The notes under the pieces: generated by a model
The model's database searches: none
Seen by the model: the letters and a program-made list of their open reading frames with translations, nothing else
Told to the model about the DNA's origin: nothing
In this document: piece by piece, positions 1-64,000 of the stretch
How positions within the stretch are numbered: the first letter of the stretch is position 1
How the letters are laid out: the number at the start of each line of letters is the position of its first letter
Source: an uncultured Gammaproteobacteria bacterium
GTDB lineage: Bacteria; Patescibacteriota; Microgenomatia; JAMCZE01
Assembly: GCA_964641255.1 (NCBI GenBank)
Contig: CAZXMM010000001.1
Span: forward strand, 745,890 to 809,889
Length of the DNA stretch: 64,000 bases
Direction: 5' to 3'
Translations under genes and position numbers: made by a program

Positions 1-25
1 ACCACCGGTGCTATAATTTCCTAAT

Positions 26-101
26 GCACCTGTAGCTCAATGGATAGAGCACTTCGCTTCGGACGAAGGGGTTGGGGGTTCGATTCCCTTCAGGTGCACC
101 A
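26..101 (+). tRNA. tRNA-Arg (anticodon TCG)
   Basis: Manual cloverleaf: acceptor GCACCTG/CAGGTGC, D-arm GCTC..GAGC, anticodon stem CTTCG/CGAAG with loop CTTCGGA, T-arm GGGGG-TTCGATT-CCCTT, encoded CCA. A TATAAT box lies at 12-17 upstream. Confidence 0.8.
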
Positions 102-165
102 GTTGGTAAAATAATCACAGCGGATTGTTGGCTCGAGTTTGGTTAGTTCATCTCCCAGGTGTGAT

Positions 166-921
166 ATGCTTGGTAGTGTGAAGATAATCAATAAACTAAG
201 AAATCAAGCGGTCCGTCTCAGGCTTCTGGGTAAAAGCTACAAAGAAATTGACCAAGAGATCCACGTTGCCAAAAGTACCCTTAGCTATTGGCTAAAAGAT
301 GTCGAGTTGACACCGCAACAACAGCTAAGACTTTATACAAAGCAGGTTAACATACTATCTCGTGGACCAAAAAGTCAAAGAGACCGCCGGGCAAAATTAG
401 TCGACCAAATAGTCAGCAGTGCAAAGAGAGAGGTTGCATTACCTATCTCTGACGAAAGCATCAAGCTTTTTGGTGTCGGACTGTATTGGGCAGAGGGCTC
501 AAAGAGCAAATTGCTTCAAATTACGAATTCAGATCCTTATTTGATCTTATTTATGGTGAGATGGCTACACAAAGTCTTCGGCGTTCCACCTACTTCACTA
601 AGAATTCATCTGAATCTTTACTCTCAACAAAGAGAACAGGATATTAAACTTTTTTGGTCAGAGCTAACTGGGATTCCCCTTGAAAATTTTGGCAAGTCAT
701 ATATTAAACCGGAGAACAAAGGATTTAAAAAAAATAACTTATACTATGGCACGGCCAGAATTTACGTACCTAAGTCAACAGACTATAAGTATCAAATGCT
801 CGGCTGGCTTTCTGCCCTTTTAGAAAGTTACAAAACTGATGTAGAATCAGTTAAGCAGAGGTGGACCAGACTTAAAGACACCAAACGGCCAACAAATTTG
901 CGGGTTCCTTTGCCTCGTTAG
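166..921 (+). CDS. Hypothetical protein with N-terminal helix-turn-helix and a LAGLIDADG-like motif (GVGLYWAEGSKS); putative homing-endonuclease-like protein. The ORF could also start at TTG 139.
   Basis: ORF track 139-921. HTH-like segment LLGKSYKEIDQEIHVAKSTLSYWLK. Motif GLYWAEGS resembles LAGLIDADG (e.g. LLGLWIGDG). The ORF sits between two tRNA genes and its stop overlaps the tRNA-Lys 5' end. Confidence 0.35.
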   Translation: MLGSVKIINKLRNQAVRLRLLGKSYKEIDQEIHVAKSTLSYWLKDVELTPQQQLRLYTKQVNILSRGPKSQRDRRAKLVDQIVSSAKREVALPISDESIKLFGVGLYWAEGSKSKLLQITNSDPYLILFMVRWLHKVFGVPPTSLRIHLNLYSQQREQDIKLFWSELTGIPLENFGKSYIKPENKGFKKNNLYYGTARIYVPKSTDYKYQMLGWLSALLESYKTDVESVKQRWTRLKDTKRPTNLRVPLPR

Positions 922-983
922 CTCAGTGGTAGAGCAGGAAGCTCTTAACTTCAAGGTCACAGGTTCGAATCCTGTACGAGGCA
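912..983 (+). tRNA. tRNA-Lys (anticodon CTT)
   Basis: Manual fold: acceptor GCCTCGT/ACGAGGC, D-arm GCTC-AGTGGTA-GAGC, anticodon loop CTCTTAA, T-arm ACAGG-TTCGAAT-CCTGT. CCA is not encoded. Confidence 0.8.
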
Positions 984-997
984 CAGTGTGGTAGACT

Positions 998-2980
998 CTA
1001 GCGCTTACGCAGTAGAACAATGAGTCCCAGAAGACCAAGTAGCGGCCCACAGAGGAGAAAAATTATCCGAGTATCTTCCTCAAGGAACGGTTGGACCGCC
1101 TTTTCGACAGCCAGACTTAAAAGAAGTTTTGGCTGATGCAGCAAATCTGTCTTAGTGGGGAAATAAACAGTGCGAAACACTGATCCTTTATTAACAATCG
1201 CAATGCTGCGGTTTTTCTCCTCGTGCGATAAGACAAAACTCAGGATAAAGCGCTTATCCTTTGACTTTGGATCGAGAGGAAAACCAACGGGGTGAAACCT
1301 AGTTTCGTAGAGCTGAGAAACTGGATAGATTGTCTGGGCAATAAGTTTCCCGGTGGGATCTTGTAAGTTCACTTGCAAACTTTGCTCTCCGCTTAGACCA
1401 GTATTGGCGTCTGCAGCGGCATAATCAGTAGTAATCATCAAATTTATCAGCACCATGCCTAAATTGGCATCGGCTCCCACAAAGGGCAGACTCACTGGGT
1501 TTAAGGATAGGGGGATGAGACGGGGTAGATTAATATTGTCTACATTGACCACTCGAGCCGAGAGGGTGACTGGAACGCGTTGGGCCACCCAAATTAGAAA
1601 AACAAAACCTACTAGCCCCAAGATTAGAATTCTCCCAATTCCTTTTTCAGGGCGCTCCGCTCTGTCTTTTACCTGCGTTTTAGGAGGGGTGCTTTGGCTT
1701 TTGGCAAAGTAGGGGAGTTCCAAAAAGACATGAAGTACCACCGCCAAAACAGCCATCAAAATGATCGCTGAGATAGCCGCTTGCGCCATAGCCCCAACCG
1801 TTACAGGATCACCATTTTGGAGAAACACTTCAATAGCGATGGTGTGAGTTAAATAAAGTGCGTAGCTAAGGCTACCTAAAGTCATTAAAATCCGGTTTCT
1901 AAGAAATCCCGACCAAGCATTATTGACTGACAGAGTGATTAAAAACACCCCAGTGACGGGAATAATACCTAAAATTAAATCAAAGAGGCCGGGTAAGCGG
2001 GTGAGTTTGGCTAGCAAAGGGACGCCCACTACTCCCATCAGGCAAAGTGTAACCAGTCCTACTTTCGGTAAACGCATTGCAAGATTTTGCCAGCGCTTTA
2101 TCCACTGGGTTTCGCGAATTAAACCAATAGCCACCCCAAAGGCAAAATAAATCCCGAGGTAGATTTGCATCATCTTAAGGGCAAGAACACCACTAAAAAG
2201 CAGCCATAAGCCAAAAAAGAACGGGAAAGCCAGTAGGGTAGTAATGCTCCCTAGAGTGATGGACTTTTTTTCAGTGATAAAGCTGATAATGGGCAAAAAC
2301 AAAAGGGGGTAAAAAATATAAAAGGAGACTTCGGTAACAATGCTCCAGTAAGCTCCATCAAGTTGCGGCACGTAATTGCCAAACGGCAAAGCTACAGTGC
2401 TATTAACCGCAAAAAAAACTACGGACTGAGCCCACTTGGGCCAAATTAGATAAAACACTGAGGACGGGACTAGCGGTAGGACAAAGATATAACCCAGAAT
2501 CACCGCCAGTTGCAGGGTAAGAAAAGTGAGAAACAATAATTTCCCTAGTTTGGGTCTTTGTGGAAGTAACATAAAGCCCCTCCACAACAGTCCCAAAACG
2601 GCGATGACAACGAGAACTATCTGTGCAGTCACCAGCGGATCCAGCTTTGTGTCAAAAAATCTGATAATGGTTAGCGCCACACACATGGCCACAAAAGCTG
2701 GAAAAATGCGGGTGTAACGTTTTTGCCAAAAGGCTAGCTTAGAAGCCACCTGGGGATAAATTGTCGCCATGAGAAATCCACTTAAGAGAAAGAGAATACT
2801 CACACCAATTTTGCCACTCACTAAAAAGGTGGCAAGAAGTGGTTGTAAAAGGGTCGGGGTAAGGTCAAACAGCGGACCCAACCGCAAGTGATTGAGGATA
2901 ACAAGAACAATCGCAATTCCCCGCAGGCCATCCAACTGATCAATACGGCGAGAATCCGAAACGGTGGGTTGCATAGCCAT
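998..2980 (-). CDS. Acyltransferase family 3 (OafA/YrhL-like) integral membrane protein with a C-terminal extracytoplasmic domain
   Basis: N-terminal signature IDQLDGLRGIAIVLVILNHL, about 10 predicted TM helices, then a roughly 250-aa soluble tail. Confidence 0.7.
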   Translation of the reverse strand: MAMQPTVSDSRRIDQLDGLRGIAIVLVILNHLRLGPLFDLTPTLLQPLLATFLVSGKIGVSILFLLSGFLMATIYPQVASKLAFWQKRYTRIFPAFVAMCVALTIIRFFDTKLDPLVTAQIVLVVIAVLGLLWRGFMLLPQRPKLGKLLFLTFLTLQLAVILGYIFVLPLVPSSVFYLIWPKWAQSVVFFAVNSTVALPFGNYVPQLDGAYWSIVTEVSFYIFYPLLFLPIISFITEKKSITLGSITTLLAFPFFFGLWLLFSGVLALKMMQIYLGIYFAFGVAIGLIRETQWIKRWQNLAMRLPKVGLVTLCLMGVVGVPLLAKLTRLPGLFDLILGIIPVTGVFLITLSVNNAWSGFLRNRILMTLGSLSYALYLTHTIAIEVFLQNGDPVTVGAMAQAAISAIILMAVLAVVLHVFLELPYFAKSQSTPPKTQVKDRAERPEKGIGRILILGLVGFVFLIWVAQRVPVTLSARVVNVDNINLPRLIPLSLNPVSLPFVGADANLGMVLINLMITTDYAAADANTGLSGEQSLQVNLQDPTGKLIAQTIYPVSQLYETRFHPVGFPLDPKSKDKRFILSFVLSHEEKNRSIAIVNKGSVFRTVYFPTKTDLLHQPKLLLSLAVEKAVQPFLEEDTRIIFLLCGPLLGLLGLIVLLRKR

Positions 2981-3008
2981 ATACTAAGAGTATATCATCA
3001 GGCTAGCT

Positions 3009-3941
3009 ATGAACATACTCATTACCGGCGGGGCCGGCTTTATCGGGTCGCATCTTCAAGACAAGCTGGTAGCAATGGGTCACGAGGTAGTAATCGTCGA
3101 TAATCTTCGCTCGGGGAAGAAGGATTATCTCAGTCCCCAAGCCCACTTTTATGAGGTGGATATCCGGGACAAAGCGGGCCTAGAGACAGTTTTTGCCCAA
3201 ACGAAACCAGAAGCGATTTTCCACCTAGCGGCACAAAACGAGGTACCCTACTCTATGAATCATCCACAGGAGGATCAAGAGATAAATATTGTGGGCATGA
3301 TGAATCTGTTGGATTTGGCAGTCAAATATGGCCTCCAAAAGTTCGTGTATTCCAACACCGGGGGAGCTCTTTACGGAGAGGTGGCTGAAGTGGATCTACC
3401 AATCACTGAGGATTGCCCAGTTGTCAGACCAACCTCGTTTTACGGCGTATCCAAGTTGTGTGCGGAATACTATCTTAAACTCTATGGCAATTTATACCAC
3501 CTTCCCTGGGTATCTCTGCGCTACGCCAATGTCTATGGACCAAGACAGGATGGCAACCGCGAGGCGGGGATTGTGGCAATCTTTTGTTCCAAACTGTTAA
3601 AAGGGGAGCAGCCCATAATTAACGGTGACGGCCAACATACCAGGGACTATATTTTTGTCGGTGACGTGGTAGATGCCAATACCGCCGCCCTGGCCTACGA
3701 TCAGAGTGATTATTTCAATATTGCTACCGGGCTAGAAACTTCTAACCAGGCAGTATTTGACGCTATTGAGTCGCACTTAAAAACCGGTATTCAGCCCGCT
3801 TATGGCCCCGATCGACCCGGCGACCCCCGGCATAATTCCCTCTCCCCAGCTAAGGCAAAAAGGCTTCTTAGGTGGGGGGCCAAAATTGATTTTAAAGGCG
3901 GTGTTAAAACAACGCTAGATTATTACTTACAAACTCGGTAG
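3009..3941 (+). CDS. NAD-dependent epimerase/dehydratase (UDP-glucose 4-epimerase family)
   Basis: Rossmann motif ILITGGAGFIGSHL and catalytic YGVSKLCAEYY (YxxxK). Length 310 aa. Confidence 0.85.
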   Translation: MNILITGGAGFIGSHLQDKLVAMGHEVVIVDNLRSGKKDYLSPQAHFYEVDIRDKAGLETVFAQTKPEAIFHLAAQNEVPYSMNHPQEDQEINIVGMMNLLDLAVKYGLQKFVYSNTGGALYGEVAEVDLPITEDCPVVRPTSFYGVSKLCAEYYLKLYGNLYHLPWVSLRYANVYGPRQDGNREAGIVAIFCSKLLKGEQPIINGDGQHTRDYIFVGDVVDANTAALAYDQSDYFNIATGLETSNQAVFDAIESHLKTGIQPAYGPDRPGDPRHNSLSPAKAKRLLRWGAKIDFKGGVKTTLDYYLQTR

Positions 3942-3978
3942 AATAGTTTCACTATGCAACTCACCCAAATAGATCTCA

Positions 3979-5415
3979 ATGACATACGGCCTCGACTTCG
4001 GTACCACTAATAGTGCAATCAGCATCGGAAGGGCTGAGGGGAGACGAGGATCAACGCTTTTACCAATTGACGGCTTCGCATTTGACCCCCACGTTATCCG
4101 TACTGCGCTTTACTTTTATCCCCGGAAACTAGTCATTGACCCCCACACCACGAAGGAAGCTCTCGCTAGGAATGAGTTTAAAGTCGGACAAATTTGGTAC
4201 GAAGGTGAGTTTAAAACTGAAATTGGTGCCAAAGCGATAAAAACCTATTTAGCTGATAATAAAAATCGTCAACCCGGCATCACCCGCAAAATTTATACAG
4301 GCAAATGGATTAAAGCCAACAGCTCAGCCTCGGAAGATGTTCCTCAAAACGTGCAAGTGCCCGAGCATCATGTTGAAATTGATTATGGAACTGGAAGACT
4401 ACTTTACGCCCTAAAGACCGCCCTTAAAGCTCCACTTTATACAGGCTCGTCACTTTTTGGCAAGTTCTTTACCCTAGAAGAGTTAATCGCAACGTATGTT
4501 ACAGAGATCAAAAGAAAGGCCGACAGCCAAGTAGGAGACAATGTAACCTCGATTGTTTGCGGCAGACCAGTGGAGTTTTCCCCGAATAAAGCCAAGGACC
4601 GGGCGGCCCAAGACCGCCTGATAGAGGGACTTAGGGCTGCTGGATTTAAAACCATCGAGTTCGAATACGAGCCAGTGGCCGCCGCCAAACACTATATTTC
4701 TCTTCATCCTGGCGAGCAGAAAAAGGTGTTTGTCTTTGATTTTGGAGGCGGAACTCTCGACACTACGATTGTGGAGTCGGGAACTGTTCCGAAAATACTC
4801 TCAACAGGCGGCGTCTATATTGGAGGTAATCTGTTAAATTCAAAAATTTTAAAAGCTAAGCTTCTCCCTTATTTTGGCAGCAACATTACGTATGGCCATC
4901 GCCAGGTACCGCTCTCAAACCATATCTTTACTCAGCTGGCTTCTTGGTACACAATTCCCAATCTAAATAATCCAGCTAACATGCGCCATCTTTCAGATGC
5001 CCATTATCAGTGTTCGGACACCGCAGCATTGGATCGTCTTATTGCCCTCATTAACAGAAATCTTGGTTTCGAACTCTACGAAGCAATTGAAACTGCTAAG
5101 AAAGAACTGTCAAAAGAGAGAGTGTCTCGCATCGTTTTTAAGGATGCTTCCATTAGTATTGATATGCCCCTAACTCGCAGCGAATTTGAGGAAATTATTG
5201 CCCCAGAAGCTCACATGGTAGAAGCGCTTGTTATTAAAACCTTGGAGGATGCGAAAGTCGACCCCGAAGAGATCGACGTGGTAGTAAGAACTGGTGGGTC
5301 ATCGCTAATCCCGCTTTTTGAGCAGATGTTGGGGAGAATTTTCAAACCAGAGAAGTTAACCCTTCTTGACACCTTCACGAGTATTGCTTCGGGGCTCTCC
5401 CTACCGAAAATTTAA
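3979..5415 (+). CDS. Hsp70-family actin-like ATPase (short, YegD-like; lacks a substrate-binding domain)
   Basis: LDFGTTNSAISIG (phosphate-1) and VFDFGGGTLDTTIVE (Hsp70 DLGGGTFD-like). Only 478 aa. Confidence 0.7.
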   Translation: MTYGLDFGTTNSAISIGRAEGRRGSTLLPIDGFAFDPHVIRTALYFYPRKLVIDPHTTKEALARNEFKVGQIWYEGEFKTEIGAKAIKTYLADNKNRQPGITRKIYTGKWIKANSSASEDVPQNVQVPEHHVEIDYGTGRLLYALKTALKAPLYTGSSLFGKFFTLEELIATYVTEIKRKADSQVGDNVTSIVCGRPVEFSPNKAKDRAAQDRLIEGLRAAGFKTIEFEYEPVAAAKHYISLHPGEQKKVFVFDFGGGTLDTTIVESGTVPKILSTGGVYIGGNLLNSKILKAKLLPYFGSNITYGHRQVPLSNHIFTQLASWYTIPNLNNPANMRHLSDAHYQCSDTAALDRLIALINRNLGFELYEAIETAKKELSKERVSRIVFKDASISIDMPLTRSEFEEIIAPEAHMVEALVIKTLEDAKVDPEEIDVVVRTGGSSLIPLFEQMLGRIFKPEKLTLLDTFTSIASGLSLPKI

Positions 5416-5420
5416 GAGCA

Positions 5421-5939
5421 TTATTTTCCAGCTAGGTACCGAGAAGTAAATTCCTTATCAGAATTTTTGACGTTGGGGACACTGCTTACGGGAAAAAAGA
5501 TTCCTTTAACCAATTTAATACCAGGACGAAGAAGAATGGGCAGGGGACCAATATTATGAATGGGGAGGGCAAGGAACCCACTACTTCCTGGCTCAGCGAA
5601 TTGATCGCTGTGAAGAGCGTCCAGATCAATTTGTCCCTTGGATCCCCGGGTAGTCAGAAGTAGGGAAACAGTGCGGCCAAGCATCACATTTTCCGCGATA
5701 AAACCAATAATGAAGTCTCCGGGTTCTAAAAGGTATCCCGCTTTTGTCATTTCAAAAGCATTTTCAAACTCTAAGGTATCATCGGCACTGTCAAGAAACT
5801 CCTTTATTTTTAATTGACACAGCTTACTACCCAGAGTGAAGGTGTAACTGCCAGGCTTTAGATTCTCTTCAATAAATGGAGTGATACTAATCTCTCCTGT
5901 CGCAAGATAATTTTTAATATCAGAACTGGAAAGAATCAT
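5421..5939 (-). CDS. dCTP deaminase/dUTPase superfamily protein (Dcd-like)
   Basis: [21 protein letters not shown] matches the Dcd N-terminus [40 protein letters not shown] and LRPG also match Dcd motifs. Confidence 0.65.
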   Translation of the reverse strand: [172 protein letters not shown]

Positions 5940-6030
5940 AAGTGTAGTTTTATATTAGCGCAAAATTACTTGCATTTCTTTCACTTTACAATAATTTGAC
6001 TAGACCGCTCATTTCTGGCATTATAACTTC

Positions 6031-6627
6031 ATGAAGAGACTGCTCCTCTTGGGAAGCTTTGTCCTCGGCAATTTCTCCATTTTGGTAATCGCCTTTGCCA
6101 TTATTACTATGTGGACTACTCAGAGTAGTTCGGCCGCTGAGACAGAGAGTAGTGACGTGGTCCTCACTCTAGGTCCTAGGGAACTAAGGCACTTTGGCGC
6201 CGCACCGGCAGAGCTACCCCAGATCAGTCCCACAATTATTGAAAGTGATGCAAGACCGACCATTATCAACAAATTCTTTATCGCCCACTCTTCACCTATG
6301 ACCGGGCTCGGTAAAATCATTGTGGCCGAGGCGGATAAGAATAAGATTCCCTTTAATTTGCTACCGGCTATCGCCATGTGCGAAGGCAACGCCGGAAAAG
6401 TTATGCCCGAAGGCAGCTTTAATACTTACGGCTGGGGAATTTATGGTAACAAGGTGACCCGCTTTGCCAGTTGGGAAGAGGGGATAGCGGCAGTTTCCAA
6501 GGGACTACGGACTAATTATTACGACCGGGGGCTAACCACAATTGAAGCTATTATGGCCAGATACGCTCCTCCTTCTGAGGGATCTTGGGCAAACTGCGTT
6601 AACAAATATATGGCCGAGCTAGAGTAA
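6031..6627 (+). CDS. Membrane-anchored putative peptidoglycan hydrolase (glucosaminidase-like), paralog A
   Basis: N-terminal TM helix. Motif LLPAIAMCEGNAG...GWGIYG...SWEEGI resembles the glucosaminidase (FlgJ C-terminal-like) AxAxxESxxG pattern. Clear paralog of 6786-7331. Confidence 0.4.
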   Translation: MKRLLLLGSFVLGNFSILVIAFAIITMWTTQSSSAAETESSDVVLTLGPRELRHFGAAPAELPQISPTIIESDARPTIINKFFIAHSSPMTGLGKIIVAEADKNKIPFNLLPAIAMCEGNAGKVMPEGSFNTYGWGIYGNKVTRFASWEEGIAAVSKGLRTNYYDRGLTTIEAIMARYAPPSEGSWANCVNKYMAELE

Positions 6628-6645
6628 TCTAGTACTTCCCGCCAC

Positions 6646-6674
6646 TTGACAAGCCCATAATATATTGTTATAAT
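6646..6674 (+). promoter_or_regulatory. Consensus sigma70 promoter: TTGACA, 17-nt spacer, TATAAT
   Basis: TTGACA at 6646-6651, exact 17-nt spacer, TATAAT at 6669-6674. Confidence 0.5.
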
Positions 6675-6685
6675 CTCTTTTAGAT

Positions 6686-6724
6686 CCTGAGGTATGCTTC
6701 CCAAGGCTACGTCAGGGTTTTTTT
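6686..6724 (+). terminator. Intrinsic-terminator-like hairpin (CCTGA.GTA...TAC.TCAGG) followed by a 7-T run
   Basis: Imperfect 8-bp stem at 6686-6716 followed by TTTTTTT at 6718-6724. It lies only about 12 nt downstream of the predicted TSS of the 6646 promoter. Confidence 0.45.
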
Positions 6725-6785
6725 GTATCTAAGTCTTCCCCTTAGAACCATCTCATAGTAGACCAGGCAAAACTAGTCCACAACT

Positions 6786-7331
6786 ATGACAACTGCAACT
6801 CTTAAAAAATTTGTTCTCAAATGGCTCTTGGTTTTAACACTTTTAGTGTTAGCAATTTTTGGCAGCGCGGGAGAAACTTGGGCTACAGATATTCGCGAAC
6901 GCAAAATCGCTGCCTATCTTTTTAAACACAATTCCCCCCTGGCTTACTATGCCAAAGAGTTCGTGATTCAAGCTGATGAGAACGGCTTTGACTACCGACT
7001 GCTCCCAGCTATTGCGGGAGTGGAGTCAACCTTTTGCAAACGCTACATTGTTGGCACTTACAATTGTTGGGGTTGGGGAGTGGGAAAAATCCCTTTTGAG
7101 TCATGGGGACATGGGATAAACAAGATTTCCGATGCTTTGGGCGAAAAATACATTGGTCGGGGAGCGGTCACCGTCGAACAAATCGGCAGAATCTATTGTC
7201 CGCCTACCCATGAATCCTGGTCCAAAAACGTACGCTTTTTTATGAATGAGATCGACAGTGTTGATCTTTCAGAACCAATCTCCAACCTAACACTACCAAA
7301 TCAAGCCTTGGCCCGATCGCTTGATATATAA
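6786..7331 (+). CDS. Membrane-anchored putative peptidoglycan hydrolase (glucosaminidase-like), paralog B
   Basis: N-terminal TM helix. LLPAIAGVESTF...CWGWGVGK...SWGHGI aligns with paralog A along the whole C-terminal domain. Confidence 0.4.
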   Translation: MTTATLKKFVLKWLLVLTLLVLAIFGSAGETWATDIRERKIAAYLFKHNSPLAYYAKEFVIQADENGFDYRLLPAIAGVESTFCKRYIVGTYNCWGWGVGKIPFESWGHGINKISDALGEKYIGRGAVTVEQIGRIYCPPTHESWSKNVRFFMNEIDSVDLSEPISNLTLPNQALARSLDI

Positions 7332-7352
7332 TAGTCAAAGACATCTTTTTTA

Positions 7353-7437
7353 GGGCTGATGGCGGAATTGGTATACGCGCACGCTTTAGGAGCGTGTCCC
7401 GCAAGGGATGGAGGTTCAAGTCCTCTTCAGCCCACCA
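7353..7437 (+). tRNA. tRNA-Leu (anticodon TAG), class II with long variable arm
   Basis: Acceptor GGGCTGA/TCAGCCC, anticodon stem CACGC/GCGTG with loop TTTAGGA, long variable arm TCCCGCAAGGGAT, T-arm GGAGG-TTCAAGT-CCTCT, encoded CCA. Confidence 0.85.
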
Positions 7438-7493
7438 TTGATACTTTAGGATTCAAGCCGATAATTAAAATTGGCGAACAGCATTATTTAAAA

Positions 7494-7946
7494 TTGTCAG
7501 ACCGGGTGAGAACAAAATCAGAAATAGCTGCATTTTTGTTTGCGAAAGTGTCGGCTGACTACTCTGCGTCCATTACAGCCCAAGGAACTGCCTTAGCAGC
7601 AGCATGTAATAATCTCAGATTAAGACCTAGACGCCTAGGTCAAGCGCTGTTAGGGAATCAAACCGCACTGGAACGGCTGCAAAATGCCGCTAATTCCGCT
7701 CACGCACGAAATCATGTAATTGGCATTGTAACCGTAAAAGACGTTAGGGGAATTGTTGCTAGTGATTTTGCGATAGCAGACAGGCTGCGCTTATTGAATG
7801 AGTCCGATATTGACGAGATCTTAGGGCAATATTCGTATTTTCGTCAGATGCAACAGCAAATCGGTAGATTTGCTGAAATTGAATATCGTGAGGTGGCCTA
7901 CGATATTTTAGATATATATAAAAGGAAACTTGTCGCCTTCTTCTAA
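7494..7946 (+). CDS. Hypothetical protein; start uncertain (no in-frame ATG until near the C-terminus; possible TTG 7494 or GTG 7506)
   Basis: ORF track 7359-7946, but the first 79 nt of that ORF are the tRNA-Leu gene. No recognisable motifs. Confidence 0.3.
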   Translation: MSDRVRTKSEIAAFLFAKVSADYSASITAQGTALAAACNNLRLRPRRLGQALLGNQTALERLQNAANSAHARNHVIGIVTVKDVRGIVASDFAIADRLRLLNESDIDEILGQYSYFRQMQQQIGRFAEIEYREVAYDILDIYKRKLVAFF

Positions 7947-8026
7947 AGCTAACTAGTCAGCAAATATATTTAGCTTGCCACTCCCTAATTGTTTTCCGTT
8001 TCTACACTAAATAAACTGCTCTTGTT

Positions 8027-8686
8027 GTGTCAAAAAAAGTAACCCAAAAGGAAGTAGCCAAGCGAGGATTAGTTTTTATTGATTTTAATGGAGTAATCTC
8101 CTATAAACCCTTCTGGTCAACCCTAGCCGATAAGTCACACCCAAGTCATAGTCTTTTCCTAAAAATACAGGATTTAATTTTTGGCCCAGACCCCACTCTC
8201 GTCCAAGCCTGGATGACAGGAAAGAAGACCTCGGAAGAGATTCATGAAACACTGGAAAAAAACTTAGGTGCCCCTAAGGAACTTTTTAGTAACTTTGTTA
8301 GGGACTGCATAAATCTTGATGTTTCAGTTCCCATCATTTCCGCTGCTAAAAAATTGCGGTCAAATTTCCACCTCATTCTCCGTACGGACAATATGGACAC
8401 ATTTTCTCGCTGGACACTGCCCGCTCATCCAGAACTAAGGGAAACTTTCCACGAAATTTATTCGTCGTTTGAACTGGGTTTCTTAAAAAAGACTGATGGG
8501 GGTAAATTTTTCGTTGATCTGGCCGAAAAAAATGGGTTTACCATTTCTCAGTGTAGTCTGCTAGATGATAGTACTAGTAACTGCGCTCTCTTTAGGACGA
8601 TTGGTGGGCGGGCTTTTCAAACAACCAGCGAAATGGAAGCAATTACTGTGTTGGCTGGTCTAGGAAGTCACACTCGGCTTATTTAA
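8027..8686 (+). CDS. HAD-superfamily-like hydrolase (divergent motif I DFNGV)
   Basis: VFIDFNGVIS (motif I with Asn replacing the second Asp) and LLDDSTSN (motif IV-like). Confidence 0.45.
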   Translation: MSKKVTQKEVAKRGLVFIDFNGVISYKPFWSTLADKSHPSHSLFLKIQDLIFGPDPTLVQAWMTGKKTSEEIHETLEKNLGAPKELFSNFVRDCINLDVSVPIISAAKKLRSNFHLILRTDNMDTFSRWTLPAHPELRETFHEIYSSFELGFLKKTDGGKFFVDLAEKNGFTISQCSLLDDSTSNCALFRTIGGRAFQTTSEMEAITVLAGLGSHTRLI

Positions 8687-8720
8687 CACCCCGGTAGCAA
8701 TATGCTACAGTAATAGAGCC

Positions 8721-9506
8721 ATGAGGTTACTGCTGCCCAATTTAATCGTAGTTTGTCTGTTGTTCTGTAGCGTTTTTTTAGCCACTCCGGTTTCCGCTGA
8801 CTTTGCCAAAGCTTATCAAGATTATCTCTATAACAATACTCTCTATAAAGAAAACTATACGAATTATCAGGTCGCCAAGTCTACTTTTTTAACGTACCGT
8901 ACTAACTCGGCAGAAAACGACGCTATTATTGCCCTTAGGAAAGTGTTGCAGAGCCGCAACCAACTAATGGTGGTTTACTATGATTTGCTCTTTGAAAAGC
9001 TCCTGGTGACTCCCGGAATTAGTGACGACTACAAAACCACTTTTGGCAGTATCCGCACTAGCGAGCAAACCTGGCTGGCCGCTAATAAATTAAAGATCGA
9101 GGCGGCAGCCACCCTCCTGGATTTAAACTCAGTCTCCGGAGAATTTGAAGGGCGCTACCGGCAAATGGATAGCGAAACCAAGCAGGCTCTAGGGAGTGTG
9201 CTGTTAGCCAAAGAGCGAGTGCTAAGAGAAGAAGTAAACGCTGCGGTCGCCAGCGTTGGTGGTCAACTAACAGCTATGGATCTGGCTGGAGAAGACACCA
9301 CTATCTATAAACGCAATCTAATCGGTACCCAGAATAAACTGGAGCTGTTTGACGAGAAGATGGGTAGTGCCCAAAAGACACTGATTCGGCCGATTGGCGA
9401 GCCGGTAGAAGTTTTCCAGGGGCAACAACAATTAGCCGAAGCCAACCAATATTTAAGAGATATGGTCAGTAGTTTACTGGAAATTATTCGCTTAATTACG
9501 AGATAG
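8721..9506 (+). CDS. Secreted hypothetical protein (signal peptide)
   Basis: N-terminal LLLPNLIVVCLLFCSVFLATPVSA is signal-peptide-like. No known motifs. Confidence 0.5.
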   Translation: MRLLLPNLIVVCLLFCSVFLATPVSADFAKAYQDYLYNNTLYKENYTNYQVAKSTFLTYRTNSAENDAIIALRKVLQSRNQLMVVYYDLLFEKLLVTPGISDDYKTTFGSIRTSEQTWLAANKLKIEAAATLLDLNSVSGEFEGRYRQMDSETKQALGSVLLAKERVLREEVNAAVASVGGQLTAMDLAGEDTTIYKRNLIGTQNKLELFDEKMGSAQKTLIRPIGEPVEVFQGQQQLAEANQYLRDMVSSLLEIIRLITR

Positions 9507-9522
9507 TAAATCTTAAAACATT

Positions 9523-9921
9523 ATGGACGAACCACTTACTAACCCAGCCGTAAGTCCGCCAGTCAACCCGGTAGTAAATGACAGTGCTAAAGGAGTAGAA
9601 CCCAGTCCCAGACACTGGGGATTTAAAACCATCCTTCTGCTAGCATTGGGTGGGGTAATAGTTTTACTGGGCCTGTTCTATTTAGTGTTGGTGCTTTTTT
9701 CTCGGCCCAAAACTATCCCAGTGCCCACTCCCAAACCCAAAGTAGTCATTAAAGAAGAAATTATTGAGACTCCACCGCTGTCCAAATTTGCCAGCGACAG
9801 CGCTATTATTAGCCTCCGCACTAGTCTACAACAATTGCAGGGAAAGATTGACACTGTAGACTTTTATGAGGCGCAGATCACCCCGCCACTAATTGATACC
9901 AGTATTGCTATCCAGCCATAA
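9523..9921 (+). CDS. Hypothetical single-pass membrane protein with Pro-rich N-terminus
   Basis: PAVSPPVNPVVN, then TM helix TILLLALGGVIVLLGLFYLVLVLF. Confidence 0.45.
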   Translation: MDEPLTNPAVSPPVNPVVNDSAKGVEPSPRHWGFKTILLLALGGVIVLLGLFYLVLVLFSRPKTIPVPTPKPKVVIKEEIIETPPLSKFASDSAIISLRTSLQQLQGKIDTVDFYEAQITPPLIDTSIAIQP

Positions 9922-9941
9922 GACCCGGAAAGAAATGACCC

Positions 9942-9970
9942 TTGTCTTAGCTTGGACCCTAATCTAAAAT
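9942..9970 (+). promoter_or_regulatory. Sigma70-like promoter TTGTCT, 17-nt spacer, TAAAAT; the -10 box ends 6 nt before the tig ATG (leaderless arrangement)
   Basis: TTGTCT 9942-9947, 17-nt spacer, TAAAAT 9965-9970, ATG at 9977. Confidence 0.45.
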
Positions 9971-9976
9971 AGCCAC

Positions 9977-10846
9977 ATGACTACCGCACTCACTAGGCTC
10001 TCTGGTTCGGCTTTCGAACTGACCCTCACGGTTCCTTGGGCTGATGTTAAAGCCGTCTACGATCACGTGTTTGACGAGCTCGCGGCCGAGATTGAAATTG
10101 AGGGTTTTCGTAAAGGCAAAGCCCCCAAAGAAGCGGTGGCCGCCAAACTGGACAAAGGCAAGATTTACGGCGAGGTTGTTAACCACCTCCTCCCCGAGGC
10201 TTATTCTAAAGCACTAGCTGAGCACAATCTTAAGCCGGTCATGGCCCCCAAAGTGCAGGTGACTTCCGCTGAGGAGGACAAAGAGTGGCAGTTCATTGTT
10301 AGGGCCGCAGAAAAACCCACCATTGAGCTGGGTAATTACCAGGAAGCTATAAAAGCAGCCAACGCCAAAGGCCTGATCTGGACTCCTGACAAAGCGGCAG
10401 ACGCTAAAACTGAGGCGGATCCGAAAAATGAGCAAGAGGCCAAAAACAAAAAGCTCTCAGCGGTTATTGACCTGCTAATTAGCACAGTTAAAGTGGATAT
10501 TGCCGATATTTTAATCGAGGCCGAGACCAATCGGCTTTTGACGGCTCTTCTTGAGGATGTGCGCCAAGCGGGACTGACCTACGAACAATACCTCCAGAGC
10601 AGTGGTCAAACCGCCGAGGCGGTTAGAGAAAAGTACAAGAACCAGGCACTGACCACCCTCAAGCTCGAGTTCATCCTGGAAGCGGTCGCCGACGACCTTA
10701 AAACTCAGGTCAGTGAGGAGGAAATTAGCGCCATTATTGCCAAGGAAACTGACGAAGAGAAAAAGAAAGCCCTGACTGAGCAGTCCTATCTGCTAGCTTC
10801 TGTTCTTAGACGCGAAAAGACGCTCACTCAGCTCTTGTCACTCTAG
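9977..10846 (+). CDS. tig: Trigger factor, reduced form (N-terminal ribosome-binding domain plus C-terminal domain; PPIase domain absent)
   Basis: IEGFRKGKAPKEAV matches the trigger factor signature (I/V)DGFRKGKVP. 289 aa versus about 430 aa in full-length trigger factor. Confidence 0.7.
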   Translation: MTTALTRLSGSAFELTLTVPWADVKAVYDHVFDELAAEIEIEGFRKGKAPKEAVAAKLDKGKIYGEVVNHLLPEAYSKALAEHNLKPVMAPKVQVTSAEEDKEWQFIVRAAEKPTIELGNYQEAIKAANAKGLIWTPDKAADAKTEADPKNEQEAKNKKLSAVIDLLISTVKVDIADILIEAETNRLLTALLEDVRQAGLTYEQYLQSSGQTAEAVREKYKNQALTTLKLEFILEAVADDLKTQVSEEEISAIIAKETDEEKKKALTEQSYLLASVLRREKTLTQLLSL

Positions 10847-10863
10847 ACAGCCTGTAGTATAAT
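10835..10863 (+). promoter_or_regulatory. Sigma70-like promoter TTGTCA, 17-nt spacer, TATAAT, overlapping the tig stop; the next gene has an AGGTAGGGG Shine-Dalgarno
   Basis: TTGTCA 10835-10840, 17-nt spacer, TATAAT 10858-10863. Confidence 0.5.
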
Positions 10864-10889
10864 TGCCCATACAAATCAGGTAGGGGCAT

Positions 10890-11522
10890 ATGGCCAACAT
10901 TCAAAAAATTAAGCGTCCAATTGAAGACTTCACCTCCGAAATCGCCGGAGAGCTGGCTAGTGTTCCCAAAGACATCGGCAAATCCATTCTCCAGGAAATT
11001 GGTCTGGGCGGACTAGTCGGCAGTTCTGAAAAGAAAGTTGATGGCAAATTAGAAGGCTCTATTGATCTACGGAAAAAAATCGACTCTACTGAGAAAAAGT
11101 TGGCTAGCACTGAGGTCTCGATGGAGGCCAAAATGCGCCAAATGCGCTTTGTTAATGAGAGCGAAAGTAAGGAGCTGGCCCGCACTAAACAGACCATGCA
11201 ACAGCAAGTTGAGGCCCTCCTGAGAGAGCTGCGAGCCGAAGCTGCTAAAATCCAGGCCCAAACGGCAGATCTGACTGGGGAAGCAAGAAATCTCTCGGTC
11301 AGTAGTACCCCAAATAACCTGGGCCAGTACCATGTCAATTTCTTTGAGTACGTGATCAGCTCTCTTAAAGATATTCGCCGCAAAGTTAATGAGAGTCGCA
11401 TGTGGCTCAATCTCTGGACCAGAAAAAAGCAGCAACGTGGCTATTGGCAACAGTTTAAGAAAAAGGGCGGTATGGAGTGGGCCATGAATGAAGAAAGAGC
11501 TTTAGCAACATCAAATGGATGA
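10890..11522 (+). CDS. Hypothetical coiled-coil protein
   Basis: 210-aa ORF, Lys/Glu/Gln-rich heptad-like sequence, no known motifs. Confidence 0.45.
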   Translation: MANIQKIKRPIEDFTSEIAGELASVPKDIGKSILQEIGLGGLVGSSEKKVDGKLEGSIDLRKKIDSTEKKLASTEVSMEAKMRQMRFVNESESKELARTKQTMQQQVEALLRELRAEAAKIQAQTADLTGEARNLSVSSTPNNLGQYHVNFFEYVISSLKDIRRKVNESRMWLNLWTRKKQQRGYWQQFKKKGGMEWAMNEERALATSNG

Positions 11523-11721
11523 TTTAATTAAAGCAGCTATTCAAAATAAAGAACTAATAATAGGTGGACTATTTGTGTTGGGTTCGCTTCTATACTTGCG
11601 CTCTCAACTGGGCCGAGCTGAGGTGCTGGCGGGGAAAAATTTTCTTGAGGGAAAGTCACAAGTTATCGATAAAAAAGCAGCTGGGGAAATTCTTAAAAGT
11701 CACGCCGATAAAGAACGTTAG
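11515..11721 (+). CDS. Small hypothetical membrane protein
   Basis: 68 aa, one TM segment (LIIGGLFVLGSLLYL); 8-nt overlap with the upstream gene. Confidence 0.3.
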   Translation: MDDLIKAAIQNKELIIGGLFVLGSLLYLRSQLGRAEVLAGKNFLEGKSQVIDKKAAGEILKSHADKER

Positions 11722-11745
11722 ATACCATTTAGCTCGAAATTTTTT

Positions 11746-11976
11746 ATGCAATCTCCCTATTTAGATTTTTTTTGTGCCGCTGCAGCGATTGGTATGGGGG
11801 CGACCGTAATCTGGGCACGCAACGTATATGATGGGTATGTTGTAGGGTCTAGAAAGCGAGACCGTGAACTCAATGATCGGTTAGATACTATCGTAAATCT
11901 TGGGTTTGGCAACGCTGGCCTTAAATTTCAAACGCGCGGTAATCCACTTTTTTCTTCTCACTCTCCAGAGCGCTAA
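11746..11976 (+). CDS. Small hypothetical protein
   Basis: 76-aa ORF in otherwise unassigned space. Confidence 0.25.
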   Translation: MQSPYLDFFCAAAAIGMGATVIWARNVYDGYVVGSRKRDRELNDRLDTIVNLGFGNAGLKFQTRGNPLFSSHSPER

Positions 11977-12003
11977 GGCTAGTGTATAATGCTTCAATGG
12001 GTT

Positions 12004-12077
12004 GGGCTCATAGCTCAGTTGGCTAGAGCGCTACATTGACATTGTAGAGGTCTCAGGTTCAAGTCCTGATGGGCCCA
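12004..12077 (+). tRNA. tRNA-Val (anticodon GAC)
   Basis: Acceptor GGGCTCA/TGGGCCC (one G-U pair), D-arm GCTC-AGTTGGCTA-GAGC, anticodon stem CTACA/TGTAG with loop TTGACAT, T-arm TCAGG-TTCAAGT-CCTGA. Extended -10 box TGTATAAT at 11984-11991. Confidence 0.85.
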
Positions 12078-12092
12078 CAGAGGTTTAAACAA

Positions 12093-12662
12093 ATGGTGAC
12101 ACATTCTTTGGCGATATTATTACTTCTTGGTTTTATTGTTATCTCTGAAAGCTCCAGTAGAACTCCTGGTCCAGCTAAAAAGATGAAAGTGAATGGAAAG
12201 TTCCAATTGCACACTTTTCTTTATTTAGTCTTAACACTTACTGGGATTGCTTTAGGAGTTCTTCTTCTTATTTTTCGCGTGGGCTATATTTCAAATTCCG
12301 AATTGATAGGATGGATTGGTATTGCTTTAATGATTTTAGCCATCTTCCTTAGAACCATTGCCATGAATACACTGGGGAAATACCACACACGATCATTAAT
12401 CACCCTGCCTAATCAACCAATAATACAAACAGGAATATATAAATATATTCGTCATCCTGGATATTTGGGCTCGATAATTGGGGGCATTGGCTTTGCCATA
12501 GCTACAACTAATTGGCTGATTATGGTTTATGCCGCGATAGCCTTGATAGTTGTTTTCCATTTTCGCATTGTCGCTGAAGAAAAAATGATGCTAACTACCT
12601 TTGGAGCAAAATATAAAGAATACTCTTCTAAGACAAAAAGGCTGGTTCCATTCATATTTTAG
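12093..12662 (+). CDS. Isoprenylcysteine carboxyl methyltransferase (ICMT/PEMT) family membrane methyltransferase
   Basis: C-terminal signature RHPGYLGSIIGGIGFAI...W...EEKMMLTTFGAKYKEY...RLVPFIF. The track ORF starts inside tRNA-Val, so the start is moved to ATG 12093. Confidence 0.75.
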   Translation: MVTHSLAILLLLGFIVISESSSRTPGPAKKMKVNGKFQLHTFLYLVLTLTGIALGVLLLIFRVGYISNSELIGWIGIALMILAIFLRTIAMNTLGKYHTRSLITLPNQPIIQTGIYKYIRHPGYLGSIIGGIGFAIATTNWLIMVYAAIALIVVFHFRIVAEEKMMLTTFGAKYKEYSSKTKRLVPFIF

Positions 12663-12771
12663 AAACTTGAGCATTAAACGATGGCAGTAATTTCCGATAT
12701 TCACTCAAAAGCGGTTCAATGTCGTTAACATAGGACCCACCAAAGCTGAACAGGTCTTCGGAAAGGTCCAT
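12652..12771 (-). CDS. Small ORF (39 aa, MDLSEDLFSFGGSYVNDIEPLLSEYRKLLPSFNAQVSKI) containing repeat copy 1
   Basis: ATG at 12771, TGA at 12652. A second, start-less copy of the same peptide (FGGPYVNNIEPLLSEY...) lies at about 13512-13608, with mostly synonymous differences. Confidence 0.3.
   Translation of the reverse strand: MDLSEDLFSFGGSYVNDIEPLLSEYRKLLPSFNAQVSKI
12696..12750. repeat. Direct repeat copy 1 (about 55 bp, roughly 80% identical to 13546-13606)
   Basis: GATATTCACTCAAAAGCGGTTCAATGTCGTTAACATAGGACCCACCAAAGCT versus GATATACTCACTTAGCAGTGGTTCAATGTTGTTAACATAGGGCCCACCAAAAGTT. Confidence 0.6.
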
Positions 12772-12832
12772 TTACTAAACTGGTATACGGTCTTATTGTG
12801 GAAAATACGGAAGACTCTTCGATATTCGATTA

Positions 12833-13477
12833 CTAATCAAATAAGTAGCCTTCTACATCTGAATCAAAATCAGGCCCATCATCGTCAGGGTGCTTAGCCA
12901 TACTAGCAAGATCTTGGGCAAATTGATCAGAATTCAAATAATCTGAATTCCATCGTCTGGAAAAATTCTCAAGCAAATTAACTACTGTCTCTAAATTGCT
13001 CTTTCTATCCTGGCCCTTATTAGATCTGACTTTAAGTTCATCTAATCTAGAGACATCTCCTTCAACTAAAATAAATGACTCACTTTCAATTCGGCCTTCT
13101 GCCCACATTTTTCTAACAAGTTCAATCTTTGCTACCTTTTTGGCTTTGTTGTATGTCCCGGCAAGTTTGAACTGCGGTACTTTCCTCTCACCATCATTAA
13201 AGCTATAACCCATCACTTTCATGTTTGGCATTGATTCTGACGCGAAATCAATTCGATCTGGATCTTCGTCGGATAGATAGATCCGTTCCGCAGCATTTTC
13301 ATTTCCATCTGGAGTAAGTCGCCAAATAGTTTCTTCGTCTCGGGAATCAAGATAGGGAACTCCTATTGCCGCTGCTCTGTGTCTAAATGTATCAGCTATA
13401 TCGACTATCCGGTTTATACTTTGTGACAAGCGAGTTTCTGGAAGCACGGGGATTTCTCTAGCATCAGAGTTTAGCAT
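12833..13477 (-). CDS. Hypothetical protein with acidic C-terminus, flanked by direct repeats
   Basis: 214-aa ORF, C-terminus DDDGPDFDSDVEGYLFD, no recognisable motifs. Confidence 0.5.
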   Translation of the reverse strand: MLNSDAREIPVLPETRLSQSINRIVDIADTFRHRAAAIGVPYLDSRDEETIWRLTPDGNENAAERIYLSDEDPDRIDFASESMPNMKVMGYSFNDGERKVPQFKLAGTYNKAKKVAKIELVRKMWAEGRIESESFILVEGDVSRLDELKVRSNKGQDRKSNLETVVNLLENFSRRWNSDYLNSDQFAQDLASMAKHPDDDGPDFDSDVEGYLFD

Positions 13478-13545
13478 ACATCATTCTATCACTAATTTTT
13501 CCCGTTGCTACTTATCCCCAATGGGGAGCACTTAATTCTTGATAT

Positions 13546-13606
13546 AATCGGATATACTCACTTAGCAGTGGTTCAATGTTGTTAACATAGGGCCCACCAA
13601 AAGTTT
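13546..13606. repeat. Direct repeat copy 2
   Basis: See 12696-12750. On the minus strand it encodes ..FGGPYVNNIEPLLSEYIRLYQELSAPHWG* without a start codon. Confidence 0.6.
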
Positions 13607-13621
13607 TAAATAGAAAACACT

Positions 13622-14233
13622 ATGATTAAGGCAATCACGTTTGATCTCGACGGTGTCTATTTCCCTGATGGCAAAACTAACTTTATAACAGCTCTTAGAG
13701 AACGTGGGGTTTCCGAGGAGGAAGCCAAGCGGGTCTTCCTTAAGAGCGAGGAAATGAATAGTCGCTACAAGCTCGGAGCGATGTCAGATAAGGAATATTG
13801 GACTTGGGCTGGTAAAGAATGGGGGTTAGATCTCTCGCCTCAACAACTTATTGATCTGCTCATCTCTAGCTATAGTGTTAGCCCTCAGGTTGAGGAGATA
13901 GTACGGTCGGCTCGGGTCAAGGGCTTTAAAACCCTAGTTTGTTCAAATAACTTTCCCGCTCGGGTAAACGGCCTTCAGCAACGGTTCAATTTTTTAAATA
14001 ATTTTGATGCAGCTGTATTTTCCTACGAAGTAGCCGCTACAAAACCCTCGGAAGTTATTTTTGTTGAACTGGTTAAACGGGCGGGAGTCTTAGCTAATGA
14101 AATTGCCTTTGCCGATGACAATCCTACTAATTTAGCAGGCGCTCAGTCGGTTGGGATTACAACTTTTCTTTATGAAGGCTTTGATAAGTTTATTGACCAA
14201 CTCAAAGGTCTAGGAGTAGACTTAACAGAATGA
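13622..14233 (+). CDS. HAD-superfamily hydrolase (subfamily IA-like)
   Basis: Motif I ITFDLDGVYF (DxDG); a conserved S/T, K and Asp-rich motif IV FADDNPTN are plausible. Confidence 0.8.
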   Translation: MIKAITFDLDGVYFPDGKTNFITALRERGVSEEEAKRVFLKSEEMNSRYKLGAMSDKEYWTWAGKEWGLDLSPQQLIDLLISSYSVSPQVEEIVRSARVKGFKTLVCSNNFPARVNGLQQRFNFLNNFDAAVFSYEVAATKPSEVIFVELVKRAGVLANEIAFADDNPTNLAGAQSVGITTFLYEGFDKFIDQLKGLGVDLTE

Positions 14234-14712
14234 TCCAAAGTAACGCTCCCAAAAATTACGAGTGCCCAATCTGTCTTGGAGTACAAGGCAGTGACAGTGC
14301 AAAAACCCTAATGAGACCTAGTGATCTAGTCTATAAAGATGAGTTGGTCTCAGCTTTTATTAACTCGTTCTTTGTTGGAAAGAATTCCGGACACGTCATT
14401 GTGGTTCCCAACGAACACTACGAAACTATTTACACACTGCCAACCGAGTTAGGACACCGTATTTTTGATGTCGCCCAAAAAATTGCACTGGCTATGAAAG
14501 AAGCGTACCAGTGTGACGGCATTACAACCAGGAATAATAATGAGCCAGCCGGGGATCAGCACGCCTTCCATTTTCATTTCCATGTGTTCCCTCGCTACAA
14601 GGATGACGGCTATAACACTATCCCTCCATCGGACAAACGCTTGGCCGAACCGACGGAACGGGCTGGTTATGCTGTTAAAATAAAAGCCGCGTTGAATAGG
14701 CCGAACACCTAA
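14230..14712 (+). CDS. HIT (histidine triad) family protein
   Basis: HFHFHVFPRY is the HxHxHxx histidine triad. ATGA overlap with the upstream HAD gene. Confidence 0.85.
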   Translation: MIQSNAPKNYECPICLGVQGSDSAKTLMRPSDLVYKDELVSAFINSFFVGKNSGHVIVVPNEHYETIYTLPTELGHRIFDVAQKIALAMKEAYQCDGITTRNNNEPAGDQHAFHFHFHVFPRYKDDGYNTIPPSDKRLAEPTERAGYAVKIKAALNRPNT

Positions 14713-15133
14713 AGCTCCACTAGTAAAGACTATGTTAGAAGCGCATCCAGTCTATTAGCGCCATTTACTTTGGTCCGCAATCCAGTCCTCTTTTACTATA
14801 AGACTTTAGTTGCTACAATCTTACCATGGGAGTAAAAGTAAAGATTGAGGGGAATTGCAGTGAGGCGCCCAATTGTTCTCTTTTGCGACAATATCCACTT
14901 GTGTGTCAAATTCATGAGAGACAATATTTTGGACGAGGAAGTGATGAAAAGACGGCGAGAAATCAGGCCCGTAGCAAAGCTACACATCCACAAAAACTTG
15001 TTTTTGATAATTACCGAAGATTTAATTTACGCTGTAAAAAAGCCGAATTTACCTGGACACTTTTAAGTTCAACCCAACCCACAGCAGATAAAAATTAATT
15101 GATTGGATAGTACTTACCTATATTCGCTAGCTC

Positions 15134-15397
15134 ATGGAAGATGCTGATAGATCTGTAACTATACAATTTACGAATTCTCACCTTGGAGTGGTGGGTGGAC
15201 TGGGAAGTAGTCCTAGACGACTGGGGATTGACGGACCGGTGGAAGGGAAAGTTCATACTTTCTCAGGTGGAGCGAGAAAACTGGTGTGGTGGAGAGTTGG
15301 GGGTCGAAAACACCCAGAACTAAACGAGTTGGCAAAGCGACGAGCTGATGAAAGATTTGCAGCTTGGAAAGCACAAAATGACCAAGATAATTCATGA
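15134..15397 (+). CDS. Hypothetical protein (87 aa, Gly/Arg-rich)
   Basis: ORF ends 14 nt before the kinase gene. No motifs. This is the best ORF in a 700-bp poorly coding stretch. Confidence 0.3.
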   Translation: MEDADRSVTIQFTNSHLGVVGGLGSSPRRLGIDGPVEGKVHTFSGGARKLVWWRVGGRKHPELNELAKRRADERFAAWKAQNDQDNS

Positions 15398-15411
15398 TAT
15401 GATCAAAAAAT

Positions 15412-15963
15412 ATGTCGCGCATAATCATTGGCCTCATTGGCCAGCCACTTTCTGGAAAAGACACGGTCGCCAGTTACCTCCAAAGTGACCATCACTTCAC
15501 CCACATTAGTACAGGAGATCTGGTGAGGGAGTATATAAAAGACCATAATCTTGGAGCCCCAGACAGGCCGCTGGTTGCCGCCACCGCTAACAAACTTAGG
15601 GCGGTACATGGTAATGATTATTTGGCAAAGATCGCACTACAACAAGGAGGCGATATTGTCGTCAGTGGGCTAAGACACCCCGACGAGGTCACCGCTCTAA
15701 AAAATGCTGGTGGCACCATTATTGTGGTAACTGCACCCCAGCGGAAGCGTTACGAATGGACGATGAGCAGGAAACGCGAGGGAGACAGTCTTAGCTTTGA
15801 GGAATTTAAAAGACAAGAGGAGGCAGAGTACAACGCTAGTTTTGCCAGTGGCCAGCATGTGTTAAAAGTGCTCGCCATGGCTGATAGTGAAATTGTCAAC
15901 GACGGGACGCTTGATGATCTCAAGAGTAAAGTCCACGAGCTTCTAAAGACACTCTTGCAATAA
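15412..15963 (+). CDS. P-loop nucleoside-monophosphate kinase (adenylate-kinase-family-like)
   Basis: Walker A GQPLSGKDT, and HISTGDLVR resembles the adenylate kinase ISTGDMLR motif. 183 aa, no obvious LID domain. Confidence 0.55.
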   Translation: MSRIIIGLIGQPLSGKDTVASYLQSDHHFTHISTGDLVREYIKDHNLGAPDRPLVAATANKLRAVHGNDYLAKIALQQGGDIVVSGLRHPDEVTALKNAGGTIIVVTAPQRKRYEWTMSRKREGDSLSFEEFKRQEEAEYNASFASGQHVLKVLAMADSEIVNDGTLDDLKSKVHELLKTLLQ

Positions 15964-16126
15964 GACTCAAACGGGGTACAATAGAAAGCAGTTACATTTC
16001 AGCGCCCGCATGAGACTACCAACCTCAAAGCTGAACTGATCCAGCAGACTCGGGAGTTAATTAAGCCACCAAGTCGGATGGAACCGAGCACCGAAGTGCT
16101 CTCCGAGATGACAGTGGCTCTTTTTT

Positions 16127-17902
16127 ATGGCAAAAAACACAGCTAACCAGCTTAATGATCTCAGACACTCAGCTGCACACCTACTGGCTGCCGCAGTTTC
16201 GCAGTTGTACCCAAAGTCATTGCGCACAATTGGCCCATCCATTGAAAATGGGTTTTATTTTGATTTCGACAACCTAAAGATTTCAGAATCTGATCTTCCC
16301 AAGATTGAAGAGAAAATGCACGAAATCGTCAAAGGCTGGAAATCTTTTGCGGGCCAGGAAGTCAGTGTGACAGAGGCCAAGGAAGCCTACAAAGACAATC
16401 CCTACAAAATTGAACTCATTGAAGAGTTTTCAGGCGAAGGACAAAAACTGACTTTTTACAAGTCCGGGGACTATTCTGATCTTTGCCGTGGAGGACACAT
16501 TAAGGATCCTAGCAAAGAACTCAAATTTTTCAAGCTTTTAAAAATCGCGGGGGCGTACTGGAGGGGAAATGAAAAGAATAAAATGCTCACCCGCATCTAT
16601 GGAACGGCCTTTCCATCTCAAGAGGAACTCGATCACTATCTTTGGCAACAAGAAGAAGCCGAGAAGAGGGATCACCGCAAACTAGGAAAGGAGCTCGATC
16701 TCTTTACTTTTTCAGATTTAGTGGGAAGTGGCTTCCCACTTTTTACTCAACGAGGTGCTCTAGTGAGAAGGCTATTAAATGGCTATGTAGAAGAGCTGCA
16801 ATCTAAATCGGGCTACCTACAAGTGTGGACACCGCAGGTAGCAAAAGGGGAACTTTTCAAAATTTCTGGACATTATGACAAATACAAAGAAGACATGTTT
16901 AATGTGGTATCTCATTATTCTGGTGAAGAATTCTTCCTTAAGCCAATGAATTGTCCCCACCACACTCAAATCTATGCAGGGAGGCAGCGAAGCTACAAAG
17001 ATTTGCCAATGCGTCTCACAGACTTTGCCATGCTTTATCGAGATGAAAGGCCTGGCGAACTGAATGGTCTAGCTAGAGTGCGCGCTTTTTCAACAGATGA
17101 TTGTCATATTTTTTGCCGTGAGGATCAAATCGATGCAGAAATAGATTTGGCGCTTTCCATGACAAAAGAGATTATGACAAAGCTTGGATTTAAATATCGC
17201 TACCGACTCTCCACCCGCGATCCCAAAAATCTGGACAAGTATTTAGGCAATAGGGACACCTGGAATAAAGTTGAGAAGTGGGCAGTGCAAATAATGGAGC
17301 GAAATAATATTGAATATTATGATGGCCCAGGGGAAGCATCATTCTACGCTCCAAAGATGGATTTGATGGCAACTGACGCCTTGGGACGAGAATGGCAACT
17401 CTCCACAGTCCAAATCGACTACGTCATGCCAGAGAGATTTAAGCTTCAATACATTGACTCTGATGGATCACTTAAGACTCCTATTATGATTCACCGAGCA
17501 ATCCTTGGGTCATCTGAACGGGCTATGATGGTGCTTCTTGAGCATTTTGCTGGAGCATTTCCAACTTGGCTGTCCCCAGTCCAGGTAGCCATTCTTCCAA
17601 TTGCTGATCGGCATCTAGACTATGCCAGTGAAGTAAAAGAGGTACTAGTAAATGCTAATCTGAGAGTAGAAGTGGACAGTAAAGCTGAAACTCTCGGGGC
17701 CAAGATTAGAAACAATCAGGCCCAGAAAGTGCCCTATATGATCGTGCTCGGGGATAAAGAGGTAGAAGCAAAAAAAATCGCCGTCCGCAGTAGGGATTTG
17801 GGAGATTTGGGACAGATGGAGTTGCAAAAGTTCCTTTCGGAACGTAAAATGGAGATCGATCATCGTCAGTTATCAGCTAATTCGTCAGGCACCATTGATT
17901 AA
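16127..17902 (+). CDS. thrS: Threonyl-tRNA synthetase (lacks N-terminal TGS domain; starts at the editing-domain HxxxH motif)
   Basis: RHSAAHLL, GFYFDFD, class II motifs, and HRAILGSSERAMMVLLEHFAGAFPTWLSPVQVAILPI. Confidence 0.95.
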   Translation: MAKNTANQLNDLRHSAAHLLAAAVSQLYPKSLRTIGPSIENGFYFDFDNLKISESDLPKIEEKMHEIVKGWKSFAGQEVSVTEAKEAYKDNPYKIELIEEFSGEGQKLTFYKSGDYSDLCRGGHIKDPSKELKFFKLLKIAGAYWRGNEKNKMLTRIYGTAFPSQEELDHYLWQQEEAEKRDHRKLGKELDLFTFSDLVGSGFPLFTQRGALVRRLLNGYVEELQSKSGYLQVWTPQVAKGELFKISGHYDKYKEDMFNVVSHYSGEEFFLKPMNCPHHTQIYAGRQRSYKDLPMRLTDFAMLYRDERPGELNGLARVRAFSTDDCHIFCREDQIDAEIDLALSMTKEIMTKLGFKYRYRLSTRDPKNLDKYLGNRDTWNKVEKWAVQIMERNNIEYYDGPGEASFYAPKMDLMATDALGREWQLSTVQIDYVMPERFKLQYIDSDGSLKTPIMIHRAILGSSERAMMVLLEHFAGAFPTWLSPVQVAILPIADRHLDYASEVKEVLVNANLRVEVDSKAETLGAKIRNNQAQKVPYMIVLGDKEVEAKKIAVRSRDLGDLGQMELQKFLSERKMEIDHRQLSANSSGTID

Positions 17903-18422
17903 ACAATACAAAGTTAACAGCTCAATTACCGTCCCCGAGGTGCGTCTCTTAGATGCTGAGGGCAAACAAGTTGGGGTAATGAGCCGGGATGAAGCTCTGG
18001 ACTATGCACTAGGACAAGGGGGCGACCTCGTTCTTATTGGTGAGGGCGCCACTCCGCCAGTAGCAAAGATTATCGACTTTAAAAAATTTCTTTATCAGGA
18101 AAAGAAAAAAGAAAACGTTGCCAAAAAAGGGCAGAAGAATTCGGGAACTAAAGAGCTCAGGGTCGGAGGACCCTTTGCCGGAGAAGCAGATGTAGCGGTG
18201 AGACTAAGACGCGCGGAGGAATTTTTAAAAGACGGTTTTGGAGTTAAGGTGGTAGTAAAATTTTCGGGGCGTCAAATGGCTCACCCGGAATTTGGCCACA
18301 AAATTATTAACCAGTTTAGGGAAAAATTAGCGGGAATTGGTAAAGTAGACCGTGAAACCAGATTTGAGGGTAAACAGCTAGTAGTGACTTTTGGACCAGT
18401 TAGTAAATCTAAAGACAAATAA
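17895..18422 (+). CDS. infC: Translation initiation factor IF-3
   Basis: EVRLLDAEGKQVGVMSRDEALDYA...DLVLI...PPVAKIIDFKKFLYQEKKK. Non-ATG start (TTG 17895 or ATT 17898), as is typical for infC. Confidence 0.9.
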   Translation: MIKQYKVNSSITVPEVRLLDAEGKQVGVMSRDEALDYALGQGGDLVLIGEGATPPVAKIIDFKKFLYQEKKKENVAKKGQKNSGTKELRVGGPFAGEADVAVRLRRAEEFLKDGFGVKVVVKFSGRQMAHPEFGHKIINQFREKLAGIGKVDRETRFEGKQLVVTFGPVSKSKDK

Positions 18423-18426
18423 AGCT

Positions 18427-18621
18427 ATGCCAAAAATGAAAACCACCAAGTCGGCAGCTGACCGCTTTAAAGTGACCGCGAGTGGTAAAATCTTGCGCGC
18501 TAAAATAGGGCATCGCCATAAGGCGATGGGTAAAAGTAAACGCAACGAGCGCAGGGGTAATATTCCCGTGGAAGTTTTAGGAGTAATGAAAAAGAAAGTT
18601 AGGACCTTACTTAGGGTTTAA
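18427..18621 (+). CDS. rpmI: 50S ribosomal protein L35
   Basis: MPKMKTTKSAADRFKVTASGKILR. Start adjusted from 18391 to ATG 18427. Confidence 0.9.
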   Translation: MPKMKTTKSAADRFKVTASGKILRAKIGHRHKAMGKSKRNERRGNIPVEVLGVMKKKVRTLLRV

Positions 18622-18626
18622 AAAAT

Positions 18627-18971
18627 ATGGCCCGCGTTAAAAGAGGAATCACCACTCACGCTAAACACAAAAAACTTCTTGGCCAAGCCAAAGGCTTTAT
18701 GATGACTAGACACCGTCTAGTCAGAAAAGCCAAAGAAGCCGTTCTCCACGCGGGTCAGTACGCCTACACTGGACGAAAAAACAAAAAGCGGGTGATGCGT
18801 AGGGATTGGATTCTCCATATTAACGAAGCCGTCAAACAGCACGGGCTAACTTACAGCACTTTTATGAATAGACTTAAGGTCGCCAGGATTGCCCTTGACC
18901 GCAAAATACTAGCACAGCTGGCAACCGAGCAACCCGAGGCCTTCAAAGAAATTGTTAAAAAATTAAGTTAG
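18627..18971 (+). CDS. rplT: 50S ribosomal protein L20
   Basis: MARVKRGITTHAKHKKLLGQAKGF. Confidence 0.95.
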   Translation: MARVKRGITTHAKHKKLLGQAKGFMMTRHRLVRKAKEAVLHAGQYAYTGRKNKKRVMRRDWILHINEAVKQHGLTYSTFMNRLKVARIALDRKILAQLATEQPEAFKEIVKKLS

Positions 18972-19025
18972 GGAAATTTAAGTCTTCATAATACTTCTGG
19001 CTCCTAGTTGTAGCGGCCGCCTAAC

Positions 19026-20090
19026 TTGGATAGAATTAGGACTATGGAAGAACAGCTCCACGAGCTTAGGGACAAAACCTTAGCAAACATTAAGGCAGCT
19101 AGCACCATGGACGACCTAGAAAAAATCAGAGTTGCTACGTTTGGGAAAAACTCTGGCGCGTTAACTGAGCTCTTAAAAAAACTTCCGGAATTGTCTGCTG
19201 TCGACAAAGGACCAGTGGGTAAAACCGCCAATGCGGTTAAACTCGCCATCGAGCAGGCGCTAGCCAGTCGACAAGAAGAATTAACTAATAGCCGGGACGC
19301 TAGTATTGCCGAGACCGAATGGATTGATGTGACCATTCCTGGCCAACTTACTCCTCACGGGCATCTTCATGCACAGACCCAAGTGCTTCATGAAGTCCTA
19401 GAAATCTTTCAAACCCTGGGCTACCAAGTAGCTGACGGCTTTGAAATCGAATCCGACTACTATAATTTCACCGCTCTTAATATGCCGCCCCACGCCCCAT
19501 CAAGAGATACCCAGTCGACTTTTTATCTTGACCCGAGGGGCAGTAAGGTTAAGGCGGGTGAGATCATAACTAGAACTCAGCTCTCGGGCATGCAAGTGCG
19601 AATCATGGAAAAGACGAAGCCGCCAATGCGTGTGGTCATTCCCGGCAAAGTCTACCGCGTGGACGACGTCGACGCCTCCCACGGTTTTGAATTTTGGCAG
19701 CTGGAAGGAATGCTGATTGATAAGAAAGTCAAATTCACCGACCTACTGGGGACGATGGAATACGTTCTTAAAAAGCTTTACAGTCAGGACCAAAAAATTC
19801 GCTTTGACTGTACTAACTTCGCGTTTGTCGAGCCCGGAGTTCAAGCATATATGTCCTGCACGATATGTAAACAGCGGGGTTGTCCTTTTTGTAAACACAC
19901 CGGCTGGGTAGAAATTATGCCGGCCGGAATGGTCCATCCCAGTGTAATCAGGGCCGGAGGGCTCGACCCTAAAGAGTGGAACGGTTTTGCTTTTTGCGTG
20001 GGCCTATCCAGAGCAGTAGTTTTAAAATACCAAATTGATGACTTGCGAGTGTTAACTAACCCTGATTTAAGAATTTTGAGACAGTTTTAA
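19026..20090 (+). CDS. pheS: Phenylalanyl-tRNA synthetase alpha subunit
   Basis: Class II core NFTALNMPPHAPSRDTQSTFYL and FEFWQLEG, 354 aa, upstream of pheT. Confidence 0.95.
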   Translation: MDRIRTMEEQLHELRDKTLANIKAASTMDDLEKIRVATFGKNSGALTELLKKLPELSAVDKGPVGKTANAVKLAIEQALASRQEELTNSRDASIAETEWIDVTIPGQLTPHGHLHAQTQVLHEVLEIFQTLGYQVADGFEIESDYYNFTALNMPPHAPSRDTQSTFYLDPRGSKVKAGEIITRTQLSGMQVRIMEKTKPPMRVVIPGKVYRVDDVDASHGFEFWQLEGMLIDKKVKFTDLLGTMEYVLKKLYSQDQKIRFDCTNFAFVEPGVQAYMSCTICKQRGCPFCKHTGWVEIMPAGMVHPSVIRAGGLDPKEWNGFAFCVGLSRAVVLKYQIDDLRVLTNPDLRILRQF

Positions 20091-20149
20091 TTAATTGAGT
20101 ATTAGATTTTTGTTATTTGTTTAGTCTTAGGTCTTAGATCTTAAAAACT

Positions 20150-22147
20150 ATGTTAATTCCACTTTCCTGGATCAGCGAATATACCAAAGTCACCATGCCG
20201 TTTCCCAAACTGGCTACTCTCATGTCTGAGGTCGGACTCACCATTGAGAAGTGGGAGGAAAAGGACGAGGACATTGTTTTTGATACCGAAGTCACTCCTA
20301 ACCGCAGTGATTGGCTTAGTGTCATTGGCACTGCCAGAGAAATCGCTGCCGCGACCAATGAAGCATTTGACTATAAGGAGGTCGTGGTGCCTCTTAAAGG
20401 AAAACCAACCACCCTACCCATTACGGTACGAAATAATTTCCAGGTCTGTCCCAGAATCTGTACGATCTCAATTTCTGGGGTGGAGGTAAAAGCTTCCCCT
20501 GACTGGCTGAAAAAGCGGATCAAACAAATCGGCCTTCGCCCAATTAACAATCTCGTGGATATCACCAATTATGTGCTGTGGGAACTGGGCACACCGATTC
20601 ATACTTTTGACTACGACAAGATTGTAGGAGCGGAAATGACGGTAACTCTGACAAGGGGGGGAGAAAAGTTTAGGAGCCTGGATGGCCTGGATTACACCCT
20701 GCCACCGGATGCCATTATTATTTCCGATGCCAAGCGGATTATTGACCTGGTGCCTCTTAAAGGCGGGGAGAATACATCAATTACTAGTGAAACGAAAAAT
20801 GTCCTGATGCACACGATTGTAGTGGATCCGGTAATCACTAGGAAAACCTCGCAAGCTTTGGGACTAAGAAGTGACGCCTCAGCTCTCTCGGAACGGGGAG
20901 TAGATCCCAACAGTCTACCTAAAGGACTCCACCGCGCCCTCTCCCTTATCTTAGAACTCGCCGGCGGGGAAGTCGCCTCCGAGATGATTGATACCAAGGA
21001 TCAAGAGTTTGAGCCGATGGAGAGACGGCTTAGTCACGATCAGCTAGAAAAAGTTATTGGCGTGGGATTTGAGGAAAAAACCGTCCTCTCTATTTTTAAA
21101 CGGCTGGAACTTCCCACTAGGGTTAAAAATGGCGTCTACACTGTCAGTGTGCCCACCTTTCGACCCGATCTGCAAATTGAAGAGGATTTAATCGAAGAAG
21201 TAGCCAGAATCTATAACTACAACAATTTGCCTAAAACTCTTCCCGTCGGGGGCGTACCCACGAGTAAAGTAGCCTATGCTAGAGACTTTGACCGGGAATA
21301 TGCTACCAAACAACTGCTGACTGCCCTTGGCTACAGTGAAACTTTTACCTATTCTCTGATTGATGACACCAAGCTTGAGGCCTTAGGAATCGATCCTACT
21401 AAGACACTGCGTATTACCAATCCTATTTCCCGCGACTATGAATATCTGCGTCCCAACCTGTTGGGAAATTTACTCGATTCGATCAGAGCTAACGTAGCTA
21501 ATTTTGCCGAGGTAAAGCTTTTTGAACTCGGGAAACGCTACCTCGGAGAAACCCTGGATAGTGTTACTGAAGAGTACTGGCTTTGGGCCGGTGTAACAGG
21601 TAGTGACTTTTCTAAAGCCAAAGGGGAGGCTGAGCGGGTCCTCCAATCACTGGGAGTGAGCTATAAAATTCGCCCAGCTAGACCCAGTGATAATCACTAC
21701 TGGTTCCATCCCGGAAGAACCGCTCATATCGAAAGCCAGGAGGGTCACTATCTAGGAGTAATTGGCGAAGTCGCGCCAACACTGTTAGCTGAGTGGAAAA
21801 TTAACGGCCGAGTAGTTGGGTGGGGCATTAACTATGATCTTGCCACTAAACTGGGTCGGAAAGAGCGAGTCTATCAACCGGTCCCCAGATATCCGGCAAT
21901 TACTAATGATATTTCCTTTGTTACTAAGCCCCACACCTTAGTGGGTGAGATTATTGACCTTATTAAGCAGTCAAGTCCTCTCGTTAGTTCTGCCGAGCTC
22001 ATTGATACCCACGAAAATACTAAGACGCTAAGAATCACCTATCAAGATAAAACGAAAAATTTGGCGGAAAAAGACGTGGCGGTAGTAAGAACCAAAATAA
22101 TTGCCAACCTTACTAAGGAATTAGCCATTACCCCTAAAGATGTCTAG
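20150..22147 (+). CDS. pheT: Phenylalanyl-tRNA synthetase beta subunit (short form, 665 aa)
   Basis: MLIPLSWISEYTKV N-terminus, B3/4 and B5 domains, C-terminal FDX-ACB-like region. Conserved pheS-pheT order. Confidence 0.9.
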   Translation: MLIPLSWISEYTKVTMPFPKLATLMSEVGLTIEKWEEKDEDIVFDTEVTPNRSDWLSVIGTAREIAAATNEAFDYKEVVVPLKGKPTTLPITVRNNFQVCPRICTISISGVEVKASPDWLKKRIKQIGLRPINNLVDITNYVLWELGTPIHTFDYDKIVGAEMTVTLTRGGEKFRSLDGLDYTLPPDAIIISDAKRIIDLVPLKGGENTSITSETKNVLMHTIVVDPVITRKTSQALGLRSDASALSERGVDPNSLPKGLHRALSLILELAGGEVASEMIDTKDQEFEPMERRLSHDQLEKVIGVGFEEKTVLSIFKRLELPTRVKNGVYTVSVPTFRPDLQIEEDLIEEVARIYNYNNLPKTLPVGGVPTSKVAYARDFDREYATKQLLTALGYSETFTYSLIDDTKLEALGIDPTKTLRITNPISRDYEYLRPNLLGNLLDSIRANVANFAEVKLFELGKRYLGETLDSVTEEYWLWAGVTGSDFSKAKGEAERVLQSLGVSYKIRPARPSDNHYWFHPGRTAHIESQEGHYLGVIGEVAPTLLAEWKINGRVVGWGINYDLATKLGRKERVYQPVPRYPAITNDISFVTKPHTLVGEIIDLIKQSSPLVSSAELIDTHENTKTLRITYQDKTKNLAEKDVAVVRTKIIANLTKELAITPKDV

Positions 22148-22349
22148 CCCTGATATTTTAAAACCTCAAATCCGCCACCCAAGAATAAAAAATGCAGTCG
22201 AGTTTCTTTCCCGCAACCGCATGTTTTTATTAACGGTTACCGGCGCGGCGGCGGCCGGTCTGCTTTTACCCTGGGGAGTCCTAGGTTATTTGGTCGGCGC
22301 GGCGGGGGGCGCGGCTATAGGAGCTATGTCTTACACTCGTCCTACCTAA
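22140..22349 (+). CDS. Small glycine-zipper membrane protein
   Basis: GAAAAGLLLPWGVLGYLVGAAGGAAIGA carries GxxxG repeats. Overlaps pheT by 8 nt and the convergent PBP gene by 4 nt. Confidence 0.35.
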   Translation: MSSPDILKPQIRHPRIKNAVEFLSRNRMFLLTVTGAAAAGLLLPWGVLGYLVGAAGGAAIGAMSYTRPT

Positions 22350-24892
22350 TCTTTCCAATCTTCGTTAATTCCAAATCTAGCTTCCGCCGTGCCTTCGTTG
22401 CCGCCTGCATCAATTGCCTTTACTTTAATAGTGTGGTTACCGTTAGTCAGACCGGTAATCTTTTCTTCAATATTATCTGATGCTTTGTTGTATTTTTCCT
22501 CCCCGTCCAGTTCCACCACAATCTTGACAATTTCCCGGGCGGCAAAGGCTTTGGCTTTTACAGTAACCTCACTTGAGTTGACCCGACTGTGATCGCTCGG
22601 GGCCTCAATTTGCACTTTGACTGAGTTTTGATTGGCGTCAGATTTTTCCGTAGGCGGGTGGTACTTACCGTCGTCTTTTTTATTATCTTCTATCCACTTA
22701 TTGATCGCTTCTTGCCAACGGTTTTTACCGTCGGTACTGATCGGGTCAGACTCGGTAAGAACAATAAATTCTTTGTCTTCAAAGTCGCCAGATTTTATTT
22801 CTACTTCATTAGCCAGTTTTCCGTTACTTTTTGACACTTTAATCTTTTTATACATGGGAGACACCGCGGTTGGCTCGGTTCCTTTAATAAAATACTCTGT
22901 TCTTGTGGGATCGCTACCATGGGGCAGTCCGCCCAGGAGGGAGTCCACACTAACAGGAAGTACACTTTCGGGTTTCTTAAACTCCTCAGCACTTTTTCCT
23001 TTCAGAGCGAGCTTAATGACCTTGTTCCAAATTGGAGCCGCTCCCGTGACTCCAGAGCTGAGAGCCGGCGCCATCACAGTGTTATCGTTGTTGCCTACCC
23101 AAGTGCCCACTACTACTGAGGGCGTATAGCCAATAGTCCAGTTGTCTCTTTTTTGATCAGTAGTACCGGTTTTTACTGCAACCGTATGGCCCGGAATTTG
23201 CAGCATATTAACTTCACCAAACACGTCTTTTCGAGCATTATTGTCGGAAAGAATGTGAGAAATAATAAAGCTGACTTCAGGAGAGAGCACCCGCTTACCC
23301 TCACTGGGGCGCCACTCATAAAGTACCCGGTCTTTTGAGTCGGTCACTTTCAAAATCGCCACTGGATCAGTATGCACTCCGCTATTAGCAAACGCCCCGT
23401 AAGCGCTGGTCAACTCAAGGAGCTTAACCTCGCGCCCGCCTAAGGCGAGCGACAGCCCAACGTCACGGACATTCTCTTCAGTCGGTTTCCAGCTGGAAAT
23501 CCCCGCGTCATAACCAAGGGCCATGATGTCTCTAAGCCCCACCAATGCAGTAAGTTTTACGGCCACAGTATTAGTTGAGTTGCCCAAACTAAAGCGCAAC
23601 TGTTGCGGACCCCGATATTTTAGATCGTAATTGGCAGGAGAATACATTTTGTCCTTGTTGCTGGGATCATTAAGGGGATAGTCTGTTTTAGCATCGACCA
23701 ACATTGAGCCGGCAGTATAGCCTTTACTAAGGGCCTGGGCAAAGATAAAGGGTTTGCCCGAGGAGCCGGGTTGCCTCAGGGCGGTCGTTACATTAAAACT
23801 GCCAAACTCTTTATCGAAGTAGTCGTAGGAGCCAGTCATCCCTAAAATTTCTCCGGTTTTAGGGTTGAGAACTATCACGGCTCCGTTACTGGCTTTGAGA
23901 TTTTTAATTTTCTCAACTTCTGCTTTGACAATTTTTTCCACTTCCTCCTCGAGCTGCCAGTCTAGAGTGGTGGTCACCCGCAGCCCCCCAGACTCAACCA
24001 TTTCTTCTCCAAAGCGCTCCACGAGTTCATCCTTAACATAAAAGACAAAATGGGGAGCTTTAATACCGGTATCGTCGCTAGAAAACTTTAGGCTGGGCAG
24101 CTGTTTGACGCTATCAGTCTCCTGCTGGGCGGTAATGTAACCATCTTCTCGCATCCGCCGTAGCACTGCTTTAGTTCGCTCAATATAAGCGGTGGGGTGG
24201 GCTCCGTAGGGAGAGTAAGTAGTCGGGGATTGGGTTAGACCAGCAATCACGGCCGATTCCACCAAGTTTAGATCCTTTGCTGATTTATCAAAATAGGTCC
24301 GTGCGGCCGACTCGACACCGTAGGTAGCCCCGCCGTAAGGAGCTTCGTTTAAATACAGTTGCAGAATTTCCTCCTTCGTGTATTTTTTTTCAATTTGGTT
24401 AGCGAGAATCACCTCGCGAATTTTCCGAAATACGCTCTGCTCTGGAGAGAGGAGCACGTTTTTTACCACCTGTTGAGTGATTGTGGAACCACCGCCACTG
24501 ATTCCCTGAAGAGTCAGAATACTAATAGCTGACCGGACAATACCCGAGAAGCTCAGGCCCTGATGCGAGTAAAACTCGCGGTCTTCAATGGCTACCGTCG
24601 CTTCTTGTAAGTACTTGGGGATGTCTTTAAGTTTTAAGGGAATGCGGTTTTCTTTGTTAAACACGTCATAAAGCACCTTTCCACTACGGTCATAAATGAC
24701 TGTGGAGTAACCCTGACGACGCACTAATTTATCTGAATCGGGCAAATCAATGGAAAAGACAGCAAAGACCAGGGTAGTTAGAAGAAACATCCCCACAATG
24801 CCTACAAAGAGACAGATTGCACCCAAACGCAGCAGTTGCATTCGGCCCTCGGGGGTGTGAAACATGCGGCGGTATTTACGAAGAGATATCAT
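22346..24892 (-). CDS. Class A penicillin-binding protein (bifunctional transglycosylase/transpeptidase, PBP1A-type) with C-terminal Ig-like extension
   Basis: GT51 motif EDREFYSHQG, transpeptidase motifs SSGKP (SxxK) and KTGT, N-terminal TM anchor. Confidence 0.9.
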   Translation of the reverse strand: MISLRKYRRMFHTPEGRMQLLRLGAICLFVGIVGMFLLTTLVFAVFSIDLPDSDKLVRRQGYSTVIYDRSGKVLYDVFNKENRIPLKLKDIPKYLQEATVAIEDREFYSHQGLSFSGIVRSAISILTLQGISGGGSTITQQVVKNVLLSPEQSVFRKIREVILANQIEKKYTKEEILQLYLNEAPYGGATYGVESAARTYFDKSAKDLNLVESAVIAGLTQSPTTYSPYGAHPTAYIERTKAVLRRMREDGYITAQQETDSVKQLPSLKFSSDDTGIKAPHFVFYVKDELVERFGEEMVESGGLRVTTTLDWQLEEEVEKIVKAEVEKIKNLKASNGAVIVLNPKTGEILGMTGSYDYFDKEFGSFNVTTALRQPGSSGKPFIFAQALSKGYTAGSMLVDAKTDYPLNDPSNKDKMYSPANYDLKYRGPQQLRFSLGNSTNTVAVKLTALVGLRDIMALGYDAGISSWKPTEENVRDVGLSLALGGREVKLLELTSAYGAFANSGVHTDPVAILKVTDSKDRVLYEWRPSEGKRVLSPEVSFIISHILSDNNARKDVFGEVNMLQIPGHTVAVKTGTTDQKRDNWTIGYTPSVVVGTWVGNNDNTVMAPALSSGVTGAAPIWNKVIKLALKGKSAEEFKKPESVLPVSVDSLLGGLPHGSDPTRTEYFIKGTEPTAVSPMYKKIKVSKSNGKLANEVEIKSGDFEDKEFIVLTESDPISTDGKNRWQEAINKWIEDNKKDDGKYHPPTEKSDANQNSVKVQIEAPSDHSRVNSSEVTVKAKAFAAREIVKIVVELDGEEKYNKASDNIEEKITGLTNGNHTIKVKAIDAGGNEGTAEARFGINEDWKD

Positions 24893-24924
24893 AGCTACAG
24901 CTTGGATCAGTTTAGCACAGCTGG

Positions 24925-24943
24925 TCTAGAATTTCTTTCTAGA
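24925..24943. promoter_or_regulatory. 19-bp palindrome TCTAGAAtttctTTCTAGA overlapping the -35 region of the tyrS promoter; TACAAT -10 box at 24949-24954, 6 nt before the ATG
   Basis: Perfect 7-bp inverted repeat with a 5-nt spacer in the divergent PBP/tyrS intergenic region. Confidence 0.4.
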
Positions 24944-24960
24944 TTAGGTACAATAGGCCT

Positions 24961-26148
24961 ATGGACAAAATTGATGAACTACTAACAAGAGGGGTAGAAA
25001 ATATCATTTCAAACAAAGAGGAGTTGGCAAAACTACTTACCTCAGGCAAAAAATTAAATGTCTACTTTGGGATTGATCCCACAGCTACCCATATTCACAT
25101 TGGAAATGCTGTTGGGCTGAGAAAACTTCAGTCTTTTGTAGAGCTAGGTCATAACGTTACGTTTCTTATTGGCAGCTTCACAGCACTCATTGGAGATACG
25201 TCAGACAAGAGTTCCGAGCGACCTGTTTTAACTCAGGAACAAATTGAAGAAAACTTCAAAGACTATAAATCACAGGCTGAAAAAGTCTTAGATTTTTCGA
25301 AAGTGACAGTCGTTCACAATGGAGACTGGCTCAAGGACTTAAATTTCAAAGATATCATTAGCCTTTGCCAACACTTTGCCCTTGGGGATTTCATCAGTAG
25401 GGAGCTTATTCGTGAGCGCCTGGCCTCAGGAACGAGAGTCAGACTTGACGAAATGTTGTATCCCGTCATGCAAGGCTATGATTGCTACCATTTAGATGCG
25501 GACATCCAAATCGGCGGACCCGATCAGACATTTAATATGCAAGCTGGAAGAACATTGCAAAAAGACCTACGCGGGAAGGATACCTTTGTAATGGCAAATG
25601 GCTACTTGGAGGGAACTGACGGACGGAAAATGAGTAAGACTTGGAATAATGCCATATGGCTTGACGATTCACCCGTAGAAATGTTTGGCAAGGTAATGTC
25701 TGCAAAAGACGAGCTTATTATTTCCTACTTTAAACTCGCGACTAATTTGCCCCTCACGCAAATTGCCCAAATAGAAGAAGAGTTAGCGATGGACAAAAAT
25801 CCCATGCTCATTAAAAAGACCCTGGCTAGGCAAATTGTGAGAGAGCTACACAGTGAAGAAGCGGCAGATGAAGCCCAAAGGCAGTTTGAACTCACTTTTC
25901 AGCAAGTTGATTTGACTGCCGCTAAGATTCCCACTTTTGCGGTTAGTGATCTTTCTCGCAGCTTATTACCAACCGTGGACTTACTGATGGAAACACAGTC
26001 GGCCGAAAGTAAGACAGACGCTAAACGTCTTATTGAACAGGGGGCTGTTGAACTGAATGATCAGAAGGTAGAGAAGGGGAGTAGGGTAGAGGTTAAGGTC
26101 GGGGATGTGTTGAAAATTGGCAAGAAAAGGTTTCTTAAATTTGTCTAA
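24961..26148 (+). CDS. tyrS: Tyrosyl-tRNA synthetase
   Basis: YFGIDPTATHIHIGNAVGL (HIGH region, TyrRS-type GxDPTA), KMSKT, and a C-terminal S4-like domain (DAKRLIEQGAVELNDQKV). Confidence 0.85.
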   Translation: MDKIDELLTRGVENIISNKEELAKLLTSGKKLNVYFGIDPTATHIHIGNAVGLRKLQSFVELGHNVTFLIGSFTALIGDTSDKSSERPVLTQEQIEENFKDYKSQAEKVLDFSKVTVVHNGDWLKDLNFKDIISLCQHFALGDFISRELIRERLASGTRVRLDEMLYPVMQGYDCYHLDADIQIGGPDQTFNMQAGRTLQKDLRGKDTFVMANGYLEGTDGRKMSKTWNNAIWLDDSPVEMFGKVMSAKDELIISYFKLATNLPLTQIAQIEEELAMDKNPMLIKKTLARQIVRELHSEEAADEAQRQFELTFQQVDLTAAKIPTFAVSDLSRSLLPTVDLLMETQSAESKTDAKRLIEQGAVELNDQKVEKGSRVEVKVGDVLKIGKKRFLKFV

Positions 26149-26160
26149 AATCACTAGCCA

Positions 26161-26265
26161 ATGGAACACCACCACAAACATCACGTACTTTTTAAAATTT
26201 TGATAGCGATTGCCTCAATTGCCCTGATCCTTTCCTCCTTTTTGCCATTTTTTGTTTACTCATGA
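26161..26265 (+). CDS. Micro-ORF: His-rich N-terminus plus TM helix (MEHHHKHHVLFKILIAIASIALILSSFLPFFVYS)
   Basis: 34 codons. Its stop overlaps the GT2 start as ATGA, which suggests translational coupling. Confidence 0.3.
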   Translation: MEHHHKHHVLFKILIAIASIALILSSFLPFFVYS

Positions 26266-27224
26266 ACGCCAAAAGAGTAGACATAATTATCGTCACCCAC
26301 AATAACTGGCAATATACCCGAGCGTTGTTAAACAGTCTACGACAATACACTGATACCCCCTACCGAGTCATCTGTATCGATAACGCTTCCTCCGACCAAA
26401 CGGGTGAAGAAGTAAAAAGGTACGGCGAGGTGCAATTTTTTCCCCAGGAAACCAATCTGGGCTACGCTAAAGCGGTCAACAAAGGAGTAGAACAAGTTGC
26501 TAGCGAAAATTTCATTCTTCTTAATAATGATACGGTGGTCTCACCCCACTGGCTTAGTGACTGGCTAAGGATCTTTAAGGCGAATCCTCAATATTGGCAG
26601 CTATCTACTAACTCAAATTGCATCATTGATGTAAAAGACGAATTCAGGGGAGTGAGCCATGATAAATGGCAAGAGTATAAAAAGCTCAACACGACAAAAT
26701 CTCCCGAGCAACTCATTAGCGGCTTTTACCCAAAGTACGCTGAATTTTGTCAGGAGCTGAAAAACAAATGGCAAGATACGATCGAAACAATCGAAGCACC
26801 CAAAGGTTTTCTTGGTGGCTGGGCACTTCTAATGAAAGCGGGGGTAATTCCAAAAATTGGTGGCTATCTCTATGACGAACGGTTTCCCTACGGATTTTAT
26901 GAAGACGTGGATTTGTCCTGGCGGATTGGACTGGCGGGAGGGAAAGTAGGGATTGCCAGAGGGGTGTATATCCACCATTTCATCAATACCACCTTTGATT
27001 CTGTGGGCCTAAAAAAGCAACTGTTAGCTAGGCATAACAAATGGCGCTTTATTGATAAGTGGGAAGAGTACCTCATTAAAGAGTATAGGGACCAGTCAGA
27101 GGGAGACATCGATAAACTTAAAGAGCTGCTGGAAACAGACCCGGGACAACAGTCAATTGTAGAGTATCTAGGGATGAAAAGGATTCTAGATATTGAAAGT
27201 TATGACAAAACTGAGTCCAACTAA
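26262..27224 (+). CDS. Family 2 glycosyltransferase
   Basis: IIIVTHNNWQYTRALLNSL...VICIDNASSD...NLGYAKAVN is a GT-A fold with a DxD-type region. Confidence 0.8.
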   Translation: MNAKRVDIIIVTHNNWQYTRALLNSLRQYTDTPYRVICIDNASSDQTGEEVKRYGEVQFFPQETNLGYAKAVNKGVEQVASENFILLNNDTVVSPHWLSDWLRIFKANPQYWQLSTNSNCIIDVKDEFRGVSHDKWQEYKKLNTTKSPEQLISGFYPKYAEFCQELKNKWQDTIETIEAPKGFLGGWALLMKAGVIPKIGGYLYDERFPYGFYEDVDLSWRIGLAGGKVGIARGVYIHHFINTTFDSVGLKKQLLARHNKWRFIDKWEEYLIKEYRDQSEGDIDKLKELLETDPGQQSIVEYLGMKRILDIESYDKTESN

Positions 27225-27432
27225 AATTAACAAAGCCCAAGTTGCTTTTTAGTAGCAGTAACGATGAGACCCCACCGGCAGAGGTTAGGGAAATATATGA
27301 CCAACCACCAGATCCCAAAATGCTTTATGAGCTAAAGTCGGACCATAACTACCGCTATTTCCCCCAAGTGGTCAGAGAGGTAAATATTGTCACGGGGAAA
27401 TTTTTAGATACCTATTTTAGTAGGACTACCCA

Positions 27433-28158
27433 ATGACTACTCCGTACCAGCGGGCTACCGATCCACGACAATATGATAGAGACGATACCGGCTGGCAAGA
27501 ATCATTTAAGGGGCTGGATTCGCCTACCCGGGCTCACTTTTGGGACTTTATAAAACCGACAGACTCACAATGGAAAGGAAAGAGGTTACTTGATATTGGA
27601 GCGGGGACAGGGTGGCTTTTGGTTGAAGCTTTAAGAGAAGGCGCTTCAGCAGCCATTGGAATTGATCCTTCAGAAAAGAATGTTTTAGCTGCGAAAGAAC
27701 TCTACCCCAACGTTGAAGTAATTAAAACGACATTGGAGGAGTATCGATCGAATGTGCCCTTTGACATAATAACTGCGGTTTTTTGTCTTTCTCACATAGC
27801 TGATATCGATTACGGGTTTAAAAAGATTGCTGAGCTAATGCGTCGGGGTGGAGAATTTTTAGCGATAGTTCCAGATCCCGACTATAACCGAAGGGCGAGA
27901 AATGAGTACGAAATTGAGTATCAAGAACTTAACGACCAAGAATATGTTTCTAAGGTAAAAAGGGCGCACGGTACGATAGCCGATATTATTAGAACTATAA
28001 AACGGTACAAAACCGCAGGAAGCAAAGCAGGATTAAAACTGATAAAAGACACTCCCATGAGACCGACTGAAACACTGATGCAAAAAGAGCCAAAGTACCG
28101 TTTAGTAAAAGATATGGCCATGACCCACCTGTTGGAATTTAGAAACCCGCACCAATAG
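27433..28158 (+). CDS. Class I SAM-dependent methyltransferase
   Basis: Motif I LLDIGAGTGWL. Confidence 0.75.
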   Translation: MTTPYQRATDPRQYDRDDTGWQESFKGLDSPTRAHFWDFIKPTDSQWKGKRLLDIGAGTGWLLVEALREGASAAIGIDPSEKNVLAAKELYPNVEVIKTTLEEYRSNVPFDIITAVFCLSHIADIDYGFKKIAELMRRGGEFLAIVPDPDYNRRARNEYEIEYQELNDQEYVSKVKRAHGTIADIIRTIKRYKTAGSKAGLKLIKDTPMRPTETLMQKEPKYRLVKDMAMTHLLEFRNPHQ

Positions 28159-28260
28159 TCAGCTCGGGGCGCCTAACGACTTTTCGCACTGATCCTTAGA
28201 TGCAAGATAGCCAGCAAGGGAGAGTCCCGCCACCCCTGCTCCTACAATTAAAACCTTCAT
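28159..28260 (-). pseudogene. Truncated remnant of an FAD/NAD(P)-binding (Rossmann) oxidoreductase: MKVLIVGAGVAGLSLAGYLASKDQCEKSLGAPS*
   Basis: 33-aa ORF with a textbook GxGxxG dinucleotide-binding N-terminus that terminates after 33 codons. Wedged between the methyltransferase and recG. Confidence 0.35.
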
Positions 28261-28272
28261 CGTAACTAGTAT

Positions 28273-30324
28273 ATGCAATATAATGCCATAATGCCTCTAG
28301 AAAAATTGGCCCTTAACACTTCTATCTCTAAAGTGCCTCTGATTGGGCCAGCTTATGCTAGGCGCATGGAAAATCTGGAGATTAGAACGGTTTCGGATCT
28401 GCTTTATCATTTACCCTCCCGCTTCGACGACTTCTCACTGCTAGCAAAAGCCAATAGCTTGCAAGAAGGGGAAACCGTTACTATTTTTGGAACTGTCCTC
28501 TCGATTAAAAACATCTTTACCCGTAACGGCTTTATGCTGCAACAGGCCGAAGTGGAAGATGATAGTGGCACTTGTGAGGTGATGTGGTTTAACCAGCGCT
28601 TTATTACTAGTGTCATTAAGAGGGGAGATAGAGTCAGTTTGTCTGGCAAGGTCGGCCGCAGTAGTAAGTCTAAGGTTCAGCTGCAAAACCCAGCTTTTGA
28701 AGTCCTCCATCCCGGCCAAAAACCCATTCATACCGGACGGCTCGTTCCCATCTATCCAGAAACCCAAGGCATTAGTAGTAAGTGGCTCAGAAGTCGGATT
28801 AATAAAGTGCTCGAACTCATTACTTCTGGCAATTTGGAAATTAAGGAGTTTTTAGATACTGACGTCTTGCAAGAGAACCATCTCATGGGTCTACAAGAGG
28901 CGCTTTTTCAAGTCCATTTTCCTGATTCACTGGAAAGAGCAGCCAAAGCCAAAGAACGTCTGGCCTTTAATGAACTGCTGCTGTCTCAACTCGAGTCTAA
29001 GCGGCGCCGTCAGGATTGGCAAAAACAAACCGTGGGGAGTATCTTTAAAATTATCGAATTCAAAGAAAAGCTTGACAGCTTTGTAACCAGTCTGCCTTTT
29101 GAACTGACTGGGGCCCAGCAAAAAGTAATTAGTGAAATCTTTAGCGATCTGGGTAAAAACACTCCCATGAATCGACTCCTGCAAGGAGATGTAGGTTCTG
29201 GAAAAACCGTGGTGGCTGCTCTTGGAATGCTTGTCGCCAAGTTAAATGGTTTTCAATCAGTGCTGATGGCGCCAACCGAAATCCTCGCGCAGCAACACTA
29301 CTTAACTCTGACTCAACTCTTTAAACCCCTAGGTCTGGGTGTGGGTATTGCGACCGGTTCACTAAAAGACTTTGAGAACTACGATATTATTGTGGGGACT
29401 CACGCCTTGTTATCAGACAAGATCAGCTATAAAAAACTCGGATTTATTGTTATTGACGAACAACATAGATTTGGAGTGGGACAGAGGTCACTTTTGGCTC
29501 AGAAGGGGACTAACCCGCATATTTTAACCATGACTGCCACTCCCATTCCCCGAACTGTCGCTCTCACGCTCTACGGCGATTTGGATCTCTCGGTCTTAAA
29601 TGAAATGCCCAAAAATCGGTTACCAATTACCACGTGGGTGGTGCCCCGAGAAAAACGCGACAAGGCTTATGAGTGGATTGTAAGCCAAAAAACCCAAGCC
29701 TTTATCGTCTGTCCCCTTATTGAGCAGTCAGAAGCTGAAACTCTGCAAAGTGTTAAGTCCGTCAAAAAGGAATACGAGCGCCTCTTGGAAATCTTTCCCC
29801 AAATGAAACTGGGACTACTGCACGGCCAAATGAGCGCCAAAGAGAAGGATAAAGTGCTAACAAACTTTAAAGTTGGCAAATTAGATATCCTAGTCACCAC
29901 CCCAGTTGTCGAGGTGGGTATCGATATACCTGGGGCCACCATCATGATGATTGAAGCGGCCGACCGTTTTGGTCTGGCTCAACTCCACCAGTTGCGGGGC
30001 CGCGTCGGTCGGGGGGGGAGAAAATCTTATTGCCTGCTCTTTACGGAAAATCCTGCCCCGGCCGCTACTGCCCGGCTGAAATTTATGGAACGCCTCACTG
30101 ATGGAATGGCCCTGGCGGAAGCAGACCTGCGTTTCCGTGGCCCGGGCCAGCGTTTTGGCCAGGCTCAACACGGCCGGTGGAATTTAAAAATCGCCACCTT
30201 TGACGATTTAGCTCTAGTGGAAAAAACTAACGTTTTGTCCCAAAAAGTGTTGGCCAGTCCAGAGCTATTTCCACTCTTGCACAATAGAGTCACAGAAAAT
30301 ACAATACTTATAGCTCAAAACTAA
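28273..30324 (+). CDS. recG: ATP-dependent DNA helicase RecG
   Basis: Wedge/OB N-terminus, Walker A GDVGSGKTVVA, DEQHRFG, QLRGRVGRG. Confidence 0.9.
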   Translation: MQYNAIMPLEKLALNTSISKVPLIGPAYARRMENLEIRTVSDLLYHLPSRFDDFSLLAKANSLQEGETVTIFGTVLSIKNIFTRNGFMLQQAEVEDDSGTCEVMWFNQRFITSVIKRGDRVSLSGKVGRSSKSKVQLQNPAFEVLHPGQKPIHTGRLVPIYPETQGISSKWLRSRINKVLELITSGNLEIKEFLDTDVLQENHLMGLQEALFQVHFPDSLERAAKAKERLAFNELLLSQLESKRRRQDWQKQTVGSIFKIIEFKEKLDSFVTSLPFELTGAQQKVISEIFSDLGKNTPMNRLLQGDVGSGKTVVAALGMLVAKLNGFQSVLMAPTEILAQQHYLTLTQLFKPLGLGVGIATGSLKDFENYDIIVGTHALLSDKISYKKLGFIVIDEQHRFGVGQRSLLAQKGTNPHILTMTATPIPRTVALTLYGDLDLSVLNEMPKNRLPITTWVVPREKRDKAYEWIVSQKTQAFIVCPLIEQSEAETLQSVKSVKKEYERLLEIFPQMKLGLLHGQMSAKEKDKVLTNFKVGKLDILVTTPVVEVGIDIPGATIMMIEAADRFGLAQLHQLRGRVGRGGRKSYCLLFTENPAPAATARLKFMERLTDGMALAEADLRFRGPGQRFGQAQHGRWNLKIATFDDLALVEKTNVLSQKVLASPELFPLLHNRVTENTILIAQN

Positions 30325-30335
30325 GTTCTAACTCT

Positions 30336-30536
30336 ATGACACCACTACCAAAACGCCGACTTTCAACGCGCCGCCAGGGGGATAGAAGATCCCACTTTAA
30401 GCTGTCTTTGGTGGATACCCAGCTTTGTAGCAATTGTAAAAAACCCAGTCTTAGCCACAAAGTCTGTGCTTCCTGCGGCTTTTATAAAGGCAAGCTCGTT
30501 AAGCCCCTTAAAGTCAAAAAAGCAGTCAAGAAATAA
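30336..30536 (+). CDS. rpmF: 50S ribosomal protein L32 (zinc-ribbon form)
   Basis: KRRLSTRRQGDRRSHFKL...CSNC...CASCGFYKG. Confidence 0.85.
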   Translation: MTPLPKRRLSTRRQGDRRSHFKLSLVDTQLCSNCKKPSLSHKVCASCGFYKGKLVKPLKVKKAVKK

Positions 30537-31132
30537 TGAAAACCGCCCTTGATCCCCGGCATCAAAAACGCCAGAAGGTAGTCCAAGAATTGTTTGCGTT
30601 TGACGCTCAAAACAAATCCCAGGCACCCCATACCCCACCAGTAGCAGACCTGACCGATACCGCCCAAAAAATTATTGCCAAGCTGGATTTTTTAGATAAG
30701 CTGATCAGTAAAAACGCTCCCGAACGAGAGATTAACCAAATCAACCAGATTGACCTGGCTATCTTAAGAGTGGCAGTCTTTGAAATCACTTTCGACCGTA
30801 GTGCCCCCACTAAAGCTATAATTGACGAAGCGGTGGAAATTGCCAAGGAATTTGGCAGCGAAAGTAGCCCCCAGTTTGTCAATGGAGTCCTGGGCCAGGT
30901 CTTTAGTGACCCGGACCGTCTTAGATCTATAATAGGAGCTAAACTGGGAGTCGAGGAAGAAAAACTAACGGCGGAAACACTTTTACAGGCGGACCTTAAC
31001 ATTTCCCCCCTAGAAGTAGCGGATTTGCTAGCTCTTTTAGAACGAGAGTTAGGTCTCACTCTTCCTACCACCACCCAGTGTCACACCGTCGGAGATATTT
31101 TTGAGGCCATTGAGGAGGCTAAAGCCGAATGA
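30536..31132 (+). CDS. nusB: Transcription antitermination factor NusB fused to a C-terminal acyl-carrier-protein-like domain
   Basis: NusB core IDLAILRVAVFEI...AIIDEAVEIAKEFGSESSPQFVNGVLGQV. C-terminal 70 aa IIGAKLGVEEEKLTAETLLQADLNISPLEVADLLALLERELGLTL...TVGDIFEAIEEA parallels ACP (IIGEQLGV...LGADSLDTVELVMALEEEF...TVQAAIDYI), with a Ser at the DSL position. Confidence 0.8.
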   Translation: MKTALDPRHQKRQKVVQELFAFDAQNKSQAPHTPPVADLTDTAQKIIAKLDFLDKLISKNAPEREINQINQIDLAILRVAVFEITFDRSAPTKAIIDEAVEIAKEFGSESSPQFVNGVLGQVFSDPDRLRSIIGAKLGVEEEKLTAETLLQADLNISPLEVADLLALLERELGLTLPTTTQCHTVGDIFEAIEEAKAE

Positions 31133-31827
31133 ATATCACTGACCCCTCTCCCTTAGAAAAAATCTTGACCATCAACTTTAGCGATAAGGGCTTACTAACA
31201 GAAGCTTTGACCCATCGCTCTTATCTAAATGAACACCCAACGACTCCATCTTCCAATGAGCGACTGGAATTTCTGGGCGACAGCGTGCTCTCAATTCTCG
31301 TCTCCACCGAACTTTATAAGCTCTACCCCACTTATCCCGAGGGTAAGCTCACAGCTCTGCGCTCCAGCCTGGTTCGGGCTAAAACCTTGGCTGAATTGGC
31401 AGACACCCTCACGCTCGGGGATTTTTTGTTACTGTCCCGAGGCGAAGAAAAGGGTGGGGGGAGAAAGAACGGCGCCATTTTAGCCGATACTTTTGAGGCC
31501 GTCCTGGGCGCCGTCTACCTAGATCAGGGCTTGGCTGCTGCTAAAAAAGTGCTTGCTCGCTATCTTTTCCCCCGGATTGAGGAGCAAAACAACCGACTGG
31601 GCAGTTTGGACTACAAAAGTAGTTTGCAGGAATTTACTCAAGAACAGAGTCACCAGTCACCGACCTATAAAGTGCTCGCCGAAAGTGGCCCGGATCACGC
31701 TAAACATTTTAGCGTTGGCGTATTTTTGGCCACCACCGAACTGGCCCGGGGAGAGGGCAAAAGTAAACAAGAAGCGGAACAAGATGCTGCCCGGCTCGCC
31801 CTTGAGAAGAGTGGTAAGTTAGGATAA
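31129..31827 (+). CDS. rnc: Ribonuclease III
   Basis: ERLEFLGDSVLSILVS signature and C-terminal dsRBD. ATGA overlap with nusB. Confidence 0.9.
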   Translation: MNITDPSPLEKILTINFSDKGLLTEALTHRSYLNEHPTTPSSNERLEFLGDSVLSILVSTELYKLYPTYPEGKLTALRSSLVRAKTLAELADTLTLGDFLLLSRGEEKGGGRKNGAILADTFEAVLGAVYLDQGLAAAKKVLARYLFPRIEEQNNRLGSLDYKSSLQEFTQEQSHQSPTYKVLAESGPDHAKHFSVGVFLATTELARGEGKSKQEAEQDAARLALEKSGKLG

Positions 31828-31837
31828 AATAGCACCT

Positions 31838-32071
31838 ATGGCAGTGAAACTTAGATTGTCCCGAGTCGGCAAACGCAACCACGCACTCTATCGCCTCATC
31901 GTGATCGATGAGCACAAAAAGCGTGATGGTCGGGCCATTGAAATCGTTGGCACTTACGATCCCCACCAAAACACTAACAAATTAACCTGTAAAAAGGACC
32001 GCGTTGATTACTGGCTGTCAGTTGGGGCCAGACCAACAGAAACAGTAGCCCAACTACTTAAATCACTATGA
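31838..32071 (+). CDS. rpsP: 30S ribosomal protein S16
   Basis: MAVKLRLSRVGKRNHALYRLIVIDEHKKRDGRAIE. Confidence 0.9.
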   Translation: MAVKLRLSRVGKRNHALYRLIVIDEHKKRDGRAIEIVGTYDPHQNTNKLTCKKDRVDYWLSVGARPTETVAQLLKSL

Positions 32072-32316
32072 CAGCTGTCGACTTTGTCACTTTCCTTTGT
32101 CAAAATCTAGTTGATAAACCCGAGGCGGTAGTAGTCAGCGCTGAAGAATTGGCAGGAATGACGACAATCCACATCACGGTTGATCAAAGCGATATGGGCA
32201 AGATAATTGGCAAAGAGGGACGTATTATCCATAGCATTCGCGATTTAACCAGGCTCCTGGGAACTAAGCAGCAACTAAACTTAAACGTGGTCTTAACCGA
32301 TAAGCCAAATCCTTAA
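32068..32316 (+). CDS. KH-domain RNA-binding protein (YlqC/UPF0109-like)
   Basis: GKIIGKEGRIIHSIRDL is a KH GxxG loop. Conserved position after rpsP. Confidence 0.8.
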   Translation: MTAVDFVTFLCQNLVDKPEAVVVSAEELAGMTTIHITVDQSDMGKIIGKEGRIIHSIRDLTRLLGTKQQLNLNVVLTDKPNP

Positions 32317-33020
32317 GGCACAAAGATATCCTCGGCACCTAGCTCGCTAATTTTAGCTTCCTGATCCGCAGTAAGTGGTGCTAGCTGACCCCAAACGATT
32401 TCTTTAGCAACTGCTGGCTGATAATAGATTCGCAGCGTAATTTCACCGTTCCAAAGAGTGTCGTTTTGGGGAGTCAGATTAACCGCTTCCACTCCGATTA
32501 GCTGGCTGGTTTTAGGTAAACTGCTCAAAAAAGTGGTGAGTTGACTCCGAGTCCCACTGACAGCCAAAGTTGCCGGAGTAGCTTCTACCCCAAGTGGCAA
32601 GTGGGTAATCGACAAAGTTTCAGTCACCGGTGCCAATTGACCTGCCACGGTCGATATTGTGCCTGGAGAAAATTCTAAGTGGTCTACCCGCACCCCAGCT
32701 TGATTGGCCAGAGTAGTAATTCCGGTGATGACTCCGGAAACTTTTTTTTCATCGGGTAGAGCAGCGGCTACCTTGGCATAGTCACTTGCAATTTTTTGAC
32801 TGTCTCCCGCCGCTCCTGACAAAAAATCCAAATCCTCCTGTTGGGCGGCTACTTCTGCGGTTAACTGATTTAACCGGTCGTTTTGGGCAAGAAGCTCCCG
32901 CACCAACTGGGGAGCAAACAGCGCTACTCCAATTATTTCTACTCCTATCAGGAGCACACTTCCAAAAAGTAGAGCGAATCTTTTGAGTAGACTCTTAGCA
33001 TCAAGAGTACCTTTTTTCAT
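32313..33020 (-). CDS. pilO: Type IV pilus assembly protein PilO-like
   Basis: N-terminal TM helix plus coiled coil. Terminal gene of the pilM-pilN-pilO unit with 4-nt overlaps. Confidence 0.6.
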   Translation of the reverse strand: MKKGTLDAKSLLKRFALLFGSVLLIGVEIIGVALFAPQLVRELLAQNDRLNQLTAEVAAQQEDLDFLSGAAGDSQKIASDYAKVAAALPDEKKVSGVITGITTLANQAGVRVDHLEFSPGTISTVAGQLAPVTETLSITHLPLGVEATPATLAVSGTRSQLTTFLSSLPKTSQLIGVEAVNLTPQNDTLWNGEITLRIYYQPAVAKEIVWGQLAPLTADQEAKISELGAEDIFVP

Positions 33021-33565
33021 AGATCAAGATCTTTGTAACTGGCACTAAGGTTCAAACTAAATTGTCGATTATTGCTGCCCTGCAGTCCCTCGACCACAAT
33101 TTTCCCCAGAGCGGGAACGGCACTAGGATCTCCCAACTTGGCTAGCAGCGCTTCGGTATCTGTAGGATTACTAAGAACCAGTGACGCCCGCACGCTCGAA
33201 CCATTCGGCCAATCCATCGCCTTAATGCTTTCCGGACTAACAGGCAAGGAAAAAATGAATTCGGCGCGTTTGCCAAAATCCAGCTGTCGCGGACGCACTA
33301 CTTCAATAGCCGCTAGCTTGGCTTGAGTGGCTAGTAGCATCTTCGCCTCCGGTTCTTTTTCAGCTAATGCTTCTAAAACCCTTCGTTGCTGTGCTTCCTT
33401 AGCCGTGAGGGCAGTCCTAATTTGTCTTTGCCAAAAGACTAGTCCCAAAAAAAAACCGACTACTACTACTGTAAGTATGGCCCCAAAAATAATGAGGACT
33501 CTTTGCAGTTGCCTCTCCTTTTGGGAGAGCACTGTTTTTTGGGGGAGAAGATTGATTTCGATCAT
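33017..33565 (-). CDS. pilN: Type IV pilus assembly protein PilN
   Basis: MIEINLLPQK start, single TM helix, position after pilM. Confidence 0.75.
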   Translation of the reverse strand: MIEINLLPQKTVLSQKERQLQRVLIIFGAILTVVVVGFFLGLVFWQRQIRTALTAKEAQQRRVLEALAEKEPEAKMLLATQAKLAAIEVVRPRQLDFGKRAEFIFSLPVSPESIKAMDWPNGSSVRASLVLSNPTDTEALLAKLGDPSAVPALGKIVVEGLQGSNNRQFSLNLSASYKDLDL

Positions 33566-34599
33566 AGTTGTTTTTGCGCTAGTCCCACCGCAGTAGTGTA
33601 GAGAGAGGCGTGTTCTAAGAGATTAGTTTTTTGGACATCGGTTAGTAAAATTCCACTAAAGGGGTTAGCAATTTGGATTTCTTGACCGAATTTATCACTG
33701 ATGTATTGCACTAGTCCCGGTAACAGTGCTCCACCGCCGGAAAACACTACCCGTTTTACCTGGTCAGCTGTGTTGACATGATGAGAATCGTAAAAGGCAA
33801 GGGCTTTTTGCATCTCACTGATGGTCATATCAACAATTGGTCTGAGACTGGCTAGGATTTTGCCCTCCAGTTTACTAGGATCTAGGCCGTAAGTTTTTTT
33901 GTATTCCTCAGCTTGGGCTAATTCCAACCCAAGTTCCGTAGCCACTGCTCGACTCATCGCCACCCCCCCAGTGCCAATGGTGTGGACAAACATAAAGTCG
34001 CCGTTTTTTAGAACCAGTAACGAGGTAGCTTGGGCACCAATATGAACTAGCAGAGTAATGGGTGAGTTCTCCTCAAAACCGACGATCGACCGGGCAACTG
34101 AAAAAGCTTCGGTTTCGATACCAATTACTTCCAGGCCCGCGCCGGCAGCCAGACCCATATATTCATTAACAACACTGTTGGGCGCGGCCACTAGCAGTAC
34201 TTCCATTTTTGAATCCGGTGAGTTGATAGCTGGGGTCGCTATTACCTGATGGCGAAGAACCACATCACTTAACGGTAGAGAAATATACTGTTCTGCTTGC
34301 CACTTGATCGCCGCTGCTAAATCTCCGGCTTCCAGATAAGGCATCTCTACGACCCGGGTATCGACCTGGGCCTCGGGCAGAGAGATAGTGACGTCTTTAC
34401 AGTTAAACCCTCCATCCTTAAGCAGCTGCTTAATGGCGTCATTTATTAAGCCTTGACGCTCTTGGGTCGTCTCACTAACTGGCGTGGTCACGACCGCCGC
34501 CTCCAACAGTTTAAATTTGCCCGGCGCCGTTGACTCAAGTTGCACCGCTTTAATAAAAGCGCTGCCAATATCGAGACCTAGGTGTCTTTGAAATTTCAT
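33562..34599 (-). CDS. pilM: Type IV pilus assembly ATPase-like protein PilM (actin fold)
   Basis: LGLDIGSAFIKAVQL and a second actin-fold half; 345 aa. Confidence 0.85.
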   Translation of the reverse strand: MKFQRHLGLDIGSAFIKAVQLESTAPGKFKLLEAAVVTTPVSETTQERQGLINDAIKQLLKDGGFNCKDVTISLPEAQVDTRVVEMPYLEAGDLAAAIKWQAEQYISLPLSDVVLRHQVIATPAINSPDSKMEVLLVAAPNSVVNEYMGLAAGAGLEVIGIETEAFSVARSIVGFEENSPITLLVHIGAQATSLLVLKNGDFMFVHTIGTGGVAMSRAVATELGLELAQAEEYKKTYGLDPSKLEGKILASLRPIVDMTISEMQKALAFYDSHHVNTADQVKRVVFSGGGALLPGLVQYISDKFGQEIQIANPFSGILLTDVQKTNLLEHASLYTTAVGLAQKQL

Positions 34600-34603
34600 A
34601 GTG

Positions 34604-35440
34604 TTACAGACTGCCTCCGGAAAAAATCACATTATCAAAAAAGGCCGGTAGAGCTGTAGGACTTTGCACCGCCTGCAACCGCTTAACCGTATTATTAGTC
34701 GTGGTGGCGGTCGCCTCAATCACTATCGTTTGAGTACTAAGAGCGGTACTACCACTAGGGTTACGGCCACACACAGCTACATTAACGCTAGTAACTGTTG
34801 CGTCACCCAAGGGCTTAACTCGAATTAGAAGGGGAGTAGGACTCGTCCCAATGGCTACATTCTGGGCACAAGAGGTCATGCCCGAAACATTACAGATAAC
34901 GCTGGCACAACTGCTGGCGGCTACCGCATTATGAGCGGCTAATGTATTGGCTGGAGTCGACCCCGACAACCCTTTGGCCACTCGTCTAGTCAGCTGATTA
35001 GCGGCGTTAAGTGAGATTATTTCTAGGGAAGCGTTATTGTCGTTCCACAAAACATCGACGGCAGAGATGCCCGCTGGATTACCCGTAGGCAGCGTCACCT
35101 GAAAAACATCGTCTTTGGCTAAAGAGGTCATTAGAGCATAATTTTGACTGGCCGGACAGATTAGGTAAGTGAGACTCTGGATACCATCAATCGGACTAGC
35201 CACCAAATCAAAACTCGTGGGGGTAGCGCAGCGAATAGTGCCATTTTGCACATAATCAGCTATGGCCGCCGACAAAGCCGCCTCGGCCGCGGCATACGCG
35301 CGAACACCCGAATCAACATAGCTAACTTGACGTAAGTCAGACAGGGTGCGTGACGCTGCTGACAGACCGACGGTAAGGCCCAATAGTCCTAAAAGTAGGG
35401 CTAGAACCGTGATCTGACCAGAACGTAGGCAGTTGCGCAT
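34604..35440 (-). CDS. PilX-like / pilus-associated protein with N-terminal hydrophobic segment
   Basis: N-terminus QITVLALLLGLLGLTVGLSAASRTL resembles PilX_N. Sits in the pilin operon. Confidence 0.45.
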   Translation of the reverse strand: MRNCLRSGQITVLALLLGLLGLTVGLSAASRTLSDLRQVSYVDSGVRAYAAAEAALSAAIADYVQNGTIRCATPTSFDLVASPIDGIQSLTYLICPASQNYALMTSLAKDDVFQVTLPTGNPAGISAVDVLWNDNNASLEIISLNAANQLTRRVAKGLSGSTPANTLAAHNAVAASSCASVICNVSGMTSCAQNVAIGTSPTPLLIRVKPLGDATVTSVNVAVCGRNPSGSTALSTQTIVIEATATTTNNTVKRLQAVQSPTALPAFFDNVIFSGGSL

Positions 35441-35489
35441 GGTTCCATTATGGAGAGTTCTGAGTACTTTGGCAAGATTAGGCTTACGC

Positions 35490-36044
35490 CTAATATTGTC
35501 TGGGGGTGATCGTGTCAGTTAAAACAATCCGGCCACACTGATCAGCTCTCGATACTCCAATTTTTTGTTGGACTGTCAACACCACGGTAATTGCACCAGA
35601 AGTCAAATCTCTAGTCACTTGCGCACCTGAGGTAGTACAAGAAGTTCCACAAGCGCCGCTGGGACAATCGAGGACTGAAACGCCCGATGAGGATAATTGC
35701 TCCGTTGGAGTACATACTCCGCCAGAAGCCTGTCCCCAAAGAACAATACCGTCTGTTCCAAAGCGATAACAGTCCAGAGGATTGGTACAGTTTGCCGCTT
35801 GGTAAGTAGTGACCGTGATCCCAGGAGAGACCGTCTGACTACCAACTGAGGTAGCACAAGCACTAGTGCGAATTGAATCCCGAAAACGCTGCAAAATAAT
35901 GCTGGCATTTTGCCGCACTTCACCACGCACTGCGGCTTGATTACTATTCTGAATCACCTGGAGAAAAAAAGTCGTCCCTGCTAGCATCAAAATACCAAAT
36001 ACCGCAAGGACAATGACCAGTTCGACTAAGGTAAAGCCTTTCAT
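35490..36044 (-). CDS. Type IV pilin-like protein (minor pilin / pseudopilin)
   Basis: Prepilin leader and cleavage motif MKGFTLVELVIVLAVFGIL. Confidence 0.7.
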   Translation of the reverse strand: MKGFTLVELVIVLAVFGILMLAGTTFFLQVIQNSNQAAVRGEVRQNASIILQRFRDSIRTSACATSVGSQTVSPGITVTTYQAANCTNPLDCYRFGTDGIVLWGQASGGVCTPTEQLSSSGVSVLDCPSGACGTSCTTSGAQVTRDLTSGAITVVLTVQQKIGVSRADQCGRIVLTDTITPRQY

Positions 36045-36047
36045 TGA

Positions 36048-36527
36048 TTAGTAATTATAAAAATAGGTATCCAGAGCGATAGTTTGGCATTTACTGCGGT
36101 CCATCCAAGCGACTTTGGCACTCACTCTGATCTGGGCGCTACTAACTTGGGAGACTTGCACCGAGCGGTAAAATGGTGTGGCGGCGATGGCATAGCCAGT
36201 AGTACAAGAGCTGACACAACTGGCGGCCGCCGCCCCACACGAGCTTAGATAGCCGTCAGCGTAACAACCCCCGGCACAGACCTTGGCTAGAGTACTTTGA
36301 AAACGATTAGCTTGATAATAACCCCGCGCCTGCTCCAGGGCTTGCTCGGCGTAACTCGCCGCTTGGCTCCGTAGGGAAGCGCTGGTGCTGGCTGCCCCAA
36401 TTTGGATGGTGAGCCCCACAATGGCCACCCCGATGACCGAGAGAATGAGTAGTGCGATCACAGTCTCGATTAAAGAAATACCGGCAGTTAGGGGGTGGGT
36501 GGTTGCCATAAAATTACAAACTATCAA
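36048..36527 (-). CDS. Pseudopilin-like protein
   Basis: TAGISLIETVIALLILSVIG is a G/ISLIE prepilin motif. Confidence 0.55.
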   Translation of the reverse strand: MIVCNFMATTHPLTAGISLIETVIALLILSVIGVAIVGLTIQIGAASTSASLRSQAASYAEQALEQARGYYQANRFQSTLAKVCAGGCYADGYLSSCGAAAASCVSSCTTGYAIAATPFYRSVQVSQVSSAQIRVSAKVAWMDRSKCQTIALDTYFYNY

Positions 36528-37029
36528 TTCGTATCACTCTCATATTGTCACCACGAATTATCACTGACCGGGTAGTAGTCCCGTTCGTAACGGTGATCGT
36601 CAGATCACTCGCTGATAACACTCCTGCAGTGCAAGCAAAACCATTACTTCCAGTGCAACTGCCACAGAGGTTGGTGGGAGAACTAAAGCTAGTTAAATTA
36701 GGGTTAGCAAAACAAATCGTTCCACTACTGGGTGACAGAGTAACTCCCACCGGTAAATTCACAACCGTTCCGTCAGGCAGTTGATAAGATGTAGAGCTAA
36801 CTAGTGTTACCGCCCGCACCGATGAGCCGGCCGCGCCATTTTGCGCCTGGTTCTGGGCCGCCCGCAAACTACTCATTAGTTGGTTTTGGGCGTCAATCAC
36901 TAGCTGAGAGCGGTTAAAAGTCCCGAAGCCAAAAAAGGCAATGGTCGCGATAATACCAATCACCGCCATGACGATGATTAGTTCAATAGTGCTATAACCC
37001 CCACTAAAGTGAGCAGTTCTTGTGACCAT
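36514..37029 (-). CDS. Pseudopilin-like protein
   Basis: GGYSTIELIIVMAVIGIIA prepilin motif. Confidence 0.6.
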   Translation of the reverse strand: MVTRTAHFSGGYSTIELIIVMAVIGIIATIAFFGFGTFNRSQLVIDAQNQLMSSLRAAQNQAQNGAAGSSVRAVTLVSSTSYQLPDGTVVNLPVGVTLSPSSGTICFANPNLTSFSSPTNLCGSCTGSNGFACTAGVLSASDLTITVTNGTTTRSVIIRGDNMRVIRIDSL

Positions 37030-37757
37030 AGGGCAGCGATAAGAGTACCAACAATTAGAAACGGTCCTAAAGGAATTGTGGCAGAAAGCTTGGTCTTCTT
37101 CAAGAGAAGCAAGAGGGTAGCCACCAGTCCGCCACTGACAAACGCCACCCAGAGAGCCACTAAAATATTGGGCCAGCCTAGAAGGAGTCCCATCACCAAC
37201 GCCAATTTAACATCGCCCAGTCCCATACCCCTAAACCAAGTAATTAAGACGACAAGAAAGAACCCCAGCGAGGTGGCTAACCCGATTAGTAAATAAGCAG
37301 GAGAAATTGCTAGGCCAGCCAGGCCCGAGAGAATTAACATTTCGTCGGGAATTAAGCCGTAGTGTAAATCGGCAAAAAAGATGACGATAAAACTAAAAGC
37401 GATTAGGCAGAGTAGTAGGGAAGTCACAGCGGCCGTTGGGGTCAGGACAAAACACAGGACAAAGGACAAAGCTGTTAGCCCCTCAACTAGGGGGTAGTGC
37501 CAGCCAATTGGTCGGTGGCACCACCGGCATTTACCGCGCAACAGACAAAAGGAGAGCAGGGGGATATTATCTCGGGCCGCAATCTGTTTTTGGCATTTTG
37601 GACACAGACTGCGCCCCTGCCAAAATTTGGGAGCCTTAGGATCACAGAGTCTATAGATTAGAACGTTGGCAAAACTACCAAAAGCTAGCCCGATTATACC
37701 TATTAAAAGTAAAAAAAGTGGCCCTTCAGTCACCAGTCTATCATACCAAAATCCCAC
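36978..37757 (-). CDS. pilD: Prepilin peptidase (A24 family)
   Basis: GSFANVLIYRL...CPKCQ...IPLLSF zinc-binding box, multiple TM helices, DxxxG-like region. Confidence 0.85.
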   Translation of the reverse strand: MGFWYDRLVTEGPLFLLLIGIIGLAFGSFANVLIYRLCDPKAPKFWQGRSLCPKCQKQIAARDNIPLLSFCLLRGKCRWCHRPIGWHYPLVEGLTALSFVLCFVLTPTAAVTSLLLCLIAFSFIVIFFADLHYGLIPDEMLILSGLAGLAISPAYLLIGLATSLGFFLVVLITWFRGMGLGDVKLALVMGLLLGWPNILVALWVAFVSGGLVATLLLLLKKTKLSATIPLGPFLIVGTLIAALWSQELLTLVGVIALLN

Positions 37758-37798
37758 ACCTCCTGGTGTGGGATTTGTGTATCAACTCTGAAAAACAA

Positions 37799-38233
37799 CT
37801 ACTCAGCGACGCAATTGGGATCAGCAGTAGTGTTAGTGTTATAACCACCAGCGTTGGCGGTGGAAATTTTCCAAGTTGAGGCCGACGCTGAAGCCGTCTC
37901 CAGCTCTGCACAAATAGCGTAAGTGCCAGCGGCACTGTTAACGCTATAAGTATAGGCGCCCGCATCTTGCGGATCAACCGGAATTCTAGGAATGTATGTG
38001 GGGGCTAAGTCCGCTGTTACAGCAGGATAAGTCTGAGTCTCGGAATAATAAGCCTGAAGAGCTGTTCCCAAGGCGCGGACATCGGCTTTTCTCTTGGTAT
38101 CTCTCGTTTGGGCCTGTACCCGAGTGAACGAAATAACACCAATAGTTGCTAAAATAGCAATGACGGTGACCACAATCATCAGCTCTACCAGCGTAAATCC
38201 TTTTTTGTGATTTGATTTGATATAGTGTGTCAT
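37799..38233 (-). CDS. Type IV pilin (major-pilin-like), paralog 3
   Basis: KGFTLVELMIVVTVIAILATIG. Confidence 0.8.
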   Translation of the reverse strand: MTHYIKSNHKKGFTLVELMIVVTVIAILATIGVISFTRVQAQTRDTKRKADVRALGTALQAYYSETQTYPAVTADLAPTYIPRIPVDPQDAGAYTYSVNSAAGTYAICAELETASASASTWKISTANAGGYNTNTTADPNCVAE

Positions 38234-38259
38234 TTGTTCACCCCCTTTCCCTTTGACAA

Positions 38260-38757
38260 TTATTTTGGACCATCGAATGTATATAATTTTGTTTCGCCAC
38301 CTATAGTGATGGTGTAGGTATTGTTAGCGGCAGTGTAAGTATAAGTGTAGGCGACGTCACTGCCAGAGTAAGCTTTAATTCCAGTCACGGTGCCCACAGC
38401 GGAAGCGGCGGTAGAAACATTAGCCACTGTTCCACTGGGGTCAGTAAGCGCAGTGGCACCGTAACACCGCCCAAAAGTAACTGGGCTGCCAAGTGCCGGA
38501 TTATTACTGGTATTACCTCCCAGGTTGGTCCAATCAAAACTCGCGTTGCCCGGATAAGAACCCAGCTCGGCCTGAAAACACTCTAGGGCTGCTTGGAGCC
38601 CCTTCACAACTTGGGCCCGCTTAACGTCTCTTGCAGCTTTTTGGGCTTGACCAATACCCAAAAGAGCGAGGGTGGAGAGCACTCCAATCACCGTAATGAC
38701 AATCATGAGCTCAATGAGGGTAAAGCCGCGGTGCAGATTAAATCGGGCAGATTTCAT
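38260..38757 (-). CDS. Type IV pilin, paralog 2
   Basis: RGFTLIELMIVITVIGVLSTLA. Confidence 0.8.
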   Translation of the reverse strand: MKSARFNLHRGFTLIELMIVITVIGVLSTLALLGIGQAQKAARDVKRAQVVKGLQAALECFQAELGSYPGNASFDWTNLGGNTSNNPALGSPVTFGRCYGATALTDPSGTVANVSTAASAVGTVTGIKAYSGSDVAYTYTYTAANNTYTITIGGETKLYTFDGPK

Positions 38758-38803
38758 ATAACTTTAGTGTGGCGCCTTTTGACTACCCTGTCAAGAGGAC
38801 GGA

Positions 38804-39415
38804 TTAGTTAGGACTTTTGAAAATAACTGTACCCCCAGATTCTTTAGCTAAACAGAGCTCATAATCCTGCCCCGTGGCTGAGGAAGTTTTATAAGCATAA
38901 CCGGCGGGAATGGGACCGGTATCACTAAAGGATGCATAGTAATAGCTGCCATCTGGCCAACCACACGGATTGCTACTTCCCAACCACGCCGCTGTGCGCC
39001 AGTCTGTTCCTGGGTGATTAAAATAGTTCAACTCCAAACAAGTAGCGGCGTAAGCATTGGAAAAAATTTGCCCTTTGGACGGATCCTTGTACTGAGAAGC
39101 GTCAATATAGCCGCGGCCATGGAGTTGAGCAATCATAGTCGCGAACCCCGAATTACTGTTAACCCGCAGCGGATTACATCCCCCCACATTAACTGTGTCG
39201 CCAGATTTTGGGTAGTTTTTGGCATCGGCATAGTAACGTTCCAGCGCCCCTTGCAATCCGGTCATAAACTGAACGCGCTGGGTGTCCCTGGCTGAGGCTT
39301 GAAGTTTTCCTACTCCTACTAAGGCTAAAGTGGACAGTATGCCAATCACCAAAAGAACAATCATGATTTCAATGAGACTAAAACCCTTAGTTATGGCTAC
39401 TAAATTTTTCCTCAT
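38804..39415 (-). CDS. Type IV pilin, paralog 1
   Basis: KGFSLIEIMIVLLVIGILSTLA. Confidence 0.8.
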   Translation of the reverse strand: MRKNLVAITKGFSLIEIMIVLLVIGILSTLALVGVGKLQASARDTQRVQFMTGLQGALERYYADAKNYPKSGDTVNVGGCNPLRVNSNSGFATMIAQLHGRGYIDASQYKDPSKGQIFSNAYAATCLELNYFNHPGTDWRTAAWLGSSNPCGWPDGSYYYASFSDTGPIPAGYAYKTSSATGQDYELCLAKESGGTVIFKSPN

Positions 39416-39418
39416 ACT

Positions 39419-40630
39419 TTATTTAATCACATTTACCAAATTAAACATCGGTAGCAGTACAGCAATAGCCAGTCCTCCAACCATGCCGCCCATAAGAAGT
39501 ATCATTAGCGGCTCAAGCGCAGTGGTTAGCACCTTAACTTTGCGCTCACTGGATTCCTGATAAAACTTGGCTAGTCGGTCCAAACTATCATCCAGAGTCC
39601 CAGTTTCCTCGCCAATGGACATTAGCTGGGACACCATCAGGGGGAAGTGGGGATTGCGCCGAATTGCCAGAGATAGAGGCAGTCCCTTTTCCACGCTTTT
39701 AGAAGCGGTCACTACACCTTCGCGAAAATAGTTATTACCCATAGTGGCCGAGACGATTTTGAGAGAATCAATAATTGCTACCCCCGAGGAGAGTAGTGTC
39801 CCTAGGGTCCGAGCAAAAATTGTCAGGGCGACTTCTTCACTTAAGGGACCAAAAACAGGAAAGTGGAAAAAAGCGTTATTGATGAGCATGTCACTCATTG
39901 GGTTTTTTCGCAGCCCGCGGTAAATAATAAAGAGCAGGATAAGTAAGCCCACAACTACAAAAAGGTAATGGGTTAGTAGGTCTGACGCCCCAATTAGTAC
40001 TCTAGTCGGCAGCGGTAACTCCGCCCCAAATTGCGAATAGACGTCGGCAATTTTGGGAACAACGCTCGTCAACATAAAAAAACCAATCGCTCCCATAGCG
40101 ATCACCACAATCATGGGATAAATCATCGCTCCTTTAATTTTGCTTTTAAAATCAAGTTGGTTTTCCAGCGTATCAGCCAAGCGGGAAAGAGTCTCATCTA
40201 CTTTGCCCGAAGCCTCACCCGCTTTGATTAGACTGACATACAGGGTATTAAATACTAGGGGGTAGCGACTCATTGCATTAGATAGGGCGCTGCCTGACTG
40301 GACATCTCGCAGCAGTGAGCGCACCACTTCTTTGAAATGATTACTTTTGACCTGGAGAGCAAGATCAGCGAGGGCATCGGTAAGCGGCAGTCCGGTGGAC
40401 AGCATTGTCGCCAGTAACCTAGTAAAGGTAGCTACCTCTCGCTCAGACACCCCACTACCAAAAGAAAACGACAAGCTACGAAATTCAAAGCTTTTTTTTT
40501 CGGTAACTGTGATTACAAAATAACCGTGAGCCTGAAGAGCTTTCGCCGCTCCGGCTTCATTGACGTTCTCAATAGTACCTTTAACGATGGCTCCGGACTT
40601 GTCTTGGACTTTATATAGATACTGCTTCAT
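39419..40630 (-). CDS. pilC: Type IV pilus inner-membrane platform protein PilC (GspF family)
   Basis: Two GspF repeats, 403 aa, 3 TM helices. Confidence 0.85.
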   Translation of the reverse strand: MKQYLYKVQDKSGAIVKGTIENVNEAGAAKALQAHGYFVITVTEKKSFEFRSLSFSFGSGVSEREVATFTRLLATMLSTGLPLTDALADLALQVKSNHFKEVVRSLLRDVQSGSALSNAMSRYPLVFNTLYVSLIKAGEASGKVDETLSRLADTLENQLDFKSKIKGAMIYPMIVVIAMGAIGFFMLTSVVPKIADVYSQFGAELPLPTRVLIGASDLLTHYLFVVVGLLILLFIIYRGLRKNPMSDMLINNAFFHFPVFGPLSEEVALTIFARTLGTLLSSGVAIIDSLKIVSATMGNNYFREGVVTASKSVEKGLPLSLAIRRNPHFPLMVSQLMSIGEETGTLDDSLDRLAKFYQESSERKVKVLTTALEPLMILLMGGMVGGLAIAVLLPMFNLVNVIK

Positions 40631-40649
40631 AGTAGGGGAGGCGTCTTGG

Positions 40650-41702
40650 CTACATTTTATCGATCAACCGACTGACATCTTCAGTATTGGTAGCGTAGTC
40701 CATCGCAGTTTCCCGAGTAATTTTGCCACCCTTGACTAAAGAGGCCAGAGACATATCCATGGTTAACATCCCCAGCTCTCCCGACGTCTGAATGACATTG
40801 TCAATCATGTGGGTCTTGCCTTCCCGAATAATCGATCTCACCCCCGAAGTGGCGATTAAGATTTCTGTGCCCGGAACTCGGCCACCACCCAAAGCTGGTA
40901 ACAGTCTTTGGGAAATTATGGCTTCCAAAACATTGGAGAGCTGGAGTCTGACCTGGGCTTGTTGGAAATCCGGAAACACGTCAACCATCCGGTCAATGGA
41001 CTGAGCAGCAGAATTAGTATGAAGAGTGGCAAACACCAAATGGCCGGTTTCAGCAATGGTAATAGCGGCGGCAATTGTTTCAAAATCACGCATTTCCCCC
41101 ACCAACACGACGTTGGGGTCTTCCCGCAGCGCCGCCCGCAGAGAATTGTTCCAAGACAAAGTGTCGAATCCTACTTCCCGCTGGGACACTAGCGCCTTGC
41201 CTTGGGAATAAATGTACTCAATTGGGTCTTCAATAGTTAAAATATGGCCACCCTGTTGCTGGTTGATCTCTTCGATAATGGCCGCTAGGGTTGTCGATTT
41301 ACCGTGTCCGGTCGGGCCGGTGACTAGAATAAATCCCTGTCTTAAGGTCGTAAAACTGTGGCAGATTTTGGGCAAATTGAGTTCATCAATAGTACGAATT
41401 TTCAGGGGGATAAGCCGAAAGGCGAGGGCTTCAGATCCTTTTTGGAAATAGGCGTTGACCCGGAAACGACTCCTCCCATGAGAGTAGCCAAAATCTAATT
41501 CTTTATTGCGCTCCAGAGCCGTTTTTTGGTCCGCTGAGATCAGGGGAGCTAGAAGAGCAGTGATATCTTCCCCGGTTAAAATATTGTCGGCAACTTTGAT
41601 TAGGGTGCCGTCTATTCGAATAGTCGGACTGTAACCTGCCACCAAATGGAGGTCAGAGGCATTTCTAGCAATAGTCGTCTCTAGTAATTCTTGGATGGAC
41701 AT
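40650..41702 (-). CDS. pilT: Twitching-motility retraction ATPase PilT
   Basis: ASDLHLVAGYSPTIRIDG, Walker A GPTGHGKSTT, 350 aa. Confidence 0.9.
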   Translation of the reverse strand: MSIQELLETTIARNASDLHLVAGYSPTIRIDGTLIKVADNILTGEDITALLAPLISADQKTALERNKELDFGYSHGRSRFRVNAYFQKGSEALAFRLIPLKIRTIDELNLPKICHSFTTLRQGFILVTGPTGHGKSTTLAAIIEEINQQQGGHILTIEDPIEYIYSQGKALVSQREVGFDTLSWNNSLRAALREDPNVVLVGEMRDFETIAAAITIAETGHLVFATLHTNSAAQSIDRMVDVFPDFQQAQVRLQLSNVLEAIISQRLLPALGGGRVPGTEILIATSGVRSIIREGKTHMIDNVIQTSGELGMLTMDMSLASLVKGGKITRETAMDYATNTEDVSRLIDKM

Positions 41703-41705
41703 AAC

Positions 41706-43448
41706 TTAATCTTGCGCTACTCGAATAACTTCCTCAATAGTGGTTACACCTTCCAGCGCTTTTAAATAACCGTCTTGTTTCATGGTCAACATACCCTCTT
41801 CCACCGCCCGCTTTTCAATATCACTAGCGGAAGCGTGACTAAGAATGAGTTTGGCAATCGCGTCACTGATTGGTAACACCTCATAAATTCCCACCCGGGT
41901 TAAAAATCCGCTGCTGCCACATTCGCCGCAACCTTTACCTCGGTAGAGCAGTATCTTGCCATCTTTCTCCTTATCACTGGGGAAATATTTGCCCAGCACG
42001 TTCTTAATATCCGCTACCATTAGAGCCGGTGGCTCAAACGATTCTCGACAGTGGGGACAGATTTTTCGCAAAATTCTCTGCCCGAGAACCGCATTAAGTG
42101 ACGAGGCGAGAAGAAACGGTTCTGCTCCCAAATCCAAAAACCGAGGGATCGATCCGGAAGCATTACTAGTGTGCAGTGTCGAAAAAACTAAGTGACCAGT
42201 TAAAGCCGCTTGAATGGCCAGGTCGGTAGTCTCACGATCCCGGATTTCGCCGACCAAAATTACGTTGGGATCCTGCCGTAAAAAGGACCGTAGGGCCGCA
42301 GCAAAAGTTAGTCCCGCCGCCGGATTGACTTGCACCTGGTTGACACCAGGAATTTGGTACTCTACCGGGTCTTCGATAGTGACCGTGTTAACCCGCACCG
42401 AACTGGTTTTTGATAGTACCGAGTAGAGGGTGGTGGTTTTTCCTGAGCCGGTCGGACCACAAACAACAATGATCCCGTGGGGACGAAGAATCGCCATTTC
42501 TAAATTTTTGAGAGCTAAACCCCGAAGTCCCAAATCAGTAAAGGTGGGGACAGCTCCACTTTTGCGCAACAACCGAAGAACTACCTTTTCGCCATGAACG
42601 GTTGGGAGAGTCGAAACCCGGATATCAATTTCTCCGTTACCGTCCTCAGACTTAAAATTAAACCGGCCGTCTTGGGGGATCCGCTTTTCGTCAATTTTTA
42701 ACCCAGAAAGAATTTTAACCCGAGAAACCAGCGCGTCGTGAATCGCGGCTGGTAAAATCAGCTTCTCTTGCAAAATACCGTCGATTCGGTAGCGGATCCG
42801 AGTATGATCTTCTAGTGGTTCGATATGAATATCTGATACCCGTGCCTTAAGAGCAAAATCCAAAATTGAGCTGACAATTTTAGCTACCGGTGCATCACGA
42901 ATAATATCTGATCTAGCCAGTTCGGCGTTTTCTGCCTGCTTACTAATGGGTGAGTCCTTGAGAGCATCCCTAACTTCGGAAGTAAGATTTTGAGTCGTGT
43001 GAGTAGAAATCACCGCTTTGATAGCATCGAGTGGTGCCAAATACGGACGAATTTTTTTACCGGTCTTACGTTCCAGGAAAGTTATCGCCGTTAAGTCCAG
43101 TGGATCGACCATAGCCATAGATAGTGTGTTACTGCCCTGATCAAAAGCAAACGGTACCGCCTGGTACTCTTCCATGACGGTTTGGGACACAAGACTGTAG
43201 ACTTCCGGAGAAATAAGATGGGTCGAGAGGTCAAAGGTGGGTACCCCAAGAATAGCCGCTCTGGCTGCCAGTATCTCGTGCGCAGTAGCAAACCCTCGCT
43301 CTTGCAAGATCGCCTCCACGCTTTTGCCGGTATTGTCGTGCTCCAGTTTGACCAAATTTTTTTGGTCTTCAGTGATAATTTTATTGACCAGCAAAATATC
43401 CTCAATCGAACCAAGTGCTGGAGATGATTGGGCTTGGGCAGAATCCAT
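41706..43448 (-). CDS. pilB: Type IV pilus assembly ATPase PilB (GspE family)
   Basis: N-terminal GSPII-like domain, Walker A GPTGSGKTTT, tetracysteine CPHC...CGEC. Confidence 0.9.
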   Translation of the reverse strand: MDSAQAQSSPALGSIEDILLVNKIITEDQKNLVKLEHDNTGKSVEAILQERGFATAHEILAARAAILGVPTFDLSTHLISPEVYSLVSQTVMEEYQAVPFAFDQGSNTLSMAMVDPLDLTAITFLERKTGKKIRPYLAPLDAIKAVISTHTTQNLTSEVRDALKDSPISKQAENAELARSDIIRDAPVAKIVSSILDFALKARVSDIHIEPLEDHTRIRYRIDGILQEKLILPAAIHDALVSRVKILSGLKIDEKRIPQDGRFNFKSEDGNGEIDIRVSTLPTVHGEKVVLRLLRKSGAVPTFTDLGLRGLALKNLEMAILRPHGIIVVCGPTGSGKTTTLYSVLSKTSSVRVNTVTIEDPVEYQIPGVNQVQVNPAAGLTFAAALRSFLRQDPNVILVGEIRDRETTDLAIQAALTGHLVFSTLHTSNASGSIPRFLDLGAEPFLLASSLNAVLGQRILRKICPHCRESFEPPALMVADIKNVLGKYFPSDKEKDGKILLYRGKGCGECGSSGFLTRVGIYEVLPISDAIAKLILSHASASDIEKRAVEEGMLTMKQDGYLKALEGVTTIEEVIRVAQD

Positions 43449-43504
43449 TTGCTATAACTGTATACTAATACTAGCTTACTTTGCAATGTTATTATTAGTC
43501 GCTT

Positions 43505-44200
43505 ATGCAGTGTGGTAGTTTTATAGTTACCGGTGCTACTGCCGACCAACAAGAAGCCTGGGTCGCTCGGCTGATTGCTAAGGAACCAAATTCCAGCGAG
43601 GGCCAACAAATAGTGGCTAGTGCTGATGTGCTCGTTGTCAAGGCACTAGACGGGGAGGGTAGCATTAAGATTGAGACTATTCGTCAAGCTCAACACTGGC
43701 TCATGTCAACGCCCTTAAATCGCAGCGAAAAAATAATGATTATTCCCAAGGCTCAAGAATTAACCGAGGAAGCCCAAAACGCCCTACTAAAAACCCTCGA
43801 GGAACCCCCCACCCAGGCCGCGATCTTCTTATGTATCCCCCACCCGGAACTACTTCTTCCCACCGTTATTTCTCGGTGCCAAGAAATTACTCTATCTGGC
43901 CCCAGCCAAACCGATTTAAGTACAATAGAAATTACTGAGATTGAGGAAGCTCTAAAACAGTGGAGCCACGGCGGGCTAGGGGAAAAGTGGCAACTGGCCG
44001 CCGCTTTGGGAAAGTCCCAAGTTAGCGCCAGTGAATTTTTAGATAGACTCCAGATCTACCTGCACGGCAAACTAATTGAACCTCAGGGAGGAAGTAAATT
44101 GCTTGCCCAACAGTTAGACTCGGTCTTTAGGGCCAGTAGCTATCTCAAACAAAATGCTAACGCTCGCCTCGTCATAGAAAACCTTTTTTTGTTCTGGTAG
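43505..44200 (+). CDS. holB: DNA polymerase III delta-prime subunit-like
   Basis: QNALLKTLEEPP is a clamp-loader signature; 231 aa. Confidence 0.7.
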   Translation: MQCGSFIVTGATADQQEAWVARLIAKEPNSSEGQQIVASADVLVVKALDGEGSIKIETIRQAQHWLMSTPLNRSEKIMIIPKAQELTEEAQNALLKTLEEPPTQAAIFLCIPHPELLLPTVISRCQEITLSGPSQTDLSTIEITEIEEALKQWSHGGLGEKWQLAAALGKSQVSASEFLDRLQIYLHGKLIEPQGGSKLLAQQLDSVFRASSYLKQNANARLVIENLFLFW

Positions 44201-44213
44201 AATGACCATCGTT

Positions 44214-46133
44214 ATGCCAAAGAATGACGACCAATATACCGCTGAAAATATCCAAGTCCTAGAAGGGTTGGAACCAGTCCGCAAGCGCCCCGGAATGTAT
44301 ATTGGCTCAACTGATGAGAAGGGATTAAACCAGCTGTTTAAGGAAATCGTCGACAATAGCGTGGACGAGGCTCTCGCCGGTTATGGCAAAAAAATCTTCG
44401 TTACTGTCAATAAAGATGGTTCACTAACTGTCAAAGACGAAGGCCGGGGAATTCCCACCGGTATTAATCCCAAACATAAACTTTCGGGAGTAGAGCTAGC
44501 AATGACCAGACTGCACGCTGGCGGGAAGTTTGACGCCCATGCCTATAAGACTTCAGGCGGGCTGCACGGGGTAGGAGCCGCTGCAACCAACGCGCTTTCC
44601 GTCTGGATGGTTGTGGAAGTGGACCAGAATGGCAAAAAATTCCGCCAGAGCTACAAAATGGGTGTCCCTGACGGCCCCCTTAAAGAAGTTGGGAAAGCAA
44701 ATGGAACCGGAACTACCAGTACCTTCCTTCCTGACCCAGAAATCTTTTCCACGGTGGATTGGAACTTTAAAACGATTAAAGAGGAACTGCGTAATTGGGC
44801 TTATCTGGTACCAAAACTACTATTCTCCCTTAAGGACGAGCGCACCGGTGAGGAGTATCACTTTTATTTTGAGGGAGGAATCAAGTCTCTCGTGGCTCAC
44901 TTAAACGCCAACAAGCAGACGATTTCCGATATTTTTTATGTCAGTAAAGACGTCGAAACCCCGGTGTCTCCAGTAACAATTGAAGTAGCCATGCAGTATA
45001 ACGGCGACTTTGGCGAACGGCTGCGCTCCTTTGTCAATATTATTGACACTCCCGATGGGGGCTCCCACGTTGCTGGTTTTCGCTCGGCCCTAACCCGGTC
45101 AGTTAATGATTACGGCAAAAAAATTGGCGCCATTAAGGACAATCAGGAAAGCTTTATTGGTGACGACCTCCGGGAAGGCCTAACCGCCGTCGTTTATATC
45201 AAAATGTCAGCCGACCGACTCCAGTTTGAGTCACAAACCAAAACTAAACTTAATAACGCTGAGATCCAACCGGCTGTAAACTCAGTTGTTAAAGAAGCAC
45301 TGGATGCCTATTTTGAAGAGAATCCCAGGGAAGGCCGGGCAATTCTAGAAAAAGTGTTTTTGGCGGCCAAAGCCCGGTTAGCCGCGAGGGCAGCCAAGGA
45401 CGCTGTCATCCGTAAGGGCGCCCTGGAAGGCTCAACTCTTCCCGGCAAACTGTCCGATTGCCAATCTCGCGACCCTGCCGAAAGCGAAATTTTTATCGTT
45501 GAGGGCGATAGTGCCGGAGGCTCAGCCAAGCAAGGTAGAGATAGAAAATTTCAGGCGATTTTACCGCTGTTTGGTAAACCCCTGAACACGGAGCGGGCCA
45601 GGATTGATCAGATAATAAACTATGACAATTTTAAGTCCCTGATTATTGCCCTGGGAACGGGGATCGCTGATCAGTTTAACATCAGCAAGCTCCGTTATCA
45701 CCGCATTATCATTATGGCTGATGCTGACGTGGACGGCCGCCATATTTGTACCATCCACCTCACTTTTTTGTACCGCCACTTAACCGAGCTTGTCACTGGT
45801 GGTTATGTCTATATTGCTATGCCACCTCTTTATAAGTTGGAGTGGGGTAAAGGTAATAAAAAATACGTCTATACTGACGAAGAGAAAGACGCCGCCCTCA
45901 AGGAGATTGGTGAAGTTAAGACTAACGTACAACGTTACAAGGGCCTTGGCGAAATGAACGCCGAGGAACTCTGGGAAACTACACTCAATCCCAAAAATCG
46001 ATTTTTAAAGAGGGTGACTGTAGAAGATAGCGAAAAAGCCAACGAGACTTTTATTATGCTCATGGGAGACGAAGTACCACCAAGAAGAAAGTTTATTCAG
46101 ACTCACGCCAAGACAGCGACGCTAGATATTTAA
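44214..46133 (+). CDS. gyrB: DNA gyrase subunit B
   Basis: VLEGLEPVRKRPGMYIGST, GHKL ATPase, TOPRIM EGDSAGG. Start set at the second ATG (44214); the track ORF begins at 44202. Confidence 0.95.
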   Translation: MPKNDDQYTAENIQVLEGLEPVRKRPGMYIGSTDEKGLNQLFKEIVDNSVDEALAGYGKKIFVTVNKDGSLTVKDEGRGIPTGINPKHKLSGVELAMTRLHAGGKFDAHAYKTSGGLHGVGAAATNALSVWMVVEVDQNGKKFRQSYKMGVPDGPLKEVGKANGTGTTSTFLPDPEIFSTVDWNFKTIKEELRNWAYLVPKLLFSLKDERTGEEYHFYFEGGIKSLVAHLNANKQTISDIFYVSKDVETPVSPVTIEVAMQYNGDFGERLRSFVNIIDTPDGGSHVAGFRSALTRSVNDYGKKIGAIKDNQESFIGDDLREGLTAVVYIKMSADRLQFESQTKTKLNNAEIQPAVNSVVKEALDAYFEENPREGRAILEKVFLAAKARLAARAAKDAVIRKGALEGSTLPGKLSDCQSRDPAESEIFIVEGDSAGGSAKQGRDRKFQAILPLFGKPLNTERARIDQIINYDNFKSLIIALGTGIADQFNISKLRYHRIIIMADADVDGRHICTIHLTFLYRHLTELVTGGYVYIAMPPLYKLEWGKGNKKYVYTDEEKDAALKEIGEVKTNVQRYKGLGEMNAEELWETTLNPKNRFLKRVTVEDSEKANETFIMLMGDEVPPRRKFIQTHAKTATLDI

Positions 46134-46157
46134 TTTTTAATTATTTATTTTTAATTT

Positions 46158-46694
46158 ATGAATTTATTGCACGACATCCCCGCGGGCGACCCCAATAAAC
46201 TGGTTAATGTGGTAGTGGAGATTCCCATTGGCAGTAGAATTAAGTACGAATACAATAAGGAGCTGGAAACTATTGCCGCCGACCGCTTCCTCTATACCGC
46301 GTTTACTTATCCTTTTAACTACGGCTTTGTGCCCCAAACCTGGAGTGAAGATGAGGACGCTCTCGACATGGTCGTAATTGCCAGTGAACCGGTAGCTACC
46401 GGAGTGGTGATTGAATGCCGCGTCATTGGCGGGCTGCAAACTGAGGATGAAGAGGGCAACGACGCCAAACTCATTGCCGTCCCTAAGGGCAAAATCGACC
46501 CAATGTTCGCTAAAGTAGACACCCTCAACGACGTCCCCGAGGCTTGGAAGAATAAAATTAAGCATTTCTATGAGAACTATAAAAGTATCGAGCCGGGCAA
46601 GTGGGTAAAAGTAACTGATTGGATGAGTAAAGAAGACGCCGTCAAAACTGTTGAAGAGTGCGTGGTAAGGTACAAAAAAGAAGTTAACCACTAA
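46158..46694 (+). CDS. ppa: Inorganic pyrophosphatase (family I)
   Basis: VVVEIPIGSRIKYEY and DEDALDMVV (DxDPxD-like). Confidence 0.9.
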   Translation: MNLLHDIPAGDPNKLVNVVVEIPIGSRIKYEYNKELETIAADRFLYTAFTYPFNYGFVPQTWSEDEDALDMVVIASEPVATGVVIECRVIGGLQTEDEEGNDAKLIAVPKGKIDPMFAKVDTLNDVPEAWKNKIKHFYENYKSIEPGKWVKVTDWMSKEDAVKTVEECVVRYKKEVNH

Positions 46695-46706
46695 GCTTAT
46701 CTGACT

Positions 46707-49172
46707 ATGGCCGATATTGGAAAAATCATTGATTCGGAAATTTCTGCAGAAATGCAGAGCTCGTATCTTGACTACGCTATGTCAGTGATCGTAGCGCGGG
46801 CTCTCCCTGATGTTCGGGATGGGCTCAAGCCAGTACACCGCCGGATCATTTACGCGATGCACCAGATGGGTCTGCACCACGGTGCTAAGTACGTCAAATC
46901 GGCTGCAGTGGTGGGGCAAGTGATGCGCGACTATCACCCTCATGGTAATTTGGCGATTTATGACGCCATGGCCCGGATGGCTCAAGATTTTTCGCTGCGT
47001 TACCCTCTAGTCGATGGTCAAGGCAATTTTGGTTCGATGGACGGGGATCCGCCGGCCGCCGAACGCTACACTGAAGCCAGGCTGTCGAGTATTGCCGATT
47101 ATCTTCTCATCGACATTGACAAAGAGACAGTTGATTTTGGACCCAACTATTCCAATACCGAGGTGGAGCCGCTGTTTTTCCCCGCCCTCTTACCCAACTT
47201 ACTTTTAATGGGCGCTGACGGCATTGCCGTTGGTATGGCCACTAAAATTCCGCCACACAATCTAAGTGAGGTCGTGGACGCGGTCGTGGCCATGATTGAT
47301 AAAGGTGTTGAGGCAACGACTCTGGAAGATTTGGTCCAGCACATTAAAGGGCCGGATTTCCCCACAGGCGGTATCATCTATGACCACAAGGAAATCCTGG
47401 CCGCTTATGGCACGGGCAAAGGAAAGATTGTGGTCCGGGCCAAAACGGAAATTGAGGAAGTAGCTGGTGGCAAATCGGCCATCATCGTCACTGAGATTCC
47501 CTATCAAGTTAATAAAGCCAGTTTGGTAGCCAAAATTGCTGATTTGGTTCGCGATAAAAAGCTCGATGGCATTTCAGATTTACGGGACGAATCGGATCGC
47601 CACGGCATCAGGGTCTATATCGAACTCAAGCGCGACGCCAGGCCCCAGTCGGTGCTAAACAATCTGTTTAAACACACTGATTTACAGACCTCTTATCCTG
47701 TCAACGTCGTCGCCTTAATCGACCAGACTCCTCAAACTCTCACGCTCAAAGTTATTTTAGAAGAGTACCTCAAACACCGCCAAAATATTGTCCGCCGGCG
47801 CAGTGAATTTGAGCTTAGAGAAGCTAAAGCCAGAGAACATATTTTAGAAGGATTAAAGATCGCGGTTGACCACATTGACGAAGTCATCGCCATTATTAAA
47901 AAAGCGGAGTCAGCTGAAGTGGCCAAAGGCAAACTGATGGACCGCTTTAAATTATCCGAGTTGCAGGCCACCGCGATTTTGGATATGCAGCTGCGCCGCT
48001 TGGCCGCCCTAGAGCGCCAAAAAATTGAGGATGAACTAGCTATGATCCGAGAAACCATTAGCTATTTGGAAAATCTCCTTAAGCACCCGGATTTGATGAT
48101 GAAAGTGATTCGGGACGAACTTCTAAAAATGAAGGAAAAGTTTGGCGATCCCAGACGCACCAAGGTGGTTAAAGGGAAAATTGACGAATTTTCGGAAGAA
48201 GACCTTATTCCTAACGAACCAATGGTGGTCACGGTCACTAAAACTGGCTATGTTAAAAGACTATCACCCGCTTCTTACCGAGCCCAAGCCCGGGGAGGTA
48301 AGGGAGTCACCGGCATGACTACCAAAGAGGAAGACGAGATTGAGCACTTAACCGCTGCAAACGCCCATGATAATATTTTGTTCTTTACCAATAAGGGTAA
48401 GGTCTACCAGACCAAAGTTTATGAACTGCCCGAGGGTAGCCGCCAAGCTAAAGGCCAGGCGGTAGTCAATATTATTAATAGTGAGCAAGGTGAGCCGGTA
48501 CAATCAATCCTCACCTACGATAATGCCTCAGCCAAGGCGCAAAATCATAATAATATTTTTCTAGTGACCCGGCACGGTACAGTTAAGAAAACCAAAATTG
48601 ACGACTTTGCCAATATCCGCAAAAATGGCCTGACGGCGATAAAACTGGAAAAGGACGATGAGCTGGTCTGGGCCAAATTTACTTCGGGAGATGATGATAT
48701 TTTGCTCGTAACTAAACACGGTCAATCTATTCGTTTCTCCGAAAAGGAAGTCAAGCCCCAGGGACGTGACACTATTGGAGTCAGAGGTATCAAACTCGGT
48801 AAAGATGATATCGTTGTTGGTATGGAATCAATTAATCCTTTGGATATCGCCAACAAAAAAATTATTGACCTGTTAGTAGTCTCGGAGAAGGGGATTGGGA
48901 AGCGGACCGAGTTTGGCCAGTTCCCCAAACAAAAACGGGCGGGATCCGGAGTCAAAGCCATGCAGCTCACTGCTAAAACCGGGCATTTGGTCGCGGCCAG
49001 AGCGGTGACCGAGCTGGTAGAACAACTAATTCTCACTTCGGCGAAAGCTATTGTTATTAAACTGCCACTGGAGTCAATCCCTAGACTTAGTCGCGCCACC
49101 CAAGGAGTTATTTTAATGCGCTTTAGTGAAGCTGGTGACCACGTAGCCGCCGTGGCAACACTGGAAAAATGA
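46707..49172 (+). CDS. gyrA: DNA gyrase subunit A
   Basis: [32 protein letters not shown], plus a C-terminal beta-pinwheel. Confidence 0.95.
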
Positions 49173-49394
49173 AATCTAACATCGCCGAAGCCATTAATAG
49201 CCCTTGCTGTCGAGTGCACCAGTGGTAGTGAAGCCACCCAAATACTTAGAGAGTGCTTTGAAATATGTGGGAGGTGTCTTTTAGCTCAACAGGGATTAGC
49301 TTACTATGATATAGATCTTGCTGAGAACGATAACTCAGTCGTAATTATCAATTGCACCCACGTTCTCACGACCGACTGTAGTTACAAATAGATT

Positions 49395-49423
49395 TTGACA
49401 ATCTTCCAACAACAAGGTACATT
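49395..49423 (+). promoter_or_regulatory. Sigma70-like promoter TTGACA, 17-nt spacer, TACATT; the -10 box ends 7 nt before the ATG at 49431 (leaderless arrangement)
   Basis: TTGACA 49395-49400, 17-nt spacer, TACATT 49418-49423. Confidence 0.45.
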
Positions 49424-49430
49424 TAAACTT

Positions 49431-50273
49431 ATGAATAATAAGTACGCTCAAGATGCTATTTCTGCATTAATCTTTATTATTGTTCTTCTACTGGGGCTTT
49501 TTGTTTATGGCAAGTTTGGACCGGGATTACCTCTGTCAGTTAATCAGATTACTACTAACAAAAACGATTTGTTTACTGTCACTGGGGAGGGGAGAGTCAC
49601 TGTTAAGCCGGATGTTGCCGAGGTTAACTTTGGAGTTAACACTACAGGGGCCACGGTAGCCTTAGTCCAAAGCCAGTCGAATACGGCCATCAATCGAGTG
49701 GTTGAAGCAGTCAAAAAACTAGGAATTGAGGCGGCAGATATCAAGACCACCAACTATAATATCTATCCCCAGTACGCTAATGAGGGCATTCCTACCCCGA
49801 TGCTGCTGCCCACAGCTGAACCGACAGTGGCTGCGGAGGAAAAAATGGCTATAGCTCCGATGCCTCCCAAGCCAGGAACACCGCGCATTACCAGCTACAG
49901 TATGAATATTAGTGTGATTGTTAAGGTTAGGGACCTAAACAAAGTCAACCAGGTGGTCGATACAGCCACAGCTAACGGCGCCAATCAGGTAGGAGGTATC
50001 AACTTTACTGTCGATAAACCCGAAATCTATCAAGCTGAAGCGCGGAAAAAAGCTGTCGAAAATGCTAAAGCGAAAGCCAATGATTTGGCTAGTGTCGCCG
50101 GTATCCAACTAGGTAAGGTAGTCGGAATTTACGAAAATCCCGGCTTCTATGGTCGGAACTACCCACTGGCGATGAAAGCAGAGGGGATGGGTGGGGACAT
50201 GGGTGGTACTCAAATCGAGCCGGGGTCCTCAGAAATCACTACCCAAGTGACCTTGAATTACGAGACAAGATGA
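49431..50273 (+). CDS. SIMPL-domain (DUF541, BP26/OMP28-like) protein
   Basis: N-terminal TM/signal segment and FTVTGEGRVTVKPDVAEVNFGV, the family-typical start. ATG 49431 is preferred over the track start TTG 49395. Confidence 0.6.
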   Translation: MNNKYAQDAISALIFIIVLLLGLFVYGKFGPGLPLSVNQITTNKNDLFTVTGEGRVTVKPDVAEVNFGVNTTGATVALVQSQSNTAINRVVEAVKKLGIEAADIKTTNYNIYPQYANEGIPTPMLLPTAEPTVAAEEKMAIAPMPPKPGTPRITSYSMNISVIVKVRDLNKVNQVVDTATANGANQVGGINFTVDKPEIYQAEARKKAVENAKAKANDLASVAGIQLGKVVGIYENPGFYGRNYPLAMKAEGMGGDMGGTQIEPGSSEITTQVTLNYETR

Positions 50274-50478
50274 GTGGCAAAACTAAAAAGAAGGCAGACT
50301 ACCAGCGAAAAGGGAGCAGACAGAGACGAAGCCCAATAAAAGAAAAGGCTTGTCAAAACGGTTAAGTGCGAGGGATTTTGTAAATAGGGTTTGGCGTGGA
50401 TGGCGTCTAGGCCAGAGGGGAAGCCAAGAACATACCATAGGGCCAAAGAGCGAATCTAACTAGGGAGGAGGGTGATGG

Positions 50479-51441
50479 CTAGGAAAGAGCACTGGAGCGG
50501 TCTAAAGAGTCGCTACGGGCAATTTGTAGTTGCTCTTGTTGTAAATCTTTAACTCTTTCATAAGCAGCTGGAGCGAATTGAGCAGATAAACCAATAATCT
50601 CTTCTAAGTCCCCTTCACGCACGTTAGCATCCCGAAGATTTGTTTTCAGTTGAAGTTCTTCTCCACTTTCTCTACAGAGGGCAGAAAATAGGTTAGCACA
50701 CCCCAGTCTCTCATCGACAACACAATCGGCTACATCGTCAATGTACTGTAGGGCTATAGCCATGGCTACAAACCTATTACGCGCATCTATGTATCCTGAT
50801 CGATCCATAAAAGATGCATACCTAAAATCGAATATCCCTTGAGAGGCAGCTTGATTTGTTATCGTCCGGTGCCTAATCATCTCGGCTGACCCGACGGAGC
50901 TCCACCGGCTCTCCACCTCAAACATCACGGAAAAAGCTTCTCTTTGTGTATAGTCAATATCGGCCAGCAATAAACTTTGCTCGCTCGGTCTATAAAGGCT
51001 AGAGGCAGCTAGCTTTCTTGTAATAGCAAATAGCTCACCGGTGGTAAATTTTATTTTCGAGTCTTCACAGGGAATGCTCAAAAGTTTTCTTATAAAGTGG
51101 TTTGGATTTCTTGCCCCCAATGATTGCCTGAATTCAGGTCTGTGAGTATCAAAATAGTGATCAGTTAACCCTATTACCCTACGCCAGACCGTGTTTGCCA
51201 CCATCAAAGATTGTCTATCGGCCTCGAGTGTGTGTCTGTCAACTAATACTCCAGTTACGGCCTCTATAAGCAACCTATCAATTAAAAGATTGCCAGCGTC
51301 AATTTGTGATGACTCCTGATCTACTATTTGTCGCTCCCTTCGAGACAGTCCGGCATATAGTGATCCGCCCTCTACAACACTCTGTTCTTTAGCTTTGCAG
51401 AAAGACATTGTTAACAATATCTTACCAAAACCCACAAACAA
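50479..51441 (-). CDS. Hypothetical protein with Asp-rich DDxxD-type motif (AIALQYIDDVADCVVDERLG); possible divergent isoprenoid-synthase-fold protein
   Basis: 320-aa ORF. The motif pattern partly parallels the second Asp-rich box of the squalene/phytoene synthase family (GxAxQxxNIxRDxxEDxxRG). This is weak. Confidence 0.35.
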   Translation of the reverse strand: MFVGFGKILLTMSFCKAKEQSVVEGGSLYAGLSRRERQIVDQESSQIDAGNLLIDRLLIEAVTGVLVDRHTLEADRQSLMVANTVWRRVIGLTDHYFDTHRPEFRQSLGARNPNHFIRKLLSIPCEDSKIKFTTGELFAITRKLAASSLYRPSEQSLLLADIDYTQREAFSVMFEVESRWSSVGSAEMIRHRTITNQAASQGIFDFRYASFMDRSGYIDARNRFVAMAIALQYIDDVADCVVDERLGCANLFSALCRESGEELQLKTNLRDANVREGDLEEIIGLSAQFAPAAYERVKDLQQEQLQIARSDSLDRSSALS

Positions 51442-51497
51442 TTACCCTTAGTTTACTAATCTACTGGCCCATAGTATAATAGGGGAGTGAAAGTCAT

Positions 51498-51860
51498 ATG
51501 CTTCAAGATTTAGAGGCTAATTATCTTCGTCTTCCCGATGAATTTACAAAATGTAGACTACGGGTATTTAATATTCGAACCAGAAGATTCTTGATACCTA
51601 TTAGCCAGGGAGATAGCCTAGTTACAGCAGTGCAAATAGCTGTCATTGGTGACTCTTCGCAGCACCCGAAACTTGCAAATTATTTTGAGATGAGCGCCGC
51701 TAAAAAGATAGAGGAAGATATGGATGGTTTCACCACGGCCGCCCAAATTGACACCACACCACAACTCCTGTCTATTCAGCAACGCTTTTGCTCTGATCAC
51801 TGCCAAGAAACCTGTGCGCTATTTTCCAGCACGAGACAGCGTCGCACCAGACGCGGATAG
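51498..51860 (+). CDS. Hypothetical protein
   Basis: 120-aa ORF, no motifs. Confidence 0.25.
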   Translation: MLQDLEANYLRLPDEFTKCRLRVFNIRTRRFLIPISQGDSLVTAVQIAVIGDSSQHPKLANYFEMSAAKKIEEDMDGFTTAAQIDTTPQLLSIQQRFCSDHCQETCALFSSTRQRRTRRG

Positions 51861-52010
51861 AGAATAGGACAGTGGACTTCACCTTTGGAGCAGGCTTAGC
51901 CCTCGCTGCAGCTGGAGTTGAGGCTTCCCAGGGTAATATTCAAAGGGCGTCAAAGATGGATTGATGCCGCCCGTAAAACTAGAAAGAAATAGCTTACTGC
52001 CTACCTCCCT

Positions 52011-52598
52011 CTAGGCGGTAGTCACATTGAGGAGGGGAGAGGAAACGGTTTTTCCGGTTTGAACACTCCCCTTGTGAGCAAGGTACTCCGCCTGCAGTCT
52101 GCCACTTAATCTTTGGGCCAGCAAATCTTTAATGCTATAGAGTCTTTCTTCCTCGGGCTGGCTTAGATGTTGACCATCAAATAAACTTTTCTTGCGAGTT
52201 TTACTTTGCTCAAGGATTAAAACAGCCTCTTTCCAAAGCAAAAAATCTTTTTGCTTTTTGGCCTGTAAAGGGTACTTTTCAAAATGAGGAATAAGCTTAG
52301 TAATGATATCCATGCGGTCTCTGATATTAAAGTGTACCGCACCGTGTTTAACAATGGCATTAAGCCTTCCTGCTTGAAAAAACTTCTGCACCTTTTCTAG
52401 GATGGGTCTGTCATCTTCACGCATATGAAGGGAAAAATCAACCACCCAGTAACGATACGTAGAAATAGAATGCTTTCGTTTTTTATTCTCAGTGTTCACG
52501 ATCAGACAAAAACACCCTTCGCCGTCAATAAGTCCGGTCACATACCAGGGATCCAAACCAATCTTATTCTTTTGGACCTTTTTCATGGAATTCATCAA
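52011..52598 (-). CDS. LAGLIDADG-family homing endonuclease (single-motif type)
   Basis: LDPWYVTGLIDGEGCFCL is a canonical LAGLIDADG box; 195 aa. The start overlaps the upstream xer gene by about 35 nt. Local GC is lower than surrounding genes. Confidence 0.8.
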   Translation of the reverse strand: MMNSMKKVQKNKIGLDPWYVTGLIDGEGCFCLIVNTENKKRKHSISTYRYWVVDFSLHMREDDRPILEKVQKFFQAGRLNAIVKHGAVHFNIRDRMDIITKLIPHFEKYPLQAKKQKDFLLWKEAVLILEQSKTRKKSLFDGQHLSQPEEERLYSIKDLLAQRLSGRLQAEYLAHKGSVQTGKTVSSPLLNVTTA

Positions 52599-53517
52599 AT
52601 ACCTTCTTTAGCTGCGAATTGGTCACGTGAGTATAAATCTGGGTGGTCGCTACGTTTTTATGACCCAGCAACTCTTGGATCGAACGCAGGTCGGCTCCAT
52701 TTCGTAATAAATCAGTAGCTAGCGAATGTCGTAAAGTGTGTGGCGTAGCGTCGACAGGAATGCCGGCTCTTGCAATATATTTTTTAACCATCCTTTGAAT
52801 TGATCTAGGTGTCAAACGCATTCTCTCACCGTCATTATCAGATTCTCCAGCTTTTCCAGCTCTTCCGGCACGAGTATGAATAAAAAGTGGCTTCCAGGAA
52901 TCCTGACGCGTTGTAAGGTACCTAGCAAGGCATTCGGTGGCTCGAGTGGAGATAAATACCACCCTGGCCCGGCCACCTTTGCCAATAACGCTAAATTCTC
53001 TGGTTTCTAAATTTACTTGCCCCCGATTAAGTTTGGTCATTTCTGCTACTCGCAGGCCCGTACTGAATAATAATTCCAGAATGGACCGATCTCTTAACCC
53101 TTGCTCTGTACTAGTATCGGGTTTGGCAAAAAGTTGCTCTAAGTGATCGCGAGTTAAAAATTTCAAACTGCGGTCGCGATTTTTACCCAGTTCAATTTGG
53201 TCTGGCGCCAGCGTCTTATGACCCTTCTTCGTGAGATATCTGACAAATGCCCGAATGGCAATTAAAAAATAGCCTTGAGTTGATTTCGCTAACGGCCCCT
53301 TGATAGGATTTACGTAACGGCTTAAATAGAGTCGATAGTCTCTAATGATGTCCTCGGTCAAATCCTCGGGTTTGAGGACCTTACCCTGGCTAAAAAGCCA
53401 GCCACTGAAAGTCTCTAGATAATAACCATACATTTTGACCGTGAGTGGCGCCAGGTTGCGATCAAGCTCACAATATTCGAGGAAATCATTAATGTACTCC
53501 ACGAGTAATTTGTCCAT
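52564..53517 (-). CDS. xerC: Tyrosine site-specific recombinase, XerC/XerD-like
   Basis: N-terminal core-binding LxxFLxY..., C-terminal HTLRHSLATDLLRNGADLRSIQELLGHKNVATTQIYTHV (R..HxxR..Y). Confidence 0.85.
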   Translation of the reverse strand: MDKLLVEYINDFLEYCELDRNLAPLTVKMYGYYLETFSGWLFSQGKVLKPEDLTEDIIRDYRLYLSRYVNPIKGPLAKSTQGYFLIAIRAFVRYLTKKGHKTLAPDQIELGKNRDRSLKFLTRDHLEQLFAKPDTSTEQGLRDRSILELLFSTGLRVAEMTKLNRGQVNLETREFSVIGKGGRARVVFISTRATECLARYLTTRQDSWKPLFIHTRAGRAGKAGESDNDGERMRLTPRSIQRMVKKYIARAGIPVDATPHTLRHSLATDLLRNGADLRSIQELLGHKNVATTQIYTHVTNSQLKKVFDEFHEKGPKE

Positions 53518-53543
53518 AGAGTGCCGTTTTTATATTGTTAAAT
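53516..53543. other. Candidate dif-like recombination site ATAGAGTGCCG-TTTTTA-TATTGTTAAAT immediately upstream of the xer start
   Basis: The right arm TATTGTTAAAT matches the XerD-arm consensus TTATGTTAAAT at 9 of 11 positions. The left arm is poorly conserved. Placement next to xer parallels xerS/difSL-type single-recombinase systems. Confidence 0.25.
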
Positions 53544-54577
53544 CAATCTATATCACTCTTTTCCAAACGTCGTAATATCCTATAGTAGGGGAGGTGGGTG
53601 CCCAAACAACAGAGTGTACTGAACAATTTTACCCCCGCACCTACGAAATGCATTATAGTCCCAAAATAAGAACAAGCCAACAGAAGGGTTAAAAACACCC
53701 TTCTTCTCTCAGTTCGTGCTCGAATTACGTATAAGATACAATTTACGACACTAACACTTGAGCTTCCCTAGGGCTAACGGACCACTAAACTGGCACTTTG
53801 GTCAGACTGCAATAATGGGTCCAAGTTTCTCTCGAGAGAGAACCGTCTTTGACTCTTTTCGCCAGTGGCCGTACTATTTGCAAGCAAAAGACTGATTGGT
53901 GGTACGAATTATTTCCCGAATCACTTCCTTTACAGGGACTAATGGGTTTTTTGCCACGGATGAAGGCACACTTCTACTCTACTTTAGCGCCTGGATATAT
54001 TCTAAACCTTAAAGTTTGTGCGTAATTATTAGGGTTTAAAGTATCTTTGACAGGACCATTTTTGGAGCATAGTAGTGCGCTATTCCTATCTTTTCGAGCC
54101 TAATAACCCCGCTGATGGCACTACGACTAAGGGTCAGAGAGCATACCTAAAACTAGATGCTATTTAGCCCGTTAATACGCTCTATGTGATAAGTTTTGTG
54201 CGCAGTAAATGGCCACGCCCATCAGAGGAAGTTAGCGGGATTCGGCCTATTGCTACGCTCTACTTTAACACTTTGCGCTCACATTTTTACCTCCCAGGTA
54301 GGAGCGAGCAGAAGGTTTTGGAGCATAATAGTAGTCCAGACAGAGCAAAGCGAAGCTAAATAGGAATGCTGTTCGGGTTTTTTATGCTCTTTTATACCCT
54401 ATAACTGCAAGTTAGGCACGGATTAATGATATAGTTCGATATCCATGAAAAATACACGCTCAAACCTATGAAAACTCATCCACACGAGGCTATTTCTAAA
54501 CTATAGGGTGTTTTCTACTGCTCTCTTCCCCGCCTCAGTCAAGGAATTTTTTCCAAAAAGGAAGAAAAATTTTTAGA

Positions 54578-55441
54578 TTATCCACTCCAGCTGGTGGTTA
54601 ACAGTGTTAAGACAAATACTACGACGGCTACAATGACAAACTCGTTAGCCACTCGCCTATTAAGTTTCTCTCCCAAATGATATTGCACGATGCCGACTAA
54701 TTCATAAAAGATGGCTGTTAAGAAAAGCGCAAAAACAGAAACGCCGACCGGCCAAAAAGACAAAATGAAGGCCACCTCGGCCACTACCAGTGCAATAATT
54801 AAAGAGAAGTTCCGCACTTCACTCGTGATTTTTTCCTCAAGATTAACACTCCAAACGGCCTGAAAAGTAAGTAACAAAGTGACAGCAAAAACGAAAAGAA
54901 AATTGATATGACTCTCAAGATGAAAAGATGCAATGACAATGTAGAAAAGTAGACCCGTAGCTACACTCACCAGAAAGCCAATTGAGTGGGCCACCCGCAG
55001 TAGCTGAATACTCCGCTCTGCTGCCACATTAAAGATATTGGCTGTAAGTAGGCTCGCGTAATAGCCAACAATAAAGATCACTAGAAAAAACATTTTGACC
55101 AGCGTAGCCAATAAAAAGCTAGAGTCAGTTGAGAGTGATAGCCAAAGAATACTATCTATCCGGCTGGGTAACAGCGGATTAACCAGCGCCGCTCCAATCG
55201 CAAAAAGCGTAGGTAAAATGGGCAGGGTCAACCACTCGATACCGTTAAAATCCTCATCCCTGATCGCCCAGATAGTAGCAATTGTAGCTAAAAGAGCAAA
55301 GAGTGGCACTCGAATACGCCACTGCAAATACTGGCCAAAGGCCAGCCGGATAAGAATTATCCCGACCGCAAGCAGTCCGGTGGCAATGACAAAACGCTGT
55401 CGCTTGGAGAGAATGAGAAATTTAGGAAGAGTCAGTGTCAT
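54578..55441 (-). CDS. Hypothetical polytopic membrane protein (start uncertain; the track ORF extends to 55567, overlapping ruvC)
   Basis: At least 8 predicted TM helices, no known motifs. Confidence 0.5.
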   Translation of the reverse strand: MTLTLPKFLILSKRQRFVIATGLLAVGIILIRLAFGQYLQWRIRVPLFALLATIATIWAIRDEDFNGIEWLTLPILPTLFAIGAALVNPLLPSRIDSILWLSLSTDSSFLLATLVKMFFLVIFIVGYYASLLTANIFNVAAERSIQLLRVAHSIGFLVSVATGLLFYIVIASFHLESHINFLFVFAVTLLLTFQAVWSVNLEEKITSEVRNFSLIIALVVAEVAFILSFWPVGVSVFALFLTAIFYELVGIVQYHLGEKLNRRVANEFVIVAVVVFVLTLLTTSWSG

Positions 55442-55451
55442 CAGATCAATT

Positions 55452-56003
55452 TTACTGCTTTTTCTTTTTGGCTGCTGTCTTGGAAATAACTGCAGTTGGG
55501 GCGATAGTTTTAAGATAGTGCGCGATGGCAATGGCCAGGCCGTCAGCAGCATCATCGGGCTTAACAATCTGTTTCATTTTTAAATGACTCATCACACTGG
55601 CCTGCATTTGCTTTTTATCTGACCGACCGAAACCAGTGAGGGCAAATTTTACTGACAGACCCTGATACTCAAACAGCGGGATTTTGTGTCTTGCCACCTC
55701 AGAGAGAATGATCCCCCTGGCCTGTCCCACAGCAATCGCAGTTCTAGCGTTGATACCAAAAAAAAGTTGTTCCACCGCTACCACGTCCGGTCGGTGTTCC
55801 CGCAAAATCTTGCCAATTTCTTCTTGCAGATAAAGCAGTCGCTCCCCCATCTGGGTGTCCATCTTGGTTTCCAGACAGCCGGCCCGAACAAAAGTCAAAT
55901 CACTGCCCTTACCATTGGCTGTGGTTTTTTCCTTACTTTTTTTTACTTCTACGAGGCCGAAGCCAAGCCGGGCAGTCCCGGGATCAAGTCCTAAAATTAG
56001 CAT
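55452..56003 (-). CDS. ruvC: Holliday junction resolvase RuvC
   Basis: MLILGLDPGTARLGFGLVE, plus catalytic acidic residues. Confidence 0.9.
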   Translation of the reverse strand: MLILGLDPGTARLGFGLVEVKKSKEKTTANGKGSDLTFVRAGCLETKMDTQMGERLLYLQEEIGKILREHRPDVVAVEQLFFGINARTAIAVGQARGIILSEVARHKIPLFEYQGLSVKFALTGFGRSDKKQMQASVMSHLKMKQIVKPDDAADGLAIAIAHYLKTIAPTAVISKTAAKKKKQ

Positions 56004-56006
56004 AAA

Positions 56007-56255
56007 TTAATCATCCCTAGCCCCGATCCTATTTTTACCTCTAGCTATCTCTTCATCACTCAATTCTGCCTTACGTCTTCCCCTGAAAGTTAAACGTCCT
56101 TTACTACTTCTTCTTTCTTGTCGATCTAGAAACTGCGCTTCCCTTTCCCTGGATCTCCTCACACCTTCAGCAAACGCACTACCCAACCCCGGTAGAAATC
56201 CCTCTAATTTTGTAGCTAAATCTGAATTTGTAGGGATATCTTTTCTGGTCGGCAT
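56007..56255 (-). CDS. Small Arg-rich hypothetical protein
   Basis: 82 aa, highly basic (RRSREREAQFLDRQERRSSKGRLTFRGRRK). Inserted in the conserved yebC-ruvC junction. Confidence 0.35.
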   Translation of the reverse strand: MPTRKDIPTNSDLATKLEGFLPGLGSAFAEGVRRSREREAQFLDRQERRSSKGRLTFRGRRKAELSDEEIARGKNRIGARDD

Positions 56256-56260
56256 AGAAT

Positions 56261-56980
56261 TTAAATATTTATATAAACTTCTTGGACGTTATCTAACTCG
56301 GAAAGTCCGTCCAAAAAACTTTCCACTTCTTCCCGGTAATCGTCTGTCAACGATACCAAGGTTTCCTTATTTGGTCGATAGGTAATTTGGGCATCACTCA
56401 CTACTAACCCCAGGGCTTCCAGTTTGGTTTTTACTTTATGCAGATCCTCGGCCCGGGAGTAAATTAGAAAGCCGTCGGCTGTTTCTTCCACGTCTTCCGC
56501 TTCCGCCTCCAGCGCTTTGCCCAGCATTTGGTCAAAATTCATCGTGGCCTTGTCCACCTCCACCTCTCCTAGTCTAGTAAACAAGTAGGAAACCGATCCG
56601 GGGGAGCCAAGACTTCCTCCCCTTTTGGCAAAGTAGGTCCTAATTTCCCCACTGGTCCTATTATTATTATCAGTAATCGCCTCAATAATTATGGCGGTAC
56701 CAAAGGGACCGAAACCCTCAAAAGTCACACTCTCCAGTCTCACCCCCTCCCCCCTCCCCAGACCCTTATCAATGGCTCTTTGTATATTTTCTTTGGGCAT
56801 GTTGGCTTCTTTGGCCTTTTCCACCGCCAATCGAAGCTTGAAGTTGAAATTAACATCGCCGCTGTTACCTTCTCTTGCCGCTAAGGTGATTACGTTCGAC
56901 AACTTGGTAAAAAGATTCCCCCGTTTGGCGTCAGCCACCCCCTTTTGTCTTTTAATGGTGGACCACTTCGAATGACCGCT
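56261..56980 (-). CDS. yebC: YebC/PmpR-family DNA-binding regulatory protein
   Basis: MSGHSKWSTIKRQKGVADAKRGNLFTKL. Start adjusted to the internal ATG. Confidence 0.9.
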   Translation of the reverse strand, partial: SGHSKWSTIKRQKGVADAKRGNLFTKLSNVITLAAREGNSGDVNFNFKLRLAVEKAKEANMPKENIQRAIDKGLGRGEGVRLESVTFEGFGPFGTAIIIEAITDNNNRTSGEIRTYFAKRGGSLGSPGSVSYLFTRLGEVEVDKATMNFDQMLGKALEAEAEDVEETADGFLIYSRAEDLHKVKTKLEALGLVVSDAQITYRPNKETLVSLTDDYREEVESFLDGLSELDNVQEVYINI

Positions 56981-57062
56981 CATAATGAGGATTGTAGCGC
57001 AGACCGTGACTTGGTACAATCCAAAACGTTACCAATTAGGGGATTTGAGAAGTTAAAAAGAC

Positions 57063-57842
57063 ATGTCAGAAATAAACGTTGCTGCCGCCGTTGCTGCCGC
57101 TCTTTGCTGCGATTGGAAGAAAGCCAAAGAAATAAATAGCAAGCTCCTGAGTCAAAATCCCGAAGATATTGATTGCCTCAACCGGCTTGGCAAAGCTTGT
57201 CTGGAACTAGGAGATAACAAAAAGGCGGCCAGCTACTTTCGTAAGGTGTTAAAGATTAATCGCTATGACCCTATTGCCACTAAGAATCTGGCCCGGGCCA
57301 CCAGCGCTCCCGCTAACAAAAAGACCGGTAATGTAGCTGCCCCAGTTCACAACAATCAACACGCGTTTATCGAGGAACCAGGAGTGACAAAGCTGGTAAC
57401 CCTAGTCAATCTCGCTCCGGCAAAAACGCTATTGGGACTAAACTACGGCGATGCTATTAGTCTGACCCCCAAGCGGCACACTATCATTGTCTGTGACCAG
57501 GCTGAGCACTACGTTGGCGCCCTGCCAGATGATATTGCCCACCGCTTACTGTTTCTTATCAAAGGCGGAAATACTTACGAAGGTTACATTAAATCCATTT
57601 CTCGCAGCGTGGTCTCGGTGTTTATCAAAGAAACCTTGCGGGCCAAAAAGTATCATAACACCCCGTCTTTTATTGCTTCCAATTCTAGTGCTGAGTATCT
57701 AAGTTTTGTCCGCGAAGACGCCATAACTGAAGAAGTTAAAGTCGTGGAGCCCAGTGAAGATAGTGACGAAGACGATGACACTACTGCCTCTAAACGGACC
57801 AAAACCTACTTAGACGAAGAGGTAGACCGCGATGAAGTGTGA
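57063..57842 (+). CDS. Hypothetical protein with N-terminal TPR-like repeats and acidic C-terminus
   Basis: LGKACLELGDNKKAASYFRKVLKINRYDPIA is TPR-like; C-terminal run of D/E. Confidence 0.5.
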   Translation: MSEINVAAAVAAALCCDWKKAKEINSKLLSQNPEDIDCLNRLGKACLELGDNKKAASYFRKVLKINRYDPIATKNLARATSAPANKKTGNVAAPVHNNQHAFIEEPGVTKLVTLVNLAPAKTLLGLNYGDAISLTPKRHTIIVCDQAEHYVGALPDDIAHRLLFLIKGGNTYEGYIKSISRSVVSVFIKETLRAKKYHNTPSFIASNSSAEYLSFVREDAITEEVKVVEPSEDSDEDDDTTASKRTKTYLDEEVDRDEV

Positions 57843-57992
57843 CCCAGGTGAATTACTCCAAAGAGTGTTTTTTTGACTTGACGACTAATTTTAGGATAGA
57901 GATGGAGAGGGGTCTTAAGGTCACGCAGTGACCAGGCCGCCCAAGCAGCAGAAATAACGAAAACGACGGCAAAAATTACAAACAACTCCATA

Positions 57993-58925
57993 TTACTTGG
58001 TCAATTCTCGCACATACCTTTCTCCCAGTAAAAGGGTAATCTCAGCCCGCTCAGAAGTCGCTCTCGGTTTGGCTGCACAGTCAAAAATGTTTGCCAGTCG
58101 TTTGAGCGTACGAGTGTCTTTAACACTGGGACTAAATAGGATTTGGCACTGGTCAATTGGTTGTTCTTGTGAATTAACCATAATCACCGAGCCCCCAATA
58201 GCGGTTATGATCCGGCTGGCGCGGGTCCCTAATCCGGCAAAAGCGGTAGTATTGATGACTTCCAACCGCAAGTGCTCATCCTGAATGCTCGGTTCAATAA
58301 AAGCATTACCAAGAAAAATATCTAGGCTATCTTTCTCAAGACTTTGCGCTTGGGAATTATCTGGCAAAATTAGTTTCTCACTCTTAAGACTAAGGTCAAA
58401 GCTAAGGCGTCGATCACTCCTAACCTGGGCAATCGCCCAAGCAAAACGTAGTCGGTCTAGTAGAGACAGATTCGTGCGATTAGTTAGTAAAAAGTCCAGG
58501 GTGAGAAAGGCATTTTTGTTAGCCAAATCTAGTGGGGTCGTACTAACTATATAGGCGTCAATCGGCGCCCCGACCAGTTCGCGCACCGTACTTGTGAGGA
58601 CTACCCCGCCCCGTTTATCTAGCTCTCCGACCGAATAAACTTTTCCCAGTAGATAGCTACCGTAGCCATGGGTTAGCTCGGGAGTGTACAGGTCGCTTGG
58701 GAAAATGACATCGGATAAGGAGTGACTGACAAAATTAAACGACAACAGTCGCACTTCAGCTGGGGTAGAGACAACCACGTTAAACCGGTCAAAGGCACCA
58801 AATTGACTGGGAGTGAGAGCCCCGCCGAACTTAAAAACAGCCAGAAGAATAATGGCCAGACCAACTAACACTGCCAACAGCGCAGGCAAACTCACAGAAC
58901 TAGAATGGCGGTGATATCTGGCCAT
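57993..58925 (-). CDS. Hypothetical membrane-anchored protein
   Basis: N-terminal TM helix and a 280-aa extracytoplasmic domain. An LCP-like fold is possible but motifs are not convincing. Confidence 0.4.
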   Translation of the reverse strand: MARYHRHSSSVSLPALLAVLVGLAIILLAVFKFGGALTPSQFGAFDRFNVVVSTPAEVRLLSFNFVSHSLSDVIFPSDLYTPELTHGYGSYLLGKVYSVGELDKRGGVVLTSTVRELVGAPIDAYIVSTTPLDLANKNAFLTLDFLLTNRTNLSLLDRLRFAWAIAQVRSDRRLSFDLSLKSEKLILPDNSQAQSLEKDSLDIFLGNAFIEPSIQDEHLRLEVINTTAFAGLGTRASRIITAIGGSVIMVNSQEQPIDQCQILFSPSVKDTRTLKRLANIFDCAAKPRATSERAEITLLLGERYVRELTK

Positions 58926-59110
58926 GGGCAGTTTGTAAAACTAGAAACTAACGTCCTTACGTTTTTTGGAAATGACTAGTGGTTCGGGAACAGTATAGGA
59001 TGAAACCGGAGCCCGATTCATTTTTTTCGCTTGCTCCTCCTTAGAAAGTTTTTTCTTTTGTTTTTTCGCAAAATCACCAAATGACGCCATAAAATACTCA
59101 CCTCTTCATT

Positions 59111-60573
<1,463 letters not shown>

Positions 60574-60574
60574 A

Positions 60575-60895
60575 TTATTTTATTACTAAACCCGAGATCG
60601 CCACTAACTGTTGGCTGTCATCATCGGCAGCCACTCGATTATACCTCACTAGGGCACATTTGGTACATTTATGAACCAGAACAAACTCCCCCGTTCTTCT
60701 GGTTATCACCCCACTTGGCTCCATGAGACCCTGGCAGGTATTGGCGCGGTCCCCGGGCTTATCCCCATCTACGTGCTTGCTCCAGAGGCAAAAAGGACAG
60801 TGGTTGCGGTACGAGCCACCATAAATGATGGGAGTCACTGCCTGGTGACAGTGGTCACAAACAAAGGGATCATTGCGGGCAATAAACTTGGGCAT
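60575..60895 (-). CDS. RNHCP-domain zinc-ribbon protein
   Basis: CDHC...GSYRNHCPFC...CTKC matches the RNHCP domain signature. Confidence 0.6.
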   Translation of the reverse strand: MPKFIARNDPFVCDHCHQAVTPIIYGGSYRNHCPFCLWSKHVDGDKPGDRANTCQGLMEPSGVITRRTGEFVLVHKCTKCALVRYNRVAADDDSQQLVAISGLVIK

Positions 60896-60897
60896 GG

Positions 60898-62586
60898 TTA
60901 AGAAGCAGCTCTTTTTAAATCTCCCAGTTTCTTTTCTCTATTTTGCTGCAGTTCTTTAAAATTGCCGTGATAATCGTTAACTAGTCGACTAATACTTAGT
61001 CCCTCTAGATTAACTGGCACCGAGACGTGGTGCGCTCCCCGCTCATAGAGGCTAATGGCCTCAGCAGAATCGGTGGCAGTGATAATGACTGTCGCCTTGG
61101 ACTGGGTCCGTTCAACGCCATCCAGAAGGGCGAGATTGTCAGCAAAGCTGCGAACAGTAGAGACTACTAGTTGGGCGTTTTTTAAACTCACCTGTTCCTG
61201 GATCTCCGGATCACCAATATCGCCGTACAAACAGGGTACGCAGGCTCCTTTTAGCTCGTCTATCACTTCTGGATTAAAATCCACTACGATTAGATTCTCT
61301 CCGTAAACCCGTTGTAACATGCGAAGTACTATTTGCCCACTGCGATGAGCTCCGACCAAGATACCATGGTCAGTCAGGGCACTGAGTGGTTCTGCTTTAT
61401 CCCCAATCCCCGCCTTATTTTGCAAAGTTTGCAGTAGGGGTCTAAGGGTCAGATACAATTTGCGGGAATGGGTCGCCATAAATGAAGATAGAATAAAGGA
61501 ACAAACGGTGGCAAAAATGAGTGGTGACAGTAAACTCCGATCAAGAAATCCAGCCCTTGAGGCTTCTGCAATCAAAATTAGGGAAAATTCGGAAATCGAA
61601 GAAATAACAATACCAGTTAAAAAAGCCGGGTGAGTTTTAAAGCGAAAAACACTGAAAATTACGAAGAAAAACAAAGGTTTAATAACTACTGCGTAGACAA
61701 TAAAGAGTAGCGCTAAAGGTAAAAACGTTGCAATACCTGTAATAGATAGTCCCGTCCCCAAATCGAGAAAAAACAGCATGATAAAAAAGTCTCTGAGGGG
61801 CTTAACCTTACTGGAAATTTGGATACGATAGGTGGATTGGGCTAAACTGATGCCAGCTAAAAAAGCACCGATGGCGAGCGAAAAACCTAGCGAGGAACCA
61901 AAAGCCACGAACACTAGGCACCAGGAAATGGGAATGAGAAAAAGCAGCTCAGAGTTATCAGCACTGGCCTTAAAGATCCTAGGCAGCAGATGGTGGCCGG
62001 CTAAGAGCGAAATAGCTAGCAACAACCCTCCTTTAGCAAGTAGTCCAATAACCATTACGGGTGTAATAGTTCCTCCTGGCGCGCCGGCCACCGACAGCAA
62101 CATAAGTCCAATAACCGCAATCAAATCTTCAACTAGCAGAATTCCCACGGACAGTTTGCCATGAAGGGATGATAGCTCACGTTTTTCGATCAGCAGTTTA
62201 ATAACCAAAATGGTGCTACTAAACGACACCGCTAGGGCGAGAATAAAGGCTGGCAAAAGGTCCAAACCAAACATCCTTAGGAGTAGTCCCAGTAGCACCA
62301 CTGTAAAAACTACCTGACCGAGTGTCGCCAAAACGACTTTCTGGCCTACGGTTTTAAACTCTTTCAGGTCCAACTCCATGCCTACTAAAAAAAGGAGTAG
62401 GGCCAAGCCGATTTCCGGTAAGATAGCAAGAAACTTGAGTTGCTCGGGCTTAACAATATGAAAGGCCGACAGTACAGCTCCAACAGCCACGTAAGACACT
62501 AGCAGCGGTTGGCGAAATTTTTTGACAACTAACGCTAACGCTGCGGCTGCTGTCACCACTACAGTCAATAAGGTCAATTCATGCAC
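60898..62586 (-). CDS. Monovalent cation:proton antiporter (CPA2/Kef-type) with C-terminal RCK (TrkA-N) domain
   Basis: About 12 TM helices and C-terminal ILVGAHRSGQIV...IVVDFNPE, a Rossmann RCK. Confidence 0.8.
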   Translation of the reverse strand: MHELTLLTVVVTAAAALALVVKKFRQPLLVSYVAVGAVLSAFHIVKPEQLKFLAILPEIGLALLLFLVGMELDLKEFKTVGQKVVLATLGQVVFTVVLLGLLLRMFGLDLLPAFILALAVSFSSTILVIKLLIEKRELSSLHGKLSVGILLVEDLIAVIGLMLLSVAGAPGGTITPVMVIGLLAKGGLLLAISLLAGHHLLPRIFKASADNSELLFLIPISWCLVFVAFGSSLGFSLAIGAFLAGISLAQSTYRIQISSKVKPLRDFFIMLFFLDLGTGLSITGIATFLPLALLFIVYAVVIKPLFFFVIFSVFRFKTHPAFLTGIVISSISEFSLILIAEASRAGFLDRSLLSPLIFATVCSFILSSFMATHSRKLYLTLRPLLQTLQNKAGIGDKAEPLSALTDHGILVGAHRSGQIVLRMLQRVYGENLIVVDFNPEVIDELKGACVPCLYGDIGDPEIQEQVSLKNAQLVVSTVRSFADNLALLDGVERTQSKATVIITATDSAEAISLYERGAHHVSVPVNLEGLSISRLVNDYHGNFKELQQNREKKLGDLKRAAS

Positions 62587-62600
62587 AAAAATATTGTAAG

Positions 62601-63335
62601 TTAGTTAGCCCCCTTAAGCAACCGTAACACCGCCTCAAGCTCGCTTGGTAACGGGGCCGTAAAGACCCTAGTCTTAGTCTCAAGCGGTAGTCTCAGACTC
62701 AGCTGGGCCGCATGTAAAAATAGCCGCGGGGAAATAGCCAGATCTGCCTGGTACTGCTTCCGACCGGCATAGATTGGATCACTAACAATTGGATGGCCCA
62801 GATATTTAAGATGCACCCGAATCTGGTGCGTCCGACCCGTCGCGGGACTAACCTCCACTAAGCTAAATTTGGCAAACTTAAAAGTGAATTCCTCTTTGAC
62901 GGTATAATCCGTTTGCGCGTCCCTACCCCCCGGAAAAACTCCGTACTGCAGGCGGTTAAAAGGATTTCGGCTAATCGGGGCAGTGACACTGCCCACCGAA
63001 GGGGCCAGTACGCCGTGGACTAGGGCCACATAGACTTTGTGGACGGTACGTTTTTGAAACTGATCTTTTAAAAAGCCAAAGGCGTGGGGATTTTTGGCAA
63101 TTACTAATAGCCCGGAAGTGTCTTTATCCAAGCGGTGGACAATCCCCCCGCGGGAGGCAAACTCCTCGTCAATAAGCGAGTCACCCACTGATTTTGGCTT
63201 AGGCATTTCGATTTTTGTTTCGGCCCAATCCTGGAGCGTGTTTTTGGTGGTACTGTCGGAGCGATTCACCACCATCCCCCACGGTTTATCCACGACAATG
63301 GTGTTTCGGTCTTCGAAGATAATCTGGGGTTGCAT
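62601..63335 (-). CDS. RluA-family pseudouridine synthase
   Basis: HRLDKDTSGLLVIAKN catalytic Asp motif. Confidence 0.85.
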   Translation of the reverse strand: MQPQIIFEDRNTIVVDKPWGMVVNRSDSTTKNTLQDWAETKIEMPKPKSVGDSLIDEEFASRGGIVHRLDKDTSGLLVIAKNPHAFGFLKDQFQKRTVHKVYVALVHGVLAPSVGSVTAPISRNPFNRLQYGVFPGGRDAQTDYTVKEEFTFKFAKFSLVEVSPATGRTHQIRVHLKYLGHPIVSDPIYAGRKQYQADLAISPRLFLHAAQLSLRLPLETKTRVFTAPLPSELEAVLRLLKGAN

Positions 63336-63346
63336 TACAAATAAGT

Positions 63347-63991
63347 CTATTTCTCTCTTTTTTGCTCACAAGCCAAGCAAAGAGTAGCATCGGGCATAGC
63401 CGCTAAACGGCCGGTTTCAATGGGCTTACCACAAGACTCACAAATACCATATTTGCCGATCTTGATTTTGGCTAGCGCCTTTTTAGTTTGCGCCAGAGCC
63501 AAGTTAATTTGCCGCTGGAGAGCGCTAACCTGCTCGTGTCTGGCTTTATTATGTGCCTCGGCATCGTCAGCTGCTTGATCAACAAAGCGAGTCTTATCAC
63601 TGAACGGATCTTCTTTTTTGAGACGGGCCATTTTTTTCTCCAGGGTAGTAGACCGATTTTCCAAATAGGACTTCATTTGGTCGATAAGAGACTTCGGAAA
63701 ATTACTCATAGTGACAAGGCTAGGATAACGAATAACTAAAAATGCACTGGCCGCACCAAGGACTATTAGGGGAAATCCTACTGGCTGTCCAGCAAGAGGA
63801 AACCCTACTGAGAGAATTAAAAGGGAAAGGCTCCAAAAAATCAAGTAGAACAAGAAGATCATTCCGTATCGTTTGCCAAGATGGGCAAGTCTAGCAGAGC
63901 GGTGCAAACTACGAGATATGAACTGGAGTAAGATCATGGTAACAAATGAACAAACTAATAGTCCCAACAGATAAGACGAGTTGGCGGACAT
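63347..63991 (-). CDS. DksA/TraR-family C4 zinc-finger protein; the track ORF carries a 94-aa N-terminal hydrophobic extension (the true start may be internal Met 63709)
   Basis: C-terminal CESCGKPIETGRLAAMPDATLCLACE (CxxC-17-CxxC) and a coiled coil. The ORF starts 10 nt from the window edge. Confidence 0.6.
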   Translation of the reverse strand: MSANSSYLLGLLVCSFVTMILLQFISRSLHRSARLAHLGKRYGMIFLFYLIFWSLSLLILSVGFPLAGQPVGFPLIVLGAASAFLVIRYPSLVTMSNFPKSLIDQMKSYLENRSTTLEKKMARLKKEDPFSDKTRFVDQAADDAEAHNKARHEQVSALQRQINLALAQTKKALAKIKIGKYGICESCGKPIETGRLAAMPDATLCLACEQKREK

Positions 63992-64000
63992 TGACGAGCA

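Follow-up and report, generated by a model that had tools for sequence, protein, structure and literature searches.

How did a single gene of opposite orientation come to lie between two similar copies of a short sequence, close to a tRNA gene, and what is that sequence? The repeat search identified a plus-strand direct repeat of 48 nt, whose copies are identical at 41 of 48 positions (85%, seven differences) with a start-to-start distance of 857 nt (Table 1). An earlier note on this DNA had described a repeat of ~55 bp and ~80% identity, at 12696–12750 and 13546–13606, bracketing a minus-strand ORF for a 214-aa protein with an acidic tail; these limits are slightly loose but essentially right, and 'repeat-flanked single-gene module' describes the locus correctly. 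The longest identical runs between the copies are at most 11 nt. Leftward of the 48-nt core, weaker similarity continues on the same diagonal (14/28 identical; ~72% over 76 nt in total). The right edge is sharp in both copies (12744 and 13601), just after ...CCCACCAAA, which fits a recombination junction.

The repeat is unique in the window, i.e. the whole 64-kb stretch of DNA that was analysed: a 32-nt degenerate version of the core matched exactly the two repeat sites there, with no match in 100 shuffles. Searches of the window and of the relatives' sequences with blastn-short and nhmmer yielded no further copy. We also considered an assembly artefact and rejected it: a second assembly (run SRR14932608) shows no base difference over 20.6 kb, although it probably derives from the same reads and its independence is not established.

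Table 1. Features in and around the repeat-flanked module (positions in the window).
Feature	Position	Strand	Remarks
tRNA-Val, anticodon GAC	12004..12078	+	Left islet border; ARAGORN; Rfam tRNA 69.2 bits, E = 1.8e-14
ICMT/PEMT-family membrane methyltransferase gene	12093..12662	+	Pfam PF04140 (4.7e-19), PF04191 (5.9e-15)
39-aa ORF containing copy 1	12652..12771	-	MDLSEDLFSFGGSYVNDIEPLLSEYRKLLPSFNAQVSKI; ATG and stop codon; overlaps the 3' end of the ICMT gene by 11 nt
Direct repeat, copy 1	12697..12744		48-nt core; possible weak leftward extension to ~12669, just past the ICMT stop codon
214-aa gene	12833..13477	-	Very rare CPR-specific family, in which no other member has the acidic C-terminal tail
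35-codon open frame through copy 2	13515..13619	-	CFLFKTFGGPYVNNIEPLLSEYIRLYQELSAPHWG, then stop codon; not in the ORF list
Direct repeat, copy 2	13554..13601		48-nt core; possible leftward extension to ~13526; 20 nt separate it from the HAD start codon
HAD-family hydrolase gene	13622..14233	+	Pfam PF00702 (2.1e-16); right islet border; first gene of the HAD-HIT pair

The repeat belongs to a variable, low-GC islet of 1.5 kb (12079–13620), which has tRNA-Val(GAC) on its left and a conserved HAD-HIT gene pair on its right; the tRNA gene is 0.6 kb from copy 1. The two genes of the islet, immediately downstream of tRNA-Val, are the two lowest in both GC and GC3 among 59 genes. The ICMT-family gene has the lowest GC content in the window (0.365, z = -3.4), and the 214-aa gene has the second-lowest GC and the lowest GC3 (0.312, z = -2.6). 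The former codes for 189 residues from an ATG that follows an AGAGG ribosome-binding site, is called with the same length in L001, and has no close relatives, its best metagenome matches being at most 41% identical. Within a run of >20 co-directional genes, the 214-aa gene alone lies on the minus strand; it causes a dip in the GC skew, which has no other switch. No Pfam domains of integrases, recombinases or transposases were detected in the called genes within 10 kb on either side.

The 214-aa protein has two remote homologues among 15 billion proteins (33% and 27% identity, with 36 invariant columns), and it has no match in Pfam, PHROGs, PADLOC or NCBIfam. Both homologues are from CPR genomes, in unrelated contexts, one of them inside an ftsW operon, and neither is flanked by repeats or accompanied by the small peptide encoded in the repeat. 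Thus, nothing in the family itself points to a mobile cassette. The earlier note had suggested looking for the 214-aa protein and a 39-aa peptide together elsewhere, and these homologues do not bear out such a co-occurrence. The AF2 model of the 214-aa protein has a pLDDT of 76, and its predicted fold has no significant match in PDB or BFVD. The best Foldseek match in PDB is p32/gC1qR/MAM33, also acidic, with the same order of elements (an N-terminal helix, seven to eight consecutive antiparallel strands and C-terminal helices), but this match is not significant (E = 0.013, probability 0.54, TM 0.23–0.25). There is no Pfam MAM33 match either, and we do not claim membership of the MAM33/p32 family. 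A three-member family with a confident predicted fold is a minor curiosity.

We then turned to the same interval in relatives, collected with the HAD protein as a query in GTDB genomes; they are at most 70% identical, without upstream synteny. Homology begins precisely with the HAD ATG, and what lies upstream of it differs in each relative's genome. In several of them, a tRNA gene is located 80 nt to 1.2 kb upstream of the HAD gene. In L022, a perfect 24-nt repeat of the 3' end of tRNA-Glu abuts the HAD ATG, and in L015 the interval contains partial copies of tRNA-Asn; thus, repeat scars at this position recur in the clade. No empty site or strain variant was found with the HAD query in GTDB or with the ICMT query in metagenomes. 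Exact-protein look-ups with the 214-aa, HAD and ICMT proteins returned the same organism only, so that among the collections searched the locus occurs in one organism.

The reading that we prefer, tentatively and as somewhat short of an even chance, is that the 214-aa gene is horizontally acquired, lineage-specific cargo and that the 48-nt repeat is a non-coding, att-like scar associated with its insertion, the recombinase being gone. An incoming unit of 857 bp, made up of the gene and one repeat, would have come to be flanked on both sides by the insertion-site sequence. Such an arrangement results when an att-like site carried by the incoming DNA recombines with a chromosomal site that resembles it. 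The responsible recombinase would no longer be encoded nearby, and the copies would have drifted since then to 85% identity. With such short identical runs between the copies, the module is probably no longer mobile but fixed. What we observed directly is the repeat with its geometry, the base composition, how rare the gene is and how much the interval varies among relatives; we infer that the repeat arose through an insertion and that its peptide frame is incidental.

We counted in favour of an insertion scar the uniqueness of the repeat, the opposite strand of the gene, the low GC content beside tRNA-Val, the lack of close relatives of either islet gene, and the variable interval with repeat scars in relatives, as well as an unconserved peptide and a synonymous bias that is marginal (see below). 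Counted against it were the lack of a recombinase nearby and of any empty site, excised form or strain variant in the collections searched, the absence of flanking repeats at both homologues of the 214-aa protein, and a repeat that is neither a recognisable fragment of tRNA-Val, nor an attC site, nor convincingly dif-like. An insertion or cassette origin, as the earlier note had proposed, is plausible in view of the lone opposite-strand gene, the low-GC islet next to tRNA-Val and the homology edge at the HAD ATG. That interpretation is only partly supported; the proposed pair of 214-aa gene and small ORF does not co-occur in the homologues.

An origin without any mobility has also to be weighed. 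The spacer between the ICMT and HAD genes might have been duplicated locally, as a segmental or tandem duplication by slippage or unequal crossing-over, and been mostly deleted or overwritten since, so that 48–76 nt are still recognisable. The presence of just two copies, close together and in direct orientation, the possible low-level similarity to ~76 nt on the same diagonal, and the lack of a recombinase agree with such a history. However, it leaves unexplained why a complete, compositionally foreign, opposite-strand gene with remote homologues lies between the copies, and the 857 diagonal has no other similarity outside the repeat block. We consider this duplication rather unlikely.

The insertion-scar reading takes the repeat to be non-coding. 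As the earlier note had stated, both copies can be read on the minus strand as the shared core FGG(S/P)YVN(D/N)IEPLLSEY, within a complete 39-aa ORF for copy 1 and a frame without a start for copy 2. The copy 2 frame contains no ATG, GTG or TTG and is closed upstream by a TAG (13620–13622) that overlaps the HAD start codon. This minus frame is the sole one of the six that is open in both copies. The seven differences comprise five synonymous and two amino-acid changes, falling on third (four), first (three) and second (zero) codon positions, and amino-acid similarity persists weakly past the nucleotide core (16/26 identical). In simulations with the same number and type of substitutions, the probability of such a pattern was 0.037 for the minus frame and 0.059 for any frame staying open. 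The synonymous bias is thus marginal, and with only seven differences and simulated P values of about 0.04–0.06 the purifying selection at the protein level that had been deduced from it is not supported. The codon-position pattern and the two open frames are nevertheless mildly better explained by coding constraint than by an insertion scar.

These observations could mean that the repeat is a duplicated small gene kept for its peptide, in which case copy 1 would be a working 39-aa gene, transcribed together with the 214-aa gene upstream of it, and copy 2 a start-less pseudogene. The open frames, the start and stop codons of copy 1, the untouched second positions and the residual amino-acid similarity favour such a gene, but our searches yielded no relatives. 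The two peptides, concatenated and searched against 5.8 billion protein clusters, gave one candidate that shares a word and none with E <= 10. A degenerate coding pattern of the peptide had no match in viral and metagenome contigs, nor in 27 related loci, and protein family searches with the 39-aa ORF returned no match. Homologues with coding-type conservation, as in a conserved small-protein (sORF) family, were thus not detected in these searches. The 39-aa ORF is not annotated as a gene in the public assembly, and no ribosome-binding site is visible by eye upstream of its ATG. The similarity drops abruptly at the FGG end, unlike that of a conserved protein, the homologues of the 214-aa protein have no such partner, and the statistics derive from seven substitutions. 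A retained small gene is in our opinion improbable, to about the same degree as the local duplication. By the earlier note's own reasoning, an unconserved peptide that does not co-occur with the 214-aa protein leans towards a simple local duplication or a scar. On the plus strand, a resemblance of the repeat to the HAD protein (QKRFNVVN versus QQRFNFLN) was rejected as a gene fragment (BLASTP E = 0.16).

The copies might instead be decayed att sites that derive from a tRNA 3' end, as in tRNA-targeting islands, with tRNA-Val, the ICMT gene, copy 1, the 214-aa gene and copy 2 forming a tandem pair of islets. Both copies contain a T-loop-like GGTTCAA and end with GG(G/A)CCCACCA, in the orientation of tRNA-Val, and the pattern GGTTCAA-N4-16-GGRCCCAC occurs in the 64 kb at the 3' end of tRNA-Val and the two copies only. 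Moreover, the sharp boundary is directly after the CCA-like end, and a genuine tRNA-end repeat is present at the equivalent site in L022. However, the GGTTCAA pattern was devised after the sequences had been seen, its spacing is off by 5 nt, and no T-stem can form. Local alignment to tRNA-Val is at about the 99th percentile for copy 2 and unremarkable for copy 1, and it is no better than alignment with unrelated tRNAs. Neither ARAGORN nor Rfam calls the copies, but the true fragment of L022, used as a control, was missed too, so that the truncated-hit Rfam test is insensitive. Finally, a tandem-att model demands that the tRNA's own 3' end match the copies, which it does not. A tRNA-end origin is therefore doubtful, and more so than the two alternatives above.

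We also asked whether the repeat might act in cis, for example as an operator bound by a protein or as an RNA hairpin, its two copies framing the 214-aa gene and adjacent genes and regulating them. Around GTTAAC the core is imperfectly palindromic, the same short hairpin can form from both copies, both are intergenic, and the 48-nt core is more conserved than its left extension. In contrast, folding is no better than that of shuffled sequences (z = -0.25 to -0.9; minimum free energy -9 to -16 kcal/mol), Rfam scans gave no match at either copy, and promoter and terminator scans reported no site in the repeats and no enrichment. The copies also differ in their settings, convergent gene ends for one versus divergent gene starts for the other, and the 64 kb contain no further copies. 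The TTAACA hexamer that had been proposed as a -35 element for the HAD gene is indeed present (13582–13587), but the conserved A at position 2 is missing from the best -10 candidate, which the promoter scan did not report. A regulatory element of this kind is very unlikely.

If the repeat is indeed an insertion scar, the locus would be a clean, small example of how ultra-small CPR genomes gain and keep single orphan genes at a tRNA-side hot spot, here upstream of the conserved HAD-HIT pair, with different fillings and repeat scars in several relatives. It is a fairly ordinary locus that opens no new question, and it provides useful background on CPR genome plasticity. It would be of real interest only if the repeat were an active recombination site or the 39-aa ORF were translated.

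We finally compared the module with known mobile-element systems. Prophages can replace the 3' end of a host gene, as phage 21 and e14 do at icd of E. coli. The module resembles this arrangement in having two diverged, coding-like segments around an insert, with mostly synonymous differences, but it has no host gene body upstream of either copy. This model is unsupported: a TAG closes the copy 2 frame next to the oppositely oriented HAD gene, and copy 1 is out of the frame of the 214-aa gene. An element mobilised by Xer recombination (IMEX), which would have a 28-nt dif-like site (11-6-11) at the replication terminus, is likewise unsupported; the best matches to the dif site of E. coli were 15–16/28, at about the 97th percentile of random windows, although this consensus may not be that of the CPR host.

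With integron cassettes, the module shares a promoter-poor orphan ORF of <1 kb between two similar imperfect palindromes, on the same strand and without an integrase. The attC sites of integrons are 57–141 nt long, fold as single strands into stable, imperfectly palindromic hairpins with extrahelical bases, and carry consensus boxes at their ends, R'' (RYYYAAC) and R' (GTTRRRY). The repeat is 48 nt long, both boxes are absent from both strands of 12600–12860 and 13460–13700, and the short GTTAAC hairpin is not stable beyond chance. Clusters of attC sites that lack an integron-integrase are called CALIN; two or more attC sites within 4 kb, all on one strand, are required (Cury et al. 2016, PMC4889954). 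The module has two similar sites 857 nt apart on the same strand, their identity as attC being itself the point at issue. Very small genomes were reported to lack integrons (PMC4889954), and the present genome has ~0.95 Mb. The two palindromes might instead be the recombination sites of a minimal CPR cassette system, neither integron-like nor tRNA-based, whose 857-bp unit can be, or until recently could be, cut out as a circle by a recombinase whose gene lies in another part of the 0.95-Mb genome. We regard this as a long shot; if true, single-gene cassettes of a novel kind would exist in organisms from which integrons are thought to be absent.

Decayed tRNA-proximal islands, of the type with a tyrosine integrase and att repeats, offer another comparison. 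The module differs from them in that no integrase is found in the islet, the repeat cannot be shown to belong to the tRNA, sharing only two short motifs with its 3' end, and only one of the two islet genes lies between the copies. The unit is also tiny (857 bp), and its repeats are 85% rather than 100% identical. Nevertheless, it resembles such islands in the adjoining tRNA-Val, the atypical composition, the lineage-specific cargo with repeats around it, and the variable content at the same position in relatives, including the true tRNA-end repeat of L022.

The host is a CPR/Patescibacteria bacterium with a genome of probably ~0.95 Mb, an estimate based on the longest contig bearing the 214-aa gene described below. 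The local order is trigger factor, DUF5660, small ORFs, tRNA-Val(GAC), a gene for an ICMT/PEMT-family membrane methyltransferase (ICMT), copy 1 of a direct repeat, the gene of a 214-aa protein, copy 2, a HAD-family hydrolase gene (HAD) and HIT, followed by thrS-infC-rpmI-rplT-pheST. All the genes of this run are on the plus strand, with the sole exception of the 214-aa gene. A mechanical 197-aa ICMT ORF (12069-12662) begins inside tRNA-Val; the gene almost certainly begins with the ATG at 12093 (189 aa), which is preceded by AGAGG at 12079-12083, directly after the tRNA gene. From tRNA-Val to HAD extends a low-GC islet, with GC dropping to 0.37-0.39 over 12000-13200. ICMT (GC 0.365) and the 214-aa gene (GC3 0.312) have the two lowest GC and GC3 values among the 59 genes of the window. 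ICMT has no close relatives, the best being at most 41% identical.

Coordinates of the islet, of the corresponding interval in related loci and of other features mentioned in the text
Feature	Location	Strand	Remark
tRNA-Val(GAC)	12004-12078	+	
Low-GC islet	12079-13620		
ICMT	12093-12662	+	
39-aa ORF holding copy 1	12652-12771	-	ORF listing
Repeat copy 1	12697-12744		
214-aa gene	12833-13477	-	
35-codon open frame holding copy 2	13515-13619	-	no start codon
Repeat copy 2	13554-13601		
HAD	13622-14233	+	
Six-gene run	6031-9921	+	
tRNA-Leu	7353-7437		
Type IV pilus-like cluster	36900-43450	-	
tRNA-Val(GAC), L011	1.2 kb upstream of HAD		other genes in between
tRNA-Gln, L002	~80 nt upstream of HAD		
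tRNA-Glu, L022	~80 nt upstream of HAD		
24-nt perfect direct repeat, L022	5903-5926, 5977-6000		first copy is the tRNA-Glu 3' end; second abuts the HAD ATG
tRNA-Asn with extra partial self-copies, L015	5146-5650	-	0.4-0.8 kb upstream of HAD
50-nt repeat, L015	5225-5274, 5527-5576		84% identity
P0003 gene with its neighbouring tRNA-Asn, L053	5701-6445		tRNA-Asn at 6373-6445

The repeat search yielded one outstanding direct repeat, of 48 nt with 41 identical positions and a spacing of 857, which bears out the earlier note's description of a repeat flanking the minus-strand 214-aa ORF. It ranks best among the short non-genic repeats of the whole window. A degenerate 32-nt core matches only the two copies in the 64 kb and nothing in 100 shuffles, and neither blastn-short nor nhmmer detected a further copy, whether in the window or in the related loci; chance origin is thereby excluded. 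When both copies are compared along one diagonal, the right edge is sharp, just after CCCACCAAA. To the left, similarity decays across a 28-nt stretch with 14 matches, so that the block could reach ~76 nt; in copy 1 this longer block, if real, immediately follows the ICMT stop codon. The two copies could be the leftover of a non-mobile segmental duplication, an origin that we regard as rather unlikely. A second assembly (run SRR14932608) is identical across 20.6 kb; it probably shares the same reads and thus counts against an assembler artefact, not as independent confirmation.

Two other regions of the window were recorded. The type IV pilus-like cluster contains three pilin-like genes with an N-terminal methylation motif and a prepilin peptidase (A24); the 59-nt repeat family that a scan of the whole window picked up represents N-terminal regions that recur in neighbouring genes of the cluster, and three of its copies fall in the pilin-like genes. 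The six consecutive genes at the other locus code for proteins of 132-261 aa devoid of Pfam domains, except for one sub-threshold glucosaminidase match; the tRNA-Leu within this run overlaps the mechanical start of a 195-aa ORF.

The two copies might belong to a real duplicated small gene, which we consider rather unlikely. As the earlier note had read it, copy 1 lies on the minus strand in a complete ORF and copy 2 in an open frame that has lost its start; on its upstream side the latter frame is bounded by a TAG that overlaps the HAD ATG. The seven differences between the copies fall at four third, three first and no second codon positions of the minus frame, five being synonymous and two replacements. 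In simulations of seven random substitutions of matching type (six transitions, one transversion), 3.7% of trials left both copies open with no more than two amino-acid changes when the minus coding frame was scored, and 5.9% did so when any of the six frames was allowed, a result suggestive of coding constraint but not compelling. Several results speak against a conserved peptide: a joint query of both peptides against 5.8 billion clusters gave one word-sharing candidate and no protein at E <= 10, the fully degenerate back-translation of FGGxYVN(D/N)IEP matched no viral or metagenome contig, and none of 27 related loci gave a tblastn match. The 39-aa ORF also lacks a ribosome-binding site by eye and is absent from the gene calls of the public assembly. 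The plus-frame likeness of the repeat to an internal HAD segment (E = 0.16) is attributable to chance.

Searches of Pfam, PHROGs, PADLOC and NCBIfam, as well as of phage and plasmid records, gave no match for the 214-aa protein, and a word-indexed search returned only the protein itself. When 1.84 billion representatives were scanned exhaustively with HMMER, two remote homologues emerged, P0002 (203 aa, 33% identity, E = 1.6e-27) and P0003 (197 aa, 26% identity, E = 3.7e-18); a further match, to a repeat protein, was spurious, and a profile search found no additional relatives. Aligned over their full length, the three proteins share 36 invariant columns, which marks them as a genuine, very rare family. 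The family is CPR-only, and the acidic tail is unique to the member in the window. The genes of the homologues have unrelated contexts: that of P0002 lies within an operon, in front of ftsW, and that of P0003, on a Roizmanbacteria contig, is like the 214-aa gene an isolated opposite-strand gene beside a tRNA gene. Neither the peptide nor flanking repeats are found around them, so that the pairing of peptide and protein, which the earlier note proposed to look for in other genomes, does not recur there. AlphaFold, given just these three sequences, confidently predicts an N-terminal helix, seven to eight antiparallel strands and C-terminal helices (pLDDT 76, pTM 0.71). The best PDB match of the model, p32/gC1qR, is weak and not significant (E = 0.013, TM 0.23-0.25), and BFVD contains no significant match; p32/gC1qR has the same order of elements.

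In GTDB relatives whose HAD proteins are 40-70% identical, the HAD ATG is the exact point at which nucleotide similarity sets in, and the genes before it differ from genome to genome. Their varied fillings, tRNA genes and repeats identify the interval upstream of HAD as a recurrent variable spot with tRNA genes and repeat scars. The 24-nt repeat of L022, CAAATCCCGATCGAGTCACAAAAA, encloses a second one of 13 nt from the anticodon-arm region, and together they resemble the scar of an att-type or partial-tRNA duplication. The tRNA-Asn structure of L015 might be explained as a pseudo-tRNA or as an interrupted one. In the collections searched, the locus of the window is carried by one organism only.

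Both copies harbour a T-loop-like GGTTCAA and end in GG(G/A)CCCACCA, resembling a tRNA 3' end in the orientation of tRNA-Val. The pattern GGTTCAA-N(8-13)-GG(G/A)CCCAC, defined after the sequences had been seen, occurs in the window only at 12056-12078 (the tRNA-Val 3' end), 12713-12744 and 13570-13601, all on the plus strand, and the two copies continue past it with CCA. However, the motif spacing in the copies is off by 5 nt, and the alignment with tRNA-Val reaches only the ~99th percentile, no better than with unrelated tRNAs. This apparent likeness is not statistically secure and is not counted as evidence; that the copies are decayed tRNA-end att sites seems quite improbable. The repeat also differs from several known elements. 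It has no RYYYAAC or GTTRRRY box and its hairpin is no better than those of shuffles, unlike an attC site; its likeness to the chromosomal dif site is unconvincing, with 15-16 matches over the 28 positions of E. coli dif (~97th percentile; the cognate CPR site may differ) and no skew switch; and no gene body precedes either copy, as an icd-type replaced gene end would require. A cis-element used twice is very improbable; the repeat matches no Rfam family, and a consensus scan found neither a promoter nor a terminator in it.

Beyond the observed geometry, composition, rarity and interval variability, we infer an insertion event. We tentatively prefer to read the 214-aa gene as cargo acquired by an islet close to a tRNA gene, with the repeat on its two sides as a non-coding scar of the insertion. 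On this view an 857-bp unit came to lie between two copies of an att-like site, its recombinase would have been lost, and the copies would have drifted to their overall identity of 85%. Because they share no identical stretch longer than 11 nt, the module would no longer be mobile. Orphan genes between direct repeats in tRNA-adjacent variable islets are a known type of structure, to which the present instance and the three-member protein family make a new but modest addition.

What the first reader, a model, noticed from the sequence alone, without database searches (positions are those of the whole stretch)
30536..31132. NusB fused to an ACP-like domain at the ancestral acpP position
The ORF is continuous. 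The N-terminal 125 aa align with NusB. The C-terminal 70 aa follow the ACP fold pattern (IIGxxLGV...L..DL...S.LE...L...LE.E.G..L......TVGD...IE), with a Ser at the phosphopantetheine-attachment position (NISPLE versus DSLDTVE). The gene lies between rpmF and rnc, exactly where acpP sits in the widespread rpmF-plsX-fab-acpP-rnc arrangement. No fatty-acid synthesis genes are present here. A lineage that lost FAS may have retained and re-purposed an ACP-like domain by fusing it to NusB.
Basis: partly seen in the sequence, partly recalled or inferred. Interest (0 to 1): 0.6.

Follow-up and report, generated by a model that had tools for sequence, protein, structure and literature searches.

The report
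NusB fused to serine-less ACP domain
A tiny-genome (CPR) bacterium makes the rRNA-transcription factor NusB as one rigid protein with a leftover acyl-carrier-protein fold that has lost the serine needed to carry fatty acids, so a relic of lipid synthesis has apparently been kept for another, still unknown, job next to NusB and RNase III.

Summary
The ORF (30536-31132, +, 198 aa) is real and continuous. Residues 1-125 are NusB, above the curated cut-off. Residues 126-198 are an ACP four-helix fold: Pfam PP-binding scores above its gathering threshold, and the AlphaFold model overlays solved ACPs at about 1 A.

It is not an assembly error. About 60 protein clusters at 38-55% identity share the architecture.

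The phosphopantetheine serine aligns with Pro158, not Ser157. That column is Asp, Pro or Glu in 56 of 60 orthologues.

In 80 related Microgenomates loci, all with recG-rpmF-nusB-[ACP-like]-rnc-rpsP-KH, 30 have a separate 78-86 aa ACP-like gene between nusB and rnc, 3 have the fusion and 47 have neither. Only 1 of 33 keeps Ser. Selection on the stand-alone gene is as strong as on nusB and rnc.

A second NusB-ACP fusion family, with an intact DSL serine and a floppy linker, lies inside yceD-rpmF-fabD-fabG operons of Chloroflexota, the sister phylum of CPR. So the nusB-acp linkage may predate loss of fatty-acid synthesis.

Best reading: a non-carrier ACP relic that works as a NusB-bound interaction module in rRNA antitermination or processing. 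Its partner is unknown.

The parts
30536..31132 (+). Complete nusB::acp-like ORF (198 aa plus stop)
   Evidence: ORF list and sequence. Pfam NusB plus PP-binding. The same protein occurs on other contigs. About 60 orthologous fused clusters exist.
30536..30910 (+). NusB domain (aa 1-125), with a conserved basic N-terminus MKTALDPRHQKRQ
   Evidence: PF01029 E 1.7e-25. TIGR01951 scores 96.2 bits, above the 88.35 cut-off. Foldseek hits NusB structures 1eyv, 1tzt and 3d3b. K2, R8, H9 and R12 are nearly invariant or invariant.
30911..31129 (+). ACP-like four-helix domain (aa 126-198), acidic (pI 4.4), joined to NusB with almost no linker
   Evidence: PF00550 scores 26.1 bits, above 20.8. phmmer to PDB ACPs gives E 5.7e-9. 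Model helices are 126-137, 150-154, 158-172 and 185-197, with pTM 0.89. Rmsd to solved ACPs is about 1 A. pI.
31004..31009 (+). Codons for Ser157-Pro158. Pro158 occupies the position of the phosphopantetheine-attachment Ser (E. coli Ser36). Ser157 occupies that of Asp35.
   Evidence: Ungapped alignments to 2ehs, 6lvt, 4dxe and 2kwl. The column is D38 P5 E5 N4 S4 Q2 K1 T1 in 60 fused orthologues. It is Pro in 118 of 120 stand-alone relatives.
31007..31051 (+). Helix II ('recognition helix', aa 158-172), with conserved acidic residues E160, D163 and E169 that correspond to E. coli ACP D38, E41 and E47
   Evidence: E160 is present in 56 of 60, D163 in 58 of 60 and E169 in 55 of 60. Helix limits come from the model. 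The mapping to E. coli numbering follows the alignment.
30336..30536 (+). rpmF (ribosomal protein L32). Its stop overlaps the nusB::acp start.
   Evidence: PF01783 E 3.5e-17. Conserved upstream of nusB in nearly all of the 80 related loci.
31129..31827 (+). rnc (RNase III). Its ATG overlaps the TGA of nusB::acp, which suggests translational coupling.
   Evidence: PF14622, PF00636 and dsrm. Sequence. Conserved downstream in all 80 loci.
28273..30324 (+). recG, first gene of the conserved cluster recG-rpmF-nusB-(acp-like)-rnc-rpsP-KH
   Evidence: RecG_wedge, DEAD and Helicase_C domains. Synteny.
31838..32316 (+). rpsP (31838-32071) and a KhpA-type KH-domain gene (32068-32316), the downstream end of the conserved cluster
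   Evidence: Precomputed Pfam Ribosomal_S16 and KH_KhpA-B on the identical contig. Synteny.

Best explanation
The gene encodes a genuine NusB whose C-terminus continues, with essentially no linker, into a domain descended from the fatty-acid-synthesis acyl carrier protein gene (acpP).

Shown here:
- The domain keeps the ACP four-helix fold and the acidic face of helix II.
- It has lost the serine that carries phosphopantetheine (Pro158 here; Asp in most orthologues). It therefore cannot carry acyl groups in the canonical way.
- The same serine-less ACP relic exists in many Microgenomates as a small separate gene squeezed between nusB and rnc.
- The relic evolves under purifying selection.
- It has been fused to NusB more than once and lost many times.
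- An intact-Ser NusB-ACP fusion sits in the FAS operon of Chloroflexota.

Inferred:
- The relic is a stoichiometric partner of NusB (gene-fusion, or 'Rosetta stone', logic plus a rigid predicted two-domain structure).
- It works as a protein-docking or electrostatic module of the NusB/NusE-BoxA rRNA antitermination and processing machinery, using the classical acidic ACP docking surface to hold a basic partner.
- Candidate partners, in order of my preference, are NusB/S10 itself, the co-translated RNase III, and other Nus-complex or ribosomal proteins.
- It is accessory rather than essential, because 47 of 80 related species lack it.
For: Fold and identity.

Ser loss:
- One search gives the register.
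- 56 of 60 fused orthologues lack Ser at the site.
- 32 of 33 locus-derived ACP-like sequences lack it.
- the column is Pro in 118 of 120 stand-alone relatives, within the motif (D/E)L(N/G)LGPIELNDLL.

Constraint:
- Near-invariant D153, L154, E160, D163, L164, L168 and E169.
- Mean pairwise identity is 43%, against 58-65% for the NusB part.
- pN/pS is 0.32 for the stand-alone gene, 0.36 for nusB and 0.30 for rnc.

Linkage to NusB and rnc:
- All 80 loci carry recG-rpmF-nusB-[acp-like]-rnc-rpsP-KH.
- The ACP-like ORF abuts or overlaps both neighbours by a few nucleotides.

Fusion history:
- Fused forms appear in at least two separated places on a RecG+RNase III+NusB tree, with separate-gene or ACP-less sister taxa.

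Structure:
- The window protein has pTM 0.89 and no disordered segment.
- The Chloroflexota fusion has pTM 0.58 and a disordered linker.

Origin:
- Chloroflexota carry yceD-rpmF-fabD-fabG-nusB::acp, with Ser in 67 of 70.
- B. subtilis has an acpA-rnc operon (PMC4838370).
- CPR is sister to Chloroflexota (10.1101/2020.07.15.205187).

Precedent and background:
- Plasmodium mitochondrial ACP is an ACP kept without Ppant after FAS loss (PMC8547962).
- CPR bacteria are described as putatively unable to synthesise membrane lipids; in one CPR group (Nealsonbacteria) ACP synthase is reported missing (PMC7242380).
Against: - No partner or activity has been shown. The interaction-module role is inference.
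- 47 of 80 related species have no ACP-like gene at all, so any function is dispensable or replaceable.
- The domain is less conserved than NusB.
- dS is saturated, so pN/pS is only a rough guide.
- I could not inspect the model coordinates, so which face of the ACP-like domain touches NusB is unknown.
- Most fused orthologues have Thr or Ser one residue before the canonical site (50 of 60). Non-canonical modification there is not formally excluded.
- Only 64 kb of a genome of at least 950 kb was screened for a PPTase.
- The ACP-like domain shows no closer sequence affinity to Chloroflexota ACPs than to Aquifex or Thermotoga AcpP. Common ancestry of the nusB-acp linkage rests on gene order alone.
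Confidence: 0.6

Rival explanations
1. The domain is still a working carrier protein (holo-ACP). Ser157, or Thr at that position in orthologues, is phosphopantetheinylated, and the protein shuttles scavenged acyl chains for membrane lipid assembly while tethered to NusB.
For: - The Pfam PP-binding hit is above threshold.
- The fold is very close to AcpP.
- A hydroxyl residue sits one position before the canonical site in 50 of 60 fused orthologues.
- Four of 60 fused orthologues, 1 of 33 locus-derived ACP-like sequences and 1 of 120 stand-alone relatives do have Ser at the canonical site.
Against: - The canonical Ser column is Pro here, and Asp, Glu, Pro, Asn or Gln in nearly all relatives.
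- The largest stand-alone subfamily has Gly-Pro at the two positions, with no hydroxyl at all (118 of 120).
- All NCBIfam ACP models score far below their cut-offs.
- No ACPS/Sfp, PlsX or Fab domain was found in about 50 window ORFs or next to the gene in 80 relatives.
- A CPR lipid study reports missing ACP synthase in one CPR group and describes CPR as putatively unable to synthesise membrane lipids (PMC7242380).
- From my own knowledge, Thr is not a known PPTase acceptor.
Confidence: 0.05
2. The domain is a decaying, functionless remnant of acpP. It happens to be read through from nusB and is on its way to deletion.
For: - It is absent in 47 of 80 related species, including the nearest sampled relative of the window (L022).
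- The Ser is lost.
- It is less conserved than NusB.
Against: - The fold is predicted with pLDDT above 90 throughout.
- Seven positions are nearly invariant across orthologues that share only 38-55% identity.
- Hundreds of stand-alone homologues share an almost fixed motif.
- pN/pS equals that of nusB and rnc.
- Reduced CPR genomes rarely keep dead sequence in frame across such divergence (my inference).
Confidence: 0.1
3. The ACP-like module is primarily an RNase III partner (regulator or recruiter) rather than a NusB partner. Fusion to NusB merely tethers RNase III to BoxA-bound transcription complexes, so that the 16S and 23S processing stems are cut co-transcriptionally.
For: - The ACP-like gene or domain is always immediately upstream of rnc, often overlapping its start.
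- acpA-rnc is also a transcription unit in B. subtilis (PMC4838370).
- The acidic helix II is retained.
- From my own knowledge, Nus factors are thought to hold the rRNA leader near RNA polymerase until the RNase III stem forms.
Against: - No ACP-like::RNase III fusion was seen in 80 loci.
- RNase III length and charge do not differ convincingly between ACP-plus and ACP-minus lineages.
- In Chloroflexota the NusB-ACP fusion is not next to rnc.
Confidence: 0.2
4. The fusion is an assembly or sequencing artefact: a lost stop codon or a frameshift near 30910 joins two separate genes.
For: Most relatives that have the ACP-like sequence encode it as a separate ORF, often with 4-nt overlaps that a single indel could fuse.
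Against: - The identical 198-aa protein is on other contigs (3 contigs read).
- About 55 distinct clusters at 45-55% identity have the same tight junction, with a median of 18 residues between the NusB GVL motif and the ACP LGV motif.
- There is no start codon or stop remnant at the junction.
- The junction is modelled confidently.
Confidence: 0.02

Closest known systems
AcpP, the type II FAS acyl carrier protein (E. coli AcpP; Aquifex 2ehs; Thermotoga 6lvt)
   Same: - Four-helix fold at rmsd about 1-2 A.
- 34-38% identity.
- An acidic helix II with residues equivalent to D38, E41 and E47.
- A gene position upstream of rnc, as in B. subtilis acpA-rnc.
   Different: - The DSL serine is replaced: Pro158 here, Asp in most orthologues.
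- It scores below every NCBIfam ACP cut-off.
- It is covalently fused to NusB.
- There are no FAS genes around it.
NusB (E. coli, M. tuberculosis and T. maritima structures 3d3b, 1eyv, 1tzt)
   Same: The N-terminal 125 aa pass the nusB equivalog cut-off, have the NusB fold and have a conserved basic N-terminus.
   Different: - It is short, about 120 aa, as in other Microgenomates.
- It carries an extra C-terminal ACP-fold domain.
- It is encoded in an rpmF-nusB-rnc operon.
Chloroflexota 'transcription antitermination factor NusB/acyl carrier protein' fusions (the IMG annotation; uncharacterised)
   Same: - NusB at the N-terminus and ACP at the C-terminus in one ORF.
- Located downstream of rpmF.
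   Different: - The Chloroflexota proteins keep the ADSLD serine in 67 of 70.
- They have a disordered linker of 30-70 aa (pTM 0.58).
- They have an in-frame SD-like sequence and an ATG or GTG at the ACP start.
- They lie inside a fabD-fabG operon.
- The window protein has none of these features.
Plasmodium falciparum mitochondrial ACP (mACP), an ACP without a Ppant group (Falekun et al. 2021, PMC8547962)
   Same: An ACP homologue retained after loss of the local FAS pathway and lacking the phosphopantetheine group. For Plasmodium it is shown to act purely as a protein-binding subunit.
   Different: - It is eukaryotic and organellar.
- Its partner is known (Isd11-Nfs1) and it is essential.
- It is not fused to another protein.
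- Here the partner is unknown and the module is dispensable in many relatives.
RsmB/Sun 16S rRNA methyltransferase (NusB-like N-terminal domain fused to a catalytic domain)
   Same: It is a precedent for the NusB fold serving as an N-terminal RNA-binding module of a larger protein. RsmB models hit residues 46-125 weakly.
   Different: The C-terminal partner there is a SAM methyltransferase, not an ACP fold. The window protein is a true NusB by its score.

Membership tests
NusB (TIGR01951 / PF01029) | Sequence score above the curated family cut-off | tested here: met
   TIGR01951 scores 96.2 bits against 88.35. PF01029 scores 90.4 bits against 23.1.
NusB (TIGR01951 / PF01029) | All-helical NusB fold | tested here: met
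   Foldseek top hits are 1eyv, 1tzt, 3imq and 3d3b, with probability 1.00 and TMt 0.65-0.73.
NusB (TIGR01951 / PF01029) | Forms a heterodimer with S10 (NusE) and binds BoxA RNA | not testable with these tools
   No complex prediction or binding assay is available, and there is no rRNA operon in the window.
Acyl carrier protein (PF00550; TIGR00517 / NF002148 AcpP) | Four-helix ACP fold and a PP-binding profile match | tested here: met
   PF00550 scores 26.1 bits against 20.8. Rmsd is 0.9-1.8 A to solved ACPs.
Acyl carrier protein (PF00550; TIGR00517 / NF002148 AcpP) | Score above the curated AcpP cut-offs | tested here: not met
   The best is NF002148 at 37.7 bits against 71. TIGR00517 scores 29.4 bits against 70.45.
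Acyl carrier protein (PF00550; TIGR00517 / NF002148 AcpP) | Conserved Ser of the D-S-L motif at the N-terminus of helix II (the phosphopantetheine attachment site) | tested here: not met
   It is Pro158 in the window. Ser occurs in only 4 of 60 fused orthologues, 1 of 33 locus-derived ACP-like sequences and 1 of 120 stand-alone relatives.
Acyl carrier protein (PF00550; TIGR00517 / NF002148 AcpP) | A cognate phosphopantetheinyl transferase (AcpS/Sfp) and acyl-ACP-using enzymes in the genome | tested here: inconclusive
   None was found among about 50 window ORFs or in the flanks of 80 related loci. Only 64 kb of a genome of at least 950 kb could be read.
Chloroflexota-type NusB/ACP fusion | NusB and ACP in one ORF | tested here: met
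Chloroflexota-type NusB/ACP fusion | Intact ADSLD motif, a long flexible linker with an internal SD-like sequence and start codon, and a fabD-fabG operon context | tested here: not met
   - The window has Pro158 and an 18-residue motif spacing, against a median of 43.
- It has no internal start.
- Its pTM is 0.89, against 0.58.
- It has no fab genes.
Ppant-less, FAS-independent ACP (Plasmodium mACP type; functional analogy only) | ACP fold, attachment Ser lost, local FAS absent, retained under selection | tested here: met
   FAS absence is shown only for the window and the loci, and is otherwise taken from the literature.
Ppant-less, FAS-independent ACP (Plasmodium mACP type; functional analogy only) | A demonstrated protein partner bound without Ppant | not testable with these tools
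   The partner is inferred to be NusB from repeated fusion and the rigid model. No experiment or multimer prediction was possible.

The most novel reading that the evidence does not exclude
ACP is a previously unrecognised component or regulator of the NusB-dependent rRNA antitermination system in the Chloroflexota plus CPR lineage. In Chloroflexota, a NusB-tethered holo- or acyl-ACP would report lipid-synthesis status to rRNA transcription, coupling membrane growth to ribosome production. When CPR lost fatty-acid synthesis, the moonlighting contact was all that remained, and it was frozen as a serine-less ACP fold. Asp or Glu at the old attachment site in most fused orthologues may mimic the phosphate of the holo form. 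The fold is bound to, or fused with, NusB next to RNase III. The nusB-acp linkage would then also be a rare genomic character supporting the sister relationship of CPR and Chloroflexota.
Probability: 0.2. Interest if true: 0.8.

Novelty: new variant of a known kind. Interest (0 to 1): 0.55.

Why it matters
- ACP is one of the most connected proteins in bacteria, but I found no published link between it and transcription antitermination. Here ACP and NusB are linked in two phyla: by fusion in both, and also as neighbouring genes in Microgenomates.
- In the lineage that lost fatty-acid synthesis, the carrier function is gone while the fold and its docking helix persist under selection. That is a natural experiment separating a moonlighting role of ACP from its carrier role, as happened for Plasmodium mitochondrial ACP.
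- The finding gives a testable handle on how ribosome synthesis might be wired to membrane synthesis.
- It flags hundreds of database entries named 'acyl carrier protein' or 'phosphopantetheine-binding protein' in Patescibacteria that cannot be canonical carriers. This matters when lipid metabolism is inferred for CPR genomes.
- It offers a gene-order character bearing on the CPR-Chloroflexota relationship.

Tried and rejected
- Foldseek against afdb50 was not available on the machine.
- The one exhaustive profile search was meant to use only the ACP-like columns. The NusB columns were kept (191 profile positions), so it mostly returned NusB proteins. It did reveal the Chloroflexota fusion family by accident.
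- I looked for specific sequence kinship between the Microgenomates ACP-like domain and Chloroflexota ACPs and found none. Aquifex, Thermotoga, E. coli and B. subtilis AcpP score as well or better.
- I compared RNase III and NusB length and net charge between ACP-plus and ACP-minus lineages. The differences are small and confounded by phylogeny, so they do not identify a partner.
- The promoter and terminator scan of 27000-33500 gave nothing beyond chance: 11 promoter-like sites against 6.2 +/- 2.8 expected. One site (30906-30933) lies at the domain junction, and I treat it as coincidence.
- Rfam found only four tRNAs in the window, with no rRNA or BoxA context.
- Three literature searches found no paper on a NusB-ACP fusion or on serine-less ACPs in CPR.
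- A first phmmer-based census under-counted stand-alone ACP-like genes (25). A profile HMM raised the count to 30.
- I rejected a frameshift artefact, a true holo-ACP and a neutral remnant, for the reasons given under the rival explanations.
Full report
**1. What is in the sequence**

The window holds one uninterrupted ORF at 30536-31132 on the + strand, 198 aa. Its ATG overlaps the TAA of the upstream L32 gene (TAATG). Its TGA overlaps the ATG of the downstream RNase III gene (ATGA).

- Pfam places NusB on residues 14-122 (E 1.7e-25). It places PP-binding on residues 127-190 at 26.1 bits, above the gathering score of 20.8.
- NCBIfam's nusB equivalog is passed (96.2 against 88.35 bits). Every ACP model is hit, but all score far below their cut-offs (14-38 against 65-146 bits).
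- The last 76 residues find solved AcpPs by phmmer; the best is Aquifex aeolicus 2ehs at E 5.7e-9.
- An AlphaFold2 model built on 61 homologues has pLDDT 94.7 and pTM 0.89. Six NusB helices are followed after two residues by four ACP helices.
- Foldseek against the PDB matches the N-half to NusB structures. It matches the C-half to ACPs at 0.9-1.8 A over about 70 residues. No solved chain contains both domains.

**2. Not an artefact**

The identical protein is on other contigs, 235 kb (Logan) and 950 kb (NCBI). More telling, about 60 protein clusters at 38-55% identity cover 98% of it with the same tight junction.

**3. The serine**

HMMER aligns the motif region to four solved ACPs without gaps. 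The window's a-d-l-n-i-s-P-l-e-v-a-d-l lies on e-d-l-g-a-d-S-l-d-v-v-e-l. The attachment serine (E. coli Ser36) therefore corresponds to Pro158 (codon 31007-31009).

| Set | Residues at the attachment-Ser column |
|---|---|
| 60 fused orthologues | D38, P5, E5, N4, S4, Q2, K1, T1 |
| Same 60, preceding column | T40, S10, others 10 |

Positions equivalent to the acidic 'recognition helix' residues of AcpP are nearly invariant: E160 (= D38), D163 (= E41) and E169 (= E47), together with D153, L154, L164 and L168. The domain is acidic, with pI about 4.4.

**4. Relatives and context**

A scan of one genome per species returned 80 loci. All are Microgenomates-type CPR: Daviesbacteria, Amesbacteria, Woesebacteria, Levybacteria, Gottesmanbacteria, Blackburnbacteria, Beckwithbacteria and Shapirobacteria. 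Many of the records are mislabelled.

Every locus carries recG-rpmF-nusB-[x]-rnc-rpsP-KH. With a profile HMM, x falls into three states:

| State of x | Loci |
|---|---|
| Separate 78-86 aa ACP-like ORF, usually abutting or overlapping both neighbours by a few nucleotides | 30 |
| ACP-like sequence fused to NusB (L001, L005, L006), as in the window | 3 |
| Absent | 47 |

- Only 1 of these 33 ACP-like sequences has Ser at the attachment column. Pro is the commonest residue.
- A profile search of 5.8 billion proteins found 765 relatives. The best 120 are stand-alone proteins of 76-88 aa, and several are named 'acyl carrier protein' by NCBI. 118 of the 120 have Pro at the Ser column, in the motif (D/E)L(N/G)LGPIELNDLL.
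- Serine loss is thus general and is shared by the separate-gene forms, so it does not depend on fusion.
- In seven Daviesbacteria loci, pN/pS of the ACP-like gene is 0.32. That matches nusB (0.36) and rnc (0.30), although dS is saturated.
- On a neighbour-joining tree of RecG+RNase III+NusB (997 columns, no bootstrap), fused forms occur in at least two separated clades: the window/L006 region and the Amesbacteria. Their sisters carry the separate gene or none.
- The junction architectures also differ between these fused forms. Fusion and loss have each happened repeatedly.

**5. A second, serine-bearing NusB-ACP family**

The exhaustive profile search surfaced longer proteins (220-300 aa) that cover both domains. 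Aligned, they show an invariant A-D-S-L-D motif (12 of 12; 67 of 70 with 3 Thr).

- In a further search, nearly all of the roughly 100 top-scoring clusters carry both Pfam domains. IMG names some of them 'transcription antitermination factor NusB/acyl carrier protein'.
- Their genes lie in yceD-rpmF-fabD-fabG-(asp23)-nusB::acp-tatA-tatC on genomes of 2-3.4 Mb.
- Neighbouring proteins belong to clusters named Dehalococcoidia and Anaerolineaceae, so the hosts are Chloroflexota.
- The two domains are separated by a longer spacer: a median of 43 residues between reference motifs, against 18 in the Microgenomates fusions.
- AlphaFold predicts a disordered linker and pTM 0.58.
- All four junctions examined keep an AGGAG-like sequence 8-12 nt before an in-frame ATG or GTG at the ACP start. 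Free ACP is therefore probably also made by internal initiation (inference). The window gene has no such start.

**6. Evolutionary reading (inference)**

- B. subtilis transcribes acpA-rnc-smc-ftsY together (PMC4838370).
- From my own knowledge, its wider order is recG-fapR-plsX-fabD-fabG-acpA-rnc...ffh-rpsP-khpA. That mirrors the Microgenomates cluster minus the lipid genes and plus nusB.
- Chloroflexota, reported as the sister lineage of CPR (10.1101/2020.07.15.205187), have nusB joined to acp downstream of rpmF-fabD-fabG.
- The simplest history is an ancestral rpmF-fab-nusB-acpP arrangement. FAS genes were lost in CPR. The acp gene was retained next to nusB and lost its serine. It was later fused to NusB repeatedly or lost.
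- This rests on gene order only. The ACP-like domain is no closer in sequence to Chloroflexota ACPs than to Aquifex or Thermotoga AcpP.

**7. How it most likely works**

Shown:
- an ACP fold without the attachment Ser;
- a conserved acidic helix II;
- purifying selection;
- obligate linkage to nusB and rnc;
- repeated fusion to NusB;
- a rigid predicted two-domain body.

Inferred:
- The module binds NusB. Where it is fused, that binding is permanent.
- It acts as a docking or electrostatic element of the NusB/S10-BoxA rRNA antitermination and processing system.
- RNase III, S10 and other basic proteins are candidate targets.

A precedent exists for an ACP retained without phosphopantetheine after FAS loss and acting purely by protein binding. 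This is Plasmodium mitochondrial ACP (PMC8547962).

CPR bacteria are described as putatively unable to synthesise membrane lipids, and one CPR group is reported to lack ACP synthase (PMC7242380). No PPTase or Fab/PlsX domain was found among about 50 window ORFs. That covers only about 7% of the genome.

**8. Comparison and novelty**

By its tested features the protein is a member of NusB. It is not a member of functional ACPs, because the defining serine was tested and is absent, although it has the ACP fold. It differs from the Chloroflexota fusions in four ways: serine, linker, internal start and operon context.

The architecture is present in public databases under generic names. I found no paper that describes it. 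I rate it a new variant of known kinds: a degenerate carrier domain used as an accessory domain of a transcription factor. Interest is moderate, 0.55. The link between ACP and NusB across two phyla is unexpected and testable, but no function is demonstrated, and many relatives do without the module.

Noticed in passing
L082-L088 (Chloroflexota loci), e.g. L084:8001-8699, L088:7001-7750: Chloroflexota encode NusB-ACP fusions with an intact DSL serine inside yceD-rpmF-fabD-fabG operons. Each of the four junctions keeps an SD-like AGGAG 8-12 nt before an in-frame ATG or GTG at the ACP start. This suggests two products (fused and free ACP) from one ORF.
   Followed up: partly
L002-L080 (30 loci), e.g. 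L007:6366-6602, L045:2770-3006: Hundreds of Patescibacteria proteins that NCBI or IMG name 'acyl carrier protein' have Pro instead of the phosphopantetheine serine (118 of the 120 best hits). They are probably mis-annotated functionally, which could mislead metabolic reconstructions of CPR genomes.
   Followed up: partly
window 52011-53517 (-): A LAGLIDADG homing-endonuclease ORF (52011-52598) overlaps the end of a tyrosine recombinase/integrase ORF (52564-53517). This may be a mobile-element remnant.
   Followed up: no
window 32313-43448 (-): A large type IV pilus cluster runs directly after the rpsP-KH genes. It contains PilM/PilO-like genes, a prepilin peptidase, PilC, a PilT-like and a PilB-like ATPase, and several small ORFs with no Pfam hit that may be pilins.
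   Followed up: no
window 6031-9921 (+): A run of six consecutive ORFs (198, 181, 195, 219, 261 and 132 aa) has no Pfam match at E<=1e-5. One of them (7359-7946) begins inside a predicted tRNA (7353-7434), so its called start is doubtful.
   Followed up: no
window 30906-30933 (+): A sigma-70-like promoter match (GTGACC-16-TATAAT, 10 of 12) lies exactly at the NusB/ACP-like domain junction. The scan as a whole is not clearly above chance, so this is probably coincidence. It could be a vestige of a former intergenic region.
   Followed up: no
L084:7609-8001 and B. subtilis (own knowledge): An Asp23-family gene sits immediately before nusB in the Chloroflexota FAS operon. The same asp23(yqhY)-nusB pair follows accB-accC in B. 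subtilis. NusB is thus linked to lipid-synthesis genes in a second way.
   Followed up: no
locus titles (e.g. L002, L003, L006): Many CPR (Microgenomates) MAGs in the species-representative collection are titled 'uncultured Gammaproteobacteria bacterium'. Their gene content and NusB/RecG phylogeny place them among the Microgenomates.
   Followed up: no
window 3979-5415 (+) and 63347-63991 (-): Two atypical proteins. One is a 478-aa protein in which only residues 365-472 match Hsp70. The other is a 213-aa protein whose only match is a C-terminal DksA/TraR zinc finger.
   Followed up: no

Follow-up and report, generated by a model that had tools for sequence, protein, structure and literature searches.

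An xer gene with a linked dif-like site beside a variable gene junction in a Patescibacteria genome

In the stretch of Patescibacteria DNA analysed here (64,000 nt, referred to as the window), a 4.3-kb block of unrelated genes (50274–54577) separates gyrA and SIMPL from the genes for a DUF5656 membrane protein, RuvC and YebC. This raises the question of whether the block is a single mobile unit, as proposed in a preliminary description that read it as an accessory island carrying a tyrosine recombinase and a noncoding tail between att-like ends. The parts named there were recovered. The ORF list places the reading frames at the coordinates given, and domain searches identified a recombinase (Phage_integrase and SAM-like N-domain, 52564–53517, E 5.9e-41) and a homing endonuclease (LAGLIDADG_1, 52011–52598, E 1.9e-21). 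The 320-aa ORF at 50479–51441 carries DDVAD, and the orphan orf120 has no match in any family library. The tail (53518–54577) contains no ORF longer than 58 aa and received no gene from the source assembly's gene caller. The first 205 bp (50274–50478) are 69.8% purine on the + strand, within the top 0.04% of 205-bp windows.

A syntenic recombinase and its upstream region

Comparison with Patescibacteria relatives revealed a conserved order yebC-ruvC-DUF5656-gap-xer-(SIMPL)-gyrA-gyrB, with an ORF-free gap of 0.6–1.1 kb, that extends to about 48% Xer identity; it was scored, with ruvC optional, in relatives L001–L018, L024, L037–L039, L049–L051 and L130. The xer gene and the region upstream of it occupy the same place and orientation in relatives with 77% to about 48% Xer identity, the gap between DUF5656 and xer is ORF-free in all syntenic relatives, and it remains joined to xer where extra genes are inserted after DUF5656 (a 287-aa gene call in the source assembly). 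This conservation indicates that xer and the noncoding tail are core, and of the proposed island only a variable segment at 50274–52563 is left. The recombinase, which had been taken for an island integrase, is instead a full-length XerC/XerD/XerA-type protein that matches the XerC (230 bits), XerD (226) and XerA (198) models, all under their equivalog cut-offs. Its catalytic R...K...HxxR...H...Y set is complete and readable in the translation, and it is the sole xer-like gene in the window.

Next, we examined the proposed boundaries. The direct repeat CAGACAGAG is indeed present at 50317 and 54337; however, its significance is at chance level. When the window was shuffled 100 times, 7 of the shuffled sequences also had two copies of this post-hoc 9-mer, and the gapped alignment of both repeat copies scored 20, compared with 19.5 ± 2.4 in shuffled controls and 20.7 ± 2.6 when the same 205 bp were aligned to other 1,060-bp windows. 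The copy at 54337–54364 sits in a stretch aligned to gaps in every relative. Nor did composition set the block apart: its GC content was 0.442 against 0.461 ± 0.020, and its tetranucleotide distance was exceeded by 17% of background windows.

Together, the synteny, the chance-level repeat and the normal composition contradict the island reading: no single recombinase-bounded island spans the block. An integrated element spanning all of 50274–54577, with att-like ends and either its own integrase or Xer-exploiting integration at dif, would account for the grouping of orphan genes with recombinase and homing endonuclease genes and for the short imperfect repeat close to both ends. Against it, in addition to the core status of xer and the tail, there is a single dif-like site in 64 kb, xer stands between that site and the cargo, and two independent assemblies are identical without a variant junction; we consider this explanation largely refuted and very improbable. 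We favour, with moderate confidence, two unrelated neighbours: a conserved xer module (52564–54577) and a variable segment (50274–52563).

Table 1 Features of the block and its core flank, in window coordinates
Feature	Position	Strand	Description or basis
Convergent spacer	50274–50478	.	Between SIMPL stop and DDxxD-gene stop; left edge of variable segment
DDxxD protein	50479–51408	-	Orphan, 309 aa; ORF reaches 51441 from TTG start
orf120	51498–51860	+	Putative orphan ORF, strand opposite to neighbours; gene call in source assemblies
LAGLIDADG gene	52011–52595	-	Free-standing, single-motif; PF00961, E 1.9e-21
xer	52564–53517	-	317-aa Xer-family tyrosine recombinase, core syntenic gene; domains and synteny
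Block E	53579–53591	-	CCCCTACTATAGG in xer-sense orientation; ~60 nt upstream of xer ATG
Purine-rich box	53698–53712	-	CTGAGAGAAGAAGGG in xer-sense orientation; ~11 nt on xer side of block D
Block D	53724–53751	-	Dif-like core GTGTCGTAAAT-TGTATC-TTATACGTAAT (11+6+11, inverted arms); comparative and PWM
Middle region	54061–54327	-	TAYGCTCCAAA / TACGCACAAA-type motifs, same orientation; repeat family D15 and alignment
Block C	54372–54386	-	CATAAAAAACCCGAA in xer-sense orientation; alignment of relatives
Distal motif cluster	54427–54484	-	Block B, two TTTTCAC-type boxes and DnaA-box-like 9-mer
Block B	54427–54442		ATATCA-N4-ATATCA; part of distal cluster
TTTTCAC-type boxes	54445–54451, 54468–54474		Here TTTTCAT, 23 bp apart
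DnaA-box-like 9-mer	54476–54484	+	TCATCCACA
Block A	54521–54537	-	TGAGGCGGGGAAGAGAG in xer-sense orientation; distal end of conserved noncoding module
DUF5656 membrane protein	54578–55567	-	Core flank; PF18900, syntenic in relatives

Cargo of the xer/SIMPL junction

The variable segment, about 2.3 kb long, is confined to the convergent 3′–3′ junction of xer and SIMPL, which accepts different insertions in different lineages. It is empty in L002, where xer adjoins SIMPL within about 10 bp; xer adjoins gyrA in L017 and L037; and unrelated cargo is found in L001, L039 and L003. Here the cargo comprises the LAGLIDADG gene, orf120 and the DDxxD protein. No similarity to relatives was detected for orf120 by tblastx or for the spacer at 50274–50478 by tblastx or blastn. 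Besides the endonuclease gene, which several lineages share, the segment holds two species-specific orphan genes.

The start codon of the LAGLIDADG gene overlaps the last codons and stop of xer, and the two genes are likely co-transcribed and translationally coupled. The gene occupies this xer-adjoining position in at least four other lineages, with homologues of 63–72% identity in L049/L050, L130 and L131/L132, and is absent from L001, L002, L003, L039 and L051. Such patchy distribution is shared with free-standing homing endonuclease genes, and, as in the T4 seg/mob-type or I-CreI-like enzymes, an intact single-motif ORF (GLIDGEG, acidic residue included) lies just beyond a conserved gene. 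Unlike the phage T4 seg/mob type, however, it is chromosomal and in Patescibacteria, and unlike known free-standing endonuclease genes it starts inside the last codons of its neighbour. The gene may be capable of homing; its identity to the homologues (63–72%), close to that of xer itself (about 70%), suggests long vertical co-residence with xer rather than recent homing.

The DDxxD protein contains two Asp-rich motifs, DxxFDxxR and QYxDDVxDxxxD, both conserved in the alignment of its homologues (A2). Its 320-aa ORF had no Pfam, NCBIfam, PHROG or PADLOC match; only the protein itself was recovered among 5.8e9 clusters, and 23 remote homologues were found among 1.84e9 representatives. By tblastn there was no match at E ≤ 1e-5 in L001–L047 or at E ≤ 1e-4 in L049–L051, L072 and L130–L133. 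The AF2 model (pLDDT 86, pTM 0.86) predicts a class-I terpenoid-synthase-like all-alpha fold: all top Foldseek matches in the PDB were prenyl-diphosphate synthases or terpene cyclases (TM 0.45–0.54, E 2e-3 to 1e-1), and weak profile matches to FPP synthases (E about 0.2) fell at the second Asp motif. The protein resembles class I terpenoid/trans-prenyl diphosphate synthases in this all-alpha fold and in having a pair of Asp-rich motifs, placed much as in those enzymes. It differs from them in lying outside the Pfam and NCBIfam families, in a first motif that reads DxxFD rather than DDxxD, in the low TM-scores and in the tiny size of its family (24 representatives among 1.84e9).

Conserved motifs of the noncoding tail

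The roughly 1-kb ORF-free region upstream of xer contains a 28-bp dif-like core site, a set of conserved linear DNA motifs and, probably, the xer promoter; beyond the dif-like site, roughly 900 bp of the tail are conserved noncoding DNA. Block E, kept at the same distance from xer in L001, L003, L004, L006 and L039, is a probable xer promoter element. The purine-rich box follows block D in every close relative and in most of the distant ones. The TAYGCTCCAAA / TACGCACAAA-type motifs occur in 2–5 copies, the number varying between relatives (window copies include 54061–54071 and 54317–54327), and block C is exact in L001–L004 and near-exact in L039, L051 and L130. The TTTTCAC pair is always in xer-sense orientation and 21–23 bp apart (14 loci), and block A remains part of the module even where it is separated from DUF5656 by other genes, for example in L008. 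We suggest that the gap motifs other than the dif-like site may serve as binding sites for regulatory or accessory proteins.

Highly conserved colinear short blocks split by variable spacers, over about 1 kb without an ORF, are typical of structured RNAs, and a large structured noncoding RNA was considered. Folding-energy z-scores were, however, near 0 on both strands for the window's tail and most relatives, RNAalifold gave no consensus structure for the A–C region on either strand, and distant relatives have block B, but not the blocks beside it, in inverted orientation. No Rfam match was found in the tail even at E ≤ 10 or, at the gathering threshold, in the relatives' loci, and we regard an RNA as a most improbable explanation.

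The tail could also be, or contain, a DnaA-dependent replication element, either oriC or a datA/DARS-like locus that titrates or reactivates DnaA. The region is AT-rich and ORF-free; the DnaA-box-like 9-mer is conserved, with a perfect TTATCCACA in many relatives; the two TTTTCAC boxes have an AT-rich direct repeat nearby; and gyrB, gyrA and holB are close, with dnaB 14 kb away. Although DnaA boxes are denser in the gaps (0.86/kb) than in the flanks (0.29/kb), there is usually one near-consensus box per gap, flanking genes are co-directional rather than divergent, and the annotated genes of about 84 kb include neither dnaA nor dnaN. Fourfold-site GC skew kept the same strand asymmetry across the dif-like site, over 53.7 kb to one side and 19.6 kb to the other; a no-switch model fitted the window best, and no switch appeared in 10 kb beyond the window or at the site pooled over 24 relatives, four of them with strong skew. 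The site therefore coincides with neither a terminus nor an origin as defined by skew, and a DnaA-dependent element appears improbable.

A dif-like site linked to xer

Among the colinear conserved blocks in the gap of close relatives, block D contains an invariant 17-mer in six of them. Its leave-one-out PWM score was 23.5, against 10.9 for the runner-up within 64 kb and −34 ± 10 for the background. In 58 loci a related site was the top PWM 28-mer of the whole locus (score ≥20), always upstream of xer (59–1,243 bp) and never elsewhere. It is single in the 64-kb window, genome-wide uniqueness being assessed over about 84 kb. Distant relatives keep 9-bp inverted arms around a variable 6-bp centre, and in L130 both arms changed in concert, from GTCGT/ACGAC to CACGT/ACGTG. 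In this genome the xer-proximal arm is degenerate, with 6 of 11 symmetric positions compared with 8–11 in relatives. The left arm (xTCGCAyAA) and the TGTAT-like centres that follow it resemble E. coli dif in its XerC arm and centre.

Linkage of dif to the recombinase gene is described as characteristic of Xer systems with a single recombinase (PMC5357621, PMC1914069), and the sequence evidence points to the 28-bp site as the likely target of Xer. The missing skew shift counts against a dif reading: in bacteria, predicted dif sites are found at 0–1.39% of genome length (1 sigma) from the shift point, and none lies beyond 3% (PMC3025954). The site could instead be an operator, for autoregulation of xer or for another regulator, with the real dif, if any, at a terminus elsewhere. 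The missing switch and the degenerate arm would fit this, as would the Parcubacteria-like loci, where the site is 33–80 bp from the xer start, an operator-like place. In this clade, by contrast, the site is 180–1,240 bp from xer and lies farther upstream than block E, the putative promoter. Its 11+6+11 layout with a freely varying centre and the likeness to the XerC arm also argue against an operator, and with a second functional copy at another locus, large chromosome segments would be at risk of deletion or inversion. We judge an operator unlikely and retain the reading as an Xer target.

Among the closest known arrangements is XerS/difSL of streptococci and lactococci, in which a conserved recombination-type site precedes the recombinase gene clade-wide (PMC1914069). 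Both systems were found by the same comparative logic, keep a tyrosine recombinase gene with a linked upstream site across a whole clade and have imperfect inverted arms around a central region. By contrast, Xer here has 317 aa and fits the XerC/XerD models best (XerS score 130 bits, cut-off 267), and the centre is 6 bp rather than 11. The site lies 180–1,240 bp from the gene, inside a motif-rich leader of about 1 kb and away from a skew-defined terminus, whereas difSL belongs to some 50 bp of conserved sequence immediately before the gene. XerH/difH of Helicobacter and Campylobacter likewise has site and recombinase gene close together, possibly as a single genetic module (PMC5357621); it differs in phylum, in the XerS-like size of XerH and in its arms, AGTTATGAAAA / AAAAGTTTGA, which are unrelated in sequence to those here.

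Canonical XerCD/dif of E. coli and B. subtilis shares the 28-bp, 11+6+11 layout with partial dyad symmetry, but here one xer-like gene (in the 64-kb window) is physically linked to the site, most relatives of this locus have near-symmetric arms, and no skew switch is near, compared with the ≤3% of genome length for dif (PMC3025954). Archaeal XerA/dif combines a single, reportedly FtsK-independent recombinase with a 28-bp site (PMC5357621); Xer here scores 198 bits to the XerA model (cut-off 220), and the lineage is bacterial. Purely by analogy, the plasmid sites cer and psi have an Xer core site with a few hundred bp of noncoding DNA on one flank for possible accessory proteins, an arrangement that would allow terminus-independent resolution. 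No PepA, ArgR or ArcA sites were recognised in the xer upstream region, which, unlike the plasmid flanks, is chromosomal and longer.

We propose that Xer protomers would bind the two 11-bp arms, that two copies of the site, as in a chromosome dimer, would synapse, and that strand exchange across the 6-bp centre would then resolve the dimer. The xer gene and its site would thus form a self-sufficient unit of recombinase and target, comparable to XerS/difSL or XerH/difH.

Conserved xer neighbourhood and variable junction

The ORF map agreed with the gene order and positions of the preliminary description, and the two ORF-free stretches noted there, the noncoding tail upstream of xer and the spacer behind SIMPL, are both real; the spacer is 69.8% purine on the + strand, which places it in the top 0.04% of same-size windows, and relatives showed neither protein-level nor nucleotide similarity to it. 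Logan contigs of SRR14932609 and SRR14932608 match the window at 100% identity.

Features of the xer locus and its flanks, in window coordinates; motif sequences are given in the sense of xer
Feature	Position	Strand	Basis or context
SIMPL	49395-50273	+	ORF map, Pfam
Purine-rich spacer	50274-50478 (205 bp)		between SIMPL and the DDxxD-protein ORF
DDxxD-protein ORF, 320 aa, contains DDVAD	50479-51441	-	ORF map
orf120	51498-51860	+	ORF map
LAGLIDADG ORF	52011-52598	-	Pfam LAGLIDADG_1 (PF00961), E 1.9e-21, profile positions 2-102 of 102
xer, tyrosine recombinase	52564-53517	-	Pfam Phage_integrase and SAM-like N-domains, E 5.9e-41
Noncoding tail	53518-54577 (1,060 bp)		largest ORF <=58 aa
Block E, CCCCTACTATAGG	53579-53591		~60 nt before xer ATG
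Purine-rich box			between blocks D and E
Block D, invariant 17-mer GTCGTAAATTGTATCTT	53733-53749		within the 28-bp dif-like site
TAYGCTCCAAA-like motifs, 2-5 same-orientation copies			between blocks C and D
Block C, CATAAAAAACCCGAA	54372-54386
Block B, ATATCAAACTATATCA	54427-54442
Two TTTTCAC boxes (TTTTCAT in window)	54445-54451, 54468-54474
DnaA-box-like TGKGGATAA; box TTATCCACA	54476-54484		distal motifs beside the TTTTCAC pair
Block A, TGAGGYGGGGAAGAGAG	54521-54537	-	alignment of close relatives
DUF5656, RuvC, 82-aa ORF, YebC	beyond 54577, in that order	- (all)	DUF5656, RuvC and YebC confirmed by Pfam

The 4.3-kb block between SIMPL and DUF5656 had been read as an accessory island with its own recombinase and att-like boundaries. 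Xer-protein scans of species-representative genomes and metagenome contigs yielded 127 loci (retrieved loci carry handles beginning with L), and exact protein look-ups added 5 more. With the window's proteins as queries, tblastn found the order yebC-(ruvC)-DUF5656-gap of 0.6-1.1 kb-xer-variable stretch-(SIMPL)-gyrA-gyrB in L001-L018, L024, L037-L039, L049-L051 and L130, loci with Xer identities from 77% to ~48% that are labelled Woesebacteria, Blackburnbacteria, Shapirobacteria and WWE3. Variability was confined to the stretch from the xer stop to SIMPL or gyrA. In L002 the convergent xer and SIMPL genes lie ~10 bp apart, and in L017 and L037 xer adjoins gyrA; L001 carries 142-aa and 309-aa ORFs in the junction, L039 a 440-aa multi-pass membrane ORF and a 355-aa ORF, and L003 a complete rRNA operon (11776-19470; 16S, tRNAs, 23S and 5S). 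The 23S gene of L003 contains a group I intron at 12980-13202, and fourfold-site skew suggests that the operon occupies the lagging strand. The DDxxD protein and orf120 had no counterpart in L001-L047 (E <= 1e-5) or in L049-L051, L072 and L130-L133 (E <= 1e-4), and a sensitive nucleotide search of 50274-52563 against L001-L047 returned nothing significant.

Conserved gene order in relatives, which the preliminary description had itself named as evidence against an island, was thus found for xer and the noncoding tail: every relative has xer in this position, even L002 with its empty junction, so the recombinase is not part of the variable unit. The island interpretation holds only for 50274-52563, which shows presence/absence polymorphism. 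The proposed boundary repeat exists and is best explained by chance, because three results agree. Its 9-mer CAGACAGAG occurs exactly twice in the window, and this 9-mer, chosen post hoc, reached two copies in 7 of 100 shuffles; a gapped alignment of the two repeat copies scored 20, no better than shuffled controls (19.5 +/- 2.4) or the left spacer against other 1,060-bp windows (20.7 +/- 2.6); and where the right-hand copy lies, every close relative has gaps in the alignment. Composition was not foreign either, with a GC content of 0.442 in the block against 0.461 +/- 0.020 and a tetranucleotide distance exceeded by 17% of background windows.

Further side observations concern the surrounding genes. 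The gyrA match at L007:12065-15922 is in three pieces with gaps of ~0.2 kb and ~1 kb, and the tgt match at L004:3896-5105 is in two; these splits may reflect inteins, inserted endonuclease genes or frameshifts. Replication genes (gyrB, gyrA, holB and dnaB) are grouped around the xer module, with dnaB at L134:4298-5647, ~14 kb beyond DUF5656 and outside the window.

A dif-like site linked to xer

The 317-aa Xer protein was classified with full-length NCBIfam models, which scored it at 230 bits for XerC (TIGR02224, residues 11-313; cut-off 335), 226 bits for XerD (TIGR02225, residues 11-312; cut-off 330) and 198 bits for XerA. All scores fall under the equivalog cut-offs and therefore support only family-level membership in XerC/XerD. 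The catalytic R-K-HxxR-H-Y set is readable in the translation (GLRVAE, GKGGR, HTLRH, LGH and IYTH). The XerS model gave 129.8 bits (cut-off 267), below the XerC and XerD scores, and recombinases of the XerS/XerH lineage are ~356 aa long, so that the window's Xer lies outside that lineage by model scores. The 64-kb window holds one xer-like gene.

In a dif site, two ~11-bp half-sites flank a central region of 6-8 bp, and the site occurs once per chromosome, at the terminus strand-bias switch. Block D of the tail falls in a sequence with this layout of half-sites, GTGTCGTAAAT-TGTATC-TTATACGTAAT at 53724-53751, in which two half-sites with partial dyad symmetry surround a 6-bp centre. The sites of relatives match at 8-11 of 11 symmetric positions, and their 6-bp centre varies between lineages. 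In distant relatives the block reads GTCGCACAA-TAATAC-TTTTGCGAC, that is, inverted arms of 9-11 bp around a 6-bp centre; L014 has a perfect 11/11 palindrome, and in L130 both arms have changed in concert, from GTCGT...ACGAC to CACGT...ACGTG. Close to the centre, complementarity of the arms is not strict, as would be expected of DNA bound by a protein rather than of an RNA stem. Xer sites consist of 11-bp half-sites around a 6-bp centre (PMC5357621), an architecture that block D shares; Xer would bind and recombine it.

With a weight matrix built from 14 such sites, the top match of the whole 12-21-kb locus scored at least 20 in 58 loci and always lay upstream of xer; more than 40 of these loci were outside the training set. 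They span Microgenomates-, WWE3- and Parcubacteria-like genomes. Site and xer are 180-1,240 bp apart in Microgenomates-like loci, whereas Parcubacteria-like loci with a score of at least 20 have distances of ~60-470 bp (weaker sites lie as close as 33 bp). With the window's own site left out of the matrix, 53724-53751 scored 23.5, the next best position in the 64 kb 10.9 and the background -34 +/- 10; the dif-like site is single in the window and in each 12-21-kb locus examined. The site follows xer when the neighbours change, and a site linked to its recombinase gene is described as the hallmark of single-recombinase systems such as XerS/difSL and XerH/difH (PMC5357621, PMC1914069). Our literature search brought up no account of a Patescibacteria dif site.

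Two xer paralogues stand in tandem in six Parcubacteria-like loci (L028, L029, L031, L090, L091 and L093). The first paralogue of L031 is preceded, at ~53 bp, by a dif-like site, ACTTCGTATAATGTAGGTTAATCCACGT, and L090 and L117 have weaker versions 42-52 bp upstream, which suggests a module in the style of site-xerC-xerD. A correlation between two xer genes and asymmetric site arms was too unclean to support a claim.

Strand bias and the noncoding leader

A terminus at 50.3-50.5 kb was considered on the strength of the raw cumulative GC-skew peak at ~50.5 kb and the convergent genes there. We rejected this peak because skew over the whole window follows gene strand, which switches orientation four times. 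At fourfold-degenerate sites, + and - genes each hold the same coding-strand skew in every block of the window, and a model without a switch fitted best (RSS 75.0 versus at least 81 for any switch position); the 10 kb beyond the window edge behaved in the same way. Pooled over 24 relatives, skew beyond the site as seen from xer was +0.07 for xer-sense and -0.38 for antisense genes, and on the side of xer it was +0.05 and -0.24, respectively, with no switch within +/-10 kb of the site; in the strong-skew genomes L001, L005, L008 and L039 it was unchanged across the locus. The absence of a switch therefore argues that there is no origin or terminus within 53.7 kb of the site in one direction and 19.6 kb in the other; the analysis covers ~84 kb of a weak-skew genome that is at least 950 kb long. 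Bacterial dif predictions fall 0-1.39% (1 sigma) of the genome length away from the shift point, and none is more than 3% away (PMC3025954). An identical LAGLIDADG protein is recorded on a 950-kb contig, of which 53.7 kb is ~5.6%; as far as the weak skew of this genome tells, the site therefore lacks the terminus position of a classical dif.

Throughout the window and the adjoining 10 kb, strand asymmetry was uniform, the - strand being G-richer at fourfold sites, and the 7-mers AGGGGAG (14:2) and GGGGAGA (11:1) were strongly biased to the + strand. A search for KOPS-like polar motifs gave no convincingly skewed purine-rich octamer in the 64 kb.

The tail, which forms a leader to xer, contained a long ORF in 0 of 13 relatives examined. 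A sensitive blastn search and six close relatives aligned with MAFFT revealed colinear, near-invariant blocks separated by variable spacers (table). In L006 and L008, which have extra genes after DUF5656, an ORF-free region with blocks B and D still adjoins xer; the region therefore belongs to the xer unit and not to DUF5656. The TTTTCAC pair recurs in 14 loci, always in the sense of xer and 21-23 bp apart, and DnaA boxes with at most one mismatch reach three times their flank density within the gaps, although a gap usually has just one.

Several other identities of the leader were weighed. Bacterial origins of replication lie at a skew minimum, mostly close to dnaA, and contain a cluster of several DnaA boxes. 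The leader has near-consensus boxes, which are usually single, and shows no skew switch, and we rejected oriC; dnaA was not among the genes annotated in the ~84 kb. A structured RNA was unsupported, since Rfam gave no match to the tail even at E <= 10 and none to relatives' gaps at the gathering threshold, folding-energy z-scores were near 0 on both strands, and RNAalifold recovered a consensus structure of the A-C region on neither strand. Neither the tail nor the purine-rich spacer was accepted as a pseudogene remnant, because tblastx gave signal only at the nucleotide blocks and no relative has ORFs there. We conclude that linear, putatively protein-binding motifs make up the tail and would be either regulatory or accessory.

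In the window (partner at 53540-53555) and in L001 (9162 and 9951), block B has an imperfect inverted partner (13/16) shortly before the xer start, and the two copies bracket ~870 bp that include the dif-like site. The partner is not conserved in other relatives, and two assemblies are identical; an invertible segment was rejected on these grounds. The 7-mer GTGAAAA/TTTTCAC occurs once in the 64 kb (59148-59154, -) against 13.8 +/- 3.7 in shuffles, and both conserved TTTTCAC boxes upstream of xer read TTTTCAT in this genome; ATGAAAA is normally frequent in the window, as is GTGAAAA in relatives' loci. The scarcity looks like genome-specific avoidance, perhaps of a restriction-modification target.

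Junction genes and implications of the locus

The LAGLIDADG gene is free-standing, retains the motif GLIDGEG with its acidic residue intact and begins with an ATG inside the last codons of xer (..FH-G/E-K), overlapping the xer stop. The same overlap, with proteins 63-72% identical, is present in L049/L050, in L130 (xer-endonuclease-SIMPL) and in L131/L132 (xer-endonuclease-gyrA). Such a xer-adjoining gene occurs in five lineages and is missing from the close relatives L001, L002, L003, L039 and L051. Xer identity among the carrier lineages is ~70%; divergence of the endonuclease gene is therefore similar to that of its host gene. Another homologue, with 40% identity, lies in an unrelated context. 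Domain, motif and sporadic distribution identify the product as a homing endonuclease, for which cleavage and homing are predicted.

The DDxxD protein and orf120 gave no matches in Pfam, NCBIfam, PHROGs or PADLOC. Among 5.8 billion clusters the sole match of the DDxxD protein was itself, and among 1.84 billion representatives it had 23 remote homologues; the family conserves the Asp-rich motifs DxxFDxxR and QYxDDVxDxxxD, and two Asp-rich metal-binding motifs go with the alpha-helical class-I terpenoid-synthase fold. A confident AlphaFold model built on the homologue alignment (pLDDT 86) had prenyl-diphosphate synthases or terpene cyclases of the class-I fold as all of its top 50 PDB matches, at modest TM scores of 0.45-0.54 and E values from 2e-3 to 1e-1. 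At the sequence level, the polyprenyl_synt and terpene synthase models did not recognize the protein, it and 16 homologues had no Pfam match, and PDB profile matches reached only E ~0.2. It showed no homology to the 309-aa junction ORF of L001.

Together, the genes, the ORF-free tail and the purine-rich spacer of the preliminary description are confirmed, and its repeat is a chance match. What is notable about the locus is a conserved module of xer and its site, whose long leader is rich in motifs and which apparently lies off the terminus, together with the endonuclease gene that is coupled to xer. One reading would join these elements: Patescibacteria would resolve chromosome dimers by a portable xer-plus-site module that acts off the replication terminus, in which the ~1-kb leader, with its TTTTCAC pair, DnaA-box-like 9-mer and repeated half-site-like motifs, would act as accessory DNA. 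The leader would confer resolution selectivity or cell-cycle (DnaA) coupling, without FtsK-guided positioning at the terminus, as a chromosomal counterpart of cer/psi-type control, and one subclade may have recruited the LAGLIDADG protein, translationally coupled to xer. As a joint proposal we regard this as improbable.

The island call itself was ordinary and largely wrong, and it is useful as a warning, because a tyrosine recombinase beside orphan genes is easily over-called as mobile in candidate-phyla genomes. The xer-coupled LAGLIDADG gene provides a tidy example of a selfish or domesticated endonuclease on a housekeeping gene. The locus offers a concrete, testable candidate Xer target site for Patescibacteria. 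In much of the group this site is physically linked to xer; the conserved noncoding region around it is unusually long, and it apparently lies off any strand-bias switch. If confirmed as a dimer-resolution site, it would extend the idea of a recombinase-plus-site module beyond XerS and XerH, and how bacteria with small genomes control resolution would become a question.
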